This document shows positions 1 through 64,000 of a stretch of DNA of 64,000 bases, in pieces. This DNA comes from Bacteroidales bacterium (GTDB lineage: Bacteria; Bacteroidota; Bacteroidia; Bacteroidales; WCHB1-69), in NCBI GenBank assembly GCA_017615595.1, contig JAFZZT010000036.1, forward strand, positions 39,035-103,034, given 5' to 3'. The notes under the pieces were generated by a model. It was not told the origin of the DNA and made no database searches. It saw nothing but the letters and a program-made list of their open reading frames with translations. Both the position numbers and the translations under genes were made by a program. The first letter of the stretch is position 1; each line of letters begins with the position of its first letter.

Positions 1-992
1 TATGGGCCGTGCGCACCAGCTTCGGCTACAAGGGCTTCCGTTTCGATGGTGAGTTTGCCCAGAAGATGCAGGACCCCACCGTTACCAACGACTTCATCTA
101 CCGCAAGGGCAACGCCCTGTTCCTGTCGGCTACCTACTCCATGAAGGGCCTCGGTATTGCTGCCTCCTTCATCCGCGCCGACAACATGGACTACCGCTCC
201 CAACGCATGATGAAGACCAACTCGCTGCTTTTCATCAACAACATACCGGCTATCAACCGCCAATACTCCTACCAGCTGCTGGCTGACTACAGCTTCGCCT
301 CCCAGCCCAACGGACAAATCGGCGTACAGTTGCAAGTCAACTATCAGATCCCCAAGAAGAGCAAGATCGGAGGCAAGTACGGCACCGACCTCACCTTCAA
401 CTTCTCCCGTTTCCACAATATCGACCGCCAGTGGACGCCCGAAGCCATAGCGCTGGGCACCCTCAGCGGCACCGACGGCTACACCTCCAACCTCTTCAAG
501 TTCGGTCCCGACCTGATGTACCAAGATATCGGCTTCGAGTTCCATCGTCGTCTGACCAAGAAATGGGAGCTGACCTTAGCCTACAACTACATCACCTACA
601 ACTTGGAGCTGTTGCAAGGCCATGAGGGCATCATGCGCGGTCATCTGGTGGCTGCCGACCTGCTGTGGAAAGTGGCTCCGAAGCACGCATTGCGTCTGGA
701 ACTCCAGCATCTCTACACCAAGGATGACGAAGGCAGTTCCATCTATGGTATGTTGGAGTACTCCATCAGTCCGCACTGGTTCTTCTCCGTGGGTGACGAG
801 TGGAACTACGGCAATCCTGACAAAGCCCATAAACTGCATTATTACAACATCGCGGCTGCCTACGTCTGGCGCACCACACGCATCGCGCTCAACTTCGGCA
901 AGACCAAAGAGGGCATCCTCTGCATCGGCGGTGTATGCCGCGCCGTGCCCGCCTCCTACGGCATGGGATTGTCCGTCACCACATCATTTTAA
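1..992 (+). CDS. outer-membrane beta-barrel protein, C-terminal fragment (gene starts left of window; DUF6029-like is a guess)
   Basis: The frame is open from the window edge; the listed start at 9 is an in-frame GTG. It shows an alternating beta-strand pattern and an aromatic C-terminal end (...SVTTSF) typical of OM barrels. Confidence 0.55.
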   Translation, partial: WAVRTSFGYKGFRFDGEFAQKMQDPTVTNDFIYRKGNALFLSATYSMKGLGIAASFIRADNMDYRSQRMMKTNSLLFINNIPAINRQYSYQLLADYSFASQPNGQIGVQLQVNYQIPKKSKIGGKYGTDLTFNFSRFHNIDRQWTPEAIALGTLSGTDGYTSNLFKFGPDLMYQDIGFEFHRRLTKKWELTLAYNYITYNLELLQGHEGIMRGHLVAADLLWKVAPKHALRLELQHLYTKDDEGSSIYGMLEYSISPHWFFSVGDEWNYGNPDKAHKLHYYNIAAAYVWRTTRIALNFGKTKEGILCIGGVCRAVPASYGMGLSVTTSF

Positions 993-1013
993 CCATCTTT
1001 AGTAGAATAAGTT

Positions 1014-1871
1014 ATGAAAAAGATACCCTATATCATCATCGCTTTTTTTGCCCTGTTCCTCATCTACTCCTGCGACCGCGTGGAGGGACCCTATATCGTG
1101 TTGGATGATGAAGAGACCATCACGGTAGATTTCCCGGATTTGGACCCTGCCTCCGTATATCGCAAGGTCCTGATCGAGGAATACACGGGCCACCGTTGTC
1201 CCAACTGTCCGGCTGGACACGACAAGTTAGAGGAGTTGATCACCCGTTTCGGCGACACGCTCATCCCGGTCTGCATCCATGCCACCTCGCTGGCGCAACC
1301 TACTACAGAGTTCCCCGACAACCTCATGAGTGCTGTGGGCACCGAGCTGGCCACCGACTGGCAGATTGACGGCATCCCCGCTGGCGTCATTAACCGCGCC
1401 AACGAGCCCATGGGCAGCATCCCTGCCCGCTGGCTCTCCAAAGTCAATGCGGTGGACCGCAGCCATGCCCCCGCCGCCATCCAGCTCATCAACCAATACG
1501 ACGATGGTCTTTTGAAAGTCAACGCCAAGATCACCCTGCTGGAGCCTTGCAACTCCCCGCTCAAACTGTCTCTATTCATTGTAGAAAACGGCATCGTCAG
1601 CCCTCAGATCAACGGCACCGAGACGATAGAGGACTACGTTCACAACCATGTGCTCCGCGGCTCCCTCAACGGCACTTACGGCCAGCTGCTCAACGGCACC
1701 GGCGAGTTGACTGCGGGCGAGAGTTACCTCTATGCCAAGTCCTTCAGCTTTGCCGGCACCAACTGGAAGCCGGAGCACTGCACGGTCGTGGCCATCCTCT
1801 ACGACAAGAACAACTACAATGTCTTGCAGGTAGAGCAACTTCCTGTCACCAATAGCTTTCAACCTTTTTAA
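1014..1871 (+). CDS. Omp28-related / thioredoxin-fold lipoprotein
   Basis: Signal peptide plus lipobox (LIYSC). The EEYTGHRCPNCPAGH motif resembles the CxxC segment of Omp28-related Bacteroidota proteins. Confidence 0.55.
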   Translation: MKKIPYIIIAFFALFLIYSCDRVEGPYIVLDDEETITVDFPDLDPASVYRKVLIEEYTGHRCPNCPAGHDKLEELITRFGDTLIPVCIHATSLAQPTTEFPDNLMSAVGTELATDWQIDGIPAGVINRANEPMGSIPARWLSKVNAVDRSHAPAAIQLINQYDDGLLKVNAKITLLEPCNSPLKLSLFIVENGIVSPQINGTETIEDYVHNHVLRGSLNGTYGQLLNGTGELTAGESYLYAKSFSFAGTNWKPEHCTVVAILYDKNNYNVLQVEQLPVTNSFQPF

Positions 1872-1883
1872 AAAGACAATCTA

Positions 1884-2798
1884 ATGAAGATCATAGCTGT
1901 AGAACCTATCGGCATCAGCGAAGAGCGTGCCGCCAACATTGCTTACGACTTGGCCAGCAAAGGCCACGAGTTCATCTGCTACCGCGACCGCCGCGAGGAT
2001 GCCGCCACCCTCATTGAGCGAATGAAAGATGCCGAAGAGGTGATCGTTTCCAACATCAAAATCGGCAGCGACATCTTATCACAATGTCCCAAACTGAAGA
2101 AACTCAACGTTGCCTTCACGGGGCTGGACCATATCGACCTGGCCTATTGTCGTGAGCACGGCATCGAGGTCGTGAATGCCTCGGGCTATGCCACGGAAGG
2201 GGTCGCCGAGTTGGCCATCGGGCTAATGCTGGATGTTTATCGGCGCATCACGGCGTTAGACGCTGACACGCGCGAGGGTGGCACGCGCAACAACTTCTTA
2301 GGTCGCGAGCTGCGTGGCAAGCGCGTGGGCATCGTGGGCACGGGCGCCATCGGACAGCGCACGGCACAGCTGCTCATGGCTTTCGGCTGCGAGGTCGTAG
2401 CCTGGAGCCGCACCAAATACGACGAGGTGGCAGCGCAAGGCGTTGTCTATCTTCCCTTGGAGGAGCTGATGAAGACCTGCGACATCATCACCCTGCATGT
2501 GCCGCTGATGGCCGAGACGCATCATCTCATCAGTCGCGAGCTGCTGCAGATGTGCAAGCCCACGGCGATTATCATCAACACCGCCCGTGGCAACGTGGTG
2601 GACATGGACGCCTTGGCGGAGATGCTGAAGGCGGGCTTGCTTGGAGGCGCCGGCATCGACGTATATGAGAAGGAGCCACCCTTGGCCGAAGACCATCCCC
2701 TCTTCAGCGCCCCCAACTGCGTGCTCGTGCCTCATGTGGGCTATGCCACCCGCGAGGCCTTTGACGACCGTATCGACATCGTTCTCAGCCATATCTAA
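1884..2798 (+). CDS. D-isomer-specific 2-hydroxyacid dehydrogenase family (NAD-binding)
   Basis: Rossmann motif GIVGTGAIGQRTAQ, catalytic-region NTARG...VD, and a C-terminal PHVGYAT segment typical of the family. Confidence 0.85.
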   Translation: MKIIAVEPIGISEERAANIAYDLASKGHEFICYRDRREDAATLIERMKDAEEVIVSNIKIGSDILSQCPKLKKLNVAFTGLDHIDLAYCREHGIEVVNASGYATEGVAELAIGLMLDVYRRITALDADTREGGTRNNFLGRELRGKRVGIVGTGAIGQRTAQLLMAFGCEVVAWSRTKYDEVAAQGVVYLPLEELMKTCDIITLHVPLMAETHHLISRELLQMCKPTAIIINTARGNVVDMDALAEMLKAGLLGGAGIDVYEKEPPLAEDHPLFSAPNCVLVPHVGYATREAFDDRIDIVLSHI

Positions 2799-2813
2799 AA
2801 ACGAATCATCCCC

Positions 2814-4163
2814 ATGTTCCGCCGCATCATCAACTTCTGCGTCCGTCTTGTGCAGCGATACCTGCCCGAGCCTTTCATCTTCGCCATCCTGCTGACCTTC
2901 ATCGCCGCCTTGTTGGCGATGCCCATCTGCCACCAGACCCCCTTGGAGGTGGTGGAGCACTGGGGCAACGGCGTCTGGGGGCTCTTAGCCTTCGCCATGC
3001 AGATGGCCTTGGTGTTGGTATGCGGTTCCGCGCTGGCCTCCGCGCCTGTTGTCAAGCGGGGCATCAGCGCCATGGCCTCCTTGCCAAAGTCGCCCACTGC
3101 CGCCATCGCGTTGGTGACGGCGGTCTCGGCCCTCGCCTGCTGGCTCAACTGGGGCTTCGGGCTCATCATCGGCGCCCTCTTCGCCAAGGAGATCGCGCGC
3201 AAGCTGCAAGGTGTGGACTACCGATTGCTCATCGCCTCTGCCTACAGCGGCTTTGTGGTGTGGCACGCCGGACTGTCGGGCTCCATCCCGTTGACCATGG
3301 CCACGCCCGGAGAGGCACTCTCCAGAGCCACCAACGGCATCCTCACCGAGCCGGTGCCCGTGTCGCATACCATCCTGGACTACCGCAACATCCTCATCGT
3401 CCTGATCGTCACCATCGCCATTGTCGTGGTCAACACGCTGATGCACCCCAAGAAGGAGGTCTTCACCATCGACCCGGACCTCTTGACGGAGGAGCCGCCC
3501 GCCGAAGCGGTGGAGATCGCCACCCCCGCGGAACGTCTGGAGTACAGCCGCGGACTGAGCATCCTGCTGGCCTGCTTGGGCTTGGGATATGTCGTGCTGA
3601 AGCTCTTCTTTTTGCACGGCAGCTTTGATTTGGGAACCGTCATCATGCTGTTCCTCTTCACCGGCGTGTTGCTGCACGGCACGCCCATCGCGTATGTCAG
3701 GGCCTTCAACAAGGCGGCGACGGGAGCGGCGGGCATCCTGCTGCAGTTCCCCTTCTACGCCGGCATCATGGGCATCATCACTGGCGTGGGCCATTCTGGC
3801 ATCTGCTTCGGAACGGTCATCAGCAACGCCTGCATCTCCATCAGCACGCCGGTCACCTATCCGCTCTTCACCTTCTTGTGCGCGGCGGTGCTCAACATGT
3901 TCGTGCCCTCGGGCGGCGGCCACTGGGCCATCCAGGCCCCCATCATGTTTGCCGCCGGCGCCGACCTGGGCGTGGACCCCGGCCTGACGGGCATCTCCAT
4001 TGCGTGGGGCGACGCTTGGACCAACCTTATCCAACCCTTCTGGGCCATCCCCGCCTTGGCCATCGCCAAGCTTAACGCCAAAGACATCATGGGGTTCTGC
4101 CTCATCGACCTGCTCGTCACCGGCCTCATCATCGGCGGCGGACTGCTGCTATGGGCGCTGTAA
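2814..4163 (+). CDS. atoE: short-chain fatty acid transporter (AtoE family)
   Basis: Near full-length resemblance to E. coli AtoE, for example RYLPEPFIFAILLT, HWGNGVWGLLAFAMQMALVLV, QFPFYAGI, VPSGGGHW and QPFWAIPALAIA. Confidence 0.85.
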   Translation: MFRRIINFCVRLVQRYLPEPFIFAILLTFIAALLAMPICHQTPLEVVEHWGNGVWGLLAFAMQMALVLVCGSALASAPVVKRGISAMASLPKSPTAAIALVTAVSALACWLNWGFGLIIGALFAKEIARKLQGVDYRLLIASAYSGFVVWHAGLSGSIPLTMATPGEALSRATNGILTEPVPVSHTILDYRNILIVLIVTIAIVVVNTLMHPKKEVFTIDPDLLTEEPPAEAVEIATPAERLEYSRGLSILLACLGLGYVVLKLFFLHGSFDLGTVIMLFLFTGVLLHGTPIAYVRAFNKAATGAAGILLQFPFYAGIMGIITGVGHSGICFGTVISNACISISTPVTYPLFTFLCAAVLNMFVPSGGGHWAIQAPIMFAAGADLGVDPGLTGISIAWGDAWTNLIQPFWAIPALAIAKLNAKDIMGFCLIDLLVTGLIIGGGLLLWAL

Positions 4164-4253
4164 AGACTTAACAAGCGGATTTGCTCGGGGCTAACGCCCC
4201 TCGCGTTGCAAAAATGTTTATCTTTGTTGCGACTTACTATCGCAAAATATTGC

Positions 4254-4261
4254 TATTTTTG
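4254..4261 (+). promoter_or_regulatory. Bacteroidota -7 promoter box (TATTTTTG) upstream of lpdA
   Basis: Matches the TAnnTTTG consensus about 52 nt upstream of the ATG. A second match, TATCTTTG, lies at 4219-4226. Confidence 0.45.
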
Positions 4262-4312
4262 CACCGCATATTTTGGATGCAAGATTTTTAATGTTACACC
4301 TTATAAAAGATA

Positions 4313-5716
4313 TTGAATATGGAAAACTATGATGTGATCGTCATCGGGAGTGGTCCCGGAGGTTATGTGGCTGCTATCAGAGCGGCGCAACTGGAGATGA
4401 AAGTGGCCGTGGTGGAGCGCGCCGAAGTGGGCGGCATCTGCCTCAACTGGGGCTGCATCCCCACCAAAGCGTTGCTCAAGTCTGCGCAAGTGTACCGTTA
4501 CATGTCGCATGCTGCCGACTACGGTCTGGCGGTAGAGGGCGACGTCAAGCCCGATTTCGAGGCCGTGGTGAAGCGCAGCCGCACGGTGGCCGAGACCATG
4601 AGCAAGGGTGTTCAATATCTGCTGAAGAAGAACAACGTGACCGTCATCGCGGGCACCGGTAAGCTGCAAAGCAGTCACGAGGTTGCCGTCACCGATGCGG
4701 AAGGCACCGTGACCGTTTATGAGGCCAAGCACATCATCCTGGCCACGGGCGCGCGCTCCCGCAGTCTGCCCAACGTGCCGCAAGACGGCGTACACGTCAT
4801 CGGCTACCGCGAGGCGTTGACCCTGCCCAAACTGCCCGAGACGATGGTCGTGATGGGCTCCGGCGCCATCGGCAGCGAGCTGGCCTACTTCTACGCCACC
4901 ATGGGCACCAAGGTCACCATCGTGGAATACATGCCGCGCCTGGTGCCGGTGGAGGATGACGACATCGCCGCCACCCTGGCCCGCTGCTTCCGCAAGGCCG
5001 GCATCAAGACCATGACCTCCGCCTCCGTGGAGCAGGTCGTGGTGGAAGACGGTATCTGCAAGGTGACCGTCAAGGACGCCAAAGAGAAAATCACGGAGCT
5101 GACCTGCGACATCGTCCTCTCCGCAGTCGGCGTGCAGACCAACCTGGAAGGCCTCGGCCTCGAAGAGTGCGGCGTGGCCGTTGAGCGCGGCAAGGTCATC
5201 GTGGACGACTACTACCGCACCAACGTAGAGGGTGTCTATGCCATCGGCGACATTGTACACGGACCCGCCCTCGCGCACGTGGCCTCCCACGAAGCGCTGG
5301 TGTGCGTGGAGAAGATCGCCGGCAAAGAGCCCGTGCCCGTTGACTACGGCAACATCCCCGGCTGCACCTACACCACCCCGGAGATCGCCTCTGTCGGTAT
5401 GACTGAGCGCGCCTGCACCGAGCAGGGCCGCGAGGTGCTCATCGGCAAGTTCCCCTTCACCGCCTCCGGCAAGGCTACCGCCTCCGGCAGCAGAGACGGC
5501 CTCGTGAAGGTCATCTTCGACAAAGAGACGGGCGAGTGGCTCGGCTGCCACCTCATCGGCGACAACGTGACCGAGATGATCGCCGGCGCCGTCATGGCCC
5601 GCCAGAACAAGATGAAGGGCGAAGACATCATCCACGCCGTCTTCCCGCACCCCACCCTCTCCGAGGCTATCATGGAAGCCGCCGCAGACGCCTACAAAGA
5701 GTGTGTCCATCTCTAA
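4313..5716 (+). CDS. lpdA: dihydrolipoyl dehydrogenase
   Basis: FAD motif VIVIGSGPGGY, redox-active disulfide GGICLNWGCIPTK, NAD motif VMGSGAIGSE, and a C-terminal HPTLSE dimerisation motif. Confidence 0.92.
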   Translation: MNMENYDVIVIGSGPGGYVAAIRAAQLEMKVAVVERAEVGGICLNWGCIPTKALLKSAQVYRYMSHAADYGLAVEGDVKPDFEAVVKRSRTVAETMSKGVQYLLKKNNVTVIAGTGKLQSSHEVAVTDAEGTVTVYEAKHIILATGARSRSLPNVPQDGVHVIGYREALTLPKLPETMVVMGSGAIGSELAYFYATMGTKVTIVEYMPRLVPVEDDDIAATLARCFRKAGIKTMTSASVEQVVVEDGICKVTVKDAKEKITELTCDIVLSAVGVQTNLEGLGLEECGVAVERGKVIVDDYYRTNVEGVYAIGDIVHGPALAHVASHEALVCVEKIAGKEPVPVDYGNIPGCTYTTPEIASVGMTERACTEQGREVLIGKFPFTASGKATASGSRDGLVKVIFDKETGEWLGCHLIGDNVTEMIAGAVMARQNKMKGEDIIHAVFPHPTLSEAIMEAAADAYKECVHL

Positions 5717-5725
5717 TCAAATACC

Positions 5726-6661
5726 GTGAAACGCACTCTCTATATCACCATCATCCTCTTTGTCCTCGCCATGCTGTCACCCAGTCTGCTGCGAGGACAA
5801 GAGATTATCACCTCAGAACCTGTACGCTACCACGACACGACCTGGTACGACAAGGGTTTTGACCTGTACATTGGCGGCGGCGCCTTCTTCGCCAACAAGC
5901 AGAACGCCCTTTACTACAACGGCAGCAGCCTGAATGAATGCAACTTAGACTACATCTTCAGCAATCAATATTGGTATGAGGAAATTCAACGAGAGGTCAG
6001 CAACCAATACAATAGTGTGAGCATCACAGACGAAATCTCCTACCGAGAGGAAGACCTGGACTGGAACGTGCGTTACAAAATCAAGACGATGCTCCATCTC
6101 GGCGCACGCTACAAGTTCGGCCACAACTGGGGACTCTCCCTCTCCTACTCCTTCTGCCGGCTCACCACCTCCAGCCGTTTTCTCTTGGATTACACTTCTG
6201 TCTCAGGCAACTTGGTGGATGCACCTGTCATGGAGATACACGGCAAGGAGGACCGCTCCATGATCGACCTGTCGGCCAGCTATCTCATCAGCCAACTGAA
6301 TCCCATCGCCAAGCCCTTCGTGGAAGTCGGCGCCCAGTTCAACTTCTGCAAAGCCAAGATTCTAGAGGCAGCCATCGGGGACCGCACCTGGACCATGCTG
6401 GATCCATACAATGGCGAGCACTATGTGCCTGGAGCGCAGATGACAACCTACGATGTGGTCTATGGCGGCGCAGGCTACGGAATCTCGTTTGCGGCAGGCC
6501 TGAAGATCGTGGTGAACAAGTCGGTGTCCATCGACCCCACCTTCTATGGCTGCATGGCCTCCTACGGCATCAAGCCTTTGCAGGAGAGAGCCTTCAACTT
6601 CAACTACGGCGTGGTCGTCCGATTGGTCGTCAACGACTTCTTCCTAGGAAGAAATCGCTAA
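5726..6661 (+). CDS. hypothetical secreted / outer-membrane beta-barrel-like protein
   Basis: GTG start with an N-terminal signal-like segment (ITIILFVLAMLSPSLL) and Gly/aromatic-rich strand pattern. No recognised family. Its stop overlaps the stop of the convergent ADH gene. Confidence 0.5.
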   Translation: MKRTLYITIILFVLAMLSPSLLRGQEIITSEPVRYHDTTWYDKGFDLYIGGGAFFANKQNALYYNGSSLNECNLDYIFSNQYWYEEIQREVSNQYNSVSITDEISYREEDLDWNVRYKIKTMLHLGARYKFGHNWGLSLSYSFCRLTTSSRFLLDYTSVSGNLVDAPVMEIHGKEDRSMIDLSASYLISQLNPIAKPFVEVGAQFNFCKAKILEAAIGDRTWTMLDPYNGEHYVPGAQMTTYDVVYGGAGYGISFAAGLKIVVNKSVSIDPTFYGCMASYGIKPLQERAFNFNYGVVVRLVVNDFFLGRNR

Positions 6662-7824
6662 AAACAAGCTTTCAGAATATCCAGTACCTCTTCCGTGGTG
6701 ACGACATGATAGCCGCCGCCTTTGATGGTGCTTTCCGCTATCAGCGGCAGCATCTCTTCGGTGGCACCCACCTCGCGCAAGGTCTGCGGGATGCCCAACT
6801 CCCGGATGAAATCGCTCAGCCGGTCAATGCCCTCCAAGGCGACCTGCTCATCGGTCTTACCCTCAGGATTGACATGCCAGATGTTCTTGGCATAGCGCAC
6901 GAAGCGATGGAGACCATACTTGTATATGGCGCGGTAATAAGGCACCGAGATGATGGCCAGGCCGATGCCATGGGCACAGTCGGTGTAGGCACCCAGCTGA
7001 TGCTCGATCATGTGCACCTCCCAGTCCTGCTCTTTGGAGACAGCCAAGATCTTGTTGAGTCCCATAGTGGCGCACCACATGATATTGCTACGCGCCTCAT
7101 AGTCGCGGGGATCCTTCATGGCTGCCCGGGCAGCGCTGATCAACGCCAGCATGTCGCCCTCGAGCAGGTAGTCGCTCACACAATCGTCATCGCCACCGAA
7201 ATACTGCTCCATCAGATGGGAAAAGATGTCGAAGATGCCGCTGACCATCTGGTATTGGGGCACCGTATAGGTCAACTCGGGATTCAAGATGGAGAACTTG
7301 GGCGCCATCGTCTCCAGCGGGAAGACGCGTCCGAGTTTCAGCTTTTTATCATCGTTGGTGATGACGGAACCGCCGTTCATCTCGGAGGCCGTGCCCGTCA
7401 TAGTCAAGATCGTGCCGATAGGGACAACAGGATTGGCAAGCGGCGCTTGCTTTTCCCAGTAGAGCTCCCAGGGTTCCTGCGTGCAATAGGCGGATGCGGA
7501 GATGGCCTTGGCGCAGTCAATGACGGAGCCGCCACCCACCGCCAGGATGAGTTCCACCTTGTGTTCACGCACCAGCCGGGCACCCTGCAGCACTTGCGCG
7601 TAGGTGGGGTTGGACTTGATGCCGGAGTGCTCAACCACCTTCTTGCCCGCCGCTTGCAGCATCGCCATCACCGTATCGTAGAGGCCGGTGGCCTTGATGG
7701 AGTTTCTACCGTATAGCAACATCACATTCTGTCCGTAAAGGGACAATTCCTCAGGAAGATGTTGCAAGGCACTTTTGCCGAAATGAATCCGCGTGGGATT
7801 TTGAAATGTAAAATCTATGTTCAT
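6658..7824 (-). CDS. iron-containing alcohol dehydrogenase (butanol dehydrogenase / YqhD-like)
   Basis: GGGSVIDCAK motif, metal-binding His residues (HxxxH region IEHQLGAYTDCAHG), and typical length of 388 aa. Confidence 0.85.
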   Translation of the reverse strand: MNIDFTFQNPTRIHFGKSALQHLPEELSLYGQNVMLLYGRNSIKATGLYDTVMAMLQAAGKKVVEHSGIKSNPTYAQVLQGARLVREHKVELILAVGGGSVIDCAKAISASAYCTQEPWELYWEKQAPLANPVVPIGTILTMTGTASEMNGGSVITNDDKKLKLGRVFPLETMAPKFSILNPELTYTVPQYQMVSGIFDIFSHLMEQYFGGDDDCVSDYLLEGDMLALISAARAAMKDPRDYEARSNIMWCATMGLNKILAVSKEQDWEVHMIEHQLGAYTDCAHGIGLAIISVPYYRAIYKYGLHRFVRYAKNIWHVNPEGKTDEQVALEGIDRLSDFIRELGIPQTLREVGATEEMLPLIAESTIKGGGYHVVTTEEVLDILKACF

Positions 7825-9527
7825 ATATGACGGGGTTTTGATATTTTCTTTTGCAGATTAAACGGGGTGCCGTTTTTCAGCTTGCCGGAGGCATAGATGA
7901 CATGGCGCGGCGCATCCTGTCGCCACATCACTGTTATCTCATCCTCATTTCGTTCCAAGATAAAACCACCCACCACTTTCCACTGTATTTCTTCCACATC
8001 TTTCTGGTTCACAGCATATCGCAACGGCTTCTTGGACACCTGCTTGATGGGCGCCACCCGTTGAAGCTCTTTCAGAAAGAAAGCCTGTATCTTATTCTGA
8101 ATGAAAAAGTAAAGGTCGTTAACATGGCCGTTGGCATCCTCGTAGGGAGCGTGTTTTTTGCCCTGAAGAGGATAAAACTCATTGCGTACCAACAAGGAGT
8201 CCAATCGTTCGTGAATGGATTTGGAGCCATACATGGTGTCAAAGAGCCGCTCGCCGATTTTGCCTTTTACATCGGAGAAAGGAATGCCATAGTCGAAGGG
8301 CACCACATTGTCCTGATCGCCATGGAAAGAGATGATGGGCACGGGACGGCTGCTGATCTCATCAAGATCATAGAGAGCGCCCCACATGTTGGCAATCGCC
8401 TTGATCTTAAAAGGCTGGCGGATGTCGTTTCCAGAAGTCTTCAACGAGCCTAACTTTTTCTTAAAGTTTCTCTCCCGCACGAAATCAGGACAGTTGGAGT
8501 CTGTCATGAAGGCCATGGAGAGCATGATGATAGAGCCTGCGCTCGTGCCTCCCACAAAGACATTATTCGTATCAATGCCATATTGCTGGGCGTTGTGAAT
8601 CAAGAAGCGCATCACCGCATTGGCATCTTGGATGGCCTCATAGCCACACCGCTGGATAGCCGCCTTGGTGGGCAGAAAGCCCATCCGATAGTTGGCGGAG
8701 GCAACCACATAGCCCATCTTGGCGAAGTGCTCGCACCAGACACGAGACGTCTCCGCCCCTTTATCCCCAAAATAAAAAGCACCCCCATGCAACAACACGA
8801 AAAGCGGATGCTCTTGGAAGGTGTCCTTCGGCATATAGATATCCACCTTCAAGTCCAACTCCTTCGGCGTGATGGTCTTTCCCAAATTGGACAACAGCAT
8901 TTTAAGATACTTCGAATCTTTAATGATATAAGAGGTCCAAAATCCCTTGGCATGTCCGTACTTGACGTCCTTCTCGACCTCTATCTCATACGTTTCACTA
9001 TTGTAACGATTGCTTTTATAGGCATGGAAAGAAGGTTCCTTGTATCTTTGGAACACAAGATGCCCTTTGTTTTTCGTGATGAGCTCCGACTTATCCGAAA
9101 AAGAGCCCGAAATCGACCGGGCATCCACCACGATGTCTATGTCCAGCATGGTTCGGACTCCTTTCGAGATAAAATAGAGATCCCCTCCCTCCAGTTTCAA
9201 GGAGAAAGGCACTGGAACGAGCCATTGGGATGCCGAGTCCACGGGATAATAGTTACCCGACACGCCCTGCTCTGTGAGACGGTTGATCTTGTAATAATAG
9301 GCGTTGTTGTTCACATACCCGAAATAGTAATGGGCCGTGTCCAAACAGGAAAAGTCGATATGCTTTTCTGTTAGATGGACCGCATCCGAGGCATGGGTGA
9401 CTTCCGCCTGTTTCTCCTTGGCCTTATCTGCAGGATGCGAGGCGCAGGTGCCCACCATTATGACGAGCGACACCATTTCCACGCATAAAAGCGCTTTGCA
9501 GATTAACCGGGAGAGCTTTTTCATCAA
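7821..9527 (-). CDS. alpha/beta-hydrolase (esterase/lipase-type) lipoprotein with N-terminal extra domain
   Basis: Oxyanion HGGAFYFGD, nucleophile elbow GGTSAGS, and late HGDQDNVVP. Signal peptide with a Cys lipobox (VGTCAS). ATGA overlap with the downstream ADH gene. Confidence 0.7.
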   Translation of the reverse strand: MMKKLSRLICKALLCVEMVSLVIMVGTCASHPADKAKEKQAEVTHASDAVHLTEKHIDFSCLDTAHYYFGYVNNNAYYYKINRLTEQGVSGNYYPVDSASQWLVPVPFSLKLEGGDLYFISKGVRTMLDIDIVVDARSISGSFSDKSELITKNKGHLVFQRYKEPSFHAYKSNRYNSETYEIEVEKDVKYGHAKGFWTSYIIKDSKYLKMLLSNLGKTITPKELDLKVDIYMPKDTFQEHPLFVLLHGGAFYFGDKGAETSRVWCEHFAKMGYVVASANYRMGFLPTKAAIQRCGYEAIQDANAVMRFLIHNAQQYGIDTNNVFVGGTSAGSIIMLSMAFMTDSNCPDFVRERNFKKKLGSLKTSGNDIRQPFKIKAIANMWGALYDLDEISSRPVPIISFHGDQDNVVPFDYGIPFSDVKGKIGERLFDTMYGSKSIHERLDSLLVRNEFYPLQGKKHAPYEDANGHVNDLYFFIQNKIQAFFLKELQRVAPIKQVSKKPLRYAVNQKDVEEIQWKVVGGFILERNEDEITVMWRQDAPRHVIYASGKLKNGTPFNLQKKISKPRHI

Positions 9528-9535
9528 GAGTCATT

Positions 9536-11089
9536 TTATTTCGGCAACAGCTTAACGAACGGGATCATCATCTCTTCCATCGAGATGCCGCCATGTTGGA
9601 ACGTGTTCTTATAGAGGTTGACGTATTGGTTGAAATTATTCTGATAAGCGAAGAAGTCACTGCGGGTGGCGAAGATGAATCGCTGCGTGACATTGGTCTT
9701 GGGCAGGAAAGCCTCGTCTGGATTCTTGATCTCGAAGACATCCTTGGAGGGATAATCCATGTTGCTGCGTCCCACCTTGTAACGCAAGTTGGTGTTGAGG
9801 TCGCGCTCGCCCACCATCTTGATGGCGCGGTTCACCTTGATAGTGCCATGATCCGTGGTGATGAAGATCTTGGCCTTTTTCTCATAGAGATACTTGATCA
9901 TATCAAGCAGGATGGAGTTGGAGAACCAGGAAGCCGTGACGCTGCGGTAAGACTTCTCATCATCGGCCAGCTCGCGCACCACGTTCACGTCCGTGCCCGC
10001 ATGGGAGAGCATATCCACAAAGTTGAAAACAATGACATTCAGCGGGTTTTTCAGCAGGTTGTGGAAGTTGTCGAACACCTTCTTGCCGAAATCGGCATTC
10101 AGAATCTTGGCGTAGGAGTACTTCACATTCTTGCCGAAGCGTTTCAGGTACTCGCCCAGCAGCTCCTCCTCAAACTGGTTCTTACTGCCGTTGTCCTGTT
10201 CATTGAGCCATAACTCGGGATATTTCTTGGCGATGACAGAGGGCATCAAGCCGGAGAAGAGCGCATTGCGCGCATAGTGCGTGGCAGTGGGCAAGATGCT
10301 GTAACAGATGGACTCATCCTCAATGTAGTAATAGTCGTGCACCAACGGATAGATACTGCGCCATTGGTCATAGCGAAGGTTGTCGATGACGAAGAGGAAG
10401 CAAGGGGTGTCATCGCTCAGTTCCGGGAAGAGCTTCTCCTTCAGCACGGTATGCGACTGCAACGGCTTCTCGCTGCCGCGTCCGTTCACCCAGTTCAGGT
10501 AGTTGGCCTGCACAAACTTGGCAAACTGAATGTTCGCCTCCTCTTTTTGGTCGGCCAACATCTCCGACACGCTGTCATCCTCAATTTTCTCAATCTGCAA
10601 CTCCCAGTCCACCAAATCTTTATAGAGGTTCTCCCACTCAGAAACCGACAGATGGTCGGACATCCGTATGGAGAGTTCCCGGAAGGCCTGCTGATAGTCC
10701 ACGGTGACCTTGGTGGTCATCAGGTTCTTCTTGTCGATGTTTTTCTTCAAACACAAGAGAATCTGGTTTGGATTGACCGGTTTGATCAGATAGTCGGCGA
10801 TGTCGCCACCGATGGCATCTTCCATGATATGCTCTTCCTCGCTCTTGGTAATCATCACGATGGGGATGTGAGGATACTGCTTTTTGAGTCGCTGGAGAGT
10901 TTCCAGACCGCTCAGGCCCGGCATATTCTCATCCAGAAAGATGATATTGACAAACTCTTTCTTCAAAATCTCCAGGGCTTCCATGCCGCTGAGTGCAGGA
11001 ATCACGTCATAACCCTTGGCTTTCAAAAACATAATATGCGGCTTGAGCAATTCAATCTCGTCATCCGCCCACAAAATCTTTACATTCAT
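9536..11089 (-). CDS. porX: response regulator with PglZ (alkaline-phosphatase superfamily) output domain, PorX-like T9SS regulator
   Basis: N-terminal CheY receiver (ILWADDE...DENMPG...KP) followed by a roughly 380-aa PglZ-type domain. The 517-aa size matches P. gingivalis PorX. Confidence 0.75.
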   Translation of the reverse strand: MNVKILWADDEIELLKPHIMFLKAKGYDVIPALSGMEALEILKKEFVNIIFLDENMPGLSGLETLQRLKKQYPHIPIVMITKSEEEHIMEDAIGGDIADYLIKPVNPNQILLCLKKNIDKKNLMTTKVTVDYQQAFRELSIRMSDHLSVSEWENLYKDLVDWELQIEKIEDDSVSEMLADQKEEANIQFAKFVQANYLNWVNGRGSEKPLQSHTVLKEKLFPELSDDTPCFLFVIDNLRYDQWRSIYPLVHDYYYIEDESICYSILPTATHYARNALFSGLMPSVIAKKYPELWLNEQDNGSKNQFEEELLGEYLKRFGKNVKYSYAKILNADFGKKVFDNFHNLLKNPLNVIVFNFVDMLSHAGTDVNVVRELADDEKSYRSVTASWFSNSILLDMIKYLYEKKAKIFITTDHGTIKVNRAIKMVGERDLNTNLRYKVGRSNMDYPSKDVFEIKNPDEAFLPKTNVTQRFIFATRSDFFAYQNNFNQYVNLYKNTFQHGGISMEEMMIPFVKLLPK

Positions 11090-11260
11090 ATCTTGATATT
11101 CTTATTTAACAAAAAGTGTAACGATGAAAAGTTTGGAAATATTTTGTGCAAGTGCTTTAATCGTGATTTTTTTTAGAAAAAAAAGAAATTATCGCAACCA
11201 GATGGGATATTAGGATGAAAAGTGTACTTTTGCAGCCATTCCCATTGATTGTAGAAAAGT

Positions 11261-11812
11261 ATGAAAAAGATTCTGATCCTCATTCTATGTTGTCTATCAC
11301 TGTCGGATTGTTTTGGACAGGCCAAGCCGATGCGTTTTATGGGCATCGGGATGAACAGCACGCTATCCACTTTTGTCTCCAAACTGAAAGGCAAAGGATT
11401 TGTAGAGGATGTAAACCACAACAAGCCCAACATGGTCGTCATGAAGGGCGTTTTTGCCGGTGAACGCGTAAAGCTCGAGGTCCGCTCCGCCGCCAAGACG
11501 CACCTGGTCTATAGCGTGAACGTCTTCTTCAACATGAGCACGCAGTTCACCTACGAAGACTTGCAACAACGGCTAACAGACAAATACGGGGAAGCGGCTT
11601 TTGAGTTGAACAAAATCAAAGACGAGCCTGTCTTTGTCAAATACACGACCGACTACACGCAATGGAACATGGACACGGACACGACCACGAATGCTTTCAA
11701 CGCCATCATCCTGTCCAAATGCAGTTATCACAGCACCTCTCCTCTCATCATCACCTATCTGGATGGCAAAAACTCCAAGGTGGAAGCCTTAGAGGTGAAC
11801 TCCGACTTTTAG
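11261..11812 (+). CDS. hypothetical secreted protein
   Basis: Signal peptide MKKILILILCCLSLSDCFGQ. A TACTTTTG -7 box lies just upstream (about 11228-11235). No recognised domain. Confidence 0.5.
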   Translation: MKKILILILCCLSLSDCFGQAKPMRFMGIGMNSTLSTFVSKLKGKGFVEDVNHNKPNMVVMKGVFAGERVKLEVRSAAKTHLVYSVNVFFNMSTQFTYEDLQQRLTDKYGEAAFELNKIKDEPVFVKYTTDYTQWNMDTDTTTNAFNAIILSKCSYHSTSPLIITYLDGKNSKVEALEVNSDF

Positions 11813-11853
11813 GTCACGCCACGACTGCCCTCGTGGCACTATTGCGACTCTTT

Positions 11854-12303
11854 CTACTTGCTTTTGATGGTAATGCTATAGCCGTAACTATTCGAAGAGG
11901 ATGGTGAAGGCGCCTTCTTTTCTTTCTTGGCCGGTGATTGTATCGAATAGGTAATGGTCTTCTGGACCGGTTGGGGTGCCAGATGGAAGTTGATGTTCAG
12001 CTTGGTGTTCACTTTGAGGCGGACTCCACGGTTGCGTGCCTTGTCATAGCGCAGCATACGCACGATGCGCAATGCCTCCTCGTCACAGGAAGGGGAGAGG
12101 CTCTTGACCACGGTCGGGTTCTCCACAAAGCCATCGTCATTCACCTGATAGGCGATGGTCACGACACCTTCGACACGCTGATCCATGGCATCCTGCGGGT
12201 ATTGCAGATGGGCCGACACGAACTCGCGCAGTGCCTTTGCGCCGCCGGGATACAGCGGCTTCTCCAAAAAGTTCGGTTTCTTTTTCTTCTTTTCTTCCTT
12301 CAT
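11854..12303 (-). CDS. TonB C-terminal-domain (energy transducer TonB family) protein
   Basis: PLYPGGAKALREFVSAHLQYPQDAMDQRVEGVVTIAYQVNDDGFV matches the TonB_C fold signature. Lys-rich N-terminus. Confidence 0.65.
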   Translation of the reverse strand: MKEEKKKKKPNFLEKPLYPGGAKALREFVSAHLQYPQDAMDQRVEGVVTIAYQVNDDGFVENPTVVKSLSPSCDEEALRIVRMLRYDKARNRGVRLKVNTKLNINFHLAPQPVQKTITYSIQSPAKKEKKAPSPSSSNSYGYSITIKSK

Positions 12304-12346
12304 GACAGAACAAAAAAAGACAATTCCGAAGAATTGTCTGACTGAG

Positions 12347-12418
<72 letters not shown>

Positions 12419-12431
12419 ATATTTGGGACTG

Positions 12432-12439
12432 CAAAAATA
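12432..12439 (-). promoter_or_regulatory. -7 promoter box (TATTTTTG on minus strand) for tRNA-Met
   Basis: The complement of caaaaata matches TAnnTTTG about 14 nt upstream of the tRNA 5' end. Confidence 0.5.
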
Positions 12440-12449
12440 CATATTTTTT

Positions 12450-12478
12450 GAAAAATGACAACTATTCTGTCATTTTTA
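12450..12478 (-). terminator. bidirectional intrinsic terminator hairpin
   Basis: AAAAATGACA-actattc-TGTCATTTTT: a 6-7 bp stem flanked by A-run and T-run, directly downstream of the lipoprotein gene stop at 12504. Confidence 0.55.
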
Positions 12479-12503
12479 TCACAATCATCCAAAAATCAGC
12501 ATC

Positions 12504-13595
12504 TTAACGCCGTTTCTCCAAAGGAAACAACGGGCTGTTTCGGTAATAACCGAAGTGCAAATGGTGCAATCTGGGACTCAAAACCAGCGTATCTTCATTA
12601 TGTGCCAGGTTGTCCATCATCAAATCGGTATGGGTAGAGGTCCTGGATGCCAACAAGCCATAGGCGTTTTCATTATCAGAGATAAAATTGGTGTATTCCA
12701 GGCGATTGTCCACGATACTGCTGCTAGGTGTAGAGACTTCTTGATAATTCATAAAGTCAGCCGAGGCAGCCCATATCGTCAAGCGAAAACATTTATAGGG
12801 TTGACCGTCAATGGCATCAATATAGCGGGTCACATTCGGGTTCTCTTCTATATACTGAGGAAGATAGTTAAAGAACTCGGAGGGTGAGAAAGACGAATAG
12901 GTTATCTCGCCGGTAGCGGAAGGAGTGCGTATCACATCCGAGTTCAACCGTTTGGTAAAGGTCTTGTGCTCAATAGCCCCCGTAGTATTATTAACTTCTA
13001 TATAGGCAAATGTCAGCAAGATGTCATACGCTGCAGCATTCTGAGCCTGGTAGAATTGAAGGGCGTATGGCGTCTCCAGGTTCATGTTCCAGGAGTTGAT
13101 GGGACGCCGAACGGAGAAACGGCCCACGATCGGGGTTTCGGCATACACCTCCTCGCCGGTGTTGCGGTGGCGTATCACGAGCCGGTAGGAATTGTTTGCA
13201 TCAAGCACCCAATTGGAGTAATAGAGCAGCTGCTTGGGATTAGCAAACCAGCCTTCCTCTTTGGGCACCGCAGTCGTGGTGTCCAGCACTTGAGAGCGCA
13301 GCAGCACATGTCCGGCATTATACTCTTCCAATCTGACCTCGATGGAGTCGATGGGATAATAGATGTTCTCCCAATCCCCTGCTTGCACATAGGCATTCTC
13401 GTCTGTCAGGAAGCCTTTGTAGATCTTGAAATAGTGGAGAGAGTCATTGCGGTCCAACATGGCATAGGAGAAGGAGATGTCCTTATAGTCTGCGCTAAGA
13501 TCTATTTCCTGATGGCAGCTGGTGCAAAGGAGCAGCAGCGGCAACAGGCAGATCGGCAAGAATCGTTTGAGGTATGCGGTTATCATATTCATCAT
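12504..13595 (-). CDS. hypothetical lipoprotein
   Basis: Signal peptide plus lipobox (LLLLCTSC). Its start is coupled to the upstream OM-barrel gene, sharing nucleotide 13595. No family recognised with confidence. Confidence 0.55.
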   Translation of the reverse strand: MMNMITAYLKRFLPICLLPLLLLCTSCHQEIDLSADYKDISFSYAMLDRNDSLHYFKIYKGFLTDENAYVQAGDWENIYYPIDSIEVRLEEYNAGHVLLRSQVLDTTTAVPKEEGWFANPKQLLYYSNWVLDANNSYRLVIRHRNTGEEVYAETPIVGRFSVRRPINSWNMNLETPYALQFYQAQNAAAYDILLTFAYIEVNNTTGAIEHKTFTKRLNSDVIRTPSATGEITYSSFSPSEFFNYLPQYIEENPNVTRYIDAIDGQPYKCFRLTIWAASADFMNYQEVSTPSSSIVDNRLEYTNFISDNENAYGLLASRTSTHTDLMMDNLAHNEDTLVLSPRLHHLHFGYYRNSPLFPLEKRR

Positions 13596-14410
13596 TAATA
13601 TTCAGGTATTGATTTTATCCATTTTGTACCCATCCGGTTGCCACGGCGGTTCACCTTCGTATTGAGTTCATACTTCTCGTTGAAGAAATAGGTGAGCCGT
13701 ATGGAGAAGAGATGGTTGTGCATGTTGATGATCTCATCCCTGTTCAGGTTGAAAGTGCCGTCGGCCTCTCTTTTTCCTGTCATATAGTGCATCTTCCGGA
13801 TGGGGACCATCGAGTACTCCCAGCGCACGTTGAGGGTGAGGTTCTTATAGAGGCGGGCCTCCAAATCCACGATGGCGGACCAATCGCTGGTGCGATAGGT
13901 GCCGGATCTCAGGTTCGTGGTGCGGGTAAAGCCATTGTAGATCTCCTTGGCGCGGACCAGGCGGCCCCAGGCAAAACCGGCGCCGAACTTGAATCCGGAC
14001 TGCATATCCTCATAATGGACAAGGAGGGGAAGCTGGACATAATCCAGCCAGATATGGCATTTGATATTGGAGTCGTAGGGGACAGCCCTGTTGACATCCA
14101 GAAACATATCGGGGTGGTGGTATATGGTGTCAAAGTAACCGGCGGGACAATGTTTGCGAGAGCCCTTCTGGTTATACAGCAGTTCCGCACTGATTGTCCA
14201 CTTGTGGTCACGGGTCAGGGGCAACGCCACGCCCAGTCCGCCATTGAAGCCTGCCTTGTAAAAGCCGTGTACATCATCGCCCTCGATCTGGGCAAGATTC
14301 ACGCCGGCGGTGGCGAAGCCGATGAAGCGCTGCGCCTCCACCCTGCCGGACAACAAAAGCAGCACGGCGAGTGTCAGAATATGAATGACATATTTTTTCA
14401 TAATAATCAA
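13595..14410 (-). CDS. outer-membrane beta-barrel protein (OMP_b-brl_2 / PorT-like family)
   Basis: Signal peptide ending VEAQ, then FIGFATAGVNLAQIEGDD...AELLYNQKGS, typical of PorT-like small barrels. C-terminal aromatic residue. Confidence 0.65.
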   Translation of the reverse strand: MIIMKKYVIHILTLAVLLLLSGRVEAQRFIGFATAGVNLAQIEGDDVHGFYKAGFNGGLGVALPLTRDHKWTISAELLYNQKGSRKHCPAGYFDTIYHHPDMFLDVNRAVPYDSNIKCHIWLDYVQLPLLVHYEDMQSGFKFGAGFAWGRLVRAKEIYNGFTRTTNLRSGTYRTSDWSAIVDLEARLYKNLTLNVRWEYSMVPIRKMHYMTGKREADGTFNLNRDEIINMHNHLFSIRLTYFFNEKYELNTKVNRRGNRMGTKWIKSIPEY

Positions 14411-14418
14411 AAAGTCGG

Positions 14419-14426
14419 CAAAGATA
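14419..14426 (-). promoter_or_regulatory. -7 promoter box (TATCTTTG) for the barrel/lipoprotein operon
   Basis: The complement of caaagata matches TAnnTTTG and sits just upstream of the start at 14410. Confidence 0.45.
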
Positions 14427-14427
14427 C

Positions 14428-14460
14428 AAAAAAAGCGGTCAACCAGTGACCGCTTTTTTT
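14428..14460 (-). terminator. intrinsic terminator downstream of rpsA
   Basis: GCGGTCA-accag-TGACCGC: a 7-bp stem flanked by A7 and T7 runs, 18 nt after the rpsA stop. Confidence 0.65.
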
Positions 14461-14477
14461 CATCTTTCAGAAAGAGA

Positions 14478-16460
14478 CTATTTGCCTTCTTTCTCCAAGT
14501 CTTCCTTCAAGGATTGAAGCACGTCGAGGTCACCCAGAGTGGCTTTCTCAACGGCGTTTTCATTAGCCTTGTTGAATTCCTTGATTTGTTTTCTCTCCTC
14601 TTCGGCCTTCATTCTCTCGTCATCTTCCTTGTTCATTTGCCAAGTCTTGGTGTGAGAGAGATGAATCTTCTTGGTCTCTTTGGAGAAATCGACCACCATG
14701 AAATCGAGCACGTCGCCTTCTTTCACCTGGCTCTTGTCTTCTTTGGCAAGATTACGGTTGAAAGCAAAGCCTTCGATACCTTCGGCGAGGGTCACGGTAG
14801 CGCCCTTGTCGTTGATGGAAGCGATAGTGCCTTGGTGAACGGTACCCACAGCGTAGGTGGACTCGTAAGCATCCCAAGGATTCTCCTCAAGTTGTTTGTG
14901 GCCTAAGCTGAGACGTCTTGCGGCGGTGTCAACTTCGAGCACCACGACCTCGATAGGTTCGCCGATCTTGGTGAACTCTGCCGGGTGTTTGATTTTCTTG
15001 GACCAGGAGAGGTCGGAGATGTGGATCAGACCGTCAACACCCTCTTCCAGCTCAACGAAGATACCGAAAGTGGTGAAGTTGCGGACCGTGGCGGTATGTC
15101 TGGAACCGACCGGGTATTTGGTCAGGATGTCTGCCCAAGGATCCGGGATCAGTTGCTTGATACCGAGAGACATCTTGCGTTCCTCTCTGTCGAGGGTCAG
15201 GATGACAGCCTCCACCTCTTGGCCTTCCTTCAGGAAGTCCTTAGCGGTGCGCAGGTGCTGAGACCAGGACATTTCGGAAACGTGGATCAAACCTTCCACG
15301 CCAGGGATAATCTCGATGAAAGCGCCGTAGTCAGCGATGACGACCACTTTGCCTTTCACCTTATCACCAACCTTCAGGTTAGGATCGAGGTTGTCCCACG
15401 GATGAGGAGTGAGTTGTTTCAGACCCAATGCGATACGATGTTTGGTCTCGTCGAAGTCGAGGATAACGACGTTGATCTTCTGGTCGAGTTGGACAACCGT
15501 CTCGGGATTGGTCACGCGGCCCCAAGAGAGGTCGGTAATGTGAATCAAGCCGTCCACGCCGCCGAGGTCGATGAAGACACCGTAAGGAACGATGTTCTTG
15601 ACCACACCTTCGAGGATCTGACCCTTTTCGAGCTTGCTGAAGATCTCAGCCTGTTGGGCTTCGATTTCAGCCTCGATGAGAGCCTTGTGGGAGACCACCA
15701 CATTCTTGTACTCGTGGTTGATCTTGACCACCTTGAACTCCATGGTCTTGTTGACAAATGCGTCATAATCGTGAATAGGTTTGACATCGATCTGGGAACC
15801 GGGCAAGAAAGCCTCGATACCGAAGATGTCCACGATAAGACCGCCTTTGGTTTTGCCCTTGACATAGCCAGTGATGATCTCCTGGTTGTCGTAAGCCTCG
15901 TTGACACGTTGCCAAGATTTGAGGATGAGGGCGCGCTTGTGGGAGAGCTGAAGCTGACCGTTGGCATCTTCCTGGCTTTCCACATAGACTTCGATCTCGT
16001 CACCAATCTTCAGATCCGGGTTGTAACGGAGCTCGGAAGCATTGATAACGCCATCGGATTTGAAGCCAATGTTGACGACCACCTCGCGGCTGTTGATAGC
16101 CACCACCTTGCCCATGATGACGGCATTCTCGTCCACGGACTTGAAGGATTTGGTGTAGAGGTCTTCGAGTTTGGCCTTCTCTTCGCTTGAATAATGATCG
16201 TGTTTATCATCAACATTATCCCAATCGAAGTTTTCAATAGAGGCATAGACGTTTTCAATCTCTTTCATCTTGCGAGGTCTGGGAGCGGGTTCCTCTGCGG
16301 GAGCCTCAGCCACTTCAGCGACAGCTTCTTCTACGACCTCGGCAACCGGTTCTGCAGCTTCTTGAGCCACTTCAGCCACTTGCTCTACAGTCTCTTCAGC
16401 CTTAGCTTCGATCTCTTCAGGAATGTTATTGATTTCTTCTGACATAATATTTTTGTTCAT
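14478..16460 (-). CDS. rpsA: 30S ribosomal protein S1 with acidic N-terminal extension
   Basis: Six S1/OB repeats, for example GKVVAINSREVVVNIGFKSDG, GVVKNIVPYGVFIDLGGVDGLIH and ATVRNFTTFGIFVELEEGVDGLIH. The first 60-70 aa or so are an Ala/Glu/Val-rich low-complexity extension. Confidence 0.92.
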   Translation of the reverse strand: MNKNIMSEEINNIPEEIEAKAEETVEQVAEVAQEAAEPVAEVVEEAVAEVAEAPAEEPAPRPRKMKEIENVYASIENFDWDNVDDKHDHYSSEEKAKLEDLYTKSFKSVDENAVIMGKVVAINSREVVVNIGFKSDGVINASELRYNPDLKIGDEIEVYVESQEDANGQLQLSHKRALILKSWQRVNEAYDNQEIITGYVKGKTKGGLIVDIFGIEAFLPGSQIDVKPIHDYDAFVNKTMEFKVVKINHEYKNVVVSHKALIEAEIEAQQAEIFSKLEKGQILEGVVKNIVPYGVFIDLGGVDGLIHITDLSWGRVTNPETVVQLDQKINVVILDFDETKHRIALGLKQLTPHPWDNLDPNLKVGDKVKGKVVVIADYGAFIEIIPGVEGLIHVSEMSWSQHLRTAKDFLKEGQEVEAVILTLDREERKMSLGIKQLIPDPWADILTKYPVGSRHTATVRNFTTFGIFVELEEGVDGLIHISDLSWSKKIKHPAEFTKIGEPIEVVVLEVDTAARRLSLGHKQLEENPWDAYESTYAVGTVHQGTIASINDKGATVTLAEGIEGFAFNRNLAKEDKSQVKEGDVLDFMVVDFSKETKKIHLSHTKTWQMNKEDDERMKAEEERKQIKEFNKANENAVEKATLGDLDVLQSLKEDLEKEGK

Positions 16461-16550
16461 TTAACCCTGAACATAGGTTTTTTTAATGATTAAACAATGA
16501 GGTTAATTACTTAAAAATCAATCCAAAGAGCCTCTTTTGAATTGAGGGCG

Positions 16551-16558
16551 CAAAGATA
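16551..16558 (-). promoter_or_regulatory. -7 promoter box (TATCTTTG) for rpsA
   Basis: The complement of caaagata implies a roughly 85-95 nt leader. Confidence 0.45.
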
Positions 16559-16713
16559 GGATTTTTTTGGATATAAAACACAGAGGAAGAAGGAAATATT
16601 TTCCATCGTTATTCTCTAAAACAAACACAGGGCAAAATAGACGAAACCCTTTGCTATGGACAACAACAATCTCGCCGAAAAAAGAATGCTTCTCTTATCG
16701 GACAAGACCACTT

Positions 16714-17337
16714 TTAATACTTGATACTCAAGCGGGCACCGGCGAAGTGGTAAAGCACCTTCTTGACACTATTGGTGGTATAGGCGGAATTGTCGGGTTC
16801 ACCATCCACCGGAATGGTATAACGGATGTCGCTATACTGGGCTTTATAGCAGGCGGCGATCTGCATGACCACATGGTCGCGGATCTTGATGCGGATACCC
16901 AGACCCGACTCGCCAGTCGGTCCGGCGCTCGTGCCATGCACCACGCGATCCATCACCTCCGGCTTGGAGCTGACATACCACTTGAAAGCATATCCACCAT
17001 TGAGATAGAAGATAGGGGCGATGCGCGTCTCCATCATATTGACATTGAGGCTGAGGCAGATCGGGATAAAGGCGGTGTGGCGCCAGAAGTCGAACCCTGC
17101 CGTCAGACCCATAAAGAAATAGTTGTTGAACTGATACCCCAGAAACTGGTTGACAGACACATTGAAGTTCTTGTTGTTGACGGTCTTGGTTTCCAGCTCT
17201 ATCTTGCCCAAACCGGTTGCATAGCCCACGGAGGTCATATAGACGAAGCCGCGTTCCTTTTTATAGTATGCGCTTTGGGCGGAGGCGCCGATGGCGATCA
17301 TGGCAATGCAGAGTATCGATAACAGGATCTTTTTCAT
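16714..17337 (-). CDS. small outer-membrane beta-barrel protein (hypothetical)
   Basis: Signal peptide (IAMIAIGASAQS), alternating strand pattern, and a C-terminal ...RLSIKY aromatic end. Confidence 0.5.
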   Translation of the reverse strand: MKKILLSILCIAMIAIGASAQSAYYKKERGFVYMTSVGYATGLGKIELETKTVNNKNFNVSVNQFLGYQFNNYFFMGLTAGFDFWRHTAFIPICLSLNVNMMETRIAPIFYLNGGYAFKWYVSSKPEVMDRVVHGTSAGPTGESGLGIRIKIRDHVVMQIAACYKAQYSDIRYTIPVDGEPDNSAYTTNSVKKVLYHFAGARLSIKY

Positions 17338-17342
17338 TGTAT

Positions 17343-19019
17343 TCAGGATTTAGATTTTTTCAAGGATTGCAGCAGCTCTCGGGCGGTGACGAGGGCTGAC
17401 TGAGACATCTGTTCGCCGCTGAGTATCACGGCGATCTCTTGCTCCCGCATCTCTTCGTTGAGCGGCTGGATTTGGGTTTCTGTATCATCGCCCCGGGTCT
17501 CTTTGAAGACCTTGAGGTGCTGGTCGCCGGCAGCGGCGATTTGAGGCAGGTGGGTGATGGCTATCACCTGATGCCTGCGGGCGAGCTCCGCCATGACGGT
17601 GGCGACTTTCAGCGCGGTGGTCCCGGAGATGCCCGTGTCGATTTCATCAAAGATGATGGTCGGCAGCAACACCGAGTCGGTGATGATGGACTTCAGGGAG
17701 AGCATCAGCCGCGACATCTCACCGCCAGAGGCCACCTTGGACATGTCGGTCATCGGGACACCCTTGTTGGCGGAGAAGAGGAAGACCACCTGGTCGATGC
17801 CTTCGGCGGTCGGCGCTTCCGTCTGCGTCAGCTGTATCTCGAAGGAGCTGTTCGGCATCCCCAGCGTGGCGAGACGACCCAGCATCTCTTGTTGCAACGT
17901 GGGAACTACCTTGGCCCTAGTCTCCGAGAGTTGGCGCGCCTGAGCCATCAGCTGGGCGTAGAGCTTGTCGCGTTGCGCCTCCAGCTGTTTCAGGAGTTCG
18001 CGATGGTCGCCATACTCGGCCAACTCCGCCTCCAGACTCTCCTTGAGCGCCAGCAGCCCGGCCACATTCTCCACTTGGTACTTATGCTGTAACGTGTTGA
18101 GCAGATCCAAACGCTCATTCAAGCGCTCCAGTTCCTGCGGGTTGACCTCCACCCCACTCTCCTTGAGGCTGATGTCGTAGGCGATATCCTCCAGTTCCAG
18201 ACAAGCGGCGCGCAGTCGTTGTTGCAGTTCCTGGTAGGCCGGACCGATATCGGAAAGGGCATCGAGCTCTGCCTGCACGGACTTGAGCTGTTGCACGACC
18301 GCACCCTCCTCATTTTCAGAGAGGGTATAAGCGGCGCGATAGAGACGGGCCTTGATATCCTCCGCATTGCTCAGGACGCGCACAGACTGTTCAATCTCCT
18401 CCTGCTCGTCAGGATGGAGACCTGCCTTGTCCAGCTCTTGCACCGTATATTGGCGAAACTCCTGCTGGAGGGCCTGTTCCGTGCACTGGCGCTGGAGGTC
18501 GCGCCACTTCTGGTCGGTCTGTCGCCACGAGGCCAGGGTCTGCTTGTACTCAGCACGCAGCGTGGCATTTTGCGCATACTGGTCCAGCATGGCCAGGCGG
18601 AACATCGGATCTCCCAATAGCAATGACTGATGTTGGGAGTGGATATCTATCAACTTGGAAGACAACTCCTTCAGCACATTCAGGTTGACGGGAGTATCAT
18701 TGATAAAAGCCCGCGAGCGACTATGCTCGTTGATTTCCCTTCGGATAGTAGTCACCTCTTGATAGTCCAGGTCTTGTTCCTCAAAGAAAGGCTGAAGGTC
18801 AAGATGGTGTATGTCGAACTGTGCCTCCACGACACATTTCTTCTGCTTGTCATAGAGGACATCCGTGTCGGCGCGGTTGCCCAACAGGAGACCCAAAGCG
18901 CCCATCAGAATGGACTTGCCGGCACCCGTCTCCCCCGTGATGACCGTCAGGCCATCTTCAAAGGAGATGTCGAGAGCACGAATGAGCGCATAATTGGATA
19001 TCTGGAGTGTCCTCAGCAT
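17343..19019 (-). CDS. recN: DNA repair protein RecN
   Basis: Walker A GETGAGKSI, a long coiled-coil middle, a C-terminal SGGE signature and Walker B IFDEID. 558 aa. Confidence 0.92.
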   Translation of the reverse strand: MLRTLQISNYALIRALDISFEDGLTVITGETGAGKSILMGALGLLLGNRADTDVLYDKQKKCVVEAQFDIHHLDLQPFFEEQDLDYQEVTTIRREINEHSRSRAFINDTPVNLNVLKELSSKLIDIHSQHQSLLLGDPMFRLAMLDQYAQNATLRAEYKQTLASWRQTDQKWRDLQRQCTEQALQQEFRQYTVQELDKAGLHPDEQEEIEQSVRVLSNAEDIKARLYRAAYTLSENEEGAVVQQLKSVQAELDALSDIGPAYQELQQRLRAACLELEDIAYDISLKESGVEVNPQELERLNERLDLLNTLQHKYQVENVAGLLALKESLEAELAEYGDHRELLKQLEAQRDKLYAQLMAQARQLSETRAKVVPTLQQEMLGRLATLGMPNSSFEIQLTQTEAPTAEGIDQVVFLFSANKGVPMTDMSKVASGGEMSRLMLSLKSIITDSVLLPTIIFDEIDTGISGTTALKVATVMAELARRHQVIAITHLPQIAAAGDQHLKVFKETRGDDTETQIQPLNEEMREQEIAVILSGEQMSQSALVTARELLQSLKKSKS

Positions 19020-19025
19020 GGTCTG

Positions 19026-19943
19026 TCACTTTGAGGACGAAGAATTGATGGCGTCGTAGCGGGAAGAGTTGGAGGGATCTATCTGTTTCATGATGTTCAC
19101 CACCTGAGTCTTTTCGCTGGGCAGACCATCTTTAAAAATATTGACAATTTCATCCCCTTTGGCAGCACAGATAATCTTGATTATAGCCAGGCCGGACTTC
19201 TGGGCATTCACCTGTTGCAGCAGGCGTAGGCTCTCCATGATGACGGCACGGCCGGCGTCCGGCGACTCGCTCATCACATCCAGACCCAGTCGATGATATT
19301 GATAATAGAAATCGTGAATCTTGCTATAGGTGCTGTTGGTCAGGTTCTCCATGATCCAATAGCGGTTGCTCTGGCCGCTCTCGCCCACATTCCAACCATG
19401 TTCCGGGGAAGACTGGCAGAGATTGACAATCGACTGACATTTGTTGAGATAGGGAGCGCCTCCATTCAGGGAGAAGGAGTCGAACTCGACCGCAAGGAAC
19501 AGATTCAGGTAATAGGCTATCAGCGAGGTGAGCTGGTTCAGGTTCAAATTGTCGGAATACTCCAACGGGTCGCCATCTACATAGGTGAACTGTATTTTCT
19601 TGTCCTGGAAGTTGAGCAGCGTAGTCTTGTAATTCGTCTTATAGACAGGACGTTGCAGCACGACTGTCATGGTTCCCTTCATCACGTCACCCGACACCTC
19701 CGTCAAGTTGATCTGGAGGGCGCACTCGATACGCTCGTTGGTTTTGAGATTGTATTGGCACCATTTGCGTTCCTGGATGAAGGAGTAGAGTTTCTGTTGG
19801 AGGTCGCGGTAGCGCTGTTGGTTCGTGCTGCTGCTGATCTGGTTGGCGTTCACAGAGACAGAGCACTGGAAATCCTGCGCGGCCGCCGTCAGAGTGCCGG
19901 CGAGCAGGAGGATGAGCACCATAACGTTTTTCATTTTCATCAT
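19026..19943 (-). CDS. DUF4835-family protein (annotated in some genomes as T9SS protein PorD)
   Basis: Signal peptide. It occupies the conserved position between coaBC and recN seen in Bacteroidales. The family name is recalled from synteny and size, not verified. Confidence 0.55.
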   Translation of the reverse strand: MMKMKNVMVLILLLAGTLTAAAQDFQCSVSVNANQISSSTNQQRYRDLQQKLYSFIQERKWCQYNLKTNERIECALQINLTEVSGDVMKGTMTVVLQRPVYKTNYKTTLLNFQDKKIQFTYVDGDPLEYSDNLNLNQLTSLIAYYLNLFLAVEFDSFSLNGGAPYLNKCQSIVNLCQSSPEHGWNVGESGQSNRYWIMENLTNSTYSKIHDFYYQYHRLGLDVMSESPDAGRAVIMESLRLLQQVNAQKSGLAIIKIICAAKGDEIVNIFKDGLPSEKTQVVNIMKQIDPSNSSRYDAINSSSSK

Positions 19944-19952
19944 ATCGGCTTG

Positions 19953-21149
19953 TTATAGCATGTTAGAAATCACGTTTAGAATATCGCTCGCGATGTCGGC
20001 TTTGCTTTTGAGCTCGCTCTCGAAGGTCTGTTCGTCTTTGGTGATCATCAGGACCTTGTTGGTCGGGGTTCCGAAGCCAGCGCCTTTGTCGCGCAGCGAA
20101 TTCAAAACGATCATATCGGCATTTTTATTATGCAGTTTTTTGAGCGCGTTCTCGCGTTCGTGTTCGGTCTCGAGGGCGAAGCCCACGAGGATCTGGTCAT
20201 CCCGTTTCACCTTGCCGATGGATGCCAGGATGTCCTTGGTCTTGGTAAGTTGGAGTTGCAGCTCGTCGTCATTCTTCTTGATTTTTTCAGCAGCGGGGTT
20301 GGCGGGTGTGTAGTCGGCCACGGCCGCAGCCATGATCATGATGTCCTGCTGTTCCTGGACGAGCATACACTGTTGGTACATCTCCTCGGCGGTCTCCACA
20401 TCCACACGATGGATCTGCGGGACTTGTGTCTGCAGATGTGTGGGGCCTGTCACGAGAGTCACTTCGGCGCCCAGATGTGCCGCAGCCTCAGCCAGGGCGA
20501 AGCCCATCAGGCCGGAAGAGCGGTTGCCCACGAAGCGAACCGGATCGATCGGCTCGTAGGTGGGTCCTGCAGTAATCATCACCCGTTTGCCAGACAACGG
20601 CTGCGGGCCACGAAGGAGCTCCATGACTTCCGCGAAGATCTCCTCAGGTTCCTCCATCCTGCCAGTCCCGTTGGAACCGCAGGCCAGGAAACCGCTATTG
20701 GGGGAGATGATATGGCAGCCCTTCTCGCGCAACAAGGTGATGTTCTGCTGCACAGAGGGTTCCATGTACATATTGTCATTCATAGCCGGCGCGAAGAATA
20801 TGGGTTTGGGACAAGCCAGCAAGATGGTGGAGAGCAGGTCGTCAGCGATGCCGTGCGCGAACTTGCCCATGATATTGGCCGTTGCCGGCGCCACCACCAT
20901 GGCATCCGCCCACTCCGCCAGCGCGATATGCTGCACGTCGTACGGCATGCTGTGATCGAAAAGATCCACACACAACGGATTCTGCGACAGCGTCTCTATC
21001 GTGGTCCTGGTGACAAACTCCATCGCATGCTGCGTGGCCACTACCTTGACATCACACCCCTCTTTCTTGAAAAGACGGATGAGATGCATGGTCTTGTAGG
21101 CCGCGATGCCGCCCGTGATGCCAATGACAATATGGGTACGCGACTCCAT
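19953..21149 (-). CDS. coaBC: bifunctional phosphopantothenoylcysteine decarboxylase / phosphopantothenate-cysteine ligase
   Basis: N-terminal flavoprotein domain (IVIGITGGIAAYK, PAMN) and C-terminal CoaB domain (ITAGPTYEPIDPVRFVGNRSSG, AAAVADY). Confidence 0.92.
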   Translation of the reverse strand: MESRTHIVIGITGGIAAYKTMHLIRLFKKEGCDVKVVATQHAMEFVTRTTIETLSQNPLCVDLFDHSMPYDVQHIALAEWADAMVVAPATANIMGKFAHGIADDLLSTILLACPKPIFFAPAMNDNMYMEPSVQQNITLLREKGCHIISPNSGFLACGSNGTGRMEEPEEIFAEVMELLRGPQPLSGKRVMITAGPTYEPIDPVRFVGNRSSGLMGFALAEAAAHLGAEVTLVTGPTHLQTQVPQIHRVDVETAEEMYQQCMLVQEQQDIMIMAAAVADYTPANPAAEKIKKNDDELQLQLTKTKDILASIGKVKRDDQILVGFALETEHERENALKKLHNKNADMIVLNSLRDKGAGFGTPTNKVLMITKDEQTFESELKSKADIASDILNVISNML

Positions 21150-21153
21150 GATA

Positions 21154-21486
21154 CTACTCCTCTTCCGTCACATCACGGAAGTAAACCTGATCGTTTTCAA
21201 ACTCATACATGGCCAACTGAGTCGGCTTGGGAAGCTGCTCGTAGAAACGGGACAGTTCAATCTGCTCGCGATTCTCGTAAACCTCCTCCAAAGAGTCACT
21301 CTTCGTAGCATACTGATGTGAGCTCTCCTGGAACTCTTGCTTCAGATCGGCTGCGATCTGGTCAGCACGCTTGGACATGACCACAATGCTCTTGTAGAAG
21401 TTTTTCGTGTCCTTGTCAAAGAGTCTCAAATCCTTCGTCTTCGCAAAACAATCAATGTTTTTCTTCTTATAATCAATAGCTTTCAT
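21154..21486 (-). CDS. rpoZ: RNA polymerase omega-subunit-like protein
   Basis: A 110-aa gene in the conserved bamD-rpoZ-coaBC position. The motif region KSIVVMSKRADQI resembles the omega core. Confidence 0.55.
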   Translation of the reverse strand: MKAIDYKKKNIDCFAKTKDLRLFDKDTKNFYKSIVVMSKRADQIAADLKQEFQESSHQYATKSDSLEEVYENREQIELSRFYEQLPKPTQLAMYEFENDQVYFRDVTEEE

Positions 21487-21494
21487 ATAAATGT

Positions 21495-22406
21495 TTAATT
21501 AGTTTTATGTTGAATTTTCTCCAATTGTTTCGTCACTTCAGCAGCAATCTTGCTGGTTTCTTTCGCATATTTAGAGTCTGGGAACTCCAATTCCATCTTC
21601 CGGCATGCCTCCAGACAAGCCTTATAGCGCTCTTCTTGCTTGCGGGCAACACTCTTGCGGGCATATTCATAGTTGTTAAGCACCAGATAATAGATGGCTT
21701 CGGGCATGAGGGGAGAATAAGAATACTCCACAAAGAAGTTCTTGGCCGCGATCTGGCAAGCCTCAAAATGGTCGGTGTTATAATAGAGCTTCAAGGCCTC
21801 CAAGTCTTTGCGGGCCAGCTTCAAACGAAGCTCGTCCAACATGCGGTTGCACTCTTCAATATGGGTGTTGTCCGGATAAGCTTGCAGATAGGTCTTGATC
21901 TGTTCAATAGCATATTCCGTGTTGGATTGGTCCAGATAATAGTCTGCGGAGGACTCATAAATAGCAGATATACAATAGTAAAAAGCATCCGCCGTGCGAT
22001 CCGAGTTGGGGTAACGGCGCACATAATCCCGGAAATGGAATGCCGCCATCGCATAGTCTTTGTTCATATAGTAGGAATGAGCAAAGAGATAGAGGATGGT
22101 ATCGGCGCGCGGCGTACCCAAAGAGATAGGATAAAGCTCCTCAAAGAGGCTCGCCGCAGAGAGATACTGCTGTTTTTCATAATAACGCATGGCCTTGGCA
22201 TAGTTCTGCTCAAAGGTCTCGAAGGTCACCTTCTTCGACACCTTCTCCTGCGCGCGAAGCTCACGCTTGGCCTGTCGCAAAGAGTCACGCTTGCCTGGAA
22301 CCAGCTCCTCCATGGAAGCAGAAACCGGCAACGCAACCGCGGAATAAGCACCCGCCACAGTGGCTATTAGTATGAAAATCAATATTTTAATACTATTCTT
22401 TACCAT
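21495..22406 (-). CDS. bamD: outer membrane protein assembly factor BamD (TPR lipoprotein)
   Basis: TPR-rich sequence with conserved synteny. The start is trimmed to the ATG at 22406 (MVKNSIK...) because the -7 box at 22422-22429 lies inside the longer ORF. Confidence 0.7.
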   Translation of the reverse strand: MVKNSIKILIFILIATVAGAYSAVALPVSASMEELVPGKRDSLRQAKRELRAQEKVSKKVTFETFEQNYAKAMRYYEKQQYLSAASLFEELYPISLGTPRADTILYLFAHSYYMNKDYAMAAFHFRDYVRRYPNSDRTADAFYYCISAIYESSADYYLDQSNTEYAIEQIKTYLQAYPDNTHIEECNRMLDELRLKLARKDLEALKLYYNTDHFEACQIAAKNFFVEYSYSPLMPEAIYYLVLNNYEYARKSVARKQEERYKACLEACRKMELEFPDSKYAKETSKIAAEVTKQLEKIQHKTN

Positions 22407-22421
22407 AATACTACAAAGGTG

Positions 22422-22429
22422 CAAAGATA
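22422..22429 (-). promoter_or_regulatory. -7 promoter box (TATCTTTG) for bamD operon
   Basis: The complement of caaagata lies 16 nt upstream of the ATG at 22406. Confidence 0.45.
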
Positions 22430-22440
22430 TAAAATTTTTA

Positions 22441-25284
22441 CTACCTGTGACAAATGGTTTTGAAATCGCAATATTTGCAATTATTACGATTCTCCGTCTG
22501 GCAGAAAGGCGTCTCTGGATCGAAAATGGTGTTTAGCAACTCGTCAAAATGTTCCTTGAAAACGGCGAGTAAATCATCATCGAAATAGGTCTGGCCATCA
22601 TAGTCCAGGGTAAACAGATACGGTATGTCCTTGCCTTTCTTCATGCTTTCCTTCGTACTGATAATCCCGCAAACAGGATTGAAGATCCCCCTGTCACGCT
22701 CGTTTTTGACATCTTGGTCTTCGGTAAGCTTGCACAGCTCCGCGTAGAAGAAGAGTTGGAGCAACTTTCCAAAGCCCGCCTTCGTGAAGATTTTTTCGAC
22801 TTCATCTTTGTTGGTTCTCAAGGCATCACTGCTCATCGAGCCTGTCTTATAATCCAGAATCTCCAGATGGTTACCTCTCTTCTGGAGTCGGTCGATATAG
22901 CCTTTGAGCGTAATCGTTTTCTCTTCTTCTCCAATTTTGAACTTGTATTCACACAGCACCTTTTTCTCGAAAGAGAGCAGCGTCACGTCCCCATCTTCAA
23001 ACTCTTCTTTGGCACGCTCCAGATAGCCGGTGACATGCTTGCTGACGATCTCGTGCAGCAACATAAAGCGGCCTGTTTGCAGCTCGCTTTTATCTATCTT
23101 CACCTTCTTCAGAATGGCTGGGACAATATAGTTGGCATCCACCATCGAACTATTCAACGAAAGGAGGAACTCCATGTAATTGCCCGACTTTTTCATCTCC
23201 TCAAAGACATGCTGCAGCACTGAATGTACAAGCGTTCCGATCGTGTTGGCCTGCAACAAATCGTCATCATCATCTTCGCTAAGACGGCAAAGATTCTTCA
23301 GATAGAACTGGAAAGGACATTGGATAAAGTTGCTGAGCGACGAGGTGGAAAACTCAAACGCTTCCAGTTTGCTGACAACATCTTTTGTTTTGGGAACTTG
23401 AATACATTGCTCCTGCTGGTCAAGTTTGAAAATGACAGACATCCGTTCGATATGGATATTCTCCATTCCACGGTCTTTGACCTCAAACTCAAGCTGCGTG
23501 ACAAAACGGCTCTGCTCTGACAGGCCCTCCGTGGAAGCGGTATTATAAAGCAACTCAACATGAGCAGCTCTCTGCAAAAGACGGAAGAAGTGATAGGCGG
23601 TAATCTTGTCCTTGTAGATATAGTTCGGCATAGCCGATCCTTGGTACACCATGTCGAAAGGCAACAGGGAGTTGTATTTGACAGGCCGCGGGATGATGCC
23701 CTCGTTAACGCCCAGCATGAACACATGCTTGAAATCCAAGGCTCGAGTCTCCAAAAGGCCCATCACCTGCAGACCTTGTTTTGCATCACCCTTCAGAGAG
23801 AGAGACAACGTGTCCAGTTGTTGCATAATCAGGTTCTTGACCACGACAAAGGTGACATCTGCCTCGGAAGCAGACTTCAACAGTGGCTCCACCTCTTGGA
23901 TGACCGTCAGCGCATTCTTCAGCTGGTAATGGAGCGCATTCTTGTTCGACACCGCCGCCACCAGCCGCTCCAGGAACGCTGTCAGTTGAGACAACATCTT
24001 CTCCTGACGGCCTGTGAAGGCGGGCAGATACGGCTTCAAAAGGTCATTGACAGACAAATAAACGCTCCCACTCTGCAGCAGGGCATACACCTTCTTGCCG
24101 TAATCATCATCCGCGTCTTGCGGGGTCAAATTATAGAGGATACTGCAACGCATCACCTTGTCCAGCACCGGATGATACAACGGGATAAGCTTGTCCTTGT
24201 CATCCTGCACCTGCTCGTAGCCGAACTGATACAAGTCCAGCAAATCGGAAATGAGCTGGTAGGTCTGAGTCATTTTAAAAGGCAAGCCCCGCGTGACATT
24301 CACATTCTCCGCGCCGTACGCTTTCAGGAACGGAAGCAGCATGGACTCGTCTGCCAGCACCACCACGGTGTCGTCCAGTTGACTCGGGTTCTCTTTCTGC
24401 ATGGCATGCAGACGATCCACGACATGAAGGATCTGGCTTTCACGGCCCGGGGCACTCACGACCTGCACCTCCTTGGGCTCATCTTCATAACAAGTCTCCT
24501 TGAAATGCAAAGAACTCATGTCAAGGGACAGCTTGTCGCACACTTCCCGAAGAAAATGAGACGTGGAGAACATCGCTTCCCGTTCAAAATCACAATAGAA
24601 AGGATCAAAATCGAAATAAAAATGGGTCTCGAAATGATCTTTCAGATATTTGACGATATCCTGTTCGGATGGACTCAGCACATACAGTCCGGCAAAAATG
24701 ATGCGCTTGCCAGCAAAGACGCTGGAATATTGATCGATATGCTCCGCGCAATCGCGGTATAGGAGTCCGGGATAGGCAAACCCTTTTTGGAAGAGCTTCT
24801 CATTAAAGGTTTTGTACAGCTGAATAAGAAGATTATAGAACTGCACAGTCTCCTTTTGGCCGCTGGAGAGCGTGTCATGGCCCAAGCGGGCCTCAAACTC
24901 CTTCATGCCAGCCACATCCTCCAAGATCTCGGCCACCTTCTGCCTGTGCATCTCCAGATCGGAGATGTCTTGGATAAACATATCCGCCCACCGCAGAAAA
25001 TCCGACAGCTTGTCTTCCTTTTCCAGCATCGGAGCATAGGACTCATACAACGTGGTCAGAAGTTCCAGGGGTTTGCCTCTGCGTAGGGGCGAAAGCCTTT
25101 CTACAAAATGCTCGATAGAGATTATCTCCGGCAGAAAACACGGCTTGACAATCTCCTCTCGGGCCTTCATCTCCTGTAAGAGCATTCGCTTGGCACGCTG
25201 GTTGGGCAGCACAATGACCGTATCGGCGTTAATGAACTGGTGGGTGATACATTCATCCACTAGTTTGGAAAGAAAGGTGGACAT
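22441..25284 (-). CDS. PD-(D/E)XK nuclease family protein, AddB/RexB-like (inactivated helicase plus nuclease with Fe-S Cys cluster)
   Basis: 947 aa. The C-terminal nuclease region has GYIDRL...ILDYKTG (D...D-x-K) and a terminal Cys cluster CQTENRNNCKYCDFKTIC, typical of AddB-type Fe-S staples. No adjacent AddA/UvrD partner in the window. Confidence 0.7.
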   Translation of the reverse strand: MSTFLSKLVDECITHQFINADTVIVLPNQRAKRMLLQEMKAREEIVKPCFLPEIISIEHFVERLSPLRRGKPLELLTTLYESYAPMLEKEDKLSDFLRWADMFIQDISDLEMHRQKVAEILEDVAGMKEFEARLGHDTLSSGQKETVQFYNLLIQLYKTFNEKLFQKGFAYPGLLYRDCAEHIDQYSSVFAGKRIIFAGLYVLSPSEQDIVKYLKDHFETHFYFDFDPFYCDFEREAMFSTSHFLREVCDKLSLDMSSLHFKETCYEDEPKEVQVVSAPGRESQILHVVDRLHAMQKENPSQLDDTVVVLADESMLLPFLKAYGAENVNVTRGLPFKMTQTYQLISDLLDLYQFGYEQVQDDKDKLIPLYHPVLDKVMRCSILYNLTPQDADDDYGKKVYALLQSGSVYLSVNDLLKPYLPAFTGRQEKMLSQLTAFLERLVAAVSNKNALHYQLKNALTVIQEVEPLLKSASEADVTFVVVKNLIMQQLDTLSLSLKGDAKQGLQVMGLLETRALDFKHVFMLGVNEGIIPRPVKYNSLLPFDMVYQGSAMPNYIYKDKITAYHFFRLLQRAAHVELLYNTASTEGLSEQSRFVTQLEFEVKDRGMENIHIERMSVIFKLDQQEQCIQVPKTKDVVSKLEAFEFSTSSLSNFIQCPFQFYLKNLCRLSEDDDDDLLQANTIGTLVHSVLQHVFEEMKKSGNYMEFLLSLNSSMVDANYIVPAILKKVKIDKSELQTGRFMLLHEIVSKHVTGYLERAKEEFEDGDVTLLSFEKKVLCEYKFKIGEEEKTITLKGYIDRLQKRGNHLEILDYKTGSMSSDALRTNKDEVEKIFTKAGFGKLLQLFFYAELCKLTEDQDVKNERDRGIFNPVCGIISTKESMKKGKDIPYLFTLDYDGQTYFDDDLLAVFKEHFDELLNTIFDPETPFCQTENRNNCKYCDFKTICHR

Positions 25285-25298
25285 GGTTTTATGATGAT

Positions 25299-27086
25299 TT
25301 AATCTAACTTCAACACAGCAAGGAAGGCCGACTGGGGCACCTCCACGTTACCGATCTGGCGCATACGTCTCTTGCCCTTCTTCTGCTTCTCCAGCAGCTT
25401 GCGTTTACGGGTGATATCACCGCCGTAGCACTTGGCAGTCACATCCTTACGGACCTGCTTGACGGTCTCGCGAGCGATGATCTTGGAGCCGATGGCCGCC
25501 TGGATGGCGATGTCGAACTGTTGGCGCGGGATGAGCTCTTTCAACTTCTCGCAGATACGGCGTCCAAAGGCGTAGGCGTTATCCACATGGATCAAGGCCG
25601 AGAGGGCGTCCACCGACTCGCCGTTGAGCAGGATGTCGAGTTTCACCAACTTGGCGGGTTTGAAGTCGATGATATGGTAGTCGAAGGAAGCATACCCTTT
25701 GGAGATGCTCTTCAGCTTGTCGTAGAAGTCGAACACGATCTCGCCGAGGGGCATGTCGAAGGTCAACTCAATGCGGTTGGCGGCCACATACATCTGATTG
25801 ATGAGCATGCCGCGCTTGTCGATACAGAGCTTGATGATCGGGCCGATAAAGTCGTCCTTCGTGATGATCTGGGCGCGGATGAACGGTTCCTCCACATGGT
25901 CGATCTCGTTGGGGGCAGGCATGCCGGAGGGATTATAGACATCGAGCCACTGCTTCTTGGTAGTCAGCACCTTATAGGAGACGTTGGGCACCGTGGCGAT
26001 AACATCCTGGTCAAACTCACGGTCGAGGCGCTCCTGAATGATCTCCATGTGCAACAGTCCGAGGAAGCCGCAGCGGAAGCCGAAGCCCAGAGCCGCGGAC
26101 GACTCCGGCACGAAGGTCAGGGAGGCGTCGTTGAGTTGCAGTTTCTCGAGGGAGGAGCGCAGCTCTTCGTATTGGTCGGCTTCAGTGGGATAGATACCGG
26201 CGAAGAGCATCGGCTTCACCTCTTGGAAGCCTTCGATGGCCTCTTCGCAGGGGTTGGCCACATGGGTGATCGTATCGCCCACCTTGACCTCGGCAGACAC
26301 CTTGATGCCCGTGATGAGATAGCCCACGTCGCCAGCCGACAGCGTGTCGGTGGGGACGCGGTTCATCTTGAGGATGCCGATCTCGTCGGCGTCGTACTCG
26401 TGCTTGGTGGCAAAGAACTTCACCATCTCATGGGTCTTGATGGTGCCGTTGAAGATACGGAAATAGGCGATGATGCCACGGAAGGAGTTGAAGACGGAGT
26501 CGAAGATGAGGGCTTGCAGCGGGGCATCCGGATCGCCTTTGGGGGCGGGGATGCGCTCGATGATAGCCTGCAGGATATCCTCCACACCCTGGCCGGTCTT
26601 GCCACTGGCCTCGATAATGTCGTCAACATCACAGCCCAGCAGGTCGATAATCTGGTCTTTGACCTCTTCGGGCATCGCAGCGGGCATGTCCATCTTGTTG
26701 AGGATCGGGATGATCTCCAGATCGTTGTCAATGGCCTGATAGAGGTTGGAGATGGTCTGGGCCTGCACGCCCTGGGTGGCATCCACCAGCAGGAGGGCGC
26801 CCTCACAGGCGGCGATGGAGCGGGACACCTCGTAGGAGAAGTCCACATGTCCCGGCGTGTCGATCAGGTTGAGGATATACTCTTCGCCCTGATAGCGGTA
26901 GTTCATCTGGATAGCATGACTCTTGATGGTGATACCGCGCTCGCGCTCCAGGTCCATGTCGTCCAGCACCTGATCTTGGAATTCACGGTCATTGACGGTC
27001 TTGGTAAACTGCAGAAGGCGATCTGCCAACGTGCTCTTACCGTGGTCTATATGTGCGATGATGCAAAAATTTCGGATATTCTTCAT
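25299..27086 (-). CDS. lepA: translation elongation factor 4 (LepA)
   Basis: G-domain motifs [14 protein letters not shown] and NKMD, plus the LepA-specific C-terminal domain. The start is trimmed to the ATG at 27086 because the -7 box at 27094-27101 lies inside the longer ORF. Confidence 0.95.
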
Positions 27087-27093
27087 AAGGCGG

Positions 27094-27101
27094 CAAAGAT
27101 A
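27094..27101 (-). promoter_or_regulatory. -7 promoter box (TATCTTTG) for lepA
   Basis: The complement of caaagata lies 8 nt upstream of the ATG at 27086. Confidence 0.45.
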
Positions 27102-27117
27102 CAAATTTTATGCGAAA

Positions 27118-27783
27118 TCAGACGCCTGCCAATACGATGACGAACTCGCCCTTGACCTCCTGTTGGGAGAAGTGCTCCACGGCCTCGTGGATAGTGCCCC
27201 GGAAGGTGAACTCATAGATCTTGGTCAACTCTTTGGAGATGGCGATCTGTCGGTCGGGGCCGATGATCTCCTCCATCTTGGCAAGGGACTTGACGAGACG
27301 GTGGGGCGACTCGTAGAAGATGACCGTCTCCTCCATCTCGGCAAAGCGTTTCAGGAGGGTCTCCTTGCCCTTCTTGTGGGGCAGGAAGCCGTAGAAGTAG
27401 AAGCTGCTGCACGGGAGTCCCGACTGCACGAGGGCGGGGATCAAAGCCGTGGCGCCGGGGAGGCACTCGACCGGTATCTCTTGGCGCACGCACTCGCGGA
27501 TGAGCAGGAAGCCGGGGTCGGAGATGCCCGGCGTGCCGGCATCGCTGACCAGCGCCACCGACTCGGCATCGCGGATCTGCCGCACATAGCCATCCACCTG
27601 CGCATGCTCGTTGAAGATGTGGTAGGCCAGACAGCGTTTGTCGATCTGGTAGTGCTGCAGCAGATGCTTGGTGGTACGGGTGTCCTCGGCGAGGATGAAA
27701 TCGACACTCTTGAGCACGTTGAGAGCCCGAAGGGTGATGTCTTCCAGATTGCCGATGGGGGTTGGGACGATATAGAGTTTCAT
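27118..27783 (-). CDS. rsmI: 16S rRNA (cytidine1402-2'-O)-methyltransferase RsmI
   Basis: MKLYIVPTPIGNLEDITLRA..., AEDTR, SDAGTPGISDPG. The longer listed ORF (to 27867) would overlap tRNA-Leu, so the ATG at 27783 is preferred. Confidence 0.9.
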   Translation of the reverse strand: MKLYIVPTPIGNLEDITLRALNVLKSVDFILAEDTRTTKHLLQHYQIDKRCLAYHIFNEHAQVDGYVRQIRDAESVALVSDAGTPGISDPGFLLIRECVRQEIPVECLPGATALIPALVQSGLPCSSFYFYGFLPHKKGKETLLKRFAEMEETVIFYESPHRLVKSLAKMEEIIGPDRQIAISKELTKIYEFTFRGTIHEAVEHFSQQEVKGEFVIVLAGV

Positions 27784-27835
27784 GACAGCGGTATTAACAA
27801 TAAAAAAGAGGAAGGCTGTTGAAGACCTTCCTCGT

Positions 27836-27921
27836 TGGTGCCCAGAACAAGAGTCGAACTTGCACATCCGTTCGGATACTACACCCTGAATGTAGCGCGT
27901 CTACCATTCCGCCACCTGGGC
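27836..27921 (-). tRNA. tRNA-Leu (anticodon CAG), class II with long variable arm, CCA encoded
   Basis: Reverse complement is GCCCAGGTGGCGGAATGGTAGACGCGCTACATTCAGGGTGTAGTATCCGAACGGATGTGCAAGTTCGACTCTTGTTCTGGGCACCA. The anticodon loop TTCAGGG gives CAG. 86 nt. Confidence 0.88.
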
Positions 27922-27926
27922 ATTTT

Positions 27927-29834
27927 TCAATAGAGACCCTCTCTGATGAGATCGTGGATGTGAATCACCCCCAGGTATCTATTGTCAGCATCGACCACGA
28001 AAAGGTTGGTGATACTGTTGGTATTCATATAGTTGACGGCGTCGGCCGCCAAGGTCTCTTCGTGTATGGTCTTGGGTGATTTTGTCATCACCTCTTTGGC
28101 GGTCAGATGCGCGTAGTCTGCAGACTTCTGCAGCATTCTTCGCAAGTCACCGTCCGTGATAGCCCCCACAATCCGATTGTCTTCCAACACGGCTGTCACG
28201 CCCAAACACTTGCCGGAGATTTCGAGGATGACCTCTTGGATAGAGGCATCCGGGGCAACAGCGGGTCTTTCGTTGAACTTGTAGAGATCCTTCACCTTCA
28301 TGGTCAGGCGTTTGCCGAGTGCGCCGCCGGGGTGCAGCTTGGCGAAGTCCTGCGGGGTGAAGCCCCTCTCCACGATGAGTGCCGTCGCCAGCGCGTCTCC
28401 CATGGCCAACTGAGCGGTCGAGCTCGTGGTCGGCGCCAGGTTGTTGGGCGTGGCCTCCTTCAGGACACTGCAGTTCAGCACATAGTCGGCCGACTGCGCC
28501 AGAAAGGAGTTCATATTGCCCACCATGGCAATCATCTTGTTCCCATTCTGTTTCAGGAATGGGGTCAACAGGGTTATCTCCGGCGTGTTACCGCTTTTGG
28601 AAATGCATAGGACCACGTCGTGAGGCTGAATGATGCCCAGATCGCCGTGTACTGCATCGGCCGCGTGCATGAAGACCGCCGGTGTGCCTGTAGAGTTGAG
28701 TGTCGCCACTATCTTCTGACCTATGATGGCACTTTTTCCGATACCCGTTACAATCAGCCGGCCCTTGGAGTTCAAGATGAGCTTCACACTCTCCTCAAAG
28801 TCTTGGTCCAAGTATTGAATCAATCTCTCGACAGCCTCCGCCTCCTCTTTCAATACCCGCCCGGCGCATTGTAATATGTTGCTTTTCTCCGTCGTCAATA
28901 TTTCAAAGTTGCGAGATTTCTCTCTCTTTATTTCAATAGCGTGATAGAATCTCGGATAGGTCCTGCGCGCTATTGCAGTGTCTCCAAAGTAGGTTTTGAA
29001 CTCCTCTTTCGTCAGGTTTTCAAAGTCCCGATTTTGGAGGCGCAAAAATACAGAAGTTTTTGACATCTTCAACACCTGCTGAAGATTTTTTTTATTACGA
29101 GGACATTTTTCCTGACAGATGTCGCATCCAAAGAGCAGCGGACTATCCTCTAACACACTGTCATCCACCGCTTTATTCTCTACTGTCTGATAGGCAAAAC
29201 ACCTCCTCGCATCCACCCTGTACGGGGTGTCCAAGGCGTGGGCAGGACAACTCTGCACACAGATGTTGCAGTCGCCACAATCGGAAATTTTGGCGGAATC
29301 GTAGGCGTCAACCCGCGCAGTGGTAAGCAGAACACCGAGGACGAAAAAAGATCCTGATTCATTATGGATAAGTCCGTTTTTCCCATAACACCCCACCCCG
29401 CTCTGCACGGCCCACTGCTTCTCGGAGATGCGGGAGCTGTCCACGGTGATACGGCATTGCGCGCCAGGGCACGCTTGTTCGACAAACTCGGCCAACGGCT
29501 GCAGCTGTCGCTTCACCGCCTGGTGGTAGTCCTCGACCCACGTATAGCGGGCAGTCCTATATCGGTCGCTGAGAGGTTGTGCATCCGTCAAGTAGCTCCA
29601 TGTCACCACGATAACACTCCGGCAACTCTCCAACAGGGATTCCGGATTAAAACGCTGGTCGATTTCCCGTTCCAGGAAATGCATATCGGCTTGATAGCCC
29701 TCCGACAAAGCTTCTTCAAAAAGTGCCTGTTGCTCACACAGCGCGTGGGCGGGCGCGATGCCGCACTGCATGAAGCCCAGCTCCAACGCTTTGGCCTTGA
29801 CCTGCTCGGCACTCAACAGAGATTCTTCCATCAT
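27927..29834 (-). CDS. single ORF joining epoxyqueuosine reductase (QueG, aa 1 to about 312) and arabinose-5-phosphate isomerase KpsF/GutQ (SIS plus 2xCBS, aa about 313-635)
   Basis: The N-half has 4Fe-4S motifs CGDCNICVQSCP and CDICQEKCP plus the QueG tail. The C-half has SIS motif VTGIGKSAIIGQKIVATL...GTPAVFMH and CBS pairs. There is no in-frame stop at the junction; a TTG at 28898-28896 could serve as an internal start. Confidence 0.75.
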   Translation of the reverse strand: MMEESLLSAEQVKAKALELGFMQCGIAPAHALCEQQALFEEALSEGYQADMHFLEREIDQRFNPESLLESCRSVIVVTWSYLTDAQPLSDRYRTARYTWVEDYHQAVKRQLQPLAEFVEQACPGAQCRITVDSSRISEKQWAVQSGVGCYGKNGLIHNESGSFFVLGVLLTTARVDAYDSAKISDCGDCNICVQSCPAHALDTPYRVDARRCFAYQTVENKAVDDSVLEDSPLLFGCDICQEKCPRNKKNLQQVLKMSKTSVFLRLQNRDFENLTKEEFKTYFGDTAIARRTYPRFYHAIEIKREKSRNFEILTTEKSNILQCAGRVLKEEAEAVERLIQYLDQDFEESVKLILNSKGRLIVTGIGKSAIIGQKIVATLNSTGTPAVFMHAADAVHGDLGIIQPHDVVLCISKSGNTPEITLLTPFLKQNGNKMIAMVGNMNSFLAQSADYVLNCSVLKEATPNNLAPTTSSTAQLAMGDALATALIVERGFTPQDFAKLHPGGALGKRLTMKVKDLYKFNERPAVAPDASIQEVILEISGKCLGVTAVLEDNRIVGAITDGDLRRMLQKSADYAHLTAKEVMTKSPKTIHEETLAADAVNYMNTNSITNLFVVDADNRYLGVIHIHDLIREGLY

Positions 29835-30580
29835 GGCATCTTGATCTCTTTGAATTTGTCGGGGATACGGATGGAGGTGGGCCCCGGCACGTCCAGACGC
29901 ACCAGTTTCATCACGGCATCGATCTCTATCAGACGATTCAGATCCCGCAGCACCAGTTCTGTGAAGAACGACTGCGTGGAGTCCAGCGCCACATATTCCT
30001 TGGGTTCCGCCTCCAAGCCCTTATAACGCAGAGCGGCTTCGTTCTCGGGCGAGACATTGCCGTTGAAGATCGACTGTATCAATTCAAAATCCACCGGAAG
30101 GCCCGTCAGCTTGCGGAACGGCTCGTAAGTACCTTGATAGTATTCGTATTTTAATTTATTGACATAGATGATGCTGTCGGGGGTGCAGACCACGCGGATG
30201 AACTCGATTCCGGAAGCGTGCAGATTCAGATAGAGGATGCTGTCCACCCTGTTGACCATATAGAAGTTGCAGGTGCGGGTGCCCTCAGGATCGGTCACGT
30301 CGGCCTTGCCGCGATAGGAAAGCCACTGGTAACCCTTTGCCACGGGTGGCAATGTGTCCAGTTCCAATGTCTCTGCGGAAGAGGTAAGGGGTAGCTCTTT
30401 AACGGAAGTGTCTCCGACAGCGGTCGTCGCGTCCATAACGGGCTGGACTGTCTCAACCACCGTCACGGTATCCGTAACGCAGGTACCAAACTCTTTAGGG
30501 CAACGGAGTGTGACTGTGCGACAACCCGCCAGGCATCCCAAAGAGAACAATAGCCAGACAGCGGTCCTGAGTGTCTTCAT
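29831..30580 (-). CDS. lipoprotein (LolB-fold / DUF4292-like guess)
   Basis: Lipobox LAGC. Tightly packed between the T9SS cargo gene and queG, with an ATGA overlap. The family call is tentative. Confidence 0.5.
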   Translation of the reverse strand: MKTLRTAVWLLFSLGCLAGCRTVTLRCPKEFGTCVTDTVTVVETVQPVMDATTAVGDTSVKELPLTSSAETLELDTLPPVAKGYQWLSYRGKADVTDPEGTRTCNFYMVNRVDSILYLNLHASGIEFIRVVCTPDSIIYVNKLKYEYYQGTYEPFRKLTGLPVDFELIQSIFNGNVSPENEAALRYKGLEAEPKEYVALDSTQSFFTELVLRDLNRLIEIDAVMKLVRLDVPGPTSIRIPDKFKEIKMP

Positions 30581-33451
30581 CTACTTGATGAGCGTGATGG
30601 TGCCATTGTACTCCTTCGGGTCTCCGTTCAGAGTCGTAAATGTGATATAGTACACATAGACATCCGCCGGCATGCGTTGGCCTGTCTTGCTGCGGCCATC
30701 CCAGTAGTCGTAGGGATTGGTGGTCTGGAAGAGCACATTGCCGTGGCGGTCGTAAATCAGCATCCTGTACTTGTCGGGATCCACGCCCTGGCCTTGCGGC
30801 GCCCAGGTCTCGTTGACACCGTCGCCATTGGGAGAGAAGGAGTTGGGGACGTAGAAGAAATAAGGCACTGTCACCTGCACGCGCGACTTGACAGAATCGA
30901 TACAGCCATTGCTGTCGATGGCCGTCAGGGTGATGGCGTAATAGCCTGGACGCGTGTAGTCGTGAGTCGGGTCGGGAATGTTCTCCACCACATTATCCAT
31001 GGAGCTGATATCTCCAAAATTCCAGATGATATGATAATTGGATGGCGACAGACTGGTGCAATAGACCGTGCCCACACCGTTCTCTACATAGATGTCGGTA
31101 GGGGTGGCCAGGAAGGCAGGCACTGGCAGGGGCACCACCGTGACGGTGAAGGTGTCGGTTGTCACACAGCCGCCCTCCATGGTGGCACTCACCACATAAT
31201 CGGTCGTGGTCGTTGGAGAGACCGTGATGGTCGGGCTGGTCTCGCTAGTACTCCATTGCATGCCCTGATTGTCAGGATGCGTAGCTGTAAGCGTGGAGGA
31301 TGTGCCTATGCAGATCGTGTCCTTTGTTGCGGTGATCTCCGGGAAGGCCAGTTCAGTGACATTGACCGTGGTGGATGAATAGTTGCGGCAGCCGTTGTTG
31401 AAGGTCACCGTCACCTGATAGGTGGATGTGACCTCGGGGGCCACGCTGCAGGTTTGTGTCGTATCTCCCGTACTCCACAAATAACGCTCCGGAGTGATGC
31501 CATAGAAACTGTTGTCAGCCGTAACATTCAAGAGGACAGCATCATTGGGACAGATATTGCCCGTAGCATTGTTGGTAGCCACCACCGGCGGGATGGAGAC
31601 ATGCACCACCACCGTATCCTTCAGGTCGAACACGTCGCCACCGGCATTGGTGTAGTGATAAACGGCGATATACTGGGTGGTTACGGTCGGGCTGACCACC
31701 TGACGGAAGTTACGTCCGACAATGCTGTCAGGATGGATAGAATTCTTATACCAGGTGATGGTACCATCGGGATCCAACGGCGTAATGGGGGTGAAACGCC
31801 ACGCCTCTGAAGGAGATGCAGGTGTTTCCAACACTTCCCAGCCAGTCATGCCACGTCCATTGGGAATCAGGATCTGGGAGGATGTCGTGTTCTGCAAGCC
31901 AATAATACCCTCGTGGTTAGTTGAATTGGTGGAGGCACAGCATCTTCTGTATTTCACATAGACATCGATGATATTGGTACCCTCATAAATCACCATTTGG
32001 TAGGTGTTATACCATTGGTTGCCTTGGGAGTACTTGCCATAAAGTCCTACCCTGTCGTAGTTGAAAACGAAGGCACGGCAGGGCGCGGTGCCTTGCACAC
32101 CGACACGGATATCGCCACCCGACAGATAATGGCCGGGATAGATATCTTCATACACACCGTAGATACAGTTAGCGTAATGATACGGCACTGCAGAATATGG
32201 CGGGGAGGCTGGCGGGGCGCTGTAAGAGTATTGGCAATAGGAGGAGCTCGGCTGAGTCATGGAAATCAAGCCATTGGCACCTGGCCATACTCGGTCATAA
32301 ATGTTGCCAAAGAAGGCAAAGTGGAAAGGCAATCCCGTACCGCTCATGTTGATCCAGTCATCATCCACGGAAGCGCCCAAGCTATTACCGATTGAATAGG
32401 GAAATATCTGGCTGGCATAGGGAATGGAGGTCACGGTATAGTCGTAGGAATATGGTCCCGTGGCCACCACGTTGGCTTTCAGAATGGAAACAGGTTGGTC
32501 GCAATCGAACTCAATATAGGAGACAGAGGTGTCGGCGGCCGTAATATCGATACTCGGACATGCGGAGCCTTCCGGCGCTTCAAAGAGTTCGGAGATACAA
32601 GTCACATCGGCAGCCCAACCGGCCTTGTTTTGGTCACCGGAAGCCGCCACATATTCAATGGAGATAGTCGATCCGCTGGAGATGATCATCGGCGGACGGT
32701 TTTGCGTGGAAGCATTCAACGTGCTGGTACAGAACTGACCGATCAACCGCTTGTTATTGTCATAATATTGTCCGTCATAAATCTTCATGAGGCCATTCAC
32801 GGAGAACTGTGTGAAGTTCATTTGGATATGGGAGCCCACCGGAGAGGTGAACTCACACCATGTAGTGCCGCTGGAGGACTGCATATTGCCATTGGGACCA
32901 CCCTCGTCATAGAACTTGGCATTACAGGTCAGATAGCTCATACCTATCGACATCAGACAGTTCTGCGGGTTGGTGATATAGGCATAGACACGGGCAATCC
33001 AGCCCTCGCTCAGCTCGGCATAGTCGTTGACATCATCGGAGTGGAAGACAAAGGTAAGGGAACGGCCAGTGGCAAGGATCTCACCCGGATCGTTCACAGA
33101 GTTGTATGTACCTATCAAGGTGGCATTCACATCCTCCCCATCGAAGATAAAGAGCGTGTCATAGACACCCATGCTGAAGAGGTCGAAGTTGATATAGAGC
33201 TGCGTGCCATTGACATTGGTCTTCAATTTCATTGTATCGCGGATGCCTGTAGCAAAATAGCCTTGCGGATGGGCATTGTCACCTTGATGAGCCGCCGTAC
33301 CGCCAGGATCATAAAAGTACTTCGGGTCCTCGCCAATCTGGGTATAGGCCGCTGATGAACCCATGATGATGTAATTCTGCGCCACCAAGCCCATGAAAGG
33401 CATCAGCAGAAGCATGAAGACGAATATCTTTTTCATATCGTGAATTTTCAA
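30581..33451 (-). CDS. large secreted protein with T9SS type-B C-terminal sorting domain (gliding-motility-associated CTD) and PKD/Ig-like repeats
   Basis: Signal peptide. The C-terminus VPNSFSPNGDGVNETW...YYITFTTLNGDPKEYNGTITLIK matches the type-B (CHU_C) CTD. Internal Ig/PKD-like repeats (...YQVTVTFNNGC..., ...YAITLTAIDSNGC...). Confidence 0.75.
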   Translation of the reverse strand: MKIHDMKKIFVFMLLLMPFMGLVAQNYIIMGSSAAYTQIGEDPKYFYDPGGTAAHQGDNAHPQGYFATGIRDTMKLKTNVNGTQLYINFDLFSMGVYDTLFIFDGEDVNATLIGTYNSVNDPGEILATGRSLTFVFHSDDVNDYAELSEGWIARVYAYITNPQNCLMSIGMSYLTCNAKFYDEGGPNGNMQSSSGTTWCEFTSPVGSHIQMNFTQFSVNGLMKIYDGQYYDNNKRLIGQFCTSTLNASTQNRPPMIISSGSTISIEYVAASGDQNKAGWAADVTCISELFEAPEGSACPSIDITAADTSVSYIEFDCDQPVSILKANVVATGPYSYDYTVTSIPYASQIFPYSIGNSLGASVDDDWINMSGTGLPFHFAFFGNIYDRVWPGANGLISMTQPSSSYCQYSYSAPPASPPYSAVPYHYANCIYGVYEDIYPGHYLSGGDIRVGVQGTAPCRAFVFNYDRVGLYGKYSQGNQWYNTYQMVIYEGTNIIDVYVKYRRCCASTNSTNHEGIIGLQNTTSSQILIPNGRGMTGWEVLETPASPSEAWRFTPITPLDPDGTITWYKNSIHPDSIVGRNFRQVVSPTVTTQYIAVYHYTNAGGDVFDLKDTVVVHVSIPPVVATNNATGNICPNDAVLLNVTADNSFYGITPERYLWSTGDTTQTCSVAPEVTSTYQVTVTFNNGCRNYSSTTVNVTELAFPEITATKDTICIGTSSTLTATHPDNQGMQWSTSETSPTITVSPTTTTDYVVSATMEGGCVTTDTFTVTVVPLPVPAFLATPTDIYVENGVGTVYCTSLSPSNYHIIWNFGDISSMDNVVENIPDPTHDYTRPGYYAITLTAIDSNGCIDSVKSRVQVTVPYFFYVPNSFSPNGDGVNETWAPQGQGVDPDKYRMLIYDRHGNVLFQTTNPYDYWDGRSKTGQRMPADVYVYYITFTTLNGDPKEYNGTITLIK

Positions 33452-33522
33452 AACTTTATTAAGACGAATAATATCCTATTTTATTGCATTATAACGTAAA
33501 AAACTGACATGATCTTGGGCCA

Positions 33523-34677
33523 TCAAGTCAACCGTCCCTCTTTTCTCTTTCCTTGCCCTTCAAAAAAGTTCAACACCACCGAAGCTGCCTTGTCCGAGGC
33601 TGATCCATCTCCAAGTTGCTGACACAATGAATGATAATCATCCTTCATACGTTGGATATTATCTGCATCTTCCGTGATTTTATAGAGTTCTTCTTTCAGA
33701 TGTCGTGTATCAAAATCGTGCTGGATCAGCTCTTTGACAATCTGCTTGTCGGCAATCAGATTCGGCAGGGAGATGAAATGGATGCCCTTGATGAGCTGTT
33801 TGGCGATGATATAGGAGACCTCGCTGCCGGCGTAGCAGACCACCTGGGGAACGCCGAAGAGGGCTGTCTCCAGCGTGGCGGTGCCGGACGTCACCACCGC
33901 GGCCTTGGCATTGGCCAACAAGGGATAGACGGAGCCCGTGACACGCGTGACGGGCATATCGCCTATCATGCGGTCGTACAACTCCTTGGGCTGCCAGCTG
34001 ACCGTAGAGACCACAAACTGATATTGCGGGAACAGCGGCACCATCTTCAGCATCTGCGGCAGCAAAGCCATGATCTCCTGCCGCCGGCTGCCGGGCAACA
34101 GGGCGATGATCTCGCGTTCGTCGAGACGGTTGTCGGTCCTGAAGTCCCTGAGCTCCTCGCTCTCCCGCACCTCATGGGTGATGGCGTCCAAGAGCGGATG
34201 CCCGACATAGTGGACCTCCATCCCGTTTTCGGCATAGAACTCCTTCTCAAAAGGCAGGATGACCATCATCTCATCCACATGCTTCTTGATGGTGCGGATG
34301 CGGCCCTTCTTCCAGGCCCAGATCTGCGGCGAGATATAGTAGAAGACCGGTATTTGATGCTCCTTGGCGAACTTGGCCACACGCAGATTAAAGCCAGGAT
34401 AGTCGACCAGGATCAGCGCATCGGGTTTGTATTGGAGAATATCCTCTTTGCAGAAGCGAAGCAACCCCAAGATGGTCTTGAGGTGCACGAAGACCTCCCA
34501 GAAGCCCATGAAGGAGATGTTCTTGTAGTGCTTCACGGGGGCACCGCCCTCGGCAGCCATCAGGTCGCCGCCCCAGAAGCGGAATTCCGCCTGGGGATCG
34601 CGACTGCGCAGTGCCTTCATCAGGTTGGAGGCGTGCAGGTCGCCGGAGGCTTCGCCAGCAATGAGGTAGTACTTCAT
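33523..34677 (-). CDS. lpxB: lipid-A-disaccharide synthase
   Basis: MKYYLIAGEASGDLHASNLM..., PGSRRQEI, SGTATLE motifs. 384 aa. Confidence 0.92.
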   Translation of the reverse strand: MKYYLIAGEASGDLHASNLMKALRSRDPQAEFRFWGGDLMAAEGGAPVKHYKNISFMGFWEVFVHLKTILGLLRFCKEDILQYKPDALILVDYPGFNLRVAKFAKEHQIPVFYYISPQIWAWKKGRIRTIKKHVDEMMVILPFEKEFYAENGMEVHYVGHPLLDAITHEVRESEELRDFRTDNRLDEREIIALLPGSRRQEIMALLPQMLKMVPLFPQYQFVVSTVSWQPKELYDRMIGDMPVTRVTGSVYPLLANAKAAVVTSGTATLETALFGVPQVVCYAGSEVSYIIAKQLIKGIHFISLPNLIADKQIVKELIQHDFDTRHLKEELYKITEDADNIQRMKDDYHSLCQQLGDGSASDKAASVVLNFFEGQGKRKEGRLT

Positions 34678-34678
34678 G

Positions 34679-35134
34679 CTACTGTTGGGAGAGTAAACGT
34701 TTCACCATATCGGAGACCACCTTGTTGTCGGCCTTGCCGGCGAAGGTCTTGGTGGCCATGCCCATCACCTTGCCCATGTCCTTCATGGAGGTGCTGCCGG
34801 TGTCGGCAATGATCTGACGCACCGTCTTCTCCACCTCCTCTTCGGACAGCATCTGCGGCAGGTAGGTCTGAATGATCTCCAGCTGGAAGCGCTCCTCGTC
34901 GTAGAGGTCTTGGCGGTTCTGCTGCTGATACATCTCGGCGGAGTCCTGACGCTGTTTCACCAGCTGTTTGAGGATCTTGATCTCGGCTTCCTCGTTGAGC
35001 TCCGCGCCCCCACCCTTCTGGGTCTTGGCCAGGAGGATGGCTGATTTCACAGCACGCAGGGCGTTCAGTTTCTGCGACTCGCGGGCCAACATGGCGGCCT
35101 TGATATCATCGTTAATGCGTTGTTCTAATGACAT
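34679..35134 (-). CDS. GatB/YqeY domain-containing protein
   Basis: MSLEQRINDDIKAAMLARE...LRAVKSAILLAK and QLEIIQTYLPQMLSEEEV are typical YqeY sequences. 151 aa. Confidence 0.85.
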   Translation of the reverse strand: MSLEQRINDDIKAAMLARESQKLNALRAVKSAILLAKTQKGGGAELNEEAEIKILKQLVKQRQDSAEMYQQQNRQDLYDEERFQLEIIQTYLPQMLSEEEVEKTVRQIIADTGSTSMKDMGKVMGMATKTFAGKADNKVVSDMVKRLLSQQ

Positions 35135-35278
35135 ATTACAATATTTTTATAACAGCCTGCAAAAATACACAAAATTTCCGAATCCTTTCATAGAGATTTT
35201 GCCTCAAAAATATTATTTTTGCCGCTTCTTTTAAACCAAGGCAGGCGCATCCCACTGCCAACCAACATCTTATTGATT

Positions 35279-35656
35279 ATGAGAAAAATAGCTATATTCA
35301 TCGGACTCCTTGCCCTGTTGTGTTTCTGCACCTCTTGCGGTTCCGGCAGCAAAAAAACGGCGGACAAATTCCTATCCTGCTTGGAAAAACAGGACTACGA
35401 ACGCGCCTCCGTCTATTGCGGATTGTCGAAGGACGCCGACTCCCAGGAGATGGCCATCAACGCCATGCTAGAGTATTTCGGCACCAACATCCGCTCCCAT
35501 GAGATCACGGGTGACAGCCTGTTGGCCGACAAAGAGCACGCCATCATCATCGTCAACCTGACACGCAACAACAACATCCGCGAGTTGGATGTGCCGGTCT
35601 TCATGGACAAGCGAGACGGCCAGTGGTATGTCAACCCATTCATCCGCGAGTACTAG
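35279..35656 (+). CDS. small lipoprotein (DUF4878-like guess)
   Basis: The ATG at 35279 gives MRKIAIFIGLLALLCFCTSCGSG (lipobox). A TATTTTTG -7 box lies at about 35213-35220. Confidence 0.55.
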   Translation: MRKIAIFIGLLALLCFCTSCGSGSKKTADKFLSCLEKQDYERASVYCGLSKDADSQEMAINAMLEYFGTNIRSHEITGDSLLADKEHAIIIVNLTRNNNIRELDVPVFMDKRDGQWYVNPFIREY

Positions 35657-35659
35657 CCT

Positions 35660-36958
35660 ATGAATCTCGACAAGGAGATCCTGCGTTTAGCGATTCCCAG
35701 CATCATCACGAACATCACGGTGCCCTTGCTGGGCATGGTGGACGTGGCCATCATCGGCCACATCGGTGACGCGCGCGGTATCGCGGCCATCGCCTTGGGC
35801 ACGATGATCTTCAACCTCATATACTGGAACTTCGGCTTCCTGCGGATGGGCACCAGCGGTCTCACCGCCCAGGCTTACGGCGCGGAGGACCGCCAGGAGT
35901 ACCTCAACGTGCTGCTGCAGGGACTCGTCATCGCCGGCGCGGTGGCCGCCACGCTCCTGCTGCTGCAGTATCCCATCGGACTCCTCTGCAAACGCTGGAT
36001 CCACAGCAGTCCCGAGACCATCGAGATGGCGCTCACCTACTTCTTCATCCGCATCTGGGCGGCGCCCGCCAACCTGGGACTGTACGTCCTCAAGGGCTGG
36101 TTCATCGGGATGCAGAACGCCAAGACGCCCATGTGGATCGCCATCGCCCTCAACATCGTCAACATCATCTGCAGCCTGGTCTTTGTCTTCGTGTTCCACT
36201 ACGGCATCGAGGGCATCGCCTGGGGCACCGTCATCGCGCAGTACAGCGGCCTCACCGCCGCCGTCATCATCTGGTTTCTCCAGTACGGCCATCTGCGCGA
36301 GCACATACGCCTGCGCGAGAGCATCCAGTGGCACAAGATGATCCGCTTCTTCAAGGTCAACGCCGACATCTTCCTCCGCTCCCTCTGCCTCATCGCCGTC
36401 TTCACCTTCATCCCGTACATCTCCGCCGACATGGGCGACGAGATCCTGGCGGCCAACACGTTGCTCTTGCAGCTCTTCACCCTGCTGTCGTACATCATGG
36501 ACGGCTTCGCCTACGCCGGCGAGTCGCTGGTGGGCCGCTTCATCGGTGCCCGTGACGAGGACACCCTGCGGCAGGTCGTGCGCAAGCTCCTCCACTGGGG
36601 CATCGGGCTATCCCTGATCTTCACCGCCATCTACGGTCTGCTGGGCCGCCAGCTGCTCAGCATCCTCACCAACAACAAGGCCGTCATCGACCTCGCCATG
36701 CAGTATATCGTCTGGACCGTGCTGGTGCCCTTCACCGGCTTCGCGGCCTTCATCTACGACGGCATCTACATCGGCGCCACCGCCTCCAAGGGCATGCGCA
36801 ACATCATGTTCATCGCCACCGCCGCCTTCTTCCTGCTCTACTACATCCTGCAGCCAATATGGCAAAACCACGGACTCTGGTGCGCCTTCATCGTCTTCCT
36901 CACCTTCCGCGGAGGACTGATGTTCCTGTGCGAGAAGAAACACGTAAGAGTGAGTTGA
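35660..36958 (+). CDS. MATE family efflux transporter (DinF-like)
   Basis: 12-TM profile. N-terminus ILRLAIPSIITNITVPLLGMVD and internal repeats are typical of MATE. 432 aa. Confidence 0.85.
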   Translation: MNLDKEILRLAIPSIITNITVPLLGMVDVAIIGHIGDARGIAAIALGTMIFNLIYWNFGFLRMGTSGLTAQAYGAEDRQEYLNVLLQGLVIAGAVAATLLLLQYPIGLLCKRWIHSSPETIEMALTYFFIRIWAAPANLGLYVLKGWFIGMQNAKTPMWIAIALNIVNIICSLVFVFVFHYGIEGIAWGTVIAQYSGLTAAVIIWFLQYGHLREHIRLRESIQWHKMIRFFKVNADIFLRSLCLIAVFTFIPYISADMGDEILAANTLLLQLFTLLSYIMDGFAYAGESLVGRFIGARDEDTLRQVVRKLLHWGIGLSLIFTAIYGLLGRQLLSILTNNKAVIDLAMQYIVWTVLVPFTGFAAFIYDGIYIGATASKGMRNIMFIATAAFFLLYYILQPIWQNHGLWCAFIVFLTFRGGLMFLCEKKHVRVS

Positions 36959-36960
36959 GA

Positions 36961-37044
36961 GTTAGAAGTTAGTAGTTAGGAGTTAGGAGTTAGAAGTTAG
37001 AAGTTAGAAGTTGGAAGATGGAAGTTAGAAGTTTTGAGTTGGGG
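36961..37044. repeat. 12-unit 7-bp tandem tract (GTTAGAA / GTTAGGA)
   Basis: Read directly: gttagaa gttagta gttagga gttagga gttagaa x3 gttggaa gatggaa gttagaa gttttga gttgggg. Starts 3 nt after the MATE stop. Confidence 0.95.
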
Positions 37045-37060
37045 CGTAGGGTGCTTTTTT

Positions 37061-37112
37061 TCATCATCGCCCATCATTTCATACCAAATTATTTTTTATT
37101 TTTGCGGCTTAA
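37061..37112 (+). repeat. 52-bp perfect direct repeat, copy 1 (contains -7 box TATTTTTG at 37097-37104)
   Basis: tcatcatcgcccatcatttcataccaaattattttttatttttgcggcttaa is identical to 37716-37767. Confidence 0.95.
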
Positions 37113-37124
37113 AAACACATTCTA

Positions 37125-37400
37125 ATGAAAACAAAAAAGTACAACACTGAAGAAGAGCCCCTGCCAAAGGCAAAAGAGCCAACCCCCACATACGCTCCTT
37201 CCTCCTCCCATGGAGACGGAGTCCCCGTTATCAACACAACAACCGAGACCATAGAGGAAAAACCAGCAGAATTTGACGCCTGTTATGCCCGATTGAAAGC
37301 GGAAGCCGATGATAAATTCGGCAAAAAGGAACGCATGTCGGTGGACGAATATTTCGGGAAACTTTGGCACATAGTGAATGGGCTTTATGAAAAGATATAA
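37125..37400 (+). CDS. hypothetical small protein, putative antitoxin partner of the downstream ParE/RelE-like gene
   Basis: 91 aa with a low-complexity Pro/Thr/Glu N-half. It overlaps the next gene by 14 nt. The role is inferred from position only. Confidence 0.35.
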   Translation: MKTKKYNTEEEPLPKAKEPTPTYAPSSSHGDGVPVINTTTETIEEKPAEFDACYARLKAEADDKFGKKERMSVDEYFGKLWHIVNGLYEKI

Positions 37401-37695
37401 GGTCATCATCCTTGACACTGCAGAGGAAGATTTGATGAATTTATCCCTTTTTCTTTTCAATGTCATGTCTATTGAGGGAGCATGGAAATACCATCAATGC
37501 ATGCTGCACGAAATTCAGTCCCTGTCCATTCTAGCCGACATATTTCCACTAAGTCCACATCTTGACATTCAACGCTATCATCCTCTCGCTCGCCACATGG
37601 TGTCTCACAACAAGCGGTGGGTATATATCTTTCACATCGACAACGACACTGTCTTAGTGGATAGAATCATCCCTGCAAAACTAATAACGAAATAG
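37387..37695 (+). CDS. RelE/ParE-family toxin-like protein
   Basis: About 102 aa. The pattern YKVIILDTAEEDL...IQSL...P...RWVYIFHIDNDTVLVDRIIPAK follows the ParE/RelE layout. An alternative ATG lies at 37378. Confidence 0.5.
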   Translation: MKRYKVIILDTAEEDLMNLSLFLFNVMSIEGAWKYHQCMLHEIQSLSILADIFPLSPHLDIQRYHPLARHMVSHNKRWVYIFHIDNDTVLVDRIIPAKLITK

Positions 37696-37715
37696 CTCTC
37701 AAAAGACGGAAAAAA

Positions 37716-37767
37716 TCATCATCGCCCATCATTTCATACCAAATTATTTTTTATTTTTGCGGCTTAA
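37716..37767 (+). repeat. 52-bp perfect direct repeat, copy 2 (contains -7 box at 37752-37759, promoter of the 1074-aa oxidoreductase)
   Basis: Identical to 37061-37112, offset 655 bp. Confidence 0.95.
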
Positions 37768-37841
37768 TTTTGTAAAAGAAGAGGCTGCAGAAGCATCCCC
37801 GTCATAGACAAACCTTATTAGATCTTAAAAAAACAACTACT

Positions 37842-40800
37842 ATGTATCGCATTGAAAAGCACCCTATTTTAGACATTCCGCAAGAGGATGCGGTAGAATT
37901 TCTGTATAACGGACAGAAGATTCGCGGACAGCGCGGCAAGACCATCGCCGCCGCCCTGCATCAGGCCGGATTCCCCATCCACAGCCACAGCTTGGACGGC
38001 CGCAACCGCAGCCTGGAGTGCGGCATCGGCAAGTGCGGCGCCTGCGAGATGCTGGTGGACGGCAAGATCCGCCGTATCTGCATCACCTTGGTGGACAATG
38101 TCAAGGAGGTGCGTGAGATCCCCAAAGACAACCAGCCCCAAGTGGATGTCAATCCGCAACAGGAGGTGAAGATATACAAGACCACGGTGGCCATCATCGG
38201 TGCCGGTCCCGCCGGCCTGGCCTGCCGCGAACAACTCAACGCCATGGGCATCCCCAACCTGGTCATCGACAACAACGCCAACATCGGCGGACAGTTCAAC
38301 ATGCAGACCCACCAGTTCTTCTTCTTCGAGAAAGTGCAGAAGTTCGGCGGCATGCGTGGCTTCGACATCGCCAAGACGCTGGCGGGCGACAACCACGACG
38401 GCATCCTGCTCAACAATACGGTGTGGGACATCCTCGAGGGCAAGCGCATCGCCATCAAGAACATCGTCAACCAGGAGGTCAACTACGTGGATGCCGAGCA
38501 TCTGGTAGTGGCCACGGGTGCCGTGCCTTTCATGCCGGTCTTTGAAAACGACGACGTGCCCGGCGTCTATACCGCGGCCGTCTTCCAGAAGATGATGAAC
38601 CAAGAGCACACCCTGCTGGGCAAGAAGGTGCTCACCATCGGCGCCGGCAACATCGGCTACCTGACCTCCTATCAGGGCATGCAGGCGGGCGCCACCATCA
38701 AGGCCATCATCGAGGGTATGGACCACGAGGGCGGTTTCCCCGTGCAGGCTAACCGCGTGCGCCGTCTGGGTATCCCCATCATGACCTCCCACATCCTGCT
38801 GAAGGCCATCCCCAACGAGGACTACACCGGCATCACCGGCGCCGTTATCGCCGAATGCCAGAACTTCAAGCCCATCCCGGGCACCGAGAAGGTCATCGAT
38901 GACATCGACATCATCAACATCTGCACGGGTCTGACCCCTGACGACCAGCTGCTCACCAAGGGCAAGCAGGTCTTCGGCCTCAACACCTACGGCTGCGGCG
39001 ACGCCGTCCGTATCGGCGAGGGCACCAGCGCCGTGCTCCGTGGCAAACAGGCCGCCTACGAGGTGGCCCAGAACCTCGGCATCCGCTTCAACTACGACGA
39101 ATACCTGGAGATCTCCAGACAATATATCGACTCCCAGCAGCACCCCGTCAGAGTGCTCGAGAGACCCAACCTGCCCGACAAAGAGCGTATGTTCGCCAAG
39201 CCGTTCGTGCAGCTCGACTGTCTCTACGGCTTCGCCTGCAACCCCTGCTCCTTCTCCTGTCCGCAGGGCGCCATCACCAAGCAGAGCACCAACACCACCC
39301 CGACTGTCGATTACAGCAAATGTATCGGCTGTATGCAGTGTGTCAACCACTGTCCGGGCCTGGCCATCTTCGGCTACGACCTCAACAAGAACGTGCTCTT
39401 CCTGCCCGTGGAATACGAGGTCACGGAGGGCGCCGACGTCTTCCTCATCGACAACAACGGCAAGCCCGTGGGTGAGGGCGTCATCGAGAAGGTGCTGAAG
39501 AAGAGCAACAAGACCGACGTGGTGCGCGTCAAGGCCACCGACATCAGCGGCGAGCAGCTCATCGCGGCCCGCGGCTTCATCCTGAAAGAGCGCTATCCGA
39601 AGCCTTTGGAGATGAAGCCTCTGCAGGAGGTGACCGGCAAGACCTACGTCTGCCACTGCGAGGATGTCGATCTGGACACCATCCTCAAGGCCATCGGCGA
39701 CCGCAAGTACATCTCGGTCGATGAGCTCAAGCACATCACGCGCATGGGCATGGGCCCATGCCGTGGCAAGCGTTGTGTGTCGCGCGCCAGACAGATCCTG
39801 CGCGCCCACGGCATCGAGCTGGTGGGCGACTCCTCCCCGCGCGCCCCGCTGGCCAACCAGGTATGTCTGGGCGATGTCTATAACCCCAACGCCAAGGAGG
39901 TCTTCATGTTCCAGACAGGCAACGAGGTACGGAGAGAGGAGACGGAGGTGCTCATCGCCGGCGGCGGCATCGCGGGCAGCGGCGCCTTCCGCTACTTCGC
40001 GGAGGCCGGCATGAAGCCCGTGCTCATCAACTACGACCACGGCTCCTCGTGGCGCTGCATCGGCGGCGGCAGACCCGCCTTCTCCAACCCCGACATCTCC
40101 GATATCGCCAACCACAACTTGGAGATCTTCAAGGAGATACAGAAGGTGCACAACATCGACCTCAAGATGACGAGATATGTCAACCTGGTCCACGACGAGG
40201 CCACCTACAAAGCCTTGGACGCCTCCCGTGCCTGGTCTGACGCCTACATGATCGATAAGAAAGACTTCCGCAACGAGATCTCCCCGCTGTGGAACATGGA
40301 CAGCAACGTCTATAGCCACGCCCTCATCTCCAACGACTGCTGGCAGGCCACGCCGGGTCGCACCATCGACTACATCCGCGGTCTCGCCGTCGAGAAGGGC
40401 GGCACGCTGATGGAAGACTGCGAGCTGCTCGAAGTACACAAGGCCGGTGACAAGTTCGTGGCCCTCGTGCGCACCCACGACAAGAAGTTCGTGGAGTTCA
40501 CCTGCAACCACTTCGTCAACGCGCTGGGCTGGGGCGCCGAGAAGTTCACCGACATGCTCGGCATCGACACGCAGCTCTACCCTGTCAAGCACCAGGCCTT
40601 CATCACCAGAAGACTGCCCAACTTGGGTGTCAAGGGCGACTCGCTGGACATGATCATCGACCGCCGTCACTACAAAGGCTTCAGCGCCGTGTATGGCCAG
40701 CAGTTCCTGCACACGGGCCAGATCATCGGCTGCGCTTCGCCCGACTGCGACGCCTTCGAGGCACGCCAGAACCTCAAGTACAACAGCAAAGAGTTCCTGC

Positions 40801-41066
40801 AGATCTGCAGCGAGGTGTTCGCCGACTGGATCCCGAACTTGGCCTCCGTGGGCTTCCACGCCGTATGGGCCGGCTACTACATGGAGCCGCGCTACATAGT
40901 CGATCCCGAGGTGGGCATGCTCACCGGTCTGCGCGGCCACGGCTTCATGCTCGGACAGTATCTGGCTAAGATCTATGTGGACAAGTACCTCGGCAAAGAG
41001 GTGCCCAGCTACATGAAAGACCTCGCCCTCAGCGGCAAAGGCCTGAGCGAGAATGCGTTCAAGTAG
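37842..41066 (+). CDS. single-chain multi-cofactor FAD-dependent oxidoreductase (2Fe-2S, pyridine-nucleotide-disulfide oxidoreductase, 2x[4Fe-4S] ferredoxin, BFD-like [2Fe-2S] and DAO-type FAD dehydrogenase domains)
   Basis: N-terminus CGIGKCGACEM (Fer2_4-like). IIGAGPAGLA and TIGAGNIGY Rossmann motifs. CNPCSFSCP plus CIGCMQCVNHCP. CHCEDV...GPCRGKRC (BFD-like). C-terminal LIAGGGIAGSGAF DAO domain. Confidence 0.8.
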   Translation: MYRIEKHPILDIPQEDAVEFLYNGQKIRGQRGKTIAAALHQAGFPIHSHSLDGRNRSLECGIGKCGACEMLVDGKIRRICITLVDNVKEVREIPKDNQPQVDVNPQQEVKIYKTTVAIIGAGPAGLACREQLNAMGIPNLVIDNNANIGGQFNMQTHQFFFFEKVQKFGGMRGFDIAKTLAGDNHDGILLNNTVWDILEGKRIAIKNIVNQEVNYVDAEHLVVATGAVPFMPVFENDDVPGVYTAAVFQKMMNQEHTLLGKKVLTIGAGNIGYLTSYQGMQAGATIKAIIEGMDHEGGFPVQANRVRRLGIPIMTSHILLKAIPNEDYTGITGAVIAECQNFKPIPGTEKVIDDIDIINICTGLTPDDQLLTKGKQVFGLNTYGCGDAVRIGEGTSAVLRGKQAAYEVAQNLGIRFNYDEYLEISRQYIDSQQHPVRVLERPNLPDKERMFAKPFVQLDCLYGFACNPCSFSCPQGAITKQSTNTTPTVDYSKCIGCMQCVNHCPGLAIFGYDLNKNVLFLPVEYEVTEGADVFLIDNNGKPVGEGVIEKVLKKSNKTDVVRVKATDISGEQLIAARGFILKERYPKPLEMKPLQEVTGKTYVCHCEDVDLDTILKAIGDRKYISVDELKHITRMGMGPCRGKRCVSRARQILRAHGIELVGDSSPRAPLANQVCLGDVYNPNAKEVFMFQTGNEVRREETEVLIAGGGIAGSGAFRYFAEAGMKPVLINYDHGSSWRCIGGGRPAFSNPDISDIANHNLEIFKEIQKVHNIDLKMTRYVNLVHDEATYKALDASRAWSDAYMIDKKDFRNEISPLWNMDSNVYSHALISNDCWQATPGRTIDYIRGLAVEKGGTLMEDCELLEVHKAGDKFVALVRTHDKKFVEFTCNHFVNALGWGAEKFTDMLGIDTQLYPVKHQAFITRRLPNLGVKGDSLDMIIDRRHYKGFSAVYGQQFLHTGQIIGCASPDCDAFEARQNLKYNSKEFLQICSEVFADWIPNLASVGFHAVWAGYYMEPRYIVDPEVGMLTGLRGHGFMLGQYLAKIYVDKYLGKEVPSYMKDLALSGKGLSENAFK

Positions 41067-41097
41067 AAGCCATTAGCTATTAGTCTTGAACTTATAA

Positions 41098-41188
41098 TTT
41101 CTAACTCCTAACTTCTAACTCCTAACTTCTAACTCCTAACTTCTAACTTCTAACTTCTAACTCCTAACTCCTAACTGACAACTGACAA
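41098..41188. repeat. 13-unit 7-bp tandem tract (TTCTAAC / TCCTAAC), exact reverse-complement type of the 36961-37044 tract
   Basis: Read directly. TTCTAAC is the reverse complement of GTTAGAA and TCCTAAC of GTTAGGA. The tract ends with tgacaac x2 and starts 32 nt after the oxidoreductase stop. Confidence 0.95.
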
Positions 41189-41230
41189 CTATTATTTTGC
41201 CCCCAATTTATTAACCAAAACCTTATAATC

Positions 41231-41473
41231 ATGTCAATTGTACTTTATCTTCTCCTCGGAGCAGTGGCTGGCTGGTTGGCTGGCGTATTAATGAAAGGTG
41301 GCGGCTTCGGCCTCCTCTGGAACATCATCATCGGCATTGTCGGCGGCTTCTTAGGCGGCTGGCTCATGAGTCTGGTCGGCATCCAGAAAGGTGGACTCCT
41401 GTGGGAGCTCATCGTAGCTGTCATCGGCGCCGTGGTGCTGCTCTTCGTCATTTCCTTGTTCAAGAAGAAATAA
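41231..41473 (+). CDS. GlsB/YeaQ/YmgE-family (transglycosylase-associated) small membrane protein
   Basis: 80 aa, Gly-rich TM helices: LLLGAVAGWLAGVLMKGGGFGLLWNIIIGIVGGFLGGWL. Confidence 0.8.
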   Translation: MSIVLYLLLGAVAGWLAGVLMKGGGFGLLWNIIIGIVGGFLGGWLMSLVGIQKGGLLWELIVAVIGAVVLLFVISLFKKK

Positions 41474-41496
41474 GGAGGACGGTTATCACTACCGAA

Positions 41497-41523
41497 AGCC
41501 CTGCGCAAGCGGGGCTTTTTTTG
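41497..41523 (+). terminator. intrinsic terminator
   Basis: AGCCCTGC-GCAA-GCGGGGCT: an 8-bp stem with GNRA loop followed by T7. Confidence 0.75.
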
Positions 41524-41587
41524 TGTGTAAAAGGGAGATGAGTGTAGCGGATTATGATGGCAACATCCAACCATGACATATTTTGTG

Positions 41588-41595
41588 TATGTTTG
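41588..41595 (+). promoter_or_regulatory. -7 promoter box (TATGTTTG) for thioesterase gene
   Basis: TAnnTTTG match 41 nt upstream of the ATG at 41636. Confidence 0.45.
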
Positions 41596-41635
41596 CAGCC
41601 TGTTTTTCAAAATCCAACATTTAAAACAGTCCTAT

Positions 41636-42058
41636 ATGAAAACCTATGTACACCATGTCAAATACTACGAGACCGACAAGATGGGGGTCACGCACCACTC
41701 CAACTACATACGCTGGATGGAGGAGGCCCGTGTCGATTTTCTAGAACAGATCGGCTTCGGATACCGCAAACTGGAAGAGGACGGCATCATCTCGCCGGTC
41801 ATCGCCGTGGAATGTGAATACAAAGCGCCCACCCGCTTCGACGATCATGTGGAGATAGCAGTGGAGGTTGAGGAGTTCCGCGGTGTGCGGCTCGCGATCC
41901 GCTACACCATGCGCAAGATGCCCGAAGGCGAACTCGTCATGACGGGACGCTCGCGCCACTGCTTCGTGGATCTGAACGGCAAACCCATCATCCTTGAACG
42001 CAATTTCCCCGCTTTTGCGAACAAACTGAAAGAACTGTTCGAGGCCACGTCTCGTTAA
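41636..42058 (+). CDS. acyl-CoA thioesterase (4HBT / YbgC-like hotdog fold)
   Basis: VKYYETDKMGVTHHSNYIRWMEEARVDFL is the typical 4HBT N-terminal catalytic Asp region. About 140 aa from the ATG at 41636. Confidence 0.75.
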   Translation: MKTYVHHVKYYETDKMGVTHHSNYIRWMEEARVDFLEQIGFGYRKLEEDGIISPVIAVECEYKAPTRFDDHVEIAVEVEEFRGVRLAIRYTMRKMPEGELVMTGRSRHCFVDLNGKPIILERNFPAFANKLKELFEATSR

Positions 42059-42097
42059 CATAAAAAATATATCTTTGCCGCCTATTTTTACAACGAA

Positions 42098-43165
42098 ATG
42101 AACGAGATCATTTTCTTAGTCTGCTTTATCATTTTCATAGCGGGTTTGCTGGCCCTTGACCTGGGTGCATTCCACAAGAAAGACCATGTCGTGACCTTTA
42201 AGGAATCGGTCCGCTCCACCGCCATATACGTCGCCCTCGCTCTGCTCTTTTTCCTCCTCATCCGCTACAAAGGCGAGATCCTGCACGGCATCCACGACAA
42301 CCAGTCGCTCATCGAAGTGGCCTCCAAATACCACGATCATATCGACCTCAGTCCCGACGAGGCCGCCTACGAGGACAACCTCGTCAAATACCGCAAGAAC
42401 CTGTCGCTGGAATACATCACCGGCTACTTCATCGAGGAGACACTCTCCATCGACAATATCTTCGTCATGATCATGATCTTCATGTCGTTCGGCGTGGAGA
42501 AGGCCTACTACCACCGGGTGCTCTTCTATGGCATCCTCGGCGCCATCTTCATGCGCCTCATCTTCATCATGACAGCCTCCGCATTGATACAGCGGTTCCA
42601 CTGGATCCTGCTCCTCTTCGGCGGCTTCCTGATATACTCGGGCGTCAAGATGTTCATAGATCGCAACAAGAAAGAGGAGGTGGATGTCAAGAACCATGTG
42701 CTGGTGAAGTTCTTCGCCAAGCGAAAACTCAGCACCGACCATTTTGACGGCCACAACTTCTTCACCAAGGTGGACGGCCGCTGGCTGGTGACTCCGCTCT
42801 TCATCGTGCTGCTCGTCATCGAGTTCTCCGACATCATCTTCGCCTTCGACTCCATCCCGGCCATCTTCTCCGTGACCGAAGACCCCTATATCGTCTTCAT
42901 GTCCAATATCTTCGCCATCTTGGGCTTGCGGTCGCTGTTCTTCATGCTGGAGAGCGTCATGGACAAGTTCGCCTACCTCAAGGTGGGTGTGGCCTTGCTG
43001 CTCACCTTCATCGGTGTCAAGATGCTGCTGCCGTTCATCTTCCACAAGGAGATCATCACCACCGGCATCTCGTTGGCCGTCATCCTGACCATCCTGGTCG
43101 GCAGCATCGTCCTGTCGCTGCTCTTCCCACCGAAGAAACATGCCACGGAGACGCTCAACAATTAA
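42098..43165 (+). CDS. TerC-family integral membrane protein
   Basis: Multi-TM protein with the paired conserved motifs EETLSIDNIFV and EFSDIIFAFDSIPA characteristic of TerC. Confidence 0.85.
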   Translation: MNEIIFLVCFIIFIAGLLALDLGAFHKKDHVVTFKESVRSTAIYVALALLFFLLIRYKGEILHGIHDNQSLIEVASKYHDHIDLSPDEAAYEDNLVKYRKNLSLEYITGYFIEETLSIDNIFVMIMIFMSFGVEKAYYHRVLFYGILGAIFMRLIFIMTASALIQRFHWILLLFGGFLIYSGVKMFIDRNKKEEVDVKNHVLVKFFAKRKLSTDHFDGHNFFTKVDGRWLVTPLFIVLLVIEFSDIIFAFDSIPAIFSVTEDPYIVFMSNIFAILGLRSLFFMLESVMDKFAYLKVGVALLLTFIGVKMLLPFIFHKEIITTGISLAVILTILVGSIVLSLLFPPKKHATETLNN

Positions 43166-43189
43166 TTGATTATCAAATATTTTCTATAT

Positions 43190-44803
43190 ATGAAAACTAT
43201 CAAGATCATCACCTTATCCATCATAATTGCCTTGGCTGCCATCAGCTGTCAGAAGCCGCAGCCTGTGGTCGTCATCCCCGAACCCACCGAATACCAGCCC
43301 AAACGCGGCAACTTCACTGTCGATCAGAGCACGATGTTATGCTTCGACAACATCCAGGATGACGCCGCTTTCACCAAGAATGTGCGCGACCAATTCCAAC
43401 AGCATTTCGGCTTCACCCCTGGCCTGAGTGAAGGAAAACCCTCCAAAGGCCACTATATCCTCTTCTCTGTCAACGAGAAAGAAGATGAGCAATTGGGCGA
43501 GGAGGGCTATACCCTGGTCATCACCAGAAAGAGCATCACCGCCAAGGCCAACACCACGCGCGGCCTCTACTATGCCTTCCAGACCTTGCGCCAGCTGACC
43601 TACCCCAGCATGCTCGCCGAAGCCAAAGAGCTGCAGGTTCCCTGTCTGAAGATGACAGACGTGCCCCGTTTCTCCTACCGCGGCACGCATCTGGATGTGA
43701 GCCGTCACTTCTTCGACACCGCCTACATCAAAAAATATCTGGACCTGCTGGCCACCTACAAGATCAACAAGTTCCACTGGCACCTGACCGATGACCATGG
43801 CTGGCGTATTGCCATTGACAAATATCCCGAGCTGACGAGAGTGGGCGCCTGGCGTCCCGAGCGCGACTCGTGGGACACACTGCATCCTGTGCAACCCGAC
43901 GAGCCCATGACCTACGGCGGCTTCTACACCAAGGAGCAGATCCGCGACATCATCGACTATGCCGCCGCCCGCTATATCGACATCATCCCCGAGATTGAGA
44001 TCCCGGGCCACTGCAGTGCCATCCTGGCCGCCTACCCGCAGTTCGCCTGCGACGACTACCCCTACACCGTGGCCGTGGGTCCCTACTGGCCGCCCAAAGC
44101 CATCATGTGCGCCGGCAACGACCAGGTGCTGACCTTCTACAAGGACGTCCTCGCCGAAGTCGCCGACCTCTTCCCCTACCCTTACATCCACATCGGCGGT
44201 GACGAGGCCTTCAACGACAACTGGCAGGTGTGCCCCAAGTGTCAGGCCCGCATCCAGGAGAAAGGACTGGCAGACGAGTTCAACCTGCAGCAGTGGCTGA
44301 TGAACGAGATCGAGGTCTATCTCAAGACCCTCGACAAGAAAGCCATCATCTGGGACGATGTCGTCTCCGAAGACATGCAGATCTACTCCACCATCATGGG
44401 ATGGCAGGGCTATGACGCCGCCCGCATCGCCGCCAAGCACGGCAACGATGTCATCATGAGTCCGACCTCGCACTGCTATTTCAACTTCTATCAGGCAGAT
44501 CCCAAGACGGAGCCGCTGGCCATGACCGGTCTCATCACCTTGGACACCGCCTACAGCTTCGACCCCATGCCGACCGGCTTGGACGAGACGGCCCAGCACC
44601 ACATTCTGGGTGCGCAAGCCAACCTGTGGACGGAGTTCATCAACACGCCGGAGCAGGCCGACTATATGCTACTGCCGCGCCTCTGCGCCCTGTCGGAGTG
44701 CGTGTGGACCGAGCCCGACAACAAAGACTACCGCACCTTCCTCCGCAAGCTCGACTATCACAAGCCGATGCTGAAGAAGATGGGGTATAATTGCCATCCG
44801 TAA
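43190..44803 (+). CDS. beta-N-acetylhexosaminidase (GH20), lipoprotein
   Basis: The ATG at 43190 gives a signal peptide plus lipobox (LAAISC). GH20 motifs RFSYRGTHLDVSRHF, NKFHWHLTDDHGWR and HIGGDE. Confidence 0.87.
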   Translation: MKTIKIITLSIIIALAAISCQKPQPVVVIPEPTEYQPKRGNFTVDQSTMLCFDNIQDDAAFTKNVRDQFQQHFGFTPGLSEGKPSKGHYILFSVNEKEDEQLGEEGYTLVITRKSITAKANTTRGLYYAFQTLRQLTYPSMLAEAKELQVPCLKMTDVPRFSYRGTHLDVSRHFFDTAYIKKYLDLLATYKINKFHWHLTDDHGWRIAIDKYPELTRVGAWRPERDSWDTLHPVQPDEPMTYGGFYTKEQIRDIIDYAAARYIDIIPEIEIPGHCSAILAAYPQFACDDYPYTVAVGPYWPPKAIMCAGNDQVLTFYKDVLAEVADLFPYPYIHIGGDEAFNDNWQVCPKCQARIQEKGLADEFNLQQWLMNEIEVYLKTLDKKAIIWDDVVSEDMQIYSTIMGWQGYDAARIAAKHGNDVIMSPTSHCYFNFYQADPKTEPLAMTGLITLDTAYSFDPMPTGLDETAQHHILGAQANLWTEFINTPEQADYMLLPRLCALSECVWTEPDNKDYRTFLRKLDYHKPMLKKMGYNCHP

Positions 44804-44820
44804 TCAGATCTTTTAACTTT

Positions 44821-45016
44821 GGCTATTAGCTATTGGCTGTTGGTCTTTAGCTGTTGGTCTTTGGCTATTGGTCTTTGGCTATTGGTCTTTGGCTATTGGT
44901 CATTAGCTGTTGGTCATTAGCTGTTGGTCATTAGCTGTTGGTCATTAGTTATTAGTTGTTAGCCATTATGTCGTTAAAAGCTAAAAGCTAAAGGCTAATA
45001 GCTAACGGCTGATAAC
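44821..45016. repeat. about 28-29 phase-locked 7-bp units: 21 units of GGTCWTT/AGCTRTT type, then a switch to complementary TAAAAGC/TAATAGC type (imperfect long palindrome)
   Basis: Read directly. The 7-bp phase is kept from 44821 across the arm switch at about 44968-44974. The tract fills the gap between the convergent GH20 stop (44803) and FISUMP stop (45016). Confidence 0.95.
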
Positions 45017-45759
45017 TAATCCTTCACACACCGCACCGAGGCGCCTGCCTCTTTGGGTGTGCAGTTGATCTCCACAGTTGCGTTGGCGCCATAATAACGG
45101 TGTATGGGTGCGCTCTCGGGGCTACCGTCCGAGGCCGTCCAGAAGCCAGATTCCGTTCCATAGCCATAGAAACCCATAAAGCAGAGTCCCGCGGGCAGGA
45201 CATTCATCCCCGCTTTATTGTTCGCGCTTACATCCTCCAGGATGCTGCACGGCTGAGGCGTATCCTCCACGTTGGTGTCCCAGCCTTCTCTGGAAGCCAT
45301 CGCCTTGGCCACATAGTTAACGTCCGTGCCGCAGCGCAGCGCTTCATCATAGCCGACAGCGTCTTCCAGATCCATCCACTCGTAGTTACTGGGCAGATGC
45401 CAGCCATCGGGGCAGATGCCTTGCACACCGCTCGGCACCTCCTCGGAGGTCAGATGGTCACGCATGGCGGTGGGCCAGGTATAGAGCAACCCATACTTAG
45501 CGACTAAGGAAGCATCACCGTTAGGGAAGAAATAGCAATGCGCTGTCAGCGTGTTCTCAGTAGTCGGCACTAGCATCGTGCCATCGGCATAGCGCGTCAC
45601 CCGCAGGTTCTCGCGCATCCAGCACTGCTTGCCGATCCTGACGGTCTGATAGACATTCCCGTCAATATCCGTTACCGTACCGCAATCCAGCATCTGCTGG
45701 GCAGCGAGGAGAAAGGGTAACATGCCAACGATCCATACCAGTATCTTTTTCATAGCCAT
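45016..45759 (-). CDS. FISUMP-domain (Fibrobacter succinogenes major paralogous domain) secreted protein
   Basis: Signal peptide. The motifs IGKQCWMRENL, GLLYTW, CPDGWHLPS and GFWTAS match the TIGR02145-type domain. Confidence 0.7.
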   Translation of the reverse strand: MAMKKILVWIVGMLPFLLAAQQMLDCGTVTDIDGNVYQTVRIGKQCWMRENLRVTRYADGTMLVPTTENTLTAHCYFFPNGDASLVAKYGLLYTWPTAMRDHLTSEEVPSGVQGICPDGWHLPSNYEWMDLEDAVGYDEALRCGTDVNYVAKAMASREGWDTNVEDTPQPCSILEDVSANNKAGMNVLPAGLCFMGFYGYGTESGFWTASDGSPESAPIHRYYGANATVEINCTPKEAGASVRCVKD

Positions 45760-45786
45760 TATTTTTTAACAAAGATTATCCTCTCA

Positions 45787-48330
45787 TCAATCAAAAATCA
45801 TCTCATCACAGAAAATATAGGACTGGTTGCCGCGGGACATGTGCCACTCAGGCAGCGGGCCTCCATTTTTCACGACTACCCGCACATAGCGAGCCTTGAT
45901 GTTCAAATTGTCGCCCTGAACCGTGTAAATGGTCGGGATGCCGGAGTCGTAGTTCACATCCTTCACCTCCAAAGTCGTCAAGAGACGGTAACTGCTGCCG
46001 TCGTTGGAGACATAGAGTTCCACCTCTTTCGGTGACATTATCCAGTCTTGCACATTCTGGAAGAAGCGGGTCTTGAAATAGTGGAGGGCCGTCTTCTTGC
46101 CAAAGTCAAACTCCACATCGATATCATTACCCCAGAAGCCCTGCCAGTTGCCGTCGTTGTAGCGGTCGCCACCCAACCGACCATCCGAGAGCGCCTGGGT
46201 GCCTCCCGCCGCATACTCGGGCTTGTAAGTGGCATATTCACTATTTAGCTTGGAAATCTTGTTCAACCCTTGATGCAGCAGCACATACTGCTCCGTCAGG
46301 ACATCCTCCCCCATCTCGTTGCGGCACAACGCCTTGACGGTGGCAGACTCCTGCAACTGGACCGGCTTCTCGTAGCGGTTCTCTCCTTTTTGCGGATTGC
46401 GGCCGTCCAGCGTGTAGTAGATAGGAGCATCCTCAAAAAGGGTCCGCAACTGAACGTAGGTGTTACCCGTTTCGGAACGCTTTACTTCGATGAAAGGCTT
46501 GTAGGGAAGATCGTTCAGTTCCTGGATGAGCGCATCATAACGCGCCTCGACGATGTTTCGGCTATAGGGGCGGCATTCTTCATCCCACAACTGCATATAC
46601 ATCTTCTTCACGCGGTGGATATGCTCTGCCAGCTGATAGATCTCTGTCTTGAGCGAAGACTCATCAATGACATTATTACCCTGAAGATATTCATAGAGAT
46701 GCCACCGCAGGATATTGCGCTGGGCGAGCACCCACTGGTGATGGGCCACATAGTAGCCGATCCGTGCCATGGCGTTGTGGCAGTCATAGACCGAGTCAAA
46801 GGTCACCTCGTGATAAGCTTCCAAACGACGACGGATAGTAGAGCACATTTCGTTGTTTTTCTGATAGTTCTCCACGCTCACCTTGGTCGGATAGAAGTCG
46901 AGCAGCGGCTCATAGAGGGCCAGACTGTTGAAGATGTTGGGGATGGTGCTATACTCCATCTCGCGCATCAGGCGGAAGTTCTGGTCCACCACGCGATACT
47001 CTTTGGCGAAGCGCTTGTCGAAGGCGGCCAGACGCTGGAGGCGCTCCTTGTCAGCCGCTTTGGGTTCTGTCTGCTCCAGGGGGCGCCAGGCCATCTCCGC
47101 GGCCCAGGCCATGCCGTGCCAGGTGCTGTTGAACAACGACTCGCCGGAGTCGTCCCAAGCGGTGTTCATCATGCCCAAAGCCCCATGCTTGTAGCCATCG
47201 CGCGTCAGGTTGGCGATGTTCTTGGTATAGGTGTCGTAGCTGGGAAACACATGGCCCCACATGCTCATGCCCGGCACCACCATGAACTGCAAGCCCTGTT
47301 TGGTGAAGGGCTCTATCATGTCCACATAGCTGTCGGAGGGAGAATAGCTCCACACCAGCATAATCATGTCCTTGGGCAACTGACGCACGATGTCGGGATC
47401 CTTGGCGGCGATATCGCCCCACATCATCACCCTTTTGCCGAGCGGTTTCAGGATGCTATAGACCCAGTTGATATGGTCGGCATAGACTTGCGAGGGGCCT
47501 CCGTGGTTCTCAACATAGGCACGCGCCTTGCCACTGCCCATCGCCTCCGTCTCGTCACAGTTGATATTGAAGAAGGGGGAACGATATGCTTTGGCCACCG
47601 TCTCCAACTCGTATTTCAGGAACTGACGGGCTTTTTCATCTCCTGGATGCCAGTTGTACTTGGTGTCGGCCATCTCTTGATAGGCCGGAATGCGGAGGGT
47701 CTTCTCCGCATGGCCCAAGCACTGCTGATTGCCGAAGAACTCAATATGGAACTGAGCGGCGTACTCCTCCAGCTCTTTGATCTCCTCAGCCGTCAGCCCG
47801 TCAGTGGGCGCGATGTCGGGGTATTTGTCCAGCTTGAAGACATGCTCGGTGTAGAGATTGAAGAAGTTCATCTTGTACTCCGCCAACTGCCGGATGACCT
47901 GCTTGAGGAAGGTCATGTTGGGAATCGGTCCCCGGCTGATGTCGTCCATCCAGCCACGGTATTTCAGCTTGGGATAATCAACGATACGGACGCAGGGCAA
48001 CTTGACACTGCCGTCCTTCTGGGTGTAATACCGAGACATCTGCTTCAGACTCAGGTTTCCATAGTAGAGTCCCACCTCGCTGATGGCGCTGATCTGCACT
48101 TTGTCGGAAAAGACCTCCAAGATGTAGCCTTGGTCGGCGTTGGTATCGACCGGGAAGGTGGGCAGCATCACAGTGGTGACCACAGGTGCTCCCGTAAAGG
48201 CATAGGTGCCCGTCCGCATCTCTATGTGCTGCGGCGAGGGGATAATGCCTAACTCTTGGGCCGGGAGTATCCAGACCGTCAAGAGGAAGGCCAGCGCGAG
48301 CAGAAGCTGCGGGAAGTGCAGTCTATTCAT
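45787..48330 (-). CDS. GH20-like hexosaminidase with C-terminal chitobiase-type and F5/8-type-C (discoidin) domains
   Basis: Signal peptide. IVDYPKLKYRGWMDDISRGP and FFNINCDET (D-E catalytic pair). APIYYTLDGRNP. The C-terminal 150 aa or so have a discoidin-like pattern (WQGFWG..., ARYVRVVV). Confidence 0.7.
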   Translation of the reverse strand: MNRLHFPQLLLALAFLLTVWILPAQELGIIPSPQHIEMRTGTYAFTGAPVVTTVMLPTFPVDTNADQGYILEVFSDKVQISAISEVGLYYGNLSLKQMSRYYTQKDGSVKLPCVRIVDYPKLKYRGWMDDISRGPIPNMTFLKQVIRQLAEYKMNFFNLYTEHVFKLDKYPDIAPTDGLTAEEIKELEEYAAQFHIEFFGNQQCLGHAEKTLRIPAYQEMADTKYNWHPGDEKARQFLKYELETVAKAYRSPFFNINCDETEAMGSGKARAYVENHGGPSQVYADHINWVYSILKPLGKRVMMWGDIAAKDPDIVRQLPKDMIMLVWSYSPSDSYVDMIEPFTKQGLQFMVVPGMSMWGHVFPSYDTYTKNIANLTRDGYKHGALGMMNTAWDDSGESLFNSTWHGMAWAAEMAWRPLEQTEPKAADKERLQRLAAFDKRFAKEYRVVDQNFRLMREMEYSTIPNIFNSLALYEPLLDFYPTKVSVENYQKNNEMCSTIRRRLEAYHEVTFDSVYDCHNAMARIGYYVAHHQWVLAQRNILRWHLYEYLQGNNVIDESSLKTEIYQLAEHIHRVKKMYMQLWDEECRPYSRNIVEARYDALIQELNDLPYKPFIEVKRSETGNTYVQLRTLFEDAPIYYTLDGRNPQKGENRYEKPVQLQESATVKALCRNEMGEDVLTEQYVLLHQGLNKISKLNSEYATYKPEYAAGGTQALSDGRLGGDRYNDGNWQGFWGNDIDVEFDFGKKTALHYFKTRFFQNVQDWIMSPKEVELYVSNDGSSYRLLTTLEVKDVNYDSGIPTIYTVQGDNLNIKARYVRVVVKNGGPLPEWHMSRGNQSYIFCDEMIFD

Positions 48331-49105
48331 AGTAGTCGTATTTCAGATGTTTGACCGTGATACCCTTGTTTATCAGCTGCTTAAGAGAGTCGATGCCGAT
48401 CTGGAGATGGCGCAGGCTGTAGTTTTGTGTCACCGCCTTGTCCGACTTCTCCGTCTTGATGCCGTCAGGGAGCATCGGCTGGTCGGAGACCAACAGAAGT
48501 GCTCCGGTGGGGATGCGGTTATAGAAGCCCACGGAGAAAAGCGTGGCAGTCTCCATATCCACGGCGGTGGCGCGGATGCGGCGCAGGTAGTCCTTGAAGT
48601 CCTGGTCGTGCTCCCACACGCGGCGGTTGGTGGTATAGACCGTGCCCGTCCAGTAGTCGATGCCGTAGTCGCGGATGGTCGTGGAGATAGCTTTCTCCAG
48701 GTTGAAGGCGGGCAGCGCCGGCACCTCTGGCGGGAAGTAGTCGTTGGAGGTACCCTCGCCGCGGATGCCTGCGATCGGCAGCAACAGCTCGCCCAGCCCG
48801 ATGTTGTTCTTCAGGCTCCCGCACTTGCCCAGGAAGAGGACCGCCTTGGGCTGTATGGCGGTGAGCAGGTCCATGATGGTCGCCGCGTTGGGACTGCCCA
48901 TCGTGAAGTTGATGATAGTGATGCCATCGGCGGTGGCACTCTGCATGGGGTGCCCCGCGCCCTTGACCTCCACATGCATCAGGTCAGCGAAGTTCTTCAG
49001 ATAGTCGGCAAAATTGGTCAGCAGTATATAACGGCCGAACTCCTCCAGCTGCATGCCCGTATAGCGAGGCAGCCAGTTATCTACGATTTCTTGTTTATTA
49101 TGCAT
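48323..49105 (-). CDS. amn: AMP nucleosidase (short PNP/UDP-1-fold form)
   Basis: The N-terminus QEIVDNWLPRYTGMQLEEFGRYILLTNF and DMETATLF match Bacteroidales AMP nucleosidase. 260 aa. The -7 box TATCTTTG lies at 49126-49133 on the minus strand. Confidence 0.72.
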   Translation of the reverse strand: MHNKQEIVDNWLPRYTGMQLEEFGRYILLTNFADYLKNFADLMHVEVKGAGHPMQSATADGITIINFTMGSPNAATIMDLLTAIQPKAVLFLGKCGSLKNNIGLGELLLPIAGIRGEGTSNDYFPPEVPALPAFNLEKAISTTIRDYGIDYWTGTVYTTNRRVWEHDQDFKDYLRRIRATAVDMETATLFSVGFYNRIPTGALLLVSDQPMLPDGIKTEKSDKAVTQNYSLRHLQIGIDSLKQLINKGITVKHLKYDYYE

Positions 49106-49201
49106 AACGGATTAAAATGTGGGGGCAAAGATAGGATTTTTTGTTGAACGATGAACGAAGACATCACCCCCTTAGTTTCTAACTTCTTAGTTTCTTCACT
49201 C

Positions 49202-49837
49202 TCAAATCATCAGATCCTCCAGCGCCACCTTAGGGACGATGTGAACGCCGTTCTCACGATAGTATTTGTGGCTCTCGCCCTCGCGGATCTCCTGCAGGCG
49301 GATGCGCTCGGCGCCCTTGCCGATGGCCAGGATTAGCAACGGGTCGCAGGGCAGCGACAACGCCTCCCGCACCTTCTCGCGGTCGAAAGCGCCGATGATG
49401 AGTCCGTTGAAGCCCAACTCCACAGCTTTCAGCAGCATACTCTGCGCAGAGATGCCGAGGTCCATGTCCACGAGTTTGGTCTCCTTGGCTGCAGAGCAGA
49501 TGACGATATAGGCGGGCGGCTCCGTGCCCGCAAAGGGCAGGTGCAACTCGGGCAACGCGGCCCCCATCTTAATCAGCGGGTGCACCTTGGCGACATCCTC
49601 GCCCGTGACCATCCTGAAACGCAACACCTGCTGGTTGCAGGCGGAGGGTATCTTGGTATTGACGGTCACGATACGTTTCAGCAGCTCTTCCGACACGGGC
49701 ACGGAGGGGTCATAACCACGATGACTGCGGTTTTTGGTCAGCAGGGTGTCCAACGACTCCCCCACCCGCTTGACGATGGTCTTCTTCTTGCCATCGTGCA
49801 GTTCCGACATTTTGCGCTCTATGTAATTATCAGCCAT
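49202..49837 (-). CDS. nitroreductase family protein
   Basis: Nitroreductase-fold motifs (RSHRGY, PSACNQQ). 211 aa. Confidence 0.7.
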   Translation of the reverse strand: MADNYIERKMSELHDGKKKTIVKRVGESLDTLLTKNRSHRGYDPSVPVSEELLKRIVTVNTKIPSACNQQVLRFRMVTGEDVAKVHPLIKMGAALPELHLPFAGTEPPAYIVICSAAKETKLVDMDLGISAQSMLLKAVELGFNGLIIGAFDREKVREALSLPCDPLLILAIGKGAERIRLQEIREGESHKYYRENGVHIVPKVALEDLMI

Positions 49838-49852
49838 AAGGATGTTTGGGTG

Positions 49853-49900
49853 TTTAATTGTTTAATTGTTGATTTGTTGATTTGTTGATTTGTTGAAGAA
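49853..49900. repeat. six 8-bp tandem units (TGTTTAAT x2, TGTTGATT x3, TGTTGAAG)
   Basis: Read directly. Lies 16 nt upstream of the nitroreductase start, in its leader/promoter region. Confidence 0.9.
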
Positions 49901-49965
49901 GGGAGATAAGTAGTTAAGGATCTAAGGTATTACCGGGAAATTCATTTTTGAAGTTTAAAGCACAC

Positions 49966-50014
49966 AGCTAACGGCTAACAGCTAATGGCTAATAGCTGAT
50001 GGCCAATGGCTATC
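49966..50014. repeat. seven 7-bp tandem units (AGCTAAC GGCTAAC AGCTAAT GGCTAAT AGCTGAT GGCCAAT GGCTATC)
   Basis: Read directly. Overlaps the stop codon (50010-50012) of the M1 peptidase gene. Confidence 0.9.
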
Positions 50015-52349
50015 GTTTCACGAACGGGGTGGCCGTCATATTGGATTCCACGCGGAGGAAATAGGCACCGGCAGGGAGGCGACTCACATCCACGGTGTTG
50101 CTGCCGCCTTTCAGCTTCACGGTCTTGACGGTTCGGCCGGCGCTGTCCACGATGGCACACTTGAGCGCCTTACCCTCCTGTTCTATCCAGACATTCAGCT
50201 GGTCATGGACAGGGTTGGGATAGATGATGATGGATGGTTCCTCGCGATTGGCTACGGAAGCATCCACATCGCCCACGGCAAGGCAGTATTGGCCAGCGCG
50301 CAAGGCATCCACCCGCAGGAAGCCCGCATTCGGGGAGCCCGTGCGCGTGGCAGGCACGATCTGCCAGCTGTCAGCAGTCGTGGGACGATAGAGCACCTTG
50401 AGGTTGTTATGGTCGTAGCCCTGCACCAACGCGTAATCCAGTGAGGTGGCGCTGCCCCGCTCGTAACGGAAACGCAGATAGCCCTCCGGAGGCGTCACGC
50501 CGGCAGGATAGGCCAGCTGCACATTCCAGTAGTGATTGTCCGACATCCGATGGATACCCTCCGGCAAGGCGGCGGGCTGGTCCGGACCCACATAGTGATG
50601 CTCGGCACGCACCAGGACAGAATCCGCGAAGGCATCCACCTGGAAAGCACAATAGGCATCCGACCACGTTACGAGTCCGCTGTTGCCCCCTACAGTCGCA
50701 GTGTAATCGACGGTGGCGTCCATCATCTTCTCGTAATAGTCCACCATGCCGAACATCGGCTCAAAAGGAATGGTGACGGTAGCCGTGGCATACTGACCGG
50801 AGAAAAGGACGTCCGGGACAGTATAGAGTGTTCTGTTGGGAGATACGAAGGTAAGATCCAATTTGTTGGAGTTACCGTAGAAATTGGCACCGCAGTGTTT
50901 CTGCTGCAGGAAGACCTCATATTGATTGCCCGCAAGATGACGGATGGAGTCGATGGCGAACTGCGGGAAGCCGGGCGTGTGCACCCAGTTGGCGTAGAAA
51001 TCGGCCAGGCTCACGCCCGTGACCTGCGACAGGTAGTTGAAGAACTCTTCGGAGTTGACATTCTGATAAGCATAATGGTCGAGCAAGGAGCGCAAGCCGC
51101 CGAAGAAGAGCGAATCGCCGAGATAGCTGCGCAGGGTTTGGATGACGAGGGCGCCCTTGTCGTAGGAGTGCGTGCCATAGGTCACCGCCTGCGGCACCGC
51201 ATCCAGCGCGTAGTGGTCGCCGTCATTCTTGACGATATCCTTCAGCGTGGAGTGATGCATATCGCGGAGATAGTCGAGATAGGCCGTTTCAGGATCGTTG
51301 GGGTTGAGGAGCGCCATCACCAGCGGCTCGGCGAAGGAGGCAAAGCCCTCGTTGATCCACATCTCCTCGGGCCGCTCGCAGGTGATGAGGTCGCCAAACC
51401 AGTGATGGAAGAGCTCGTGACCATAGAGCGTGACGTAGGTATCGGTGCCGTTCACAAAGCTCTTGGGATAGGCAATGTTGGTGGCATGCTCCATGGCACC
51501 GCTGGAGAAGTTCACATCCACATAGCCGACACGGGGCCAGCGGTAGGGACCGAAATAGTACTCGAACATCTGCAAGATATCCTTCAGATGACCATACGAG
51601 GCCGGCACCTGGGCATATTCCGTGGGCTGGGCATAGATCAGGATCGGGATATCGCCCTCCATGCCGTGGAAGGTGTCCTGATAGGCAATGTACTCGCCCA
51701 CCGCCATAGAGGCCAGATAGGTGGGGATGGGCTCTTCCAGTGTCCAAGTCCACACCTTGGAGCTGTCGGCGAGCGTAAGCACATCGGTGAGCATGCCGCC
51801 ACAGACGGCCATCTTGTTCTGTTCAGTGCGGATATGGGTGGTATAGCTCGACTTGTCAGTAAAGACATCCATACAGGGGAACCAGCAGCGCCCGTAACAG
51901 TGGGGTAAGCTCTGGAAAGCCACGCCCATGGTGTAGGCATACTGGCCGGAGAAGTAGAAACCGCCCCATCCAGAGTCCTTGGTGGGCACACCGTGGTAGA
52001 AGACCGTCACCAAGACCGTGTCGCCAGTCTGCATGGTAGGCACCGTGATGGTCAGGCGCTCACCCTGATGGTTAAAGGAGGCGGGCATGCCGTTCACCTT
52101 GACAGAGTCGGTGGTCAGCGCCAGCAAGTCCAGTGCCACCTGATTGACGTTAGGCATCTTGGCGATGATGGTCAGCTGCGCCTCGCCCTCGACATTGTGG
52201 GCGGTGAAGTCCATGATAGTCAGCGACAGATCGTAATGGGCCACATGAAGGGTGTCGCTGCGGTTCTGGGCGGAAAGGGTGAAGGTCAGCAGGATGGTCA
52301 GCAGGGTTGACAACAAAGCGGTTTTCTTGATCATAGCAGTATAATTCAA
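50010..52349 (-). CDS. M1-family zinc aminopeptidase with T9SS type-A C-terminal sorting domain
   Basis: GAMEH plus HELFHHWFGD...WINEGFA (HExxH-x18-E). The C-terminus IIYPNPVHDQLNV...VDVSRLPAGAYFLRV is a Por-secretion-tail pattern. The start may be the ATG at 52334 (MIKKTALL...). Confidence 0.8.
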   Translation of the reverse strand: MNYTAMIKKTALLSTLLTILLTFTLSAQNRSDTLHVAHYDLSLTIMDFTAHNVEGEAQLTIIAKMPNVNQVALDLLALTTDSVKVNGMPASFNHQGERLTITVPTMQTGDTVLVTVFYHGVPTKDSGWGGFYFSGQYAYTMGVAFQSLPHCYGRCWFPCMDVFTDKSSYTTHIRTEQNKMAVCGGMLTDVLTLADSSKVWTWTLEEPIPTYLASMAVGEYIAYQDTFHGMEGDIPILIYAQPTEYAQVPASYGHLKDILQMFEYYFGPYRWPRVGYVDVNFSSGAMEHATNIAYPKSFVNGTDTYVTLYGHELFHHWFGDLITCERPEEMWINEGFASFAEPLVMALLNPNDPETAYLDYLRDMHHSTLKDIVKNDGDHYALDAVPQAVTYGTHSYDKGALVIQTLRSYLGDSLFFGGLRSLLDHYAYQNVNSEEFFNYLSQVTGVSLADFYANWVHTPGFPQFAIDSIRHLAGNQYEVFLQQKHCGANFYGNSNKLDLTFVSPNRTLYTVPDVLFSGQYATATVTIPFEPMFGMVDYYEKMMDATVDYTATVGGNSGLVTWSDAYCAFQVDAFADSVLVRAEHHYVGPDQPAALPEGIHRMSDNHYWNVQLAYPAGVTPPEGYLRFRYERGSATSLDYALVQGYDHNNLKVLYRPTTADSWQIVPATRTGSPNAGFLRVDALRAGQYCLAVGDVDASVANREEPSIIIYPNPVHDQLNVWIEQEGKALKCAIVDSAGRTVKTVKLKGGSNTVDVSRLPAGAYFLRVESNMTATPFVKR

Positions 52350-52390
52350 CGTTCAGGCCACAGACGTAGTGACCATTTTTTTCAAAGGCG

Positions 52391-52398
52391 CAAAGATA
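52391..52398 (-). promoter_or_regulatory. -7 promoter box (TATCTTTG) for M1 peptidase gene
   Basis: Complement of caaagata. It sits back-to-back with the plus-strand box at 52409-52416. Confidence 0.45.
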
Positions 52399-52408
52399 AA
52401 AAAAAATG

Positions 52409-52416
52409 TATTTTTG
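52409..52416 (+). promoter_or_regulatory. -7 promoter box (TATTTTTG) for WG-repeat gene
   Basis: TAnnTTTG match 42 nt upstream of the ATG at 52458. Confidence 0.45.
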
Positions 52417-52457
52417 CAGTCAAGATATCTTAATATCACATTTAAACCTTATTCATT

Positions 52458-53765
52458 ATGAAAAAATCACTATTGTTTTTCGCTTGGATTCTTATCATAT
52501 TAGGTGTCTCGGCCCAAACGCCCAAGCCTTTGACTATCACCGAGAACACGCATTTTGTCGTCCTCCCCAACGACTGTGAGAGCATCTCATGGCTTGTGGA
52601 TGGCATCTGGTCGGTGGAGCGCTACAACAAGTATGCCTTCTACAACGTACAAGGCCAGCGCATTTTCGACTTCGAATGGGAAGCGGGGTCCGGTTACCGC
52701 GAACCCCTGATGGTCGGCGGCGCCGTCCTGATGTACAAGAAGGAAGAGGTCAACAGCCAGAAACCGATGTGGCTGCTTAAGAGCGACGGCACCTCCAAGG
52801 CGCTACCGGCGGAATATGTCGGACCCGCCACCAATTTTGTGGACGGCGTGGCGCTTATCGGGAAAAAGAAAAGTTCCGGTTATGGCATTGAATATGTCTA
52901 TATCAACCTTAACGGCCAGCGAGTCTATGGCACGCTGACCTCCAGTCCAGAACGCTTTGAGCGCACCAACTGGACGGTTCCACCTTTGCGCGAGGGGTTG
53001 AGAGCATTCAAGCAGCTGAACCCCAGCGGTTTTGGCGGCAAATGGGGTTATATTGACGCCAACGGCAAGGTGGTGATCCCCGCCCGCTACGACGAATGCC
53101 GTTCCTTCAGCGAAGGGTACGCCTTGGTACGGGAAGACCGCGAATTATACTTCATCGACAAAAACGGCAACAAGGCCATTGAGCCCATCTGGGATGACGA
53201 CACCTATTTCAACGACATCAGCGATGTTCACAACGGCTATTTCGTCGTGAACTACAACCCTCGCAAATACTTCAACACCCAGGGCGATCTAGTGAAAAAA
53301 CTACCGGGAGGATCCATGTTCTACAACGGCTATTGCTTTGCCGAGGATGAGACAGCGTTCAATGGGAAAAGCCGGGTGTTCGACAAGGATTTCAACCTCG
53401 TGAAAACCATCCCGGAGGTGGATCTTTGGTGGAACGACGAGGGCAACGCGCCCATCTTCACGGCGGCAGGAGTGGCGACCGTGCAACGGGAACGAGTGAT
53501 TTCCACAGACGGCACCACGCTGATCCAGCACTTCCCCGTGACGAAAAAATCGCCCAACCGGAATGGCATCGAATATTTCTCCCCGTCCGGGTTTGCCAAG
53601 GCCTGGCTCGTGCATAACGGCGAGACCTACGAAGGGTTCATCAACCTAGACGGCGAGTTCGTGCTCATCTACCGTTGGAACCGGGAGGTGGTCCCCATCG
53701 TGAACGACCCGAACAATCCTTCCCCCTGCGACACCTGCAAGATATTCCCCAATCCTGTCCGGTAA
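52458..53765 (+). CDS. WG-repeat (KWG) containing secreted protein
   Basis: Signal peptide. Repeated modules of type KWGYIDANGKVVIPARYDECRSFSEGYALV and YFIDKNGNKAIEPIWDD. Confidence 0.75.
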   Translation: MKKSLLFFAWILIILGVSAQTPKPLTITENTHFVVLPNDCESISWLVDGIWSVERYNKYAFYNVQGQRIFDFEWEAGSGYREPLMVGGAVLMYKKEEVNSQKPMWLLKSDGTSKALPAEYVGPATNFVDGVALIGKKKSSGYGIEYVYINLNGQRVYGTLTSSPERFERTNWTVPPLREGLRAFKQLNPSGFGGKWGYIDANGKVVIPARYDECRSFSEGYALVREDRELYFIDKNGNKAIEPIWDDDTYFNDISDVHNGYFVVNYNPRKYFNTQGDLVKKLPGGSMFYNGYCFAEDETAFNGKSRVFDKDFNLVKTIPEVDLWWNDEGNAPIFTAAGVATVQRERVISTDGTTLIQHFPVTKKSPNRNGIEYFSPSGFAKAWLVHNGETYEGFINLDGEFVLIYRWNREVVPIVNDPNNPSPCDTCKIFPNPVR

Positions 53766-53791
53766 TCAGCGAACAGGAATCAGTGAACAGG
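53764..53791. repeat. 2 x 14-bp tandem unit (AATCAGCGAACAGG AATCAGTGAACAGG)
   Basis: Read directly. Overlaps the WG-repeat gene stop and marks the left edge of the accessory island. Confidence 0.85.
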
Positions 53792-53816
53792 AAGCCTAAT
53801 ACGACGCCGCACGCCG

Positions 53817-54218
53817 TTAGATGTGCGGGGAAAAAGAAGGGCAGCGGGGCGATTTCATCCCCATGCCCGCGCCCGTGAGGTTCGCACTGCCCACGTAACA
53901 GACCGTCTGGTCGATAACGATGATCTTGAAATGCACCCTCGGGCACATCACCCGTTCCAGCATCTTAGCCAATCGCGGGTAGCGGTCGAAGTCGGCGCGG
54001 AAGTTCGGTCCCGGTTCCTTCGCATGGATAAGCCGCACCTCCACGCCCTTGCCGAGCAAGTCGGCCAGCACCCCGAGAAACGGTTTCTCGGTTTTCCCCT
54101 GCAGCACGTACAGGTCTTTGATGTCAGCCGTGCCGATCCACAGACTGCGCTTGGCCTTCATCGCAAGGTCAAGGACGGTGGTGTAGTGGGAGGTGTCGGT
54201 GATGAGGGTGGTGGGCAT
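53817..54218 (-). CDS. single-HKD (PLD-like) nuclease paralog A, with C-terminal about 45 aa replaced by an unrelated 8-aa tail (possibly a pseudogene)
   Basis: 119/125 aa identical to paralog B through ...HFKIIVIDQTVCYVGSANLTGAGMGMKSPR (HxKx4Dx6GSxN intact). It then diverges (CPSFSPHI*) exactly where the 427-bp DNA repeat ends. Confidence 0.7.
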   Translation of the reverse strand: MPTTLITDTSHYTTVLDLAMKAKRSLWIGTADIKDLYVLQGKTEKPFLGVLADLLGKGVEVRLIHAKEPGPNFRADFDRYPRLAKMLERVMCPRVHFKIIVIDQTVCYVGSANLTGAGMGMKSPRCPSFSPHI

Positions 54219-54270
54219 GGCGGTTAGGATTTATATGCGGCAAAAATAGTACATTTTCTGATTGGCTTAC
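53844..54270. repeat. 427-bp direct repeat, copy A (5' 3/4 of HKD gene plus its promoter)
   Basis: Aligns base-for-base without indels, with scattered substitutions, to 55791-56217. Offset 1947 bp. Confidence 0.9.
54241..54248 (-). promoter_or_regulatory. -7 promoter box (TATTTTTG) of HKD paralog A
   Basis: Complement of caaaaata within the repeated promoter segment ...CTATTTTTGCCGCATATAAATCC... Confidence 0.45.
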
Positions 54271-55517
54271 TGTAAACACCATCGATAGAAGGGAATCACA
54301 TGTATAACTCCTCCGTCAGAAAATTCATTCTCTTCAGTCTCGTCCAGTGTGATAATGGTGCCTTCACGCAGACCAAACACCTTCATGGCTGCCAGCAAGC
54401 CTTCTTCTTCCCGCTTTCTTGTCTCTGGATTCTTCAGAGAAACAGCAACTTGCAACGCTTGCTCGACAATTCCATTTTTCCGGATTATAAAGTCACACTC
54501 ATTACCATCATGAAAATAGTACGACTCCATCTCTCGTCTTCTCAATTCAACATATACTGCATTTTCAAGTTTCTTTCCGAGATTTTCGCTAAAAGTGAAT
54601 CCCACTTGCGACACCAAACCATTGTCAATGAAATAGGCTTTCCTAGGACTTTTGATCTGCTCGCCAACTTTGTAGTCGTATTTGGTTAACACGCCCACCA
54701 GATAACACTCCTCCAAATAGCCGATGTATGCATTTATTGTATCGGGACTCTTTATTTTAGTGGCTTTTGCGATAGATTGATAAGTGAATTTATGGGTGAA
54801 GTTGCTGGCCAAGAAGTATGCCACCTCCTTAATGGGCTTTTCCGAAGGCAGTTTATGCCTCACTACGATGTCGCGAAAGATGATGTCGTTGTATAGTTCT
54901 CGCAAGTAACGCGGATCTCCAGTACTCAAATATTGAGGAAATCCTCCCTCTTTCAGAAATCCCGATTGTAGATTTGTTAGCATTGCGCGTCCTTCGGTGG
55001 TGTAGAAGTCCTTTGGTTTTATGCCGAATCCTTTGATTGACATATATTCGGAGAGGGACATCGGATAAAGTTCCTGTGTCAGATGGCGTCCCGTCAGCAG
55101 TGTTCCCAACTCTTTGCTCAACATAAATGCATTACTTCCTGTGACATAGACCTTGTTGCCATGTTTGTGAAGTCGTTCCACGAATCGTTCCCATCCCGTA
55201 ATAAGTTGCGGCTCATCAAGATAGAATGTGTGTTGAACTCCAAAATCCTCCATAAAAACATCATATAGAAGCTGAAAATCTTCTACGGAAAAATGAATGA
55301 GGCGGTCATCGTCAAAACTCATGTAATAATCCTGTTCCGATTGTCTGGCTCTGATTTGCTGCATCAACACCGACTTTCCGCAACGTCTCACGCCTGAAAT
55401 CACCATTATTCCAGATGATGCTGGCCAGTTGACATCTACATTCCTTTCAACACCGAGATCTTGATATAGTTCTCGTTGCTCGTATAAGACTTGCCGTAAT
55501 AATTCCTTAGACACCAT
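54267..55517 (-). CDS. AAA-ATPase (AAA_14-type) with DUF4143 / PD-(D/E)XK-like C-terminal domain
   Basis: Walker A SGVRRCGKS and Walker B FYLDEPQ. The C-terminus ...VYVELRR...GNECDFIIRK has a restriction-endonuclease-like E-x-D...K pattern. It is markedly more AT-rich than its neighbours. The start is trimmed to the ATG at 55517 because the -7 box covers the listed TTG start. Confidence 0.8.
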   Translation of the reverse strand: MVSKELLRQVLYEQRELYQDLGVERNVDVNWPASSGIMVISGVRRCGKSVLMQQIRARQSEQDYYMSFDDDRLIHFSVEDFQLLYDVFMEDFGVQHTFYLDEPQLITGWERFVERLHKHGNKVYVTGSNAFMLSKELGTLLTGRHLTQELYPMSLSEYMSIKGFGIKPKDFYTTEGRAMLTNLQSGFLKEGGFPQYLSTGDPRYLRELYNDIIFRDIVVRHKLPSEKPIKEVAYFLASNFTHKFTYQSIAKATKIKSPDTINAYIGYLEECYLVGVLTKYDYKVGEQIKSPRKAYFIDNGLVSQVGFTFSENLGKKLENAVYVELRRREMESYYFHDGNECDFIIRKNGIVEQALQVAVSLKNPETRKREEEGLLAAMKVFGLREGTIITLDETEENEFSDGGVIHVIPFYRWCLQ

Positions 55518-55541
55518 ATCTTTGTATTTTATATTAGGCTG

Positions 55542-55549
55542 CAAAAATA
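55542..55549 (-). promoter_or_regulatory. -7 promoter box (TATTTTTG) for the ATPase gene
   Basis: Complement of caaaaata, 25 nt upstream of the ATG at 55517. Confidence 0.45.
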
Positions 55550-55559
55550 AAAAAAATCC

Positions 55560-55603
55560 ATATTGACAATCCTTATTTTTTTATAAAAATCAATATTGAC
55601 AAT
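55560..55603. promoter_or_regulatory. pair of direct repeats ATATTGACAAT spaced 33 bp, upstream of the ATPase promoter (candidate operator)
   Basis: An identical 11-mer occurs at 55560-55570 and 55593-55603. Confidence 0.35.
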
Positions 55604-55649
55604 ATAGATTGTATTTCTAACGGTGATTTCACAATCATCATTCCCTGAT

Positions 55650-56165
55650 TCACTCTATCGGGTCCGGGCACACGTTCCTTCGCTGGCACTGCGCGCACTC
55701 GCTTCCGCGCCACACCTTGTCGAACTCCTCGATGGCGGCGGCCACGATGGAGGGTTCGTCGGTGAGGATGCCGGCTTCGAAGTTGCGACGGCGGGGCGAC
55801 TTCATCCCCATGCCCGCTCCCGTGAGGTTCGCGCTGCCCACATAGCAAACGGTCTGGTCGATGACGATGATCTTGAAGTGCACTCGCGGGCACATCACCC
55901 GTTCCAGTAGTTTGGAGAGCCGCGGGTAGCGGTCGAAGTCGGCACGGAAGTTCGGTCCCGGTTCCTTCGCGTGGATCAGCCGCACCTCCACGCCCTTTCC
56001 GAGTAACTCCGCCAGCACCCCGAGGAACGGCTTCTCGGTACCGCCCTGCAGCACGTGCAGGTCCTTGATGTCGGCGGTGCCGATCCACAGCGAGTGCTTG
56101 GCCTTCATCGCGAGGTCAAGCACGGTGGTGTAGTGGGAGGTGTCGGTGATGAGGGTGGTGGGCAT
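55650..56165 (-). CDS. single-HKD (PLD-like) nuclease paralog B, full length (171 aa) with Cys-containing tail
   Basis: HKD motif HFKIIVIDQTVCYVGSANLTGAG. No signal peptide. The C-terminal tail ...FEAGILTDEPSIVAAAIEEFDKVWRGSECAQCQRRNVCPDPIE contains CxxCx5C. Confidence 0.8.
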   Translation of the reverse strand: MPTTLITDTSHYTTVLDLAMKAKHSLWIGTADIKDLHVLQGGTEKPFLGVLAELLGKGVEVRLIHAKEPGPNFRADFDRYPRLSKLLERVMCPRVHFKIIVIDQTVCYVGSANLTGAGMGMKSPRRRNFEAGILTDEPSIVAAAIEEFDKVWRGSECAQCQRRNVCPDPIE

Positions 56166-56217
56166 GGCGGTTAGGATTTATATGCGGCAAAAATAGTACA
56201 TTTTCTGATTGGCTTAC
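55791..56217. repeat. 427-bp direct repeat, copy B
   Basis: See 53844-54270. Confidence 0.9.
56188..56195 (-). promoter_or_regulatory. -7 promoter box (TATTTTTG) of HKD paralog B
   Basis: Same sequence context as 54241-54248. Confidence 0.45.
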
Positions 56218-56259
56218 AAAAAACTCCGATTTTCGGCAGGGACGCTGGTGTGAAACCAC

Positions 56260-56286
56260 CGGCAAAAATAGCGCATAGGTGTGCAG
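56260..56286 (-). promoter_or_regulatory. orphan copy of island promoter module (CACACCT-N7-GCTATTTTTGCCG) with no ORF behind it
   Basis: The minus strand reads CTGCACACCTATGCGCTATTTTTGCCGG, similar to the modules at 58606-58631 and 61414-61440. It is followed by about 45 nt and a weak hairpin plus T6 (CCGAAAATCGGAGTTTTTT). Confidence 0.4.
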
Positions 56287-56492
56287 GAACGAGTCACAAC
56301 GCGAGATGGCGCACATAACGAGCACTATCACCAATCAAAATGTTGATCTTGCGTTGAAAAATCAAGAAATCCGCGAAAACAATGGCAGTAATTAACAGTT
56401 AAACATTAATTTTTTTTGATAATTTTACAACTTATTGATTGTTAGAGCAAAAAAATAACACCAAAATCCTTGACACCAGCATTTTGTTATAG

Positions 56493-56500
56493 TATATTTG
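56493..56500 (+). promoter_or_regulatory. -7 promoter box (TATATTTG) for the ORF6N gene array
   Basis: TAnnTTTG match 45 nt upstream of the ATG at 56545. A TTGACA hexamer lies 17 nt upstream of TATATT. Confidence 0.45.
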
Positions 56501-56544
56501 TCGTTCAGTTAATAAAAAGTTTTTATTCATCAAAACAACACACT

Positions 56545-57168
56545 ATGACAAATATCTTAGAAGTTGAGAACAGAATGATCACCCTGCGTGGTCAGCAGGT
56601 GATTTTGGATTCAGACGTGGCCGAACTGTACGGGGTGGAAACGAAGCGCATTAATGAGGCCGTCAGCAACAATCCTGGAAAATTCCCCCAAGGGTATGTT
56701 TGGGAATTGGATAAAGCCGAAGTCCTGGCTTTAAGGTCGAAAATTTCGACCTTAAAGAAATCGGGTCGGGGACAACATTCAAAATACCCACCCAAAGCCT
56801 TTACCGAACGGGGGCTCTATATGCTGGCCACCATCTTGAAGAGTCCGAAAGCAGAGGAGACCACCATCGCCATCGTGGAGGCCTACGCGAAGTTAAGGGA
56901 ACTGTCGCGAGTGATGACGGAAATACCACAGCAGGAGGAGAACTCCGTGGAACAGAGAACATTGCTTCAGCGCGGCGGACAGTTGGTGGAGGACCTGATG
57001 ACAGACGTGCTGCCGGTCCAGAGCAGCGAGACCTCCATCGAACTCAACCTCGCAATGTTCAAACTCAAGCATTCCGTGAAGCGGGAGAACGAGGAGGAGG
57101 TGAAGAAACTGCGGGAGGAGATAGCAGAACTCAAACATATTATTAATCATCAAAATAACACACTATGA
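56545..57168 (+). CDS. ORF6N-domain (KilA-N-related DNA-binding) protein, array copy 1
   Basis: MTNILEVENRMITLRGQQVILDSDVAELYGVETKRINEAVSNNPGKFPQGYVWEL matches the ORF6N signature, with a coiled-coil acidic C-half. The true start is the ATG at 56545 (residue 26 of the listed ORF). Confidence 0.8.
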   Translation: MTNILEVENRMITLRGQQVILDSDVAELYGVETKRINEAVSNNPGKFPQGYVWELDKAEVLALRSKISTLKKSGRGQHSKYPPKAFTERGLYMLATILKSPKAEETTIAIVEAYAKLRELSRVMTEIPQQEENSVEQRTLLQRGGQLVEDLMTDVLPVQSSETSIELNLAMFKLKHSVKRENEEEVKKLREEIAELKHIINHQNNTL

Positions 57169-57779
57169 CTAATATCTTAGAAGTAGAAAACAGAATGATC
57201 ACCCTGCGAGGTCAGCAGGTGATTTTGGATTCAGACGTGGCCGAACTGTACGGGGTCCAAACCAAGGAAATCAACCAGGCAGTAAAAAACAACCCTGAGA
57301 AATTCCCAACAGGTTACATCTGGGAGTTGATTGGCGAAGAGAAAGACGAACTGGTCAAAAATTTTGACCGGTTCAACCGTCAGAAGCATTCAACGGTTAT
57401 GCCACAGGCTTTTACCGAGAAAGGACTCTATATGTTGGCCACTATCTTAAAAAGTGAAAAGGCTGTGGAGACCACCATCGCCATCGTGGAGGCCTACGCG
57501 AAGTTAAGGGAACTGTCGCGAGTGATGACGGAAATCCCACAGCAGGAAGAGAACTCCGTGGAACAGAAAACATTGCTTCAGCGCGGCGGACAGCTGGTGG
57601 AGGACCTGATGACAGACGTGCTGCCGGTCCAGAGCAGCGAGACCTCCATCGAACTCAACCTCGCGATGTTCAAACTCAAGCATTCCGTGAAGCGGGAGAA
57701 CGAGGAGGAGGTGAAGAAACTGCGGGAGGAGATAGCAGAACTCAAACATATTATTAATCATCAAAATAACACACTATGA
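57165..57779 (+). CDS. ORF6N-domain protein, array copy 2
   Basis: The start ATG overlaps the copy-1 stop (ATGA). The first 30 and last 100 aa or so are near-identical to copy 1 and the middle has diverged. Confidence 0.8.
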   Translation: MTNILEVENRMITLRGQQVILDSDVAELYGVQTKEINQAVKNNPEKFPTGYIWELIGEEKDELVKNFDRFNRQKHSTVMPQAFTEKGLYMLATILKSEKAVETTIAIVEAYAKLRELSRVMTEIPQQEENSVEQKTLLQRGGQLVEDLMTDVLPVQSSETSIELNLAMFKLKHSVKRENEEEVKKLREEIAELKHIINHQNNTL

Positions 57780-58063
57780 CAAATATTGTAGAAGTAGAAA
57801 ACAGAATGATCACCCTGCGAGGTCAGCAGGTGATTTTGGATTTAGACGTGGCCGAACTGTACGGAGTGGAAACACGCGACATCAACAAATCTGTGAAAAA
57901 CAATCCTGGTAAATTTCCAGAAGGATATATCATTGCTTTGGGATGTAGTGAGAAGAACGAACTGGTGGAAAATTTCCACCGGTTCAATCGACTAAAACAT
58001 TCCACCGTAATGCCCAAAGCCTTTACCGAGCGGGGGGGCTCTATATGCTGGCCACCTTCTTGA
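57776..58063 (+). pseudogene. ORF6N-domain gene, array copy 3, frameshifted and 3'-truncated
   Basis: ATGA overlap with copy 2 and a conserved N-terminus. The frame is lost at a G7 run (58032-58038; copy 1 has G5 at the same spot), and homology ends about 58060 at the convergent terminator. Confidence 0.75.
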
Positions 58064-58066
58064 AAT

Positions 58067-58094
58067 GTAGAGACGTTCCCGGGAAAGTCTCTAC
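58067..58094. terminator. hairpin between convergent ORF6N-3 remnant and exonuclease gene
   Basis: GTAGAGAC-gttcccgggaaa-GTCTCTAC: an 8-bp stem whose loop contains the palindrome TTCCCGGGAA. It includes the exonuclease stop codon. Confidence 0.5.
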
Positions 58095-58585
58095 AATAAT
58101 TGTAACGCAATCTTTGCACACGCCTCCGCGTCGGCGAGGGCGTGGTGGTGGTTCGTCATGGGACAGCCGCAGGCCGCCGCCACAGTGTGCAGCTGGTGGT
58201 TGGGCAACCGCCGCCCGAAACGTCTCCGCGAGGCACGGCACGTGCAAAGGAACTGATAGTCAGGATAGTCCATTTGATAGACCTGGAACACCGCTTTGAG
58301 ACAGCCCTCATCAAAGGGACTGTTGTGCGCCACCAAAGGCAAACCCTCGATTAAAGGCTCGATTTGCCGCCATACGTCGGGGAACACCGGCGCGTTGTCC
58401 GTGTCCTCGTGCGTGAGACCGTGTACCTCCTGACAGAACCAGGCGTAGTAGTCGGGTTCGGGCTTGATGAGCGAGTAGAACGTGTCGGTGATGAGGCCGT
58501 TACGCACGACTACCACCCCCACGCTGCACACGCTGCTACGCTGTCCGTTGGCGGTCTCGAAATCAATGGCGGCAAAATCGGTCAT
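58091..58585 (-). CDS. stand-alone DEDDh 3'-5' exonuclease (DnaQ/epsilon-like)
   Basis: ExoI AIDFETAN, ExoII AHNSPFDEGCL, ExoIII HHALADAEA. The start is set to the ATG at 58585 because the -7 box at 58609-58616 overlaps the listed TTG start. Confidence 0.8.
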   Translation of the reverse strand: MTDFAAIDFETANGQRSSVCSVGVVVVRNGLITDTFYSLIKPEPDYYAWFCQEVHGLTHEDTDNAPVFPDVWRQIEPLIEGLPLVAHNSPFDEGCLKAVFQVYQMDYPDYQFLCTCRASRRRFGRRLPNHQLHTVAAACGCPMTNHHHALADAEACAKIALQLL

Positions 58586-58605
58586 AGTTACACGTTTCAA
58601 ATCGG

Positions 58606-58631
58606 CGGCAAAGATAGCAAATAGGTGTGTA
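58606..58631 (-). promoter_or_regulatory. island promoter module (CACACCT-N7-GCTATCTTTGCCG) for exonuclease gene
   Basis: The minus strand reads CTTACACACCTATTTGCTATCTTTGCCGCC, with the -7 box at 58609-58616. Confidence 0.5.
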
Positions 58632-58682
58632 AGTTTCGGGCACAGAACAATAGTTCTGTTGAAACATTCGCAAACGGATAAT

Positions 58683-58967
58683 CACACTATCGGATCCGGG
58701 CACCCGTCCCAGCATCTTGGCCAGTCGCGGGTAGCGGTCGAAGTCGGCACGAAAATTCGGTCCCGGTTCCTTAGCGTGAATCAGCCGCGCCTCCACGCCC
58801 TTTCCGAGCAGTTCCGCCAATATCCCGAGGAATGGTTTCTCGGTTTTCCCCTGCAGCACGTAGAGGTCTTTGATGTCGGCGGTGCCAATCCACAGCGAGC
58901 GCTTGGCGCTCATGGCGAGGTCAAGGACGGTGGTGTAGTGGGAAGTGTCGGAGATAAACTGGAACAT
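58683..58967 (-). pseudogene. single-HKD (PLD-like) nuclease paralog C, internally deleted (HKD motif lost, frame shifted)
   Basis: The N-terminal 88 aa or so are homologous to A/B (SDTSHYTTVLDLAM...RADFDRYPRLAKML). Sequence then jumps directly to the last 17 nt or so of the paralog-B gene (ctatcggatccgggcac). The junction sits on a GGGCAC motif that occurs at both ends of the missing segment in B. Confidence 0.75.
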
Positions 58968-59181
58968 AGCAAGTTAATTAACAGGAATAATTTCGTTAGC
59001 TCTTCACTTTATCGCGATTGATCAGGTCGCACTCTTCTTGTGGTTATTTATGTAACATCTAACTTTTAATCCTGCAAAACTACAAAATAATACCTTCTTC
59101 CCACAAATAAATTAACACTACTAGGATTGTGTATATTATTTAAATGGAATAACGCACCAGTATGCAAAGATTTGGCACAAC

Positions 59182-60312
59182 CTATCTCTCCAGCTCCTCG
59201 CACGCAGCGAGCACGTTCTCGCCAAGGGTTGTTGTGTCCGGGAGATGTATCTTTCGTAACTTTTTGCAGCCGCAGAAGGCCCAGTCACCAATGTGTGTGA
59301 CGGATTCGGGGATATGAATTTCCTCAAAGGATTCGCATTGATAAAACGCCCATTCGCCAATGCTGAGCAAAGAGTCGGAGAAGTGGAGACTTTGCAATTT
59401 CCGGCAACCTTTGAAGGCGCTCTCCCCGATATGGGTCACGGTGGCGGGCAGGATGACCTTCTGCAGCTGCGCACATCCTCCGAAAGCCCAGTCTCCGACC
59501 TCCTTCACGAATGCTGGCACCCCTACCTCCATCTCGTTGCCGAAATAAGATATCAAGCGGCCCGTCTGCTTGTCAATCAGCATATTGTTCATCACCACGA
59601 AGTTTGGCGAATGGTTTACAACACATACGTTGCAACATCGTAGGAATGGATTCACCCCAATGCGCTCCACCGTTTCCGGAATCGTCACTTCGCGCAACTT
59701 CTTGCACGAGGCGAAAGCCCTGTCTTCAATGTGCGTCACGGAATCGGGAATCTTGTACATCACAAGTGTGTCTTGACGGTCAGAGCCGGGCTTTGGCCCA
59801 GCAATTATCTCCGCCACTCGTCGGTCCATATCTTCCAAGAAGTCTATCAACGGCGTGTTGCCATCAGTATGGGCAATATCCTCCTGCATATCAATGACGT
59901 GTATGTCGTCCACGCCCAGAAAATGTTTGTCGGGCAAGTCATACAGTTTGGAATTAAGTTGAGGCGGTAAAATGTAGATAAGATGTCTCCTGATATTGGC
60001 GTGATGCGCCTTGCACCACACCAAATTCACCCCGATGGCCCCAAGTTGCAACTCCATGTTTGAGTATCCTTTCATATTTGGATTGGGATGTGGTTTGCGC
60101 ACCATATTCGATGGCGAGTCCCACACCAGGAGCCACACCTCCACAGGTGGGTTGTAGGGGCCGTCTTCAGCGCTGTAGAGATACTTTCTCACAAAAACCG
60201 CGCTCTCCATCCATTCGTATGTGTGTGACGAAGGCATTTGTTGCATAATGCCCTCTTTGCTTTGCGCAGCGTTGAAGCCTATCGGGATGATGATGTGTTT
60301 CGTTCTGTCCAT
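59182..60312 (-). CDS. cytoplasmic protein with unknown about 190-aa N-domain and BspA-type leucine-rich repeats
   Basis: The C-half has repeats of the type IPDSVTHIEDRAFASCKKLREVTIP, LPATVTHIGESAFKGCRKLQSL and IPESVTHIGDWAFCGCKKLRKI. No signal peptide. The start is set to the ATG at 60312 (MDRTKH...), downstream of the -7 box at 60338-60345. Confidence 0.7.
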   Translation of the reverse strand: MDRTKHIIIPIGFNAAQSKEGIMQQMPSSHTYEWMESAVFVRKYLYSAEDGPYNPPVEVWLLVWDSPSNMVRKPHPNPNMKGYSNMELQLGAIGVNLVWCKAHHANIRRHLIYILPPQLNSKLYDLPDKHFLGVDDIHVIDMQEDIAHTDGNTPLIDFLEDMDRRVAEIIAGPKPGSDRQDTLVMYKIPDSVTHIEDRAFASCKKLREVTIPETVERIGVNPFLRCCNVCVVNHSPNFVVMNNMLIDKQTGRLISYFGNEMEVGVPAFVKEVGDWAFGGCAQLQKVILPATVTHIGESAFKGCRKLQSLHFSDSLLSIGEWAFYQCESFEEIHIPESVTHIGDWAFCGCKKLRKIHLPDTTTLGENVLAACEELER

Positions 60313-60337
60313 TGTCTGGTTGTTTGAATTGTTGGGG

Positions 60338-60345
60338 CAAAGATA
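60338..60345 (-). promoter_or_regulatory. -7 promoter box (TATCTTTG) for LRR gene
   Basis: The minus strand reads GGTGTGTTATCTTTGCCCC, 26 nt upstream of the ATG at 60312. Confidence 0.45.
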
Positions 60346-60376
60346 ACACACCGTTGCGCCAAAACGTGGCACTGCA

Positions 60377-61012
60377 TCATTCCCCCGTCACCACCTCCAT
60401 GGTGATTTCCGTGCGGAAGTCCCGGACGAAGATGAAGTCCGTGAGGGCGAAGTGGGTGTGGTCGAAAAGATGGTGGAACGCGCTGATGAGGTGCAGGTCT
60501 TTGGTGAGTTCCGGGTCCAGTCCTTCGTTCCAGTTGGGCGGCGGACAAGTCATCCCGATGAAGTCGTCGAACGATTCGCGGAAGTCGCTGGGGAGAGTCA
60601 GCGTGGAGAGGGACACGCCGTCCTCGTACAGCGGATTGTAGCCGCTGTCGCGGAGCGCACACCACAGCTCGTCACGCGAGTCGTTTTGCAAGGGGTGCAG
60701 CGGGGGATAGTTGCCGCTGAGGTAGCATCGGGCGGTGACTTCCAGATGTTCGCCGTAGTCGCAGGAGAGCGTGTCGCGATAGATGCGGCGGGCGGTTTCG
60801 TACATTTCCGACAACGCCTCCCGCAGCGCTTCGTTGAAGGCGATGATGTCGGGGAGCAGATCTTGCTGGTGCATCAATGCCTGCCGGTTGAGGAGCACCT
60901 TGCGCAGCGTCAGCAGGTTTTGGTGCTCGGTGTAATCGATTTTTCCATCGTAATAGGTCTGGATGATTTCCTGTTCGATGCATTCAATTACATAATCGTC
61001 GTAATGGATCAT
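60377..61012 (-). CDS. hypothetical acidic protein (211 aa), no recognisable domain
   Basis: A clean ORF with codon usage like its neighbours, 45 nt downstream of the preceding gene with no promoter box between. Confidence 0.5.
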   Translation of the reverse strand: MIHYDDYVIECIEQEIIQTYYDGKIDYTEHQNLLTLRKVLLNRQALMHQQDLLPDIIAFNEALREALSEMYETARRIYRDTLSCDYGEHLEVTARCYLSGNYPPLHPLQNDSRDELWCALRDSGYNPLYEDGVSLSTLTLPSDFRESFDDFIGMTCPPPNWNEGLDPELTKDLHLISAFHHLFDHTHFALTDFIFVRDFRTEITMEVVTGE

Positions 61013-61057
61013 AGTTTTTGGGTTTTATTGGGTTTAAAATCTAATCATGCACAGCTT

Positions 61058-61390
61058 TTACAGCCACAAATTCTTGAAATGTTGGCAGAAGAGTCTCAGA
61101 CCTTCTTGGATGAGGGCTTCCTGCTCCTCTTCCGATAGATGCGGGTCGCGGAGTTCTGGGCAACGGCAGTCGGCAAGCAGATCGAAGGCACGGATCATCG
61201 TGCGCAGGGCTGCCTGCCACTCTTTTTCATTGCGGAAAGATGCGCCGGGGAAAGACGGATAACGTCGTTTGGTTGCCTCCAGAAACCGCCGCAGCTGTGT
61301 GGCGATATGATCCGCAAGCGTGTGATACAGATCCCACATATCCGCGTAGGTTTCCTCCTCTTTCTTGGTTTTTTGCCGGTTGTTTGCCAT
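61058..61390 (-). CDS. hypothetical helical protein (110 aa)
   Basis: The ATG at 61390 (MANNRQKTKKEEE...) lies 27 nt downstream of the promoter module. The longer listed ORF would start inside the promoter. Confidence 0.45.
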   Translation of the reverse strand: MANNRQKTKKEEETYADMWDLYHTLADHIATQLRRFLEATKRRYPSFPGASFRNEKEWQAALRTMIRAFDLLADCRCPELRDPHLSEEEQEALIQEGLRLFCQHFKNLWL

Positions 61391-61413
61391 AGGGTAGGAT
61401 GTTTTGTTCAACG

Positions 61414-61440
61414 CGGCAAAAATAGCGAGCAGGTGTGCGA
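61414..61440 (-). promoter_or_regulatory. island promoter module (CACACCT-N7-GCTATTTTTGCCG)
   Basis: The minus strand reads CTCGCACACCTGCTCGCTATTTTTGCCGCG, with the -7 box at 61417-61424. Confidence 0.5.
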
Positions 61441-61467
61441 GAATATAGCACAGTTGGCAGTTGACCA

Positions 61468-61525
61468 TTGGCGATTAGCTGTCGGCTACGCTAATGGATT
61501 ATGCCAAAGGCTAATGGCAAATATA
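61468..61525. repeat. degenerate GCTAAT/ATTAGC 7-bp-type tract
   Basis: ccattggcgattagctgtcggctacgctaatggattatgccaaaggctaatggcaaat has the same motif family as 44821-45016 and 49966-50014, but is decayed. Confidence 0.5.
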
Positions 61526-61577
61526 GAGCGTTCCGAATATTTTTGAAATTTTAGGAGTTGTATTCCGAATTTTTTAG

Positions 61578-61585
61578 TATTTTTG
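61578..61585 (+). promoter_or_regulatory. -7 promoter box (TATTTTTG) for second ATPase gene
   Basis: TAnnTTTG match 16 nt upstream of the ATG at 61601. It covers the listed TTG start at 61583. Confidence 0.45.
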
Positions 61586-61600
61586 CGCTCAAATTCTAAA

Positions 61601-62767
61601 ATGATGTTCAAAAGACTTTTAAACGAAAAGGCCCTTACATTAGATAGCACTTTCCTCTTCGGGGCAAGACAAACGGGCAAAACCACATTGCTGCTGGATT
61701 TGTTTCCAAATGCCCTGTTTTACGATTTATTGGAAAACAACACCTTCGAGCGCCTGCAGCGGAATCCGTCACTGCTGAGACAGGATTTGGAGATGTGCGA
61801 TTCATCCACTTTAGTGATTATCGACGAAGTGCAGTCGTTGCCTGTCCTTCTCAATGAGGTGCAGTGGCTTATGGTGCGAAAAGGCATCCGTTTCATTCTT
61901 AGCGGATCAAGTGCGCGCAAGCTCAAGCGTGGTGGCGCCAATATGCTCGGCGGCAGAGCAATGCAGACGAATCTTTACCCTCTTGTCAGTGCTGAAATAC
62001 CCGACTTTGATCTGATCAAGGCGGTTAACCAAGGCATGATACCCAGACATTATCTTGCTGACGCCGACCGATATTGGCAAATGTTGCAGGCATACGTTGC
62101 CGTATATTTGCGTGAGGAAATCAAAGCAGAAGCTTTGGTACGCAACATGTCCACATTCACTCGCTTTCTCGAGGCTGCGGCTTTAACTGACGGCGAGATG
62201 GTCAATTACAGCAATATAGCGCAGGATTGCGGCGTTGACTCGAAAACTGTTGCGGGCTATTTTTCCATCTTGGAAGAGACCCTGATCGGATATATGATTC
62301 CAGCATTTACCAAGGTGGTGAAACGTAAATTACGGCAAGCTCCACGCTTTTACTTTTTTGACGTCGCCATTCCCAACTATCTGCTTGGACGCCGAGCCCT
62401 GACTCCTGGTTCGGCGGATTTTGGCCACGCCTTCGAACATTTTGTTATTCAAGAGATTGTGGCTTACTTGGGCTATCATCGCATGCTTGAAGCGCTCTCG
62501 TATTGGCACACCTATTCTGATTATGAGGTGGATGCGGTTTTAGGCGATGCCGAAGTGGCTATTGAAATCAAATCAAACAGTGAGGTCCAATCACGACATC
62601 TGCGCGGACTGAAAGCCTTCAAAGAGGAGCATCCCCAATGTCGCCTGATAGCAGTCTCTCTTGACCCTATACCACGCCTGCTCAACGATGTAGAGATATG
62701 GCCGGTCAAGATTTTTCTTAAAAAATTGTGGGATAATGAAATCTATTCAACAGGAACGACACACTAA
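61601..62767 (+). CDS. AAA-ATPase with DUF4143 / PD-(D/E)XK-like C-terminal domain (second, divergent copy)
   Basis: Walker A GARQTGKTTLL and Walker B LVIIDEVQ. The C-terminus has YEVDAVLGDAEVAIEIKS (D...E-x-K). Confidence 0.8.
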   Translation: MMFKRLLNEKALTLDSTFLFGARQTGKTTLLLDLFPNALFYDLLENNTFERLQRNPSLLRQDLEMCDSSTLVIIDEVQSLPVLLNEVQWLMVRKGIRFILSGSSARKLKRGGANMLGGRAMQTNLYPLVSAEIPDFDLIKAVNQGMIPRHYLADADRYWQMLQAYVAVYLREEIKAEALVRNMSTFTRFLEAAALTDGEMVNYSNIAQDCGVDSKTVAGYFSILEETLIGYMIPAFTKVVKRKLRQAPRFYFFDVAIPNYLLGRRALTPGSADFGHAFEHFVIQEIVAYLGYHRMLEALSYWHTYSDYEVDAVLGDAEVAIEIKSNSEVQSRHLRGLKAFKEEHPQCRLIAVSLDPIPRLLNDVEIWPVKIFLKKLWDNEIYSTGTTH

Positions 62768-62803
62768 AACGCACGCACGACTCATTATTTATGAATGAAA
62801 TTT

Positions 62804-62825
62804 TGAAGTAATACTTCAGATTTTT
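62804..62825 (+). terminator. candidate intrinsic terminator of ATPase gene
   Basis: TGAAGT-aat-ACTTCA hairpin followed by GATTTTT, 37 nt after the stop. Confidence 0.4.
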
Positions 62826-62946
62826 CGATAAAATTTGAAGTAACACTCCTTATATTTGCACAAATTATCGGGCTGGGGTTAGATTAATATAGCATTCCCC
62901 TCTCGCAAGAGGTTGTCGTTACCGGCAGTGGTATTTCTCACAATCG

Positions 62947-64000
62947 CTATTCGGCAGCCTTGAAATTGAATACCGGCTTGATGACATTCTCCACCCGCAC
63001 GGTATCCTGAATATTGTTAAGAATCTCATCCATAGATTTATACGCCATCGGCGCTTCATCAAGGGTATCGCTGGTTACGGTTTCGCTATAGATGCCTTCC
63101 ATTGCGCTTTTGAAATCTTCTATCCGCAGTTCCTTGAACGCCTTCGCCCGGCTCATCACGCGCCCGGCCCCGTGCGGTGCGGAGCAGTTCCAGTCCTCGT
63201 TGCCCTTGCCGATGCAGATGAGCGAGCCGTCGCGCATGTTGAGCGGAATAATGCACCGCTCGCCTTCTTGGGCCGAGATGGCCCCTTTCCGGATCAGGTT
63301 GTCGTCGCTGATATAGTTGTGGACACTTTCAAAAGCGCCGTCGGCAATTCCGTTTATGAAAAGGTTTTCTGTGAGGAAATCTGTAATCAGGTCGGCAATA
63401 AGCCGGCGGTTGAGGCGTGCCCAGCGCTGGCAAAGCCGCATGTCGTGCAGGTACTCATTGCGCGGATCGCCCGCCAGATAACAGAGATCGGGCGGCACGG
63501 GCGGGGACTGCATCTTGAAATCGGAATGCAATTTGGCGATAACGGCCTGTATCTCCTTTCTCCTCCCCTGACTTTTGTATTCCTCAATGATTCGTTTTTG
63601 CTGTTCCACCACCTTGTCCCATCCTGAAAGCAGTTTCCGCGCCTCCTTTTGGTACAGGTCGGCCACCTGCTTGCCCAAGTTCCGACTTCCCGTGTGAATC
63701 ACCAGATACCATTTTCCCTGTTCATCGCGGTCGAGTTCAATGAAATGGTTGCCACCGCCCAACGAGCCGATGGATTTGTCCAAACGCTTGCTCTCCTTGA
63801 GAAGCCGGTAGCAGTACAACTCACGGATGATGCTTTTGGCTTCGGAATAGACCTCCATATACTTTTGGGGCAACGGCTGATATTGGTCGCTGCGGAAGTC
63901 GCGCCCCGACGGTATGGCTTTTAGGATAAATGTGTTGAGTGCGTGGAAATCAATTGCGTCCGGCACATCGAGCGGTTGCACGAGGATACCGCAGCCGATG
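62947..64000 (-). CDS. rtcB: RNA ligase RtcB family protein, N-terminus beyond right window edge
   Basis: GGGNHFIELD, HTGSRNLG and APHGAGR motifs. The frame remains open to the window end (...IGCGILVQPLD), so the listed GTG start is internal. Confidence 0.85.
   Translation of the reverse strand, partial: IGCGILVQPLDVPDAIDFHALNTFILKAIPSGRDFRSDQYQPLPQKYMEVYSEAKSIIRELYCYRLLKESKRLDKSIGSLGGGNHFIELDRDEQGKWYLVIHTGSRNLGKQVADLYQKEARKLLSGWDKVVEQQKRIIEEYKSQGRRKEIQAVIAKLHSDFKMQSPPVPPDLCYLAGDPRNEYLHDMRLCQRWARLNRRLIADLITDFLTENLFINGIADGAFESVHNYISDDNLIRKGAISAQEGERCIIPLNMRDGSLICIGKGNEDWNCSAPHGAGRVMSRAKAFKELRIEDFKSAMEGIYSETVTSDTLDEAPMAYKSMDEILNNIQDTVRVENVIKPVFNFKAAE

Follow-up and report, generated by a model that had tools for sequence, protein, structure and literature searches.

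One end of a probable fast-changing island of putative anti-phage genes in an uncultured Bacteroidales bacterium

Introduction

What kind of locus brings several nucleases, two ATPases, an array of DNA-binding proteins and an RNA ligase together within 10 kb? These genes occupy the right-hand end of a 64,000-nt stretch of Bacteroidales DNA (GCA_017615595.1 JAFZZT010000036.1:39035-103034; hereafter the window, with positions counted from its first nucleotide), which an initial annotation had described as an accessory island without a recognisable named defence system. The region probably forms one end of a chromosomal island that changes fast, carries putative anti-phage genes and belongs to an uncultured bacterium of the rumen or gut. 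The reading we favour, with reasonable rather than high confidence, is that it represents the M1-peptidase-proximal ~10 kb of a larger (at least 17 kb) chromosomal defence island, composed of self-promoted cassettes, resident framework genes and cargo exchanged by recombination.

Results and Discussion

Gene content and composition

Open reading frame and Pfam profile analysis recovered all of the genes listed in the initial annotation, and the compositional mosaic that it described is borne out: GC3 of the island genes ranges from 0.44 to 0.88, against 0.74 +/- 0.095 for the host. Gene GC lies between 42 and 64%, and the strands are mixed. The left flank is variable. It holds a secreted WG-repeat protein (52458..53765, + strand; Pfam WG_beta_rep) whose gene has no match in a congener (locus L008) at this site and adjoins an AAA1-like gene in a strain variant (L056).

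Two genes encode AAA_14 + DUF4143 ATPases and, as had been noted, are divergent, with a mutual identity of 23%. AAA1 (54267..55544, - strand; GC3 0.44) matches the PADLOC profile PDLC04787 over residues 42-424 (E 3.9e-104), and AAA2 (61601..62767, + strand; GC3 0.52) matches PDLC04790 (E 1.8e-52) and PDLC04789 (E 4e-47); all of these profiles belong to PDC-S01. By eye, the tail of AAA2 has a D...ExK motif, whereas that of AAA1 is degenerate, with Q and A at the ExK positions. AAA2 is 94% identical to the copy in the congener, and AAA1 is probably a recent acquisition. The ORF6N array on the + strand is a tandem of three with a period of 611 nt (56545-57168, 57165-57779 and 57776-58063; Pfam ORF6N E ~1e-29), as the initial annotation had it, except that the third copy is shortened: the proteins measure 207, 204 and 95 aa. 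GC3 of the third copy is 0.47. Both full copies match PDLC04849 of PDC-S05 at positions 6-182 of 183 (E 2.9e-74 and 5.9e-77), and the proteins also match phage anti-repressor PHROG families.

The absence of any named system had thus been overstated, in that PADLOC profiles assign both AAA proteins to PDC-S01 and the ORF6N proteins to PDC-S05, yet both are only candidate families, defined as phage-defence candidates through guilt by embedding. Because no single locus is more frequent in rumen genomes than PDC-S01, membership in it says little on function. Defence candidates are enriched in the window (PDC-S01 twice, PDC-S05 three times), and a pair of GmrSD-family type IV restriction genes lies just past RtcB in the same strain, again counter to the earlier statement.

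The initial annotation had counted three copies of a 171-aa single-HKD nuclease-like gene. All three are present on the - strand, but one alone is intact, the others being stubs of 125 and 89 codons. The intact copy, HKD_B (55650..56165), has PLDc_2 and PLDc Pfam matches and is of the Nuc/NucT/Zucchini type. HKD_A' (53817..54218; PLDc_2 E 3.6e-11) is a shortened copy in a 133-aa ORF. Its homology begins 52 nt upstream and reaches codon ~125 (53844-54270; 90% nucleotide identity to 55791-56217), so that it keeps its own 52-nt promoter and codons 1-125 and has a replaced 3' end; it differs from HKD_B by one mismatch in the first 94 nt and diverges by ~13% thereafter. HKD_C' is a chimeric 134-aa ORF (58563-58967, the HKD part from 58701) with no Pfam match, in which a 5' stub of about codons 1-89 (58701-58955 for ~4-89) is joined to the DEDDh promoter. 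It has no HxK motif and is a pseudogene.

The HKD motif HxK(x)4D(x)6GSxN is present, as is the PLDc active-site motif of Pfam. H96, K98, D103, G110, S111 and N113 show no or next to no variation among 40 homologues, which also conserve C92, C157, C160 and C166, including a C-terminal Cys cluster. The AF2 model of HKD_B (pLDDT 91) gives best Foldseek matches to NucT (6ehi, E 1.6e-9, TMt 0.69), Nuc (1byr, TMt 0.69), Zucchini (4ggk) and PLD3, and phmmer against PDB finds PLD3 alone (E 0.003). The protein is accordingly modelled as a Nuc-monomer fold and predicted to be a nuclease of the Nuc/NucT type. Its best likenesses among PADLOC and NCBIfam profiles are DrmC, MkoB and DpdK, all accessory PLD nucleases of defence systems. 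Assignment to DISARM DrmC was rejected: NF038319 reaches 46.8 bits where the cut-off is 133, and DrmA, DrmB, DrmD/E and DrmM are absent among the island genes in PADLOC and Pfam searches.

A stand-alone DEDDh/RNase_T 3'-5' exonuclease of 164 aa is present as described (58091..58585, - strand, true ATG at 58585; RNase_T E 7e-20) and matches the exonuclease domains of PolC and DinG in PDB. It was considered as PDC-S48 and rejected, covering positions 4-163 of a 411-position profile (the profiles span 411-512 aa), that is, the exonuclease domain alone. In two related loci (L043, L044) it lies directly upstream of ligA. RtcB was likewise correctly recognised (62947->64000, - strand; PF01139 E 2.7e-48 over profile positions 138-425); the window holds the C-terminal 350 of ~420 aa, with the N-terminus outside. 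Proteins of 420 aa with 82-92% identity were found, and identity to Bacteroides and Parabacteroides RtcB is 65-69%; RtcB is conserved across Bacteroidales. With their host-like composition (GC3 0.82-0.88 for HKD, 0.76 for DEDDh) and wide conservation, RtcB, HKD and DEDDh look like resident genes, not acquired cargo. They might instead serve in ordinary repair and simply lie at the edge of a hotspot.

The remaining genes had been grouped as a trio ending in an LRR protein, a unit that does not hold: the LRR and 110-aa genes have separate promoter modules, and the 211-aa gene has other neighbours elsewhere. The BspA-type LRR_5 protein (59182..60312, - strand; LRR_5 E 5e-40) measures 376 aa from MDRTKH, as it does in the gene call of a same-strain contig (L045), and shows no signal peptide by eye. 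The 211-aa protein (60377..61012, - strand) belongs to an unnamed conserved family of 1358 homologues with conserved His, Asp and Glu residues in invariant columns. It has no Pfam domain and no PDB or BFVD match, and its AF2 model (pLDDT 83.6, pTM 0.83) has no recognisable fold. The gene is host-like in GC3 (0.80) and may also be resident. The 110-aa helical protein (61058..61390, - strand; 136 aa in the ORF list, the start probably being the ATG at 61390) is encoded by a gene absent from the congener. GC3 of the LRR_5 and 110-aa genes is borderline.

Promoter modules

The recurring promoter module noted earlier is well founded. CACACCT-N4-GCTATNTTTGCCG occurs three times in 64 kb, where 0.03 occurrences are expected, and all three copies are inside the island on the - strand. 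One falls on the distal of two Bacteroidetes-type -7 boxes (TATTTTTG) in the promoter region of HKD_B (56185..56283); the second, CACACCT-N4-GCTATCTTTGCCG (58606..58629), is 20 nt upstream of the DEDDh ATG; the third, CACACCT-N4-GCTATTTTTGCCG (61414..61437), is 23 nt upstream of the 110-aa gene. The LRR gene has a putative operator-promoter, module A (60337..60371, - strand), in which the palindrome TGCCACGTTTTGGCG is followed by GTGTGTTATCTTTGCC. Of 70 non-redundant related loci, 21 have module A on the HKD strand, with 29 occurrences in all. A conserved promoter module thus precedes the cassettes, several of which have one of their own.

The same site in close and distant relatives

The initial annotation had proposed comparing flanks across related genomes. 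At the same M1-peptidase site, a congener (L008/L040; M1 peptidase 90% aa identity) carries different cargo: ATPase_2, ADP-ribosylglycohydrolase, FtsK-like, PHP, PDDEXK_4 and GmrSD_N genes. Its overlap with the window is limited to DEDDh, LRR, the 211-aa gene, AAA2 and HKD. The strain variant (L056) has no HKD_A', and 29 distant M1 loci have none of the island genes save ORF6N in two. Together with the defence families that neighbour the same gene families in more than 60 related loci, this upholds the description of the region as accessory, mosaic and defence-like.

The absence of a visible recombinase from the window, and the continuation of the island rightward, are also confirmed. The same-strain contig extends past RtcB, in the order GmrSD_N, GmrSD_N, FtsK-like, RtcB and then the window genes; an FtsK-like ATPase and the two GmrSD-family genes thus lie beyond RtcB. 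For this strain, the window and its extension contain no WYL gene and reach neither boundary of the island.

HKD loci across related genomes

A recurrent order emerges from 63 dereplicated HKD loci: a WYL regulator and DEDDh upstream, then variable defence cargo, with HKD closing the array on the same strand. Of the 37 dereplicated loci whose flank measures 8 kb or more, 21 contain DEDDh, 22 WYL, 15 GmrSD and eight RtcB, the last within 10 kb of HKD. Cargo and neighbours include GmrSD pairs/HEC-06, PDDEXK_4 (PDC-S26), RhuM-Fic (PDC-S23), IetA-like AAA, MoxR-VWA-YgjP and WYL genes. In one locus (L130) the array is complete, its 15 genes all running in one direction from WYL to PIN and lying between core genes; in another (L082) DEDDh adjoins HKD with a gap of ~35 nt. 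At the head of the related array L127 is a fusion of a tyrosine-recombinase-like protein with WYL. No WYL gene is found in the window.

Duplication of HKD is seen elsewhere. L034 has the order HKD, 365-aa gene, second HKD, the two copies sharing a 600-nt repeat of 89.5% identity, and also carries a 15-codon HKD stub. Chimeric ORFs make up 56 of the best 150 HKD cluster representatives, a set of 50% cluster representatives in which such ORFs are over-represented.

HKD shares its direction with the preceding gene in 55 of 60 loci; in 46 that gene ends no more than 50 nt from the HKD start, sometimes overlapping it (ATGA). These upstream genes belong to at least 13 unrelated families. ORFs in the 80 loci were called by a crude greedy method. 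Such spacing would agree with HKD being a functional subunit—a promiscuous DrmC-like accessory or effector nuclease needed by each upstream cargo. The arrays would then be tandem systems of several genes, each consisting of cargo and HKD, and the stubs would be dead systems. The nearest profiles, all from accessory defence nucleases, fit this explanation, as do the 48-nt gap between AAA1 and HKD_A' and the recurrence of AAA14-HKD pairs in four other loci (L049, L059-L061). However, the HKD tree does not track partner type: HKDs that are close in the tree stand behind different cargo, and every type of cargo turns up in several clades. Stubs devoid of the catalytic motif, among them HKD_C' and HKD_A', lie beside many cargo genes. 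HKD_B has a promoter of its own and is not preceded by a gene in the same direction, and the DrmC profile is far under its cut-off. We consider a subunit role unlikely. Since the HKD tree does not match the upstream partner, HKD behaves as a resident recombination anchor and not as a co-evolving subunit.

Signs of mobility

Pfam and repeat searches of the island genes and sequence found no integrase, transposase, att-like direct repeats or inverted repeats (none of at least 25 nt in 52000-64000), and neither the window nor the 7-kb extension from the same strain contains a recombinase. The island has no tRNA genes nearby and no structural or conjugation genes of its own. Megablast returned no match among 50,697 phage records and a single match, of 161 nt in ORF6N, among 72,556 plasmid records. 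All of this speaks against the alternative that an integrated mobile element, be it an ICE, a prophage or a satellite, has decayed here and left its nucleases, ATPase and anti-repressor-like genes as accessory load. The PHROG matches of ORF6N, the pseudogenes, low-GC genes and FtsK-like ATPase, and the dnaE-, gyrB- and dprA-like fragments of related islands, as if flanks had been carried along, would suit such an origin, which we nevertheless judge very unlikely.

A model of cassette exchange

Under the favoured reading of an exchangeable defence island, the locus would be a string of small cassettes, several with their own Bacteroidetes-type promoter module. The 171-aa HKD, 164-aa DEDDh and RtcB genes, with host-like codon usage, would form a long-resident framework, and the low-GC genes between and around them—the two PDC-S01 ATPases and the PDC-S05 ORF6N array—would be recent cargo. 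Homologous recombination anchored in the HKD and DEDDh genes could swap this cargo among strains and species, with single crossovers and illegitimate joins leaving duplicated HKD copies and 5' stubs. The cassettes may be individually active against phages or other mobile DNA, and the shared palindromic operator-promoter points to possible common control.

A more far-reaching proposal is that the WYL-DEDDh-cargo-HKD arrays constitute a distinct Bacteroidales-wide platform, in which cassettes with the palindromic operator-promoter (TGCCAYGTTTTGGCA ... TAnnTTTG) are captured and shuffled via HKD as a protein-coding recombination handle and are all co-regulated by the WYL protein at the head, a tyrosine-recombinase-like fusion in some arrays. 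We regard this as speculative and rather unlikely; if true, the platform would be functionally analogous to integrons or rAID-1 and mechanistically different from both.

Comparison with known systems

Like rAID-1 (Ross et al. 2019, 10.1101/471110), the locus is a Bacteroidales array in which many small genes are separated by repetitive intergenic sequences and show signs of ongoing gene acquisition. rAID-1 arrays are defined by a XerD-like tyrosine recombinase at the 5' end and at least two co-directional downstream genes with GC of at most 41% (10.1101/471110). By contrast, the island has mixed strands and GC that is not low, and its cargo consists of nucleases, ATPases and restriction genes and not of toxin-immunity homologues. 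No XerD-like recombinase was found in the window and extension, which do not reach the array head. The initial annotation's alternative was an orphan-immunity or acquired interbacterial defence array. In such an array the cassettes would counter contact-dependent toxins, RtcB would mend damage done by RNases, and the LRR protein and the small helical ones would confer immunity. The gene fragments, those proteins and the integrase-like/WYL fusion of L127 agree with it, but of the rAID-1 features only the repeated intergenic modules fit, no island protein matches an immunity family in Pfam and related loci carry classical anti-phage cargo, making it most improbable. An integron was also rejected, as IntI integrase is absent and so are inverted repeats of the length searched.

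WYL regulators co-localise with diverse defence systems and islands (PMC9122601). The island resembles defence islands and hotspots with a WYL head (BrxR/CapW-type) in its clustered, rapidly swapped defence-type genes at a fixed chromosomal site and in the WYL-WCX regulator gene at the upstream end of related arrays. It differs in that two small nuclease genes, DEDDh and HKD, recur as the bracketing genes, and in that HKD is repeated within the island both in full and as 5' stubs. In addition, the cassettes share an operator-promoter module, and the window has no WYL regulator.

At the level of single genes, the strong full-length profile matches of AAA1, AAA2 and the two complete ORF6N genes tie the cargo to PDC-S01 and PDC-S05. 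HKD shares with Nuc (pKM101/Salmonella), NucT (H. pylori), Zucchini/PLD6 and DrmC a single HxK(x)4D...GSxN domain of ~170 aa, with TM of 0.6-0.7 for NucT, Nuc and Zucchini, and is set apart from them by the lack of a visible signal peptide, its extra Cys cluster and very low sequence similarity.

Gene content and composition of the island

Every gene named in the initial annotation was recovered in its place by ORF listing and Pfam scans, and most island genes are carried on the minus strand. The WG-repeat gene (52458-53765, plus strand), beyond which an M1 peptidase gene comes next, is followed by a truncated copy of the HKD nuclease gene (HKD_A', 53817-54218, minus), the first of two AAA_14/DUF4143 genes (AAA1, 54267-55544, minus), the intact 171-aa HKD gene (HKD_B, 55650-56165, minus), three tandem ORF6N genes (56545-58063, plus), a stand-alone DEDDh exonuclease gene (58091-58585, minus) and a stub recognized by HKD homology (HKD_C', 58701-58967, minus). 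The remainder comprises a BspA-type LRR_5 protein (59182-60312, minus), a 211-aa ORF (60377-61012, minus) and a 110-aa ORF (61058-61390, minus), both from the ORF listing and the former without a Pfam match, the second AAA_14/DUF4143 gene (AAA2, 61601-62767, plus) and RtcB (62947 to beyond 64000, minus). Three HKD copies and a triple ORF6N array do exist as claimed, but just one of the HKD copies is intact and the ORF6N array ends in a truncated third copy. The first possible start codon is not the true one for the DEDDh, LRR and AAA2 genes or for the "136-aa" ORF, all of which begin further downstream; for AAA2 the called start is the ATG at 61601, not a TTG.

The compositional mosaic perceived in the sequence is genuine. 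Host genes have a GC3 of 0.74 +/- 0.095, and AAA1 (0.44), AAA2 (0.52) and the third ORF6N gene (0.47) fall under this range, while HKD, DEDDh, the 211-aa gene, WG and RtcB are host-like.

Accessory nature and extent of the island

The region, in the genome of an uncultured Bacteroidales bacterium from the rumen or gut, is a real accessory island, for which we infer a function, most probably in defence. The nearest species representative is the MAG RGIG7251, whose M1 peptidase is 90% identical to that of the window. The congener's gene set at the same M1-adjoining site is a different one and includes an ATPase_2 protein, an ADP-ribosylglycohydrolase, one FtsK-like and one GyrB-like ATPase, additional LRR genes, and PHP, PDDEXK_4 and GmrSD_N genes. 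The two sites have in common only DEDDh, LRR, the 211-aa gene, AAA2 and HKD; WG, AAA1, ORF6N, the 110-aa gene and RtcB are missing from the congener's site. The WG-repeat gene (52458-53765, plus), taken as the left flank, is itself among the absentees, and the stable boundary of the island is therefore the M1 peptidase gene. Island genes are absent from 29 more distant M1-peptidase loci, except for ORF6N in two. A strain variant (L056, 1-2529) lacks the HKD_A' stub and has HKD, WG and an AAA1-like gene missing its first ~126 codons; this shows decay and indels at the strain level. The island occupies different chromosomal sites in different species.

As anticipated, the island extends beyond the window: a contig of the same strain (L045) has an FtsK-like ATPase and two GmrSD_N proteins upstream of RtcB, and no recombinase is found in this 7-kb extension. 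Same-strain short-read metagenome assemblies (L001-L004) break within the ORF6N tandem array and within RtcB. These contigs stop short of the far boundary of the island, and islands of this kind will consequently be under-represented or split in MAGs. Megablast found no similar DNA in the phage collection, and the sole match in the plasmid collection was a 161-nt ORF6N stretch in a Legionella plasmid. Scans for tRNAs and with Rfam gathering thresholds gave no hit inside the island and just two tRNAs, both distant from it, and an inverted-repeat search revealed no attC-like or invertible elements.

Free-standing fragments resembling core DNA-metabolism genes occur in the congener island L040: a 77-aa DprA-like piece (3065-3298), the N-terminal half of GyrB (359 aa, 6309-7388), a DnaE PHP domain (327 aa, 7730-8713) and an FtsK motor (423 aa, 13308-14579). 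Two further loci (L083 and L088) have a dnaE-like fragment near full-length dnaE. In another species (L043, 10001-13845; L044), HKD, a 143-aa gene and DEDDh are located directly upstream of ligA, the gene for NAD-dependent DNA ligase.

A recurrent framework of HKD and DEDDh genes

The HKD family is very large and uniform in length (170-171 aa), and none of the best 120 clusters falls below 80% identity to the protein of the window. We fetched 80 metagenome loci with HKD as the query, clustered their ORFs and annotated the representatives. A one-strand layout recurs among them: a WYL-WCX regulator gene, then DEDDh, variable cargo and finally HKD. The commonest cargo is a pair of GmrSD and GmrSD_N; others are PDDEXK_4 (PDC-S26, one of the PADLOC phage-defence candidate families), MoxR-VWA-YgjP, a RecA/KaiC-like pair, AAA_14 (PDC-S01), RhuM-Fic (PDC-S23) and an IetA-like AAA. 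Of the 37 dereplicated loci that have 8 kb or more of flank, DEDDh is present in 21, WYL in 22, GmrSD in 15 and RtcB in 8. HKD and its upstream neighbour are co-directional in 55 of 60 loci, and in 46 of the 60 this neighbour ends no more than 50 nt from the HKD start; these upstream genes belong to at least 13 unrelated families. Two loci are particularly telling: in one, DEDDh directly adjoins HKD (L082); the other is a complete array in which 15 genes, the first being WYL and the last encoding a PIN protein, all point the same way between core genes (L130). One array (L127, 2925-4955) is headed by a 676-aa protein with Arm-DNA-bind_5, Phage_int_SAM_5, partial Phage_integrase, WYL and WCX domains, which is a fusion of recombinase and regulator or else a chimeric ORF.

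The window fits a tandem of such units. One bracket consists of DEDDh, the ORF6N genes and HKD_B and is found again in three other loci (L047, L048 and L051), and AAA1 with HKD_A' and LRR with HKD_C' are cargo-then-HKD junctions.

HKD as a proposed anchor for cargo exchange

In a neighbour-joining tree of 70 HKD proteins annotated with their upstream partners, close HKD relatives stand behind different cargo, and each cargo type is spread over several clades. Cargo turnover is therefore faster than HKD divergence, and co-evolution of HKD with its upstream partner is rejected. Marks of past recombination are frequent. HKD_A' and HKD_B are near-identical from -52 nt to codon ~15 and then differ by ~13%. 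In another locus (L034), HKD is present as two full copies, which show 89.5% identity over 600 nt and flank one inserted gene in a block directly upstream of RtcB, and a 15-codon HKD stub stands ahead of another cassette; stubs are present in several other loci as well. An exhaustive search finds HKD homology joined to unrelated sequence in 56 of the 150 best cluster representatives, among which such forms are over-represented.

These patterns suggest that the conserved HKD gene, and probably DEDDh as well, provides the homology at which cargo exchange is anchored. Cargo would be exchanged between strains and species by homology at HKD and probably DEDDh, with single crossovers and illegitimate events giving rise to HKD duplicates and stubs. 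Alternatively, HKD may be a promiscuous DrmC-like subunit working with whichever genes precede it, a reading consistent with the very short intergenic gaps upstream of HKD.

Promoter modules

The recurring promoter modules noticed in the initial annotation are borne out by the motif CACACCT-N4-GCTATNTTTGCCG, which occurs three times in the 64 kb against 0.03 expected, each time inside the island and on the minus strand. The copies lie 20 nt upstream of the ATG of DEDDh, 23 nt upstream of the 110-aa gene and 94 nt upstream of HKD_B. The motif includes TAnnTTTG, the -7 box of Bacteroidetes promoters. A related module containing the palindrome TGCCACGTTTTGGCG precedes the LRR gene. The 110-aa, 211-aa and LRR genes (59182-61390), previously grouped as a trio, are not an operon, since the LRR and 110-aa genes each carry a module of their own.

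In two related loci (L034, 7468-16524; L040, 201-15421), the palindrome TGCCAYGTTTTGGCA followed by the TAnnTTTG box stands ahead of many cassettes; another repeated module, CACAATCATTTTTTATGTATCTTTGCGGATTG, is found in the former. A survey of 826 kb from 70 non-redundant related loci counted 29 copies of the palindrome on the HKD strand, spread over 21 of the loci, whereas <1 occurrence is expected. There were 21 copies of the window motif, in 10 loci and always on the HKD strand. Median distances from the modules to an ATG ORF are 34-58 nt. We hypothesize a common regulator of the modules, possibly the WYL protein. The palindromic module before the LRR gene (60337-60371, minus) was rejected by eye as a sigma-54 promoter, its -12 GC being at the wrong spacing. 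A sigma-70 promoter and terminator scan, ill-suited to Bacteroidetes, gave counts near those of shuffled sequences.

Predicted properties of individual proteins

The confident AlphaFold model of HKD (pLDDT 91) matches NucT, Nuc, Zucchini and PLD3, and the HxK...D...GSxN residues are invariant; the protein is very probably a dimeric nuclease. Four nearly invariant cysteines (residues 92, 157, 160 and 166), including a C-terminal CxxCx5C, suggest a zinc site and recall the zinc finger of Zucchini. DEDDh resembles proofreading domains of the PolC/DinG type. RtcB is conserved across Bacteroidales, recurs near HKD and is directly downstream of it in L034.

The 211-aa family has 1358 homologues of ~212 aa, with neighbours that vary between genomes. 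Its model is confident (pLDDT 83.6, pTM 0.83), with no match in Pfam, NCBIfam, PADLOC or PHROG and no fold match in PDB or BFVD. The invariant residues E13, D122, D166, H180, H185 and D192 suggest an enzyme.

Implications

Rumen and gut Bacteroidales are major phage hosts, and their defence repertoire consists mostly of uncharacterized candidates. Integrases, serine recombinases and BrxR have been used elsewhere as beacons for mining defence systems. If WYL, DEDDh and HKD mark sites of defence-cargo turnover, they are easy genomic beacons with which thousands of metagenome-assembled genomes could be searched for new systems. The common operator-promoter module would offer a testable handle on how the whole island is switched on, and the 211-aa family (>1300 members), which has a confident model but matches no known fold, offers structural and functional work a concrete target. 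These three elements, the WYL-DEDDh...HKD framework, the promoter-operator module and the fold-less family, are the parts that merit pursuit.

Comparison with known systems

The earlier statement that the gene sets match no named system was too strong, although the functional knowledge behind the names is thin. With PADLOC profiles, both AAA genes give strong full-length matches to PDC-S01 and the ORF6N genes to PDC-S05. The PDC families are guilt-by-embedding candidates, and no other single "defence" locus is as frequent in rumen genomes as PDC-S01. The match of DEDDh to PDC-S48 is confined to the exonuclease part, and HKD matches the DrmC, MkoB and DpdK profiles weakly. AAA1 and AAA2 are only 23% identical, and a sequence search of PDB returned no match for AAA1. 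By eye, Q and A of AAA1 (54267-55544, minus) align to E and K of the D...ExK of AAA2; the putative nuclease tail of AAA1, its ExK residues apparently lost, may be inactive.

The likeness to rAID-1 is limited to repeated intergenic sequences; no recombinase is seen in the window or its 7-kb extension, and the window's island genes lack co-directionality, low GC and, by Pfam, immunity-family members. DISARM is ruled out by a DrmC score below the cut-off and the absence of partner genes, and an integron by the absence of IntI and attC-like inverted repeats. Our literature search found nothing specific on such an architecture, on DUF4143 function, or on RtcB or PLD in islands.

The nearest concept is the chromosomal defence island or hotspot, often with a WYL (BrxR-type) regulator at its head; PMC9122601 places WYL regulators beside diverse defence systems and islands. 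The island is a variant of this known type, not a new category, with a function and a mechanism that we infer. Unlike ordinary defence hotspots, it is recurrently bracketed by genes for small nucleases, one of these genes is reiterated within the island, and its cassettes have a common operator-promoter module.

What the first reader, a model, noticed from the sequence alone, without database searches (positions are those of the whole stretch)
53844..56217. 427-bp direct repeat duplicates the HKD gene 5' part plus promoter around an AT-rich ATPase gene
Segments 53844-54270 and 55791-56217 align without indels, with only scattered substitutions (6 aa changes in 125 codons). Each holds the promoter and first 125 codons of the HKD gene. 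Only copy B continues into the native Cys-containing C-terminus. Copy A switches to unrelated sequence exactly at the repeat edge. Between the repeats lie the low-GC AAA/DUF4143 gene and the 3' end of copy B. This is the footprint of homologous (Campbell-type or unequal) recombination through the HKD gene. It suggests the HKD gene acts as a recombination landing pad where partner genes are exchanged. The repeat can also loop out the ATPase cassette as a 1947-bp circle.
Basis: seen in the sequence. Interest (0 to 1): 0.65.

Follow-up and report, generated by a model that had tools for sequence, protein, structure and literature searches.

The report
Decaying nuclease-gene copies in a defence island
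The 427-bp repeat is real, but it is the shared front half of two old, diverged copies (one intact, one broken) of a small nuclease gene that recurs three times in a fast-changing anti-phage gene island of a rumen Bacteroidales bacterium, not the scar of a recent insertion.

Summary
Segments 53844-54270 and 55791-56217 align without indels, with 42 differences, 6 amino-acid changes and 1947-bp spacing. The junctions hold in four independent assemblies and in exact unitigs.

All three lie on the minus strand in a defence-type island next to a WG-repeat gene. B is intact. A has lost its 3' end. C has an internal out-of-frame deletion.

The copies are old: dS is about 0.46 and dN/dS about 0.1. 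Each is as far from the others as from HKD genes of other species.

Sister lineages carry different deletions of the copy downstream of the ATPase. One shares the window's truncation junction. So A is a decaying redundant paralogue, not a fresh crossover product.

Some evidence does favour recombination through HKD:
- A 96-nt tract is identical between A and B (P about 5e-4).
- The ATPase allele differs from that of sister lineages (75% nt) while flanks are 88-93%.
- Part of the ATPase is 100% identical in another genetic background.
- A single-copy WG|HKD state exists in relatives.
- 15 of 79 HKD loci from other genomes carry a second HKD copy or fragment within 10 kb.

No excision product was seen, and fragment ends are scattered.

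The parts
52458..53765 (+). WG_beta_rep gene, the conserved left flank of the variable island
   Evidence: Pfam PF14903. It is 92-96% conserved in relatives whose downstream content differs completely.
53766..53843 (.). Spacer between the WG gene and HKD-A'. It contains part of the 14-nt tandem repeat (53764-53793, which starts 2 nt inside the WG stop), the hairpin at 53807-53828 and about 27 nt of junction filler.
   Evidence: Homology to L020 resumes at 53816. The junction is shared with L094 and L115.
53817..54218 (-). HKD-A', a 3'-truncated pseudogene. It has codons 1-125 (53844-54218) plus 8 junk codons. The HKD motif is kept but the last 46 residues are lost.
   Evidence: Pfam PLDc_2 matches only profile positions 3-105 of 132. 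Translation.
53844..54270 (-). Repeat copy A (427 nt)
54175..54270 (-). 96-nt tract identical to 56122-56217 (promoter plus first 15 codons). Interpreted as a gene-conversion tract.
54267..55544 (-). AAA_14/DUF4143 ATPase (PADLOC candidate PDC-S01). The likely start is the ATG at 55517, giving 416 aa. GC is 42%.
   Evidence: Pfam; PADLOC 3.9e-104; homologues are 416 aa
55542..55603 (-). ATPase promoter region: a -7 box TATTTTTG (55542-55549) and two 19-nt direct repeats spaced 33 nt apart
   Evidence: Similar repeat pairs lie upstream of other AAA_14/DUF4143 genes.
55650..56165 (-). HKD-B, the intact 171-aa PLD/HKD-family nuclease gene
   Evidence: Pfam PLDc_2 1.6e-15 and PLDc 8.8e-9. More than 8000 homologues, the best 120 at 80% aa identity or more.
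55791..56217 (-). Repeat copy B (427 nt)
56470..58063 (+). Three tandem ORF6N genes (PDC-S05) with a 611-nt unit. The third is cut to 95 aa.
58091..58600 (-). DEDDh (RNase_T) 3'-5' exonuclease, the usual companion of HKD in Bacteroidales
58563..58967 (-). HKD-C', a pseudogene with an internal deletion. Codons 1-89 (58701-58967) are joined out of frame to the last 19 nt of the gene (58682-58700). The HKD motif is lost.
   Evidence: No Pfam hit.
59182..61012 (-). LRR_5 (BspA-type) gene and a 211-aa gene of unknown function. Both are island modules that recur in relatives.
61583..62767 (+). Second AAA_14/DUF4143 (PDC-S01) ATPase

Best explanation
The repeat is the shared 5' part of two of three old paralogous or xenologous copies of a small, highly conserved PLD/HKD nuclease gene. 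This gene is a standard resident of a hypervariable defence island in rumen and gut Bacteroidales.

In the gene's direction (minus strand) the island reads: 211-aa gene, LRR, HKD-C', DEDDh exonuclease, ORF6N x3 (opposite strand), HKD-B, PDC-S01 ATPase, HKD-A', then the WG gene.

Shown:
- B is intact. A lost its 3' end and C lost an internal segment, both by deletion.
- The copies diverged under purifying selection long before they broke.
- The ancestor of this and sister lineages already had HKD-ATPase-HKD next to the WG gene.
- The downstream copy has since been eroded by different deletions in different lineages.
- A and B have exchanged a 96-nt tract.
- The ATPase between them is a different allele from that of sister lineages and also occurs in other backgrounds.

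Inferred:
- The island grows when DNA from related bacteria, which carries its own HKD copy, recombines through HKD or other shared island genes and is added rather than substituted.
- Redundant HKD copies then decay.
- The HKD copies that flank a gene let that gene be swapped by ordinary RecA-type double crossover.
- A reciprocal crossover in the identical tract could delete the 1947-bp unit, but nothing suggests this is frequent or programmed.
For: The anatomy, the three copies and the nature of the two lesions come. Copy C keeps the native last 19 nt, CCCGGATCCGATAGTGTGA.

Divergence: A-B dS 0.46 with dN/dS 0.095; A-C dN/dS 0.11; B-C dN/dS 0.17. A, B and C are 86-88% nt to each other and 80-91% to HKD genes of eleven other loci. 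Copies within one locus in other genomes are 60-91% identical.

Independent erosion of the copy downstream of the ATPase:
- The window keeps codons 1-125.
- L094 and L115 keep only codons 119-125, with the same junction as the window.
- L020 keeps codons 148-170.
- X6 keeps codons 1-19 and 133-171.

State next to the WG gene in other relatives:
- L101-L103 carry a full single copy there.
- L095-L098 carry a 3' relic (codons 108-170) followed by a type I restriction-modification system.

Gene conversion.

ATPase allele replacement and spread.

Defence-island context:
- PDC-S01, PDC-S05 and a second PDC-S01 in the window.
- GmrSD, McrBC, WYL, PD-(D/E)XK and type I restriction-modification genes in relatives.
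- HKD neighbours fall into 52 clusters among 74 downstream genes and 40 among 81 upstream genes.

PDC systems are untested candidates found by 'guilt by embedding' (bioRxiv 10.1101/2024.01.29.577857). PDC-S01 is the most frequent single defence locus in rumen genomes (PMC13356809).
Against: The origin of the extra copies cannot be decided. HKD identities form a saturated, star-like cloud of 80-94%, so import from other lineages and ancient in-situ duplication remain equally open. No recombination breakpoint that created a copy has been mapped. Truncated copies show illegitimate ends rather than homologous ones. Loci were collected by the presence of HKD, which inflates the apparent role of HKD. 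Some comparison sequences are short metagenomic contigs or unitigs from mixed communities. L005 has a 100-N scaffold gap and was discarded.
Confidence: 0.6

Rival explanations
1. A circular or unequal-crossover (Campbell-type) event through the HKD gene recently inserted the ATPase cassette and created the duplication. The 1947-bp unit remains an excisable cassette, with HKD serving as its dedicated landing pad.
For: Direct repeats bracket a low-GC gene. A 96-nt perfectly identical tract is long enough for RecA crossover. The ATPase allele occurs in other backgrounds. In L105 and L106 a related ATPase cassette is also bracketed by direct repeats (59 nt, spacing 1430), just downstream of a 7-codon HKD relic. 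The pattern '5' fragment - ATPase - full HKD' in L016, L018 and L024 is what a circle carrying a 5' HKD piece would produce.
Against: The repeats are 10% diverged, with dS 0.46. The order here (full copy, ATPase, truncated copy) requires that the target was already truncated. The truncation junction is older than the split from L094 and L115, which carry a different ATPase allele. Fragment ends fall at codons 13, 19, 22, 31, 32, 89, 93, 125 and 139, and fragments start at codons 108, 113, 117, 119, 128, 133, 148 and 165. That spread means no defined site. No recombinase gene was found in the island. The arrangement is fixed in L001-L004.
Confidence: 0.08
2. An ancient in-situ tandem duplication of an HKD (or HKD-ATPase) unit arose by unequal crossing-over in an ancestor. 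The copies then diverged and decayed. No imported DNA is needed to explain them.
For: The HKD-ATPase-HKD arrangement predates the split of the window, L020 and L115 lineages. Tandem HKD-X-HKD arrays are widespread.
Against: A and B are not each other's closest relatives among sampled HKD genes: A is 91.1% to L017 and 88.3% to B. Copies within one locus in other genomes each have closer relatives in other genomes. The ATPase allele was clearly exchanged. The signal is weak, however, because synonymous sites are near saturation.
Confidence: 0.2
3. HKD and its neighbour form a two-gene defence module, with the nuclease as effector and the ATPase or exonuclease as partner. Repeated HKD genes would then reflect several such modules kept by selection, not recombination scaffolding.
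For: AAA_14/DUF4143 or related ATPases sit next to HKD or HKD relics in the window, L006, L015, L016, L018, L020, L023, L024, L095, L105 and L115. AAA_14 occupies 10 of 155 neighbour slots. PLD nucleases act in DISARM and Mokosh (weak hits).
Against: The neighbours are extremely diverse, with 52 and 40 clusters. HKD has its own promoter. HKD is far more conserved than typical defence effectors. Two of the three copies here are dead while their neighbours are intact. PDC-S01 is catalogued as a single-gene candidate.
Confidence: 0.1
4. The duplication is an assembly artefact.
For: The source is a metagenome, and HKD is a multi-species repeat with very high local unitig depth.
Against: Four independent contigs from two pipelines agree. 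Exact unitigs span three of the four repeat edges at depths matching the unique parts, 8-13x. The copies differ at 42 sites, so they cannot be a collapsed or duplicated read set.
Confidence: 0.01

Closest known systems
Defence islands and defence hot spots bounded by conserved genes (described for E. coli and Pseudomonas aeruginosa pan-genomes; named from my own knowledge, no paper was read for this)
   Same: A fixed chromosomal position next to a conserved gene (WG) holds completely different sets of restriction and candidate defence genes in close relatives. Content turns over by recombination.
   Different: The conserved island gene (HKD) is not only a flank. It recurs inside the island as several diverged copies and relics that bracket individual genes.
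Insertion-duplication by single-crossover (Campbell) integration, and excision between direct repeats
   Same: Direct repeats of part of a gene flank an inserted unit. One copy is truncated. Excision by crossover between the repeats is possible in principle.
   Different: The repeats are 10% diverged and old. The truncated copy's junction is shared with lineages that carry another ATPase allele. No circular or deleted form was seen.
PADLOC phage-defence candidates PDC-S01 (AAA_14/DUF4143) and PDC-S05 (ORF6N), Payne et al., bioRxiv 10.1101/2024.01.29.577857
   Same: The ATPase matches PDC-S01 at 3.9e-104 and ORF6N matches PDC-S05 at 5.9e-77. PDC genes were defined by being embedded among other defence genes, as these are here.
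   Different: They are untested candidates. Nothing in that work concerns flanking HKD repeats.
PLD/HKD-family nucleases (Nuc/NucT, DISARM DrmC, the Mokosh MkoB nuclease domain, PLD3 exonuclease)
   Same: HKD-B has a single HKD motif in a protein of about 170 aa, like Nuc. It gives weak profile hits to DrmC, MkoB and DpdK and to PLD3.
   Different: All scores are far below family cut-offs: DrmC scores 46.8 against a cut-off of 133. No DISARM or Mokosh partner genes are present. HKD-B has a C-terminal Cys cluster. Its conservation across Bacteroidales is unusually high.
Displaced 'orphan' 3' ends in Rhs/CdiA toxin loci
   Same: A conserved 5' part is repeated with different 3' continuations.
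   Different: Here the alternative 3' ends are 8 junk codons and a frameshifted relic. They are not alternative domains.

Membership tests
PLD/HKD superfamily (Pfam PLDc_2 PF13091, PLDc PF00614) | HxK(x)4D(x)6GSxN motif within a PLD-like domain that scores above the gathering threshold | tested here: met
   B scores PLDc_2 57.5 bits (cut-off 27) and PLDc 35.5 (cut-off 21.9). A scores 43.5 and 36.2, but its domain is cut at profile position 105 of 132. C has no hit and its motif is deleted.
DISARM DrmC | Score above the NCBIfam equivalog cut-off, with DrmA, DrmB and methylase genes as neighbours | tested here: not met
   NF038319 scores 46.8 bits against a cut-off of 133. No DISARM genes are among the island ORFs.
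PADLOC PDC-S01 (candidate single-gene defence ATPase) | Full-length match to the PDC-S01 profile, with the AAA_14 + DUF4143 architecture | tested here: met
   PDLC04787 at 3.9e-104 covers residues 42-424. Pfam finds AAA_14 + DUF4143. The defence function itself is untested anywhere.
Campbell-type insertion duplication / excisable cassette | Near-identical direct repeats produced by a recent single crossover | tested here: not met
   Identity is 90.2% and dS is 0.46. Only a 96-nt tract is identical.
Campbell-type insertion duplication / excisable cassette | An empty (single-copy) site exists in relatives | tested here: met
   L101-L103 have the WG gene followed by one full HKD. That HKD is only 86-88% nt to A and B, and the rest of the island differs.
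Campbell-type insertion duplication / excisable cassette | A precise deletion or circular form is present in the population | not testable with these tools
   Only Logan unitigs were available, and they are shorter than the 427-nt repeat. No joint of 1947 nt was seen.
Integron-like or site-specific cassette system | A recombinase gene and a conserved attachment site at cassette borders | tested here: not met
   No integrase or transposase domain appears in island ORFs of 140 aa or more between 52.4 and 64 kb. HKD fragment ends are scattered.
Defence island / hot spot | The same chromosomal position holds different defence gene sets in close relatives | tested here: met
   Downstream of the WG gene: the window array; PD-(D/E)XK/PHP/RtcB/AAA in L101; a type I restriction-modification system with AAA_14/DUF4143 in L095.

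The most novel reading that the evidence does not exclude
In Bacteroidales, the small conserved HKD nuclease gene serves as a repeated internal homology anchor of a defence island. Genes such as the PDC-S01 ATPase travel between species as units bracketed by HKD sequence. They are inserted, replaced or lost by homologous recombination between HKD copies. Under this reading the 427-bp repeat is one working instance of an integrase-free cassette-exchange system. A bolder version holds that the nuclease itself stimulates these events by cutting near its own gene.
Probability: 0.25. Interest if true: 0.65.

Novelty: new member of a known kind. Interest (0 to 1): 0.38.

Why it matters
How defence genes come to be embedded next to or inside other defence loci is an open question. 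The PDC candidates were defined by that embedding. This locus gives a concrete case that comparative data can trace. One very conserved gene recurs as copies and relics around exchangeable genes. There is direct evidence for conversion between copies and for allele replacement between them. If the pattern holds in complete genomes, HKD copies could be used to locate defence cargo in Bacteroidales. They could also explain rapid turnover without dedicated recombinases. The 427-bp repeat on its own is an ordinary pseudogene relic.

Tried and rejected
- L005 appeared to show an intact second HKD copy after the ATPase. That copy lies behind a 100-N scaffold gap and is only 88% nt to A, so it was discarded as unreliable.
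- I tried to assign A, B and C to donors or positional orthologues by nucleotide identity. All values fall in a star-like 80-94% cloud and are uninformative.
- I looked for a fixed functional partner of HKD. The neighbours are too diverse.
- I looked for the L105 59-nt flanking repeat or hairpin in the window. It is absent.
- No tRNA gene lies near the island.
- No additional tandem structure is present beyond the ORF6N array and a 14-nt repeat.
- Literature searches for an HKD/PLD anchor in Bacteroidales defence islands, and for a DUF4143 function, found nothing specific.
- Unitig data cannot detect deletion or circle forms because the repeat is longer than the unitigs.
- A PDB sequence search gave only a weak PLD3 match.
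Full report
**Observation**

The repeat is exactly as described. Segments 53844-54270 and 55791-56217 align over 427 nt without indels. They have 42 substitutions (90.2% identity) and a spacing of 1947 bp. Thirty-two of the 42 substitutions fall at third codon positions. The 125 shared codons differ at 6 residues.

Both copies are on the minus strand. Each includes 52 nt upstream of the ATG with a Bacteroidetes-type -7 box TAnnTTTG. Copy B (55650-56165) is a complete 171-aa PLD/HKD protein. Copy A (53817-54218) reads 8 unrelated codons after codon 125 and stops.

Between the copies lies an AAA_14/DUF4143 ATPase gene of 42% GC. HKD-B has 64% GC.

The arrangement is not an assembly artefact. Four contigs from independent samples and two assembly pipelines are collinear with the window at 99.6-99.97%. 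Exact unitigs from runs X1 and X2 span the A truncation junction, the ATPase-stop/repeat edge and the B upstream edge. Their depths equal those of the unique sequence.

There is a third HKD copy, C (ORF 58563-58967). It is not simply truncated. Codons 1-89 are joined out of frame to the last 19 nt of the gene (CCCGGATCCGATAGTGTGA). This removes the HKD motif. It is followed by its usual neighbour, a DEDDh (RNase_T) exonuclease.

Read in the direction of these genes, the region is: 211-aa gene, LRR_5 gene, HKD-C', exonuclease, three tandem ORF6N genes on the other strand, HKD-B, ATPase, HKD-A', then the convergent WG-repeat gene.

PADLOC profiles identify three candidate defence genes:
- the ATPase as candidate PDC-S01 (3.9e-104);
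- ORF6N as PDC-S05 (5.9e-77);
- a second PDC-S01 at 61583-62767.

These PDC families are untested candidates, defined by being embedded among defence genes (bioRxiv 10.1101/2024.01.29.577857). PDC-S01 is the commonest single defence locus in rumen genomes (PMC13356809).

**Age of the copies**

A versus B gives dS 0.46 and dN/dS 0.095. A-C and B-C are similar. So the copies diverged as functional genes for a long time, and the two lesions are recent by comparison.

A, B and C are 86-88% identical to each other. They are 80-91% identical to HKD genes of eleven other loci. In other genomes with two copies in one locus, the copies are 60-91% identical, and each has closer relatives elsewhere. This excludes a recent duplication.

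**The locus in relatives**

The WG gene is a stable flank. What follows it varies completely among bacteria whose WG genes are 92-96% identical:
- L101-L103 have one full HKD gene 52 nt after the WG gene, then PD-(D/E)XK, PHP, RtcB and AAA genes.
- L095-L098 have a 3' HKD relic (codons 108-170), then YgjP, AAA_14/DUF4143 and a type I restriction-modification system.
- L020, a sister species, has HKD(full) - ATPase(codons 127-424) - HKD relic(codons 148-170) - WG.
- L094 and L115 have HKD(full) - the same truncated ATPase allele - only codons 119-125 of HKD - the same filler and junction as the window - WG.
- A contig in run X6 has the window's ATPase allele followed by the promoter and an HKD lacking codons 20-132, located upstream of the LRR gene.

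The simplest reading is that an ancestor already had HKD-ATPase-HKD next to the WG gene. The downstream copy has since been eroded by at least four different deletions. Copy A is therefore a decaying redundant gene. Its edge at codon 125 is a deletion junction older than the split from L094 and L115.

**Evidence that recombination does run through HKD**

- The first 96 nt of the repeat (52 nt of promoter plus 15 codons) are identical, against 12.7% divergence elsewhere. In 200,000 permutations the probability of such a run is 4.5e-4 anywhere in the repeat and 3.5e-5 at an end.
- This tract is not simply conserved. In X6 and X21, which carry the same ATPase allele, the corresponding promoter differs from the window at 7-9 of 52 positions. 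Promoters of the same type in L012 and L015 also differ. This indicates B-to-A gene conversion in the window lineage.
- The ATPase has been exchanged. It is 75-76% nt to the ATPase of L020, L094 and L115, which are 89% to each other. The flanking HKD and WG sequences are 88-93%.
- The ATPase unit shares 40-53% of its 31-mers with many runs that share only 9-16% of the whole 5.7-kb region.
- In X6, 589 nt of the ATPase (54888-55476) are 100% identical while the WG gene is 93%.

**Generality**

A scan of one genome per species found 79 HKD loci. Fifteen of them have a second HKD copy or relic within 10 kb:
- full-cargo-full: L023, L026, L027, L033, L041, L071, L080;
- 5' relic-cargo-full: L016, L018, L024;
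- full-cargo-3' relic: L020, L079, L083, L090;
- L031 has a second copy cut by the contig edge.

The cargo includes AAA_14/DUF4143 and related ATPases, a KaiC-like pair and others.

Genes next to HKD are very diverse: 52 clusters among 74 downstream genes and 40 among 81 upstream genes. They are rich in GmrSD, McrBC, WYL regulators and AAA_14. The DEDDh exonuclease is either adjacent to HKD or 2-8 kb upstream with variable genes between them.

Relic ends are scattered across the gene, so there is no defined site. No recombinase gene is present in the island.

**Mechanism**

Shown:
- there are three old copies, two of them broken by deletion;
- the tandem arrangement is ancestral;
- erosion of the downstream copy has been lineage-specific;
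- conversion has occurred between A and B;
- the ATPase allele has been replaced.

Inferred:
- the island gains modules from related bacteria by recombination anchored in shared island genes, of which HKD is the most conserved;
- redundant HKD copies then decay;
- HKD copies that flank a gene allow that gene to be swapped by double crossover.

A reciprocal crossover in the 96-nt tract could remove the 1947-bp unit. All same-species contigs keep the unit, and the available data (unitigs shorter than the repeat) cannot detect rare variants.

**Comparison and verdict**

This is a defence island or hot spot with gene turnover. Its particular feature is that a conserved resident gene recurs inside it.

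It fails the tests for a recent Campbell insertion, because the repeats are diverged and the junction is old. It also fails the tests for an integron-like system, because there is no recombinase and no site. HKD-B belongs to the PLD/HKD superfamily but is not DrmC (46.8 bits against a cut-off of 133).

HKD sequences do take part in recombination and partner exchange. The repeat itself, however, is a relic of an old array, not the footprint of a recent or active insertion.

The origin of the extra copies (import or ancient duplication) remains open.

Interest is moderate. The repeat is ordinary. The recurring HKD-bracketed cargo is worth a systematic test.

Noticed in passing
window 58563-58967: A third HKD copy, C'. 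Codons 1-89 are joined out of frame to the last 19 nt of the gene. It lies directly upstream of the DEDDh exonuclease, whose start it overlaps.
   Followed up: yes
window 56470-58063: Three tandem ORF6N genes (PADLOC PDC-S05) with a 611-nt unit and 76-93% identity between units. The third is cut to 95 aa. Metagenome contigs often break inside this array.
   Followed up: partly
window 55552-55603 and 61531-61584; L105 578-636; L109 2206-2262; L006 9798-9853: AAA_14/DUF4143 genes share a promoter layout. Two direct repeats of about 19-26 nt, spaced 32-33 nt apart, lie just upstream of a TAnnTTTG box. They look like operators and nothing so far explains them.
   Followed up: partly
L105 487-545 and 1917-1975; L106 401-459 and 1831-1889; L104 6862-6893 and 8303-8334: In other genomes a close relative of the ATPase (86-91% aa) is bracketed by direct repeats of 59 nt (32 nt in L104), spaced 1430-1441 nt apart, next to or containing the hairpin CCGCG-TTTCC-CGCGG. 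In L105 a 7-codon relic of the HKD start (ATGCCCACCACTCTCATCACC) lies about 25 nt upstream of the left repeat. The motif is absent from the window.
   Followed up: partly
window 53764-53828: A 14-nt tandem repeat (AATCAGCGAACAGG x2.1) starts right at the WG stop codon. A GC hairpin follows at 53807-53828, between the convergent WG and HKD-A' genes. The repeat number differs in L094.
   Followed up: no
window 61583-62767 and 62947-63981: A second PDC-S01 ATPase and an RtcB-family RNA ligase gene running into the window end. The same modules occur in a different order in L101 and L006, and L006 has two copies each of the 211-aa gene and the exonuclease.
   Followed up: partly
L005 2696-2795: This scaffold has a 100-N gap exactly after the ATG of the second HKD copy. 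The HKD sequence beyond the gap is full length but only 88% nt to A. It is probably a scaffolding join to another strain.
   Followed up: yes
L032 4841-12625 (Prevotella ihumii): A cultured relative shows the frame WYL/WCX regulator - DEDDh exonuclease - two GmrSD-like genes - HKD - 158-aa gene - AAA ATPase, flanked by transposase remnants. It would be a convenient isolate for experiments.
   Followed up: no
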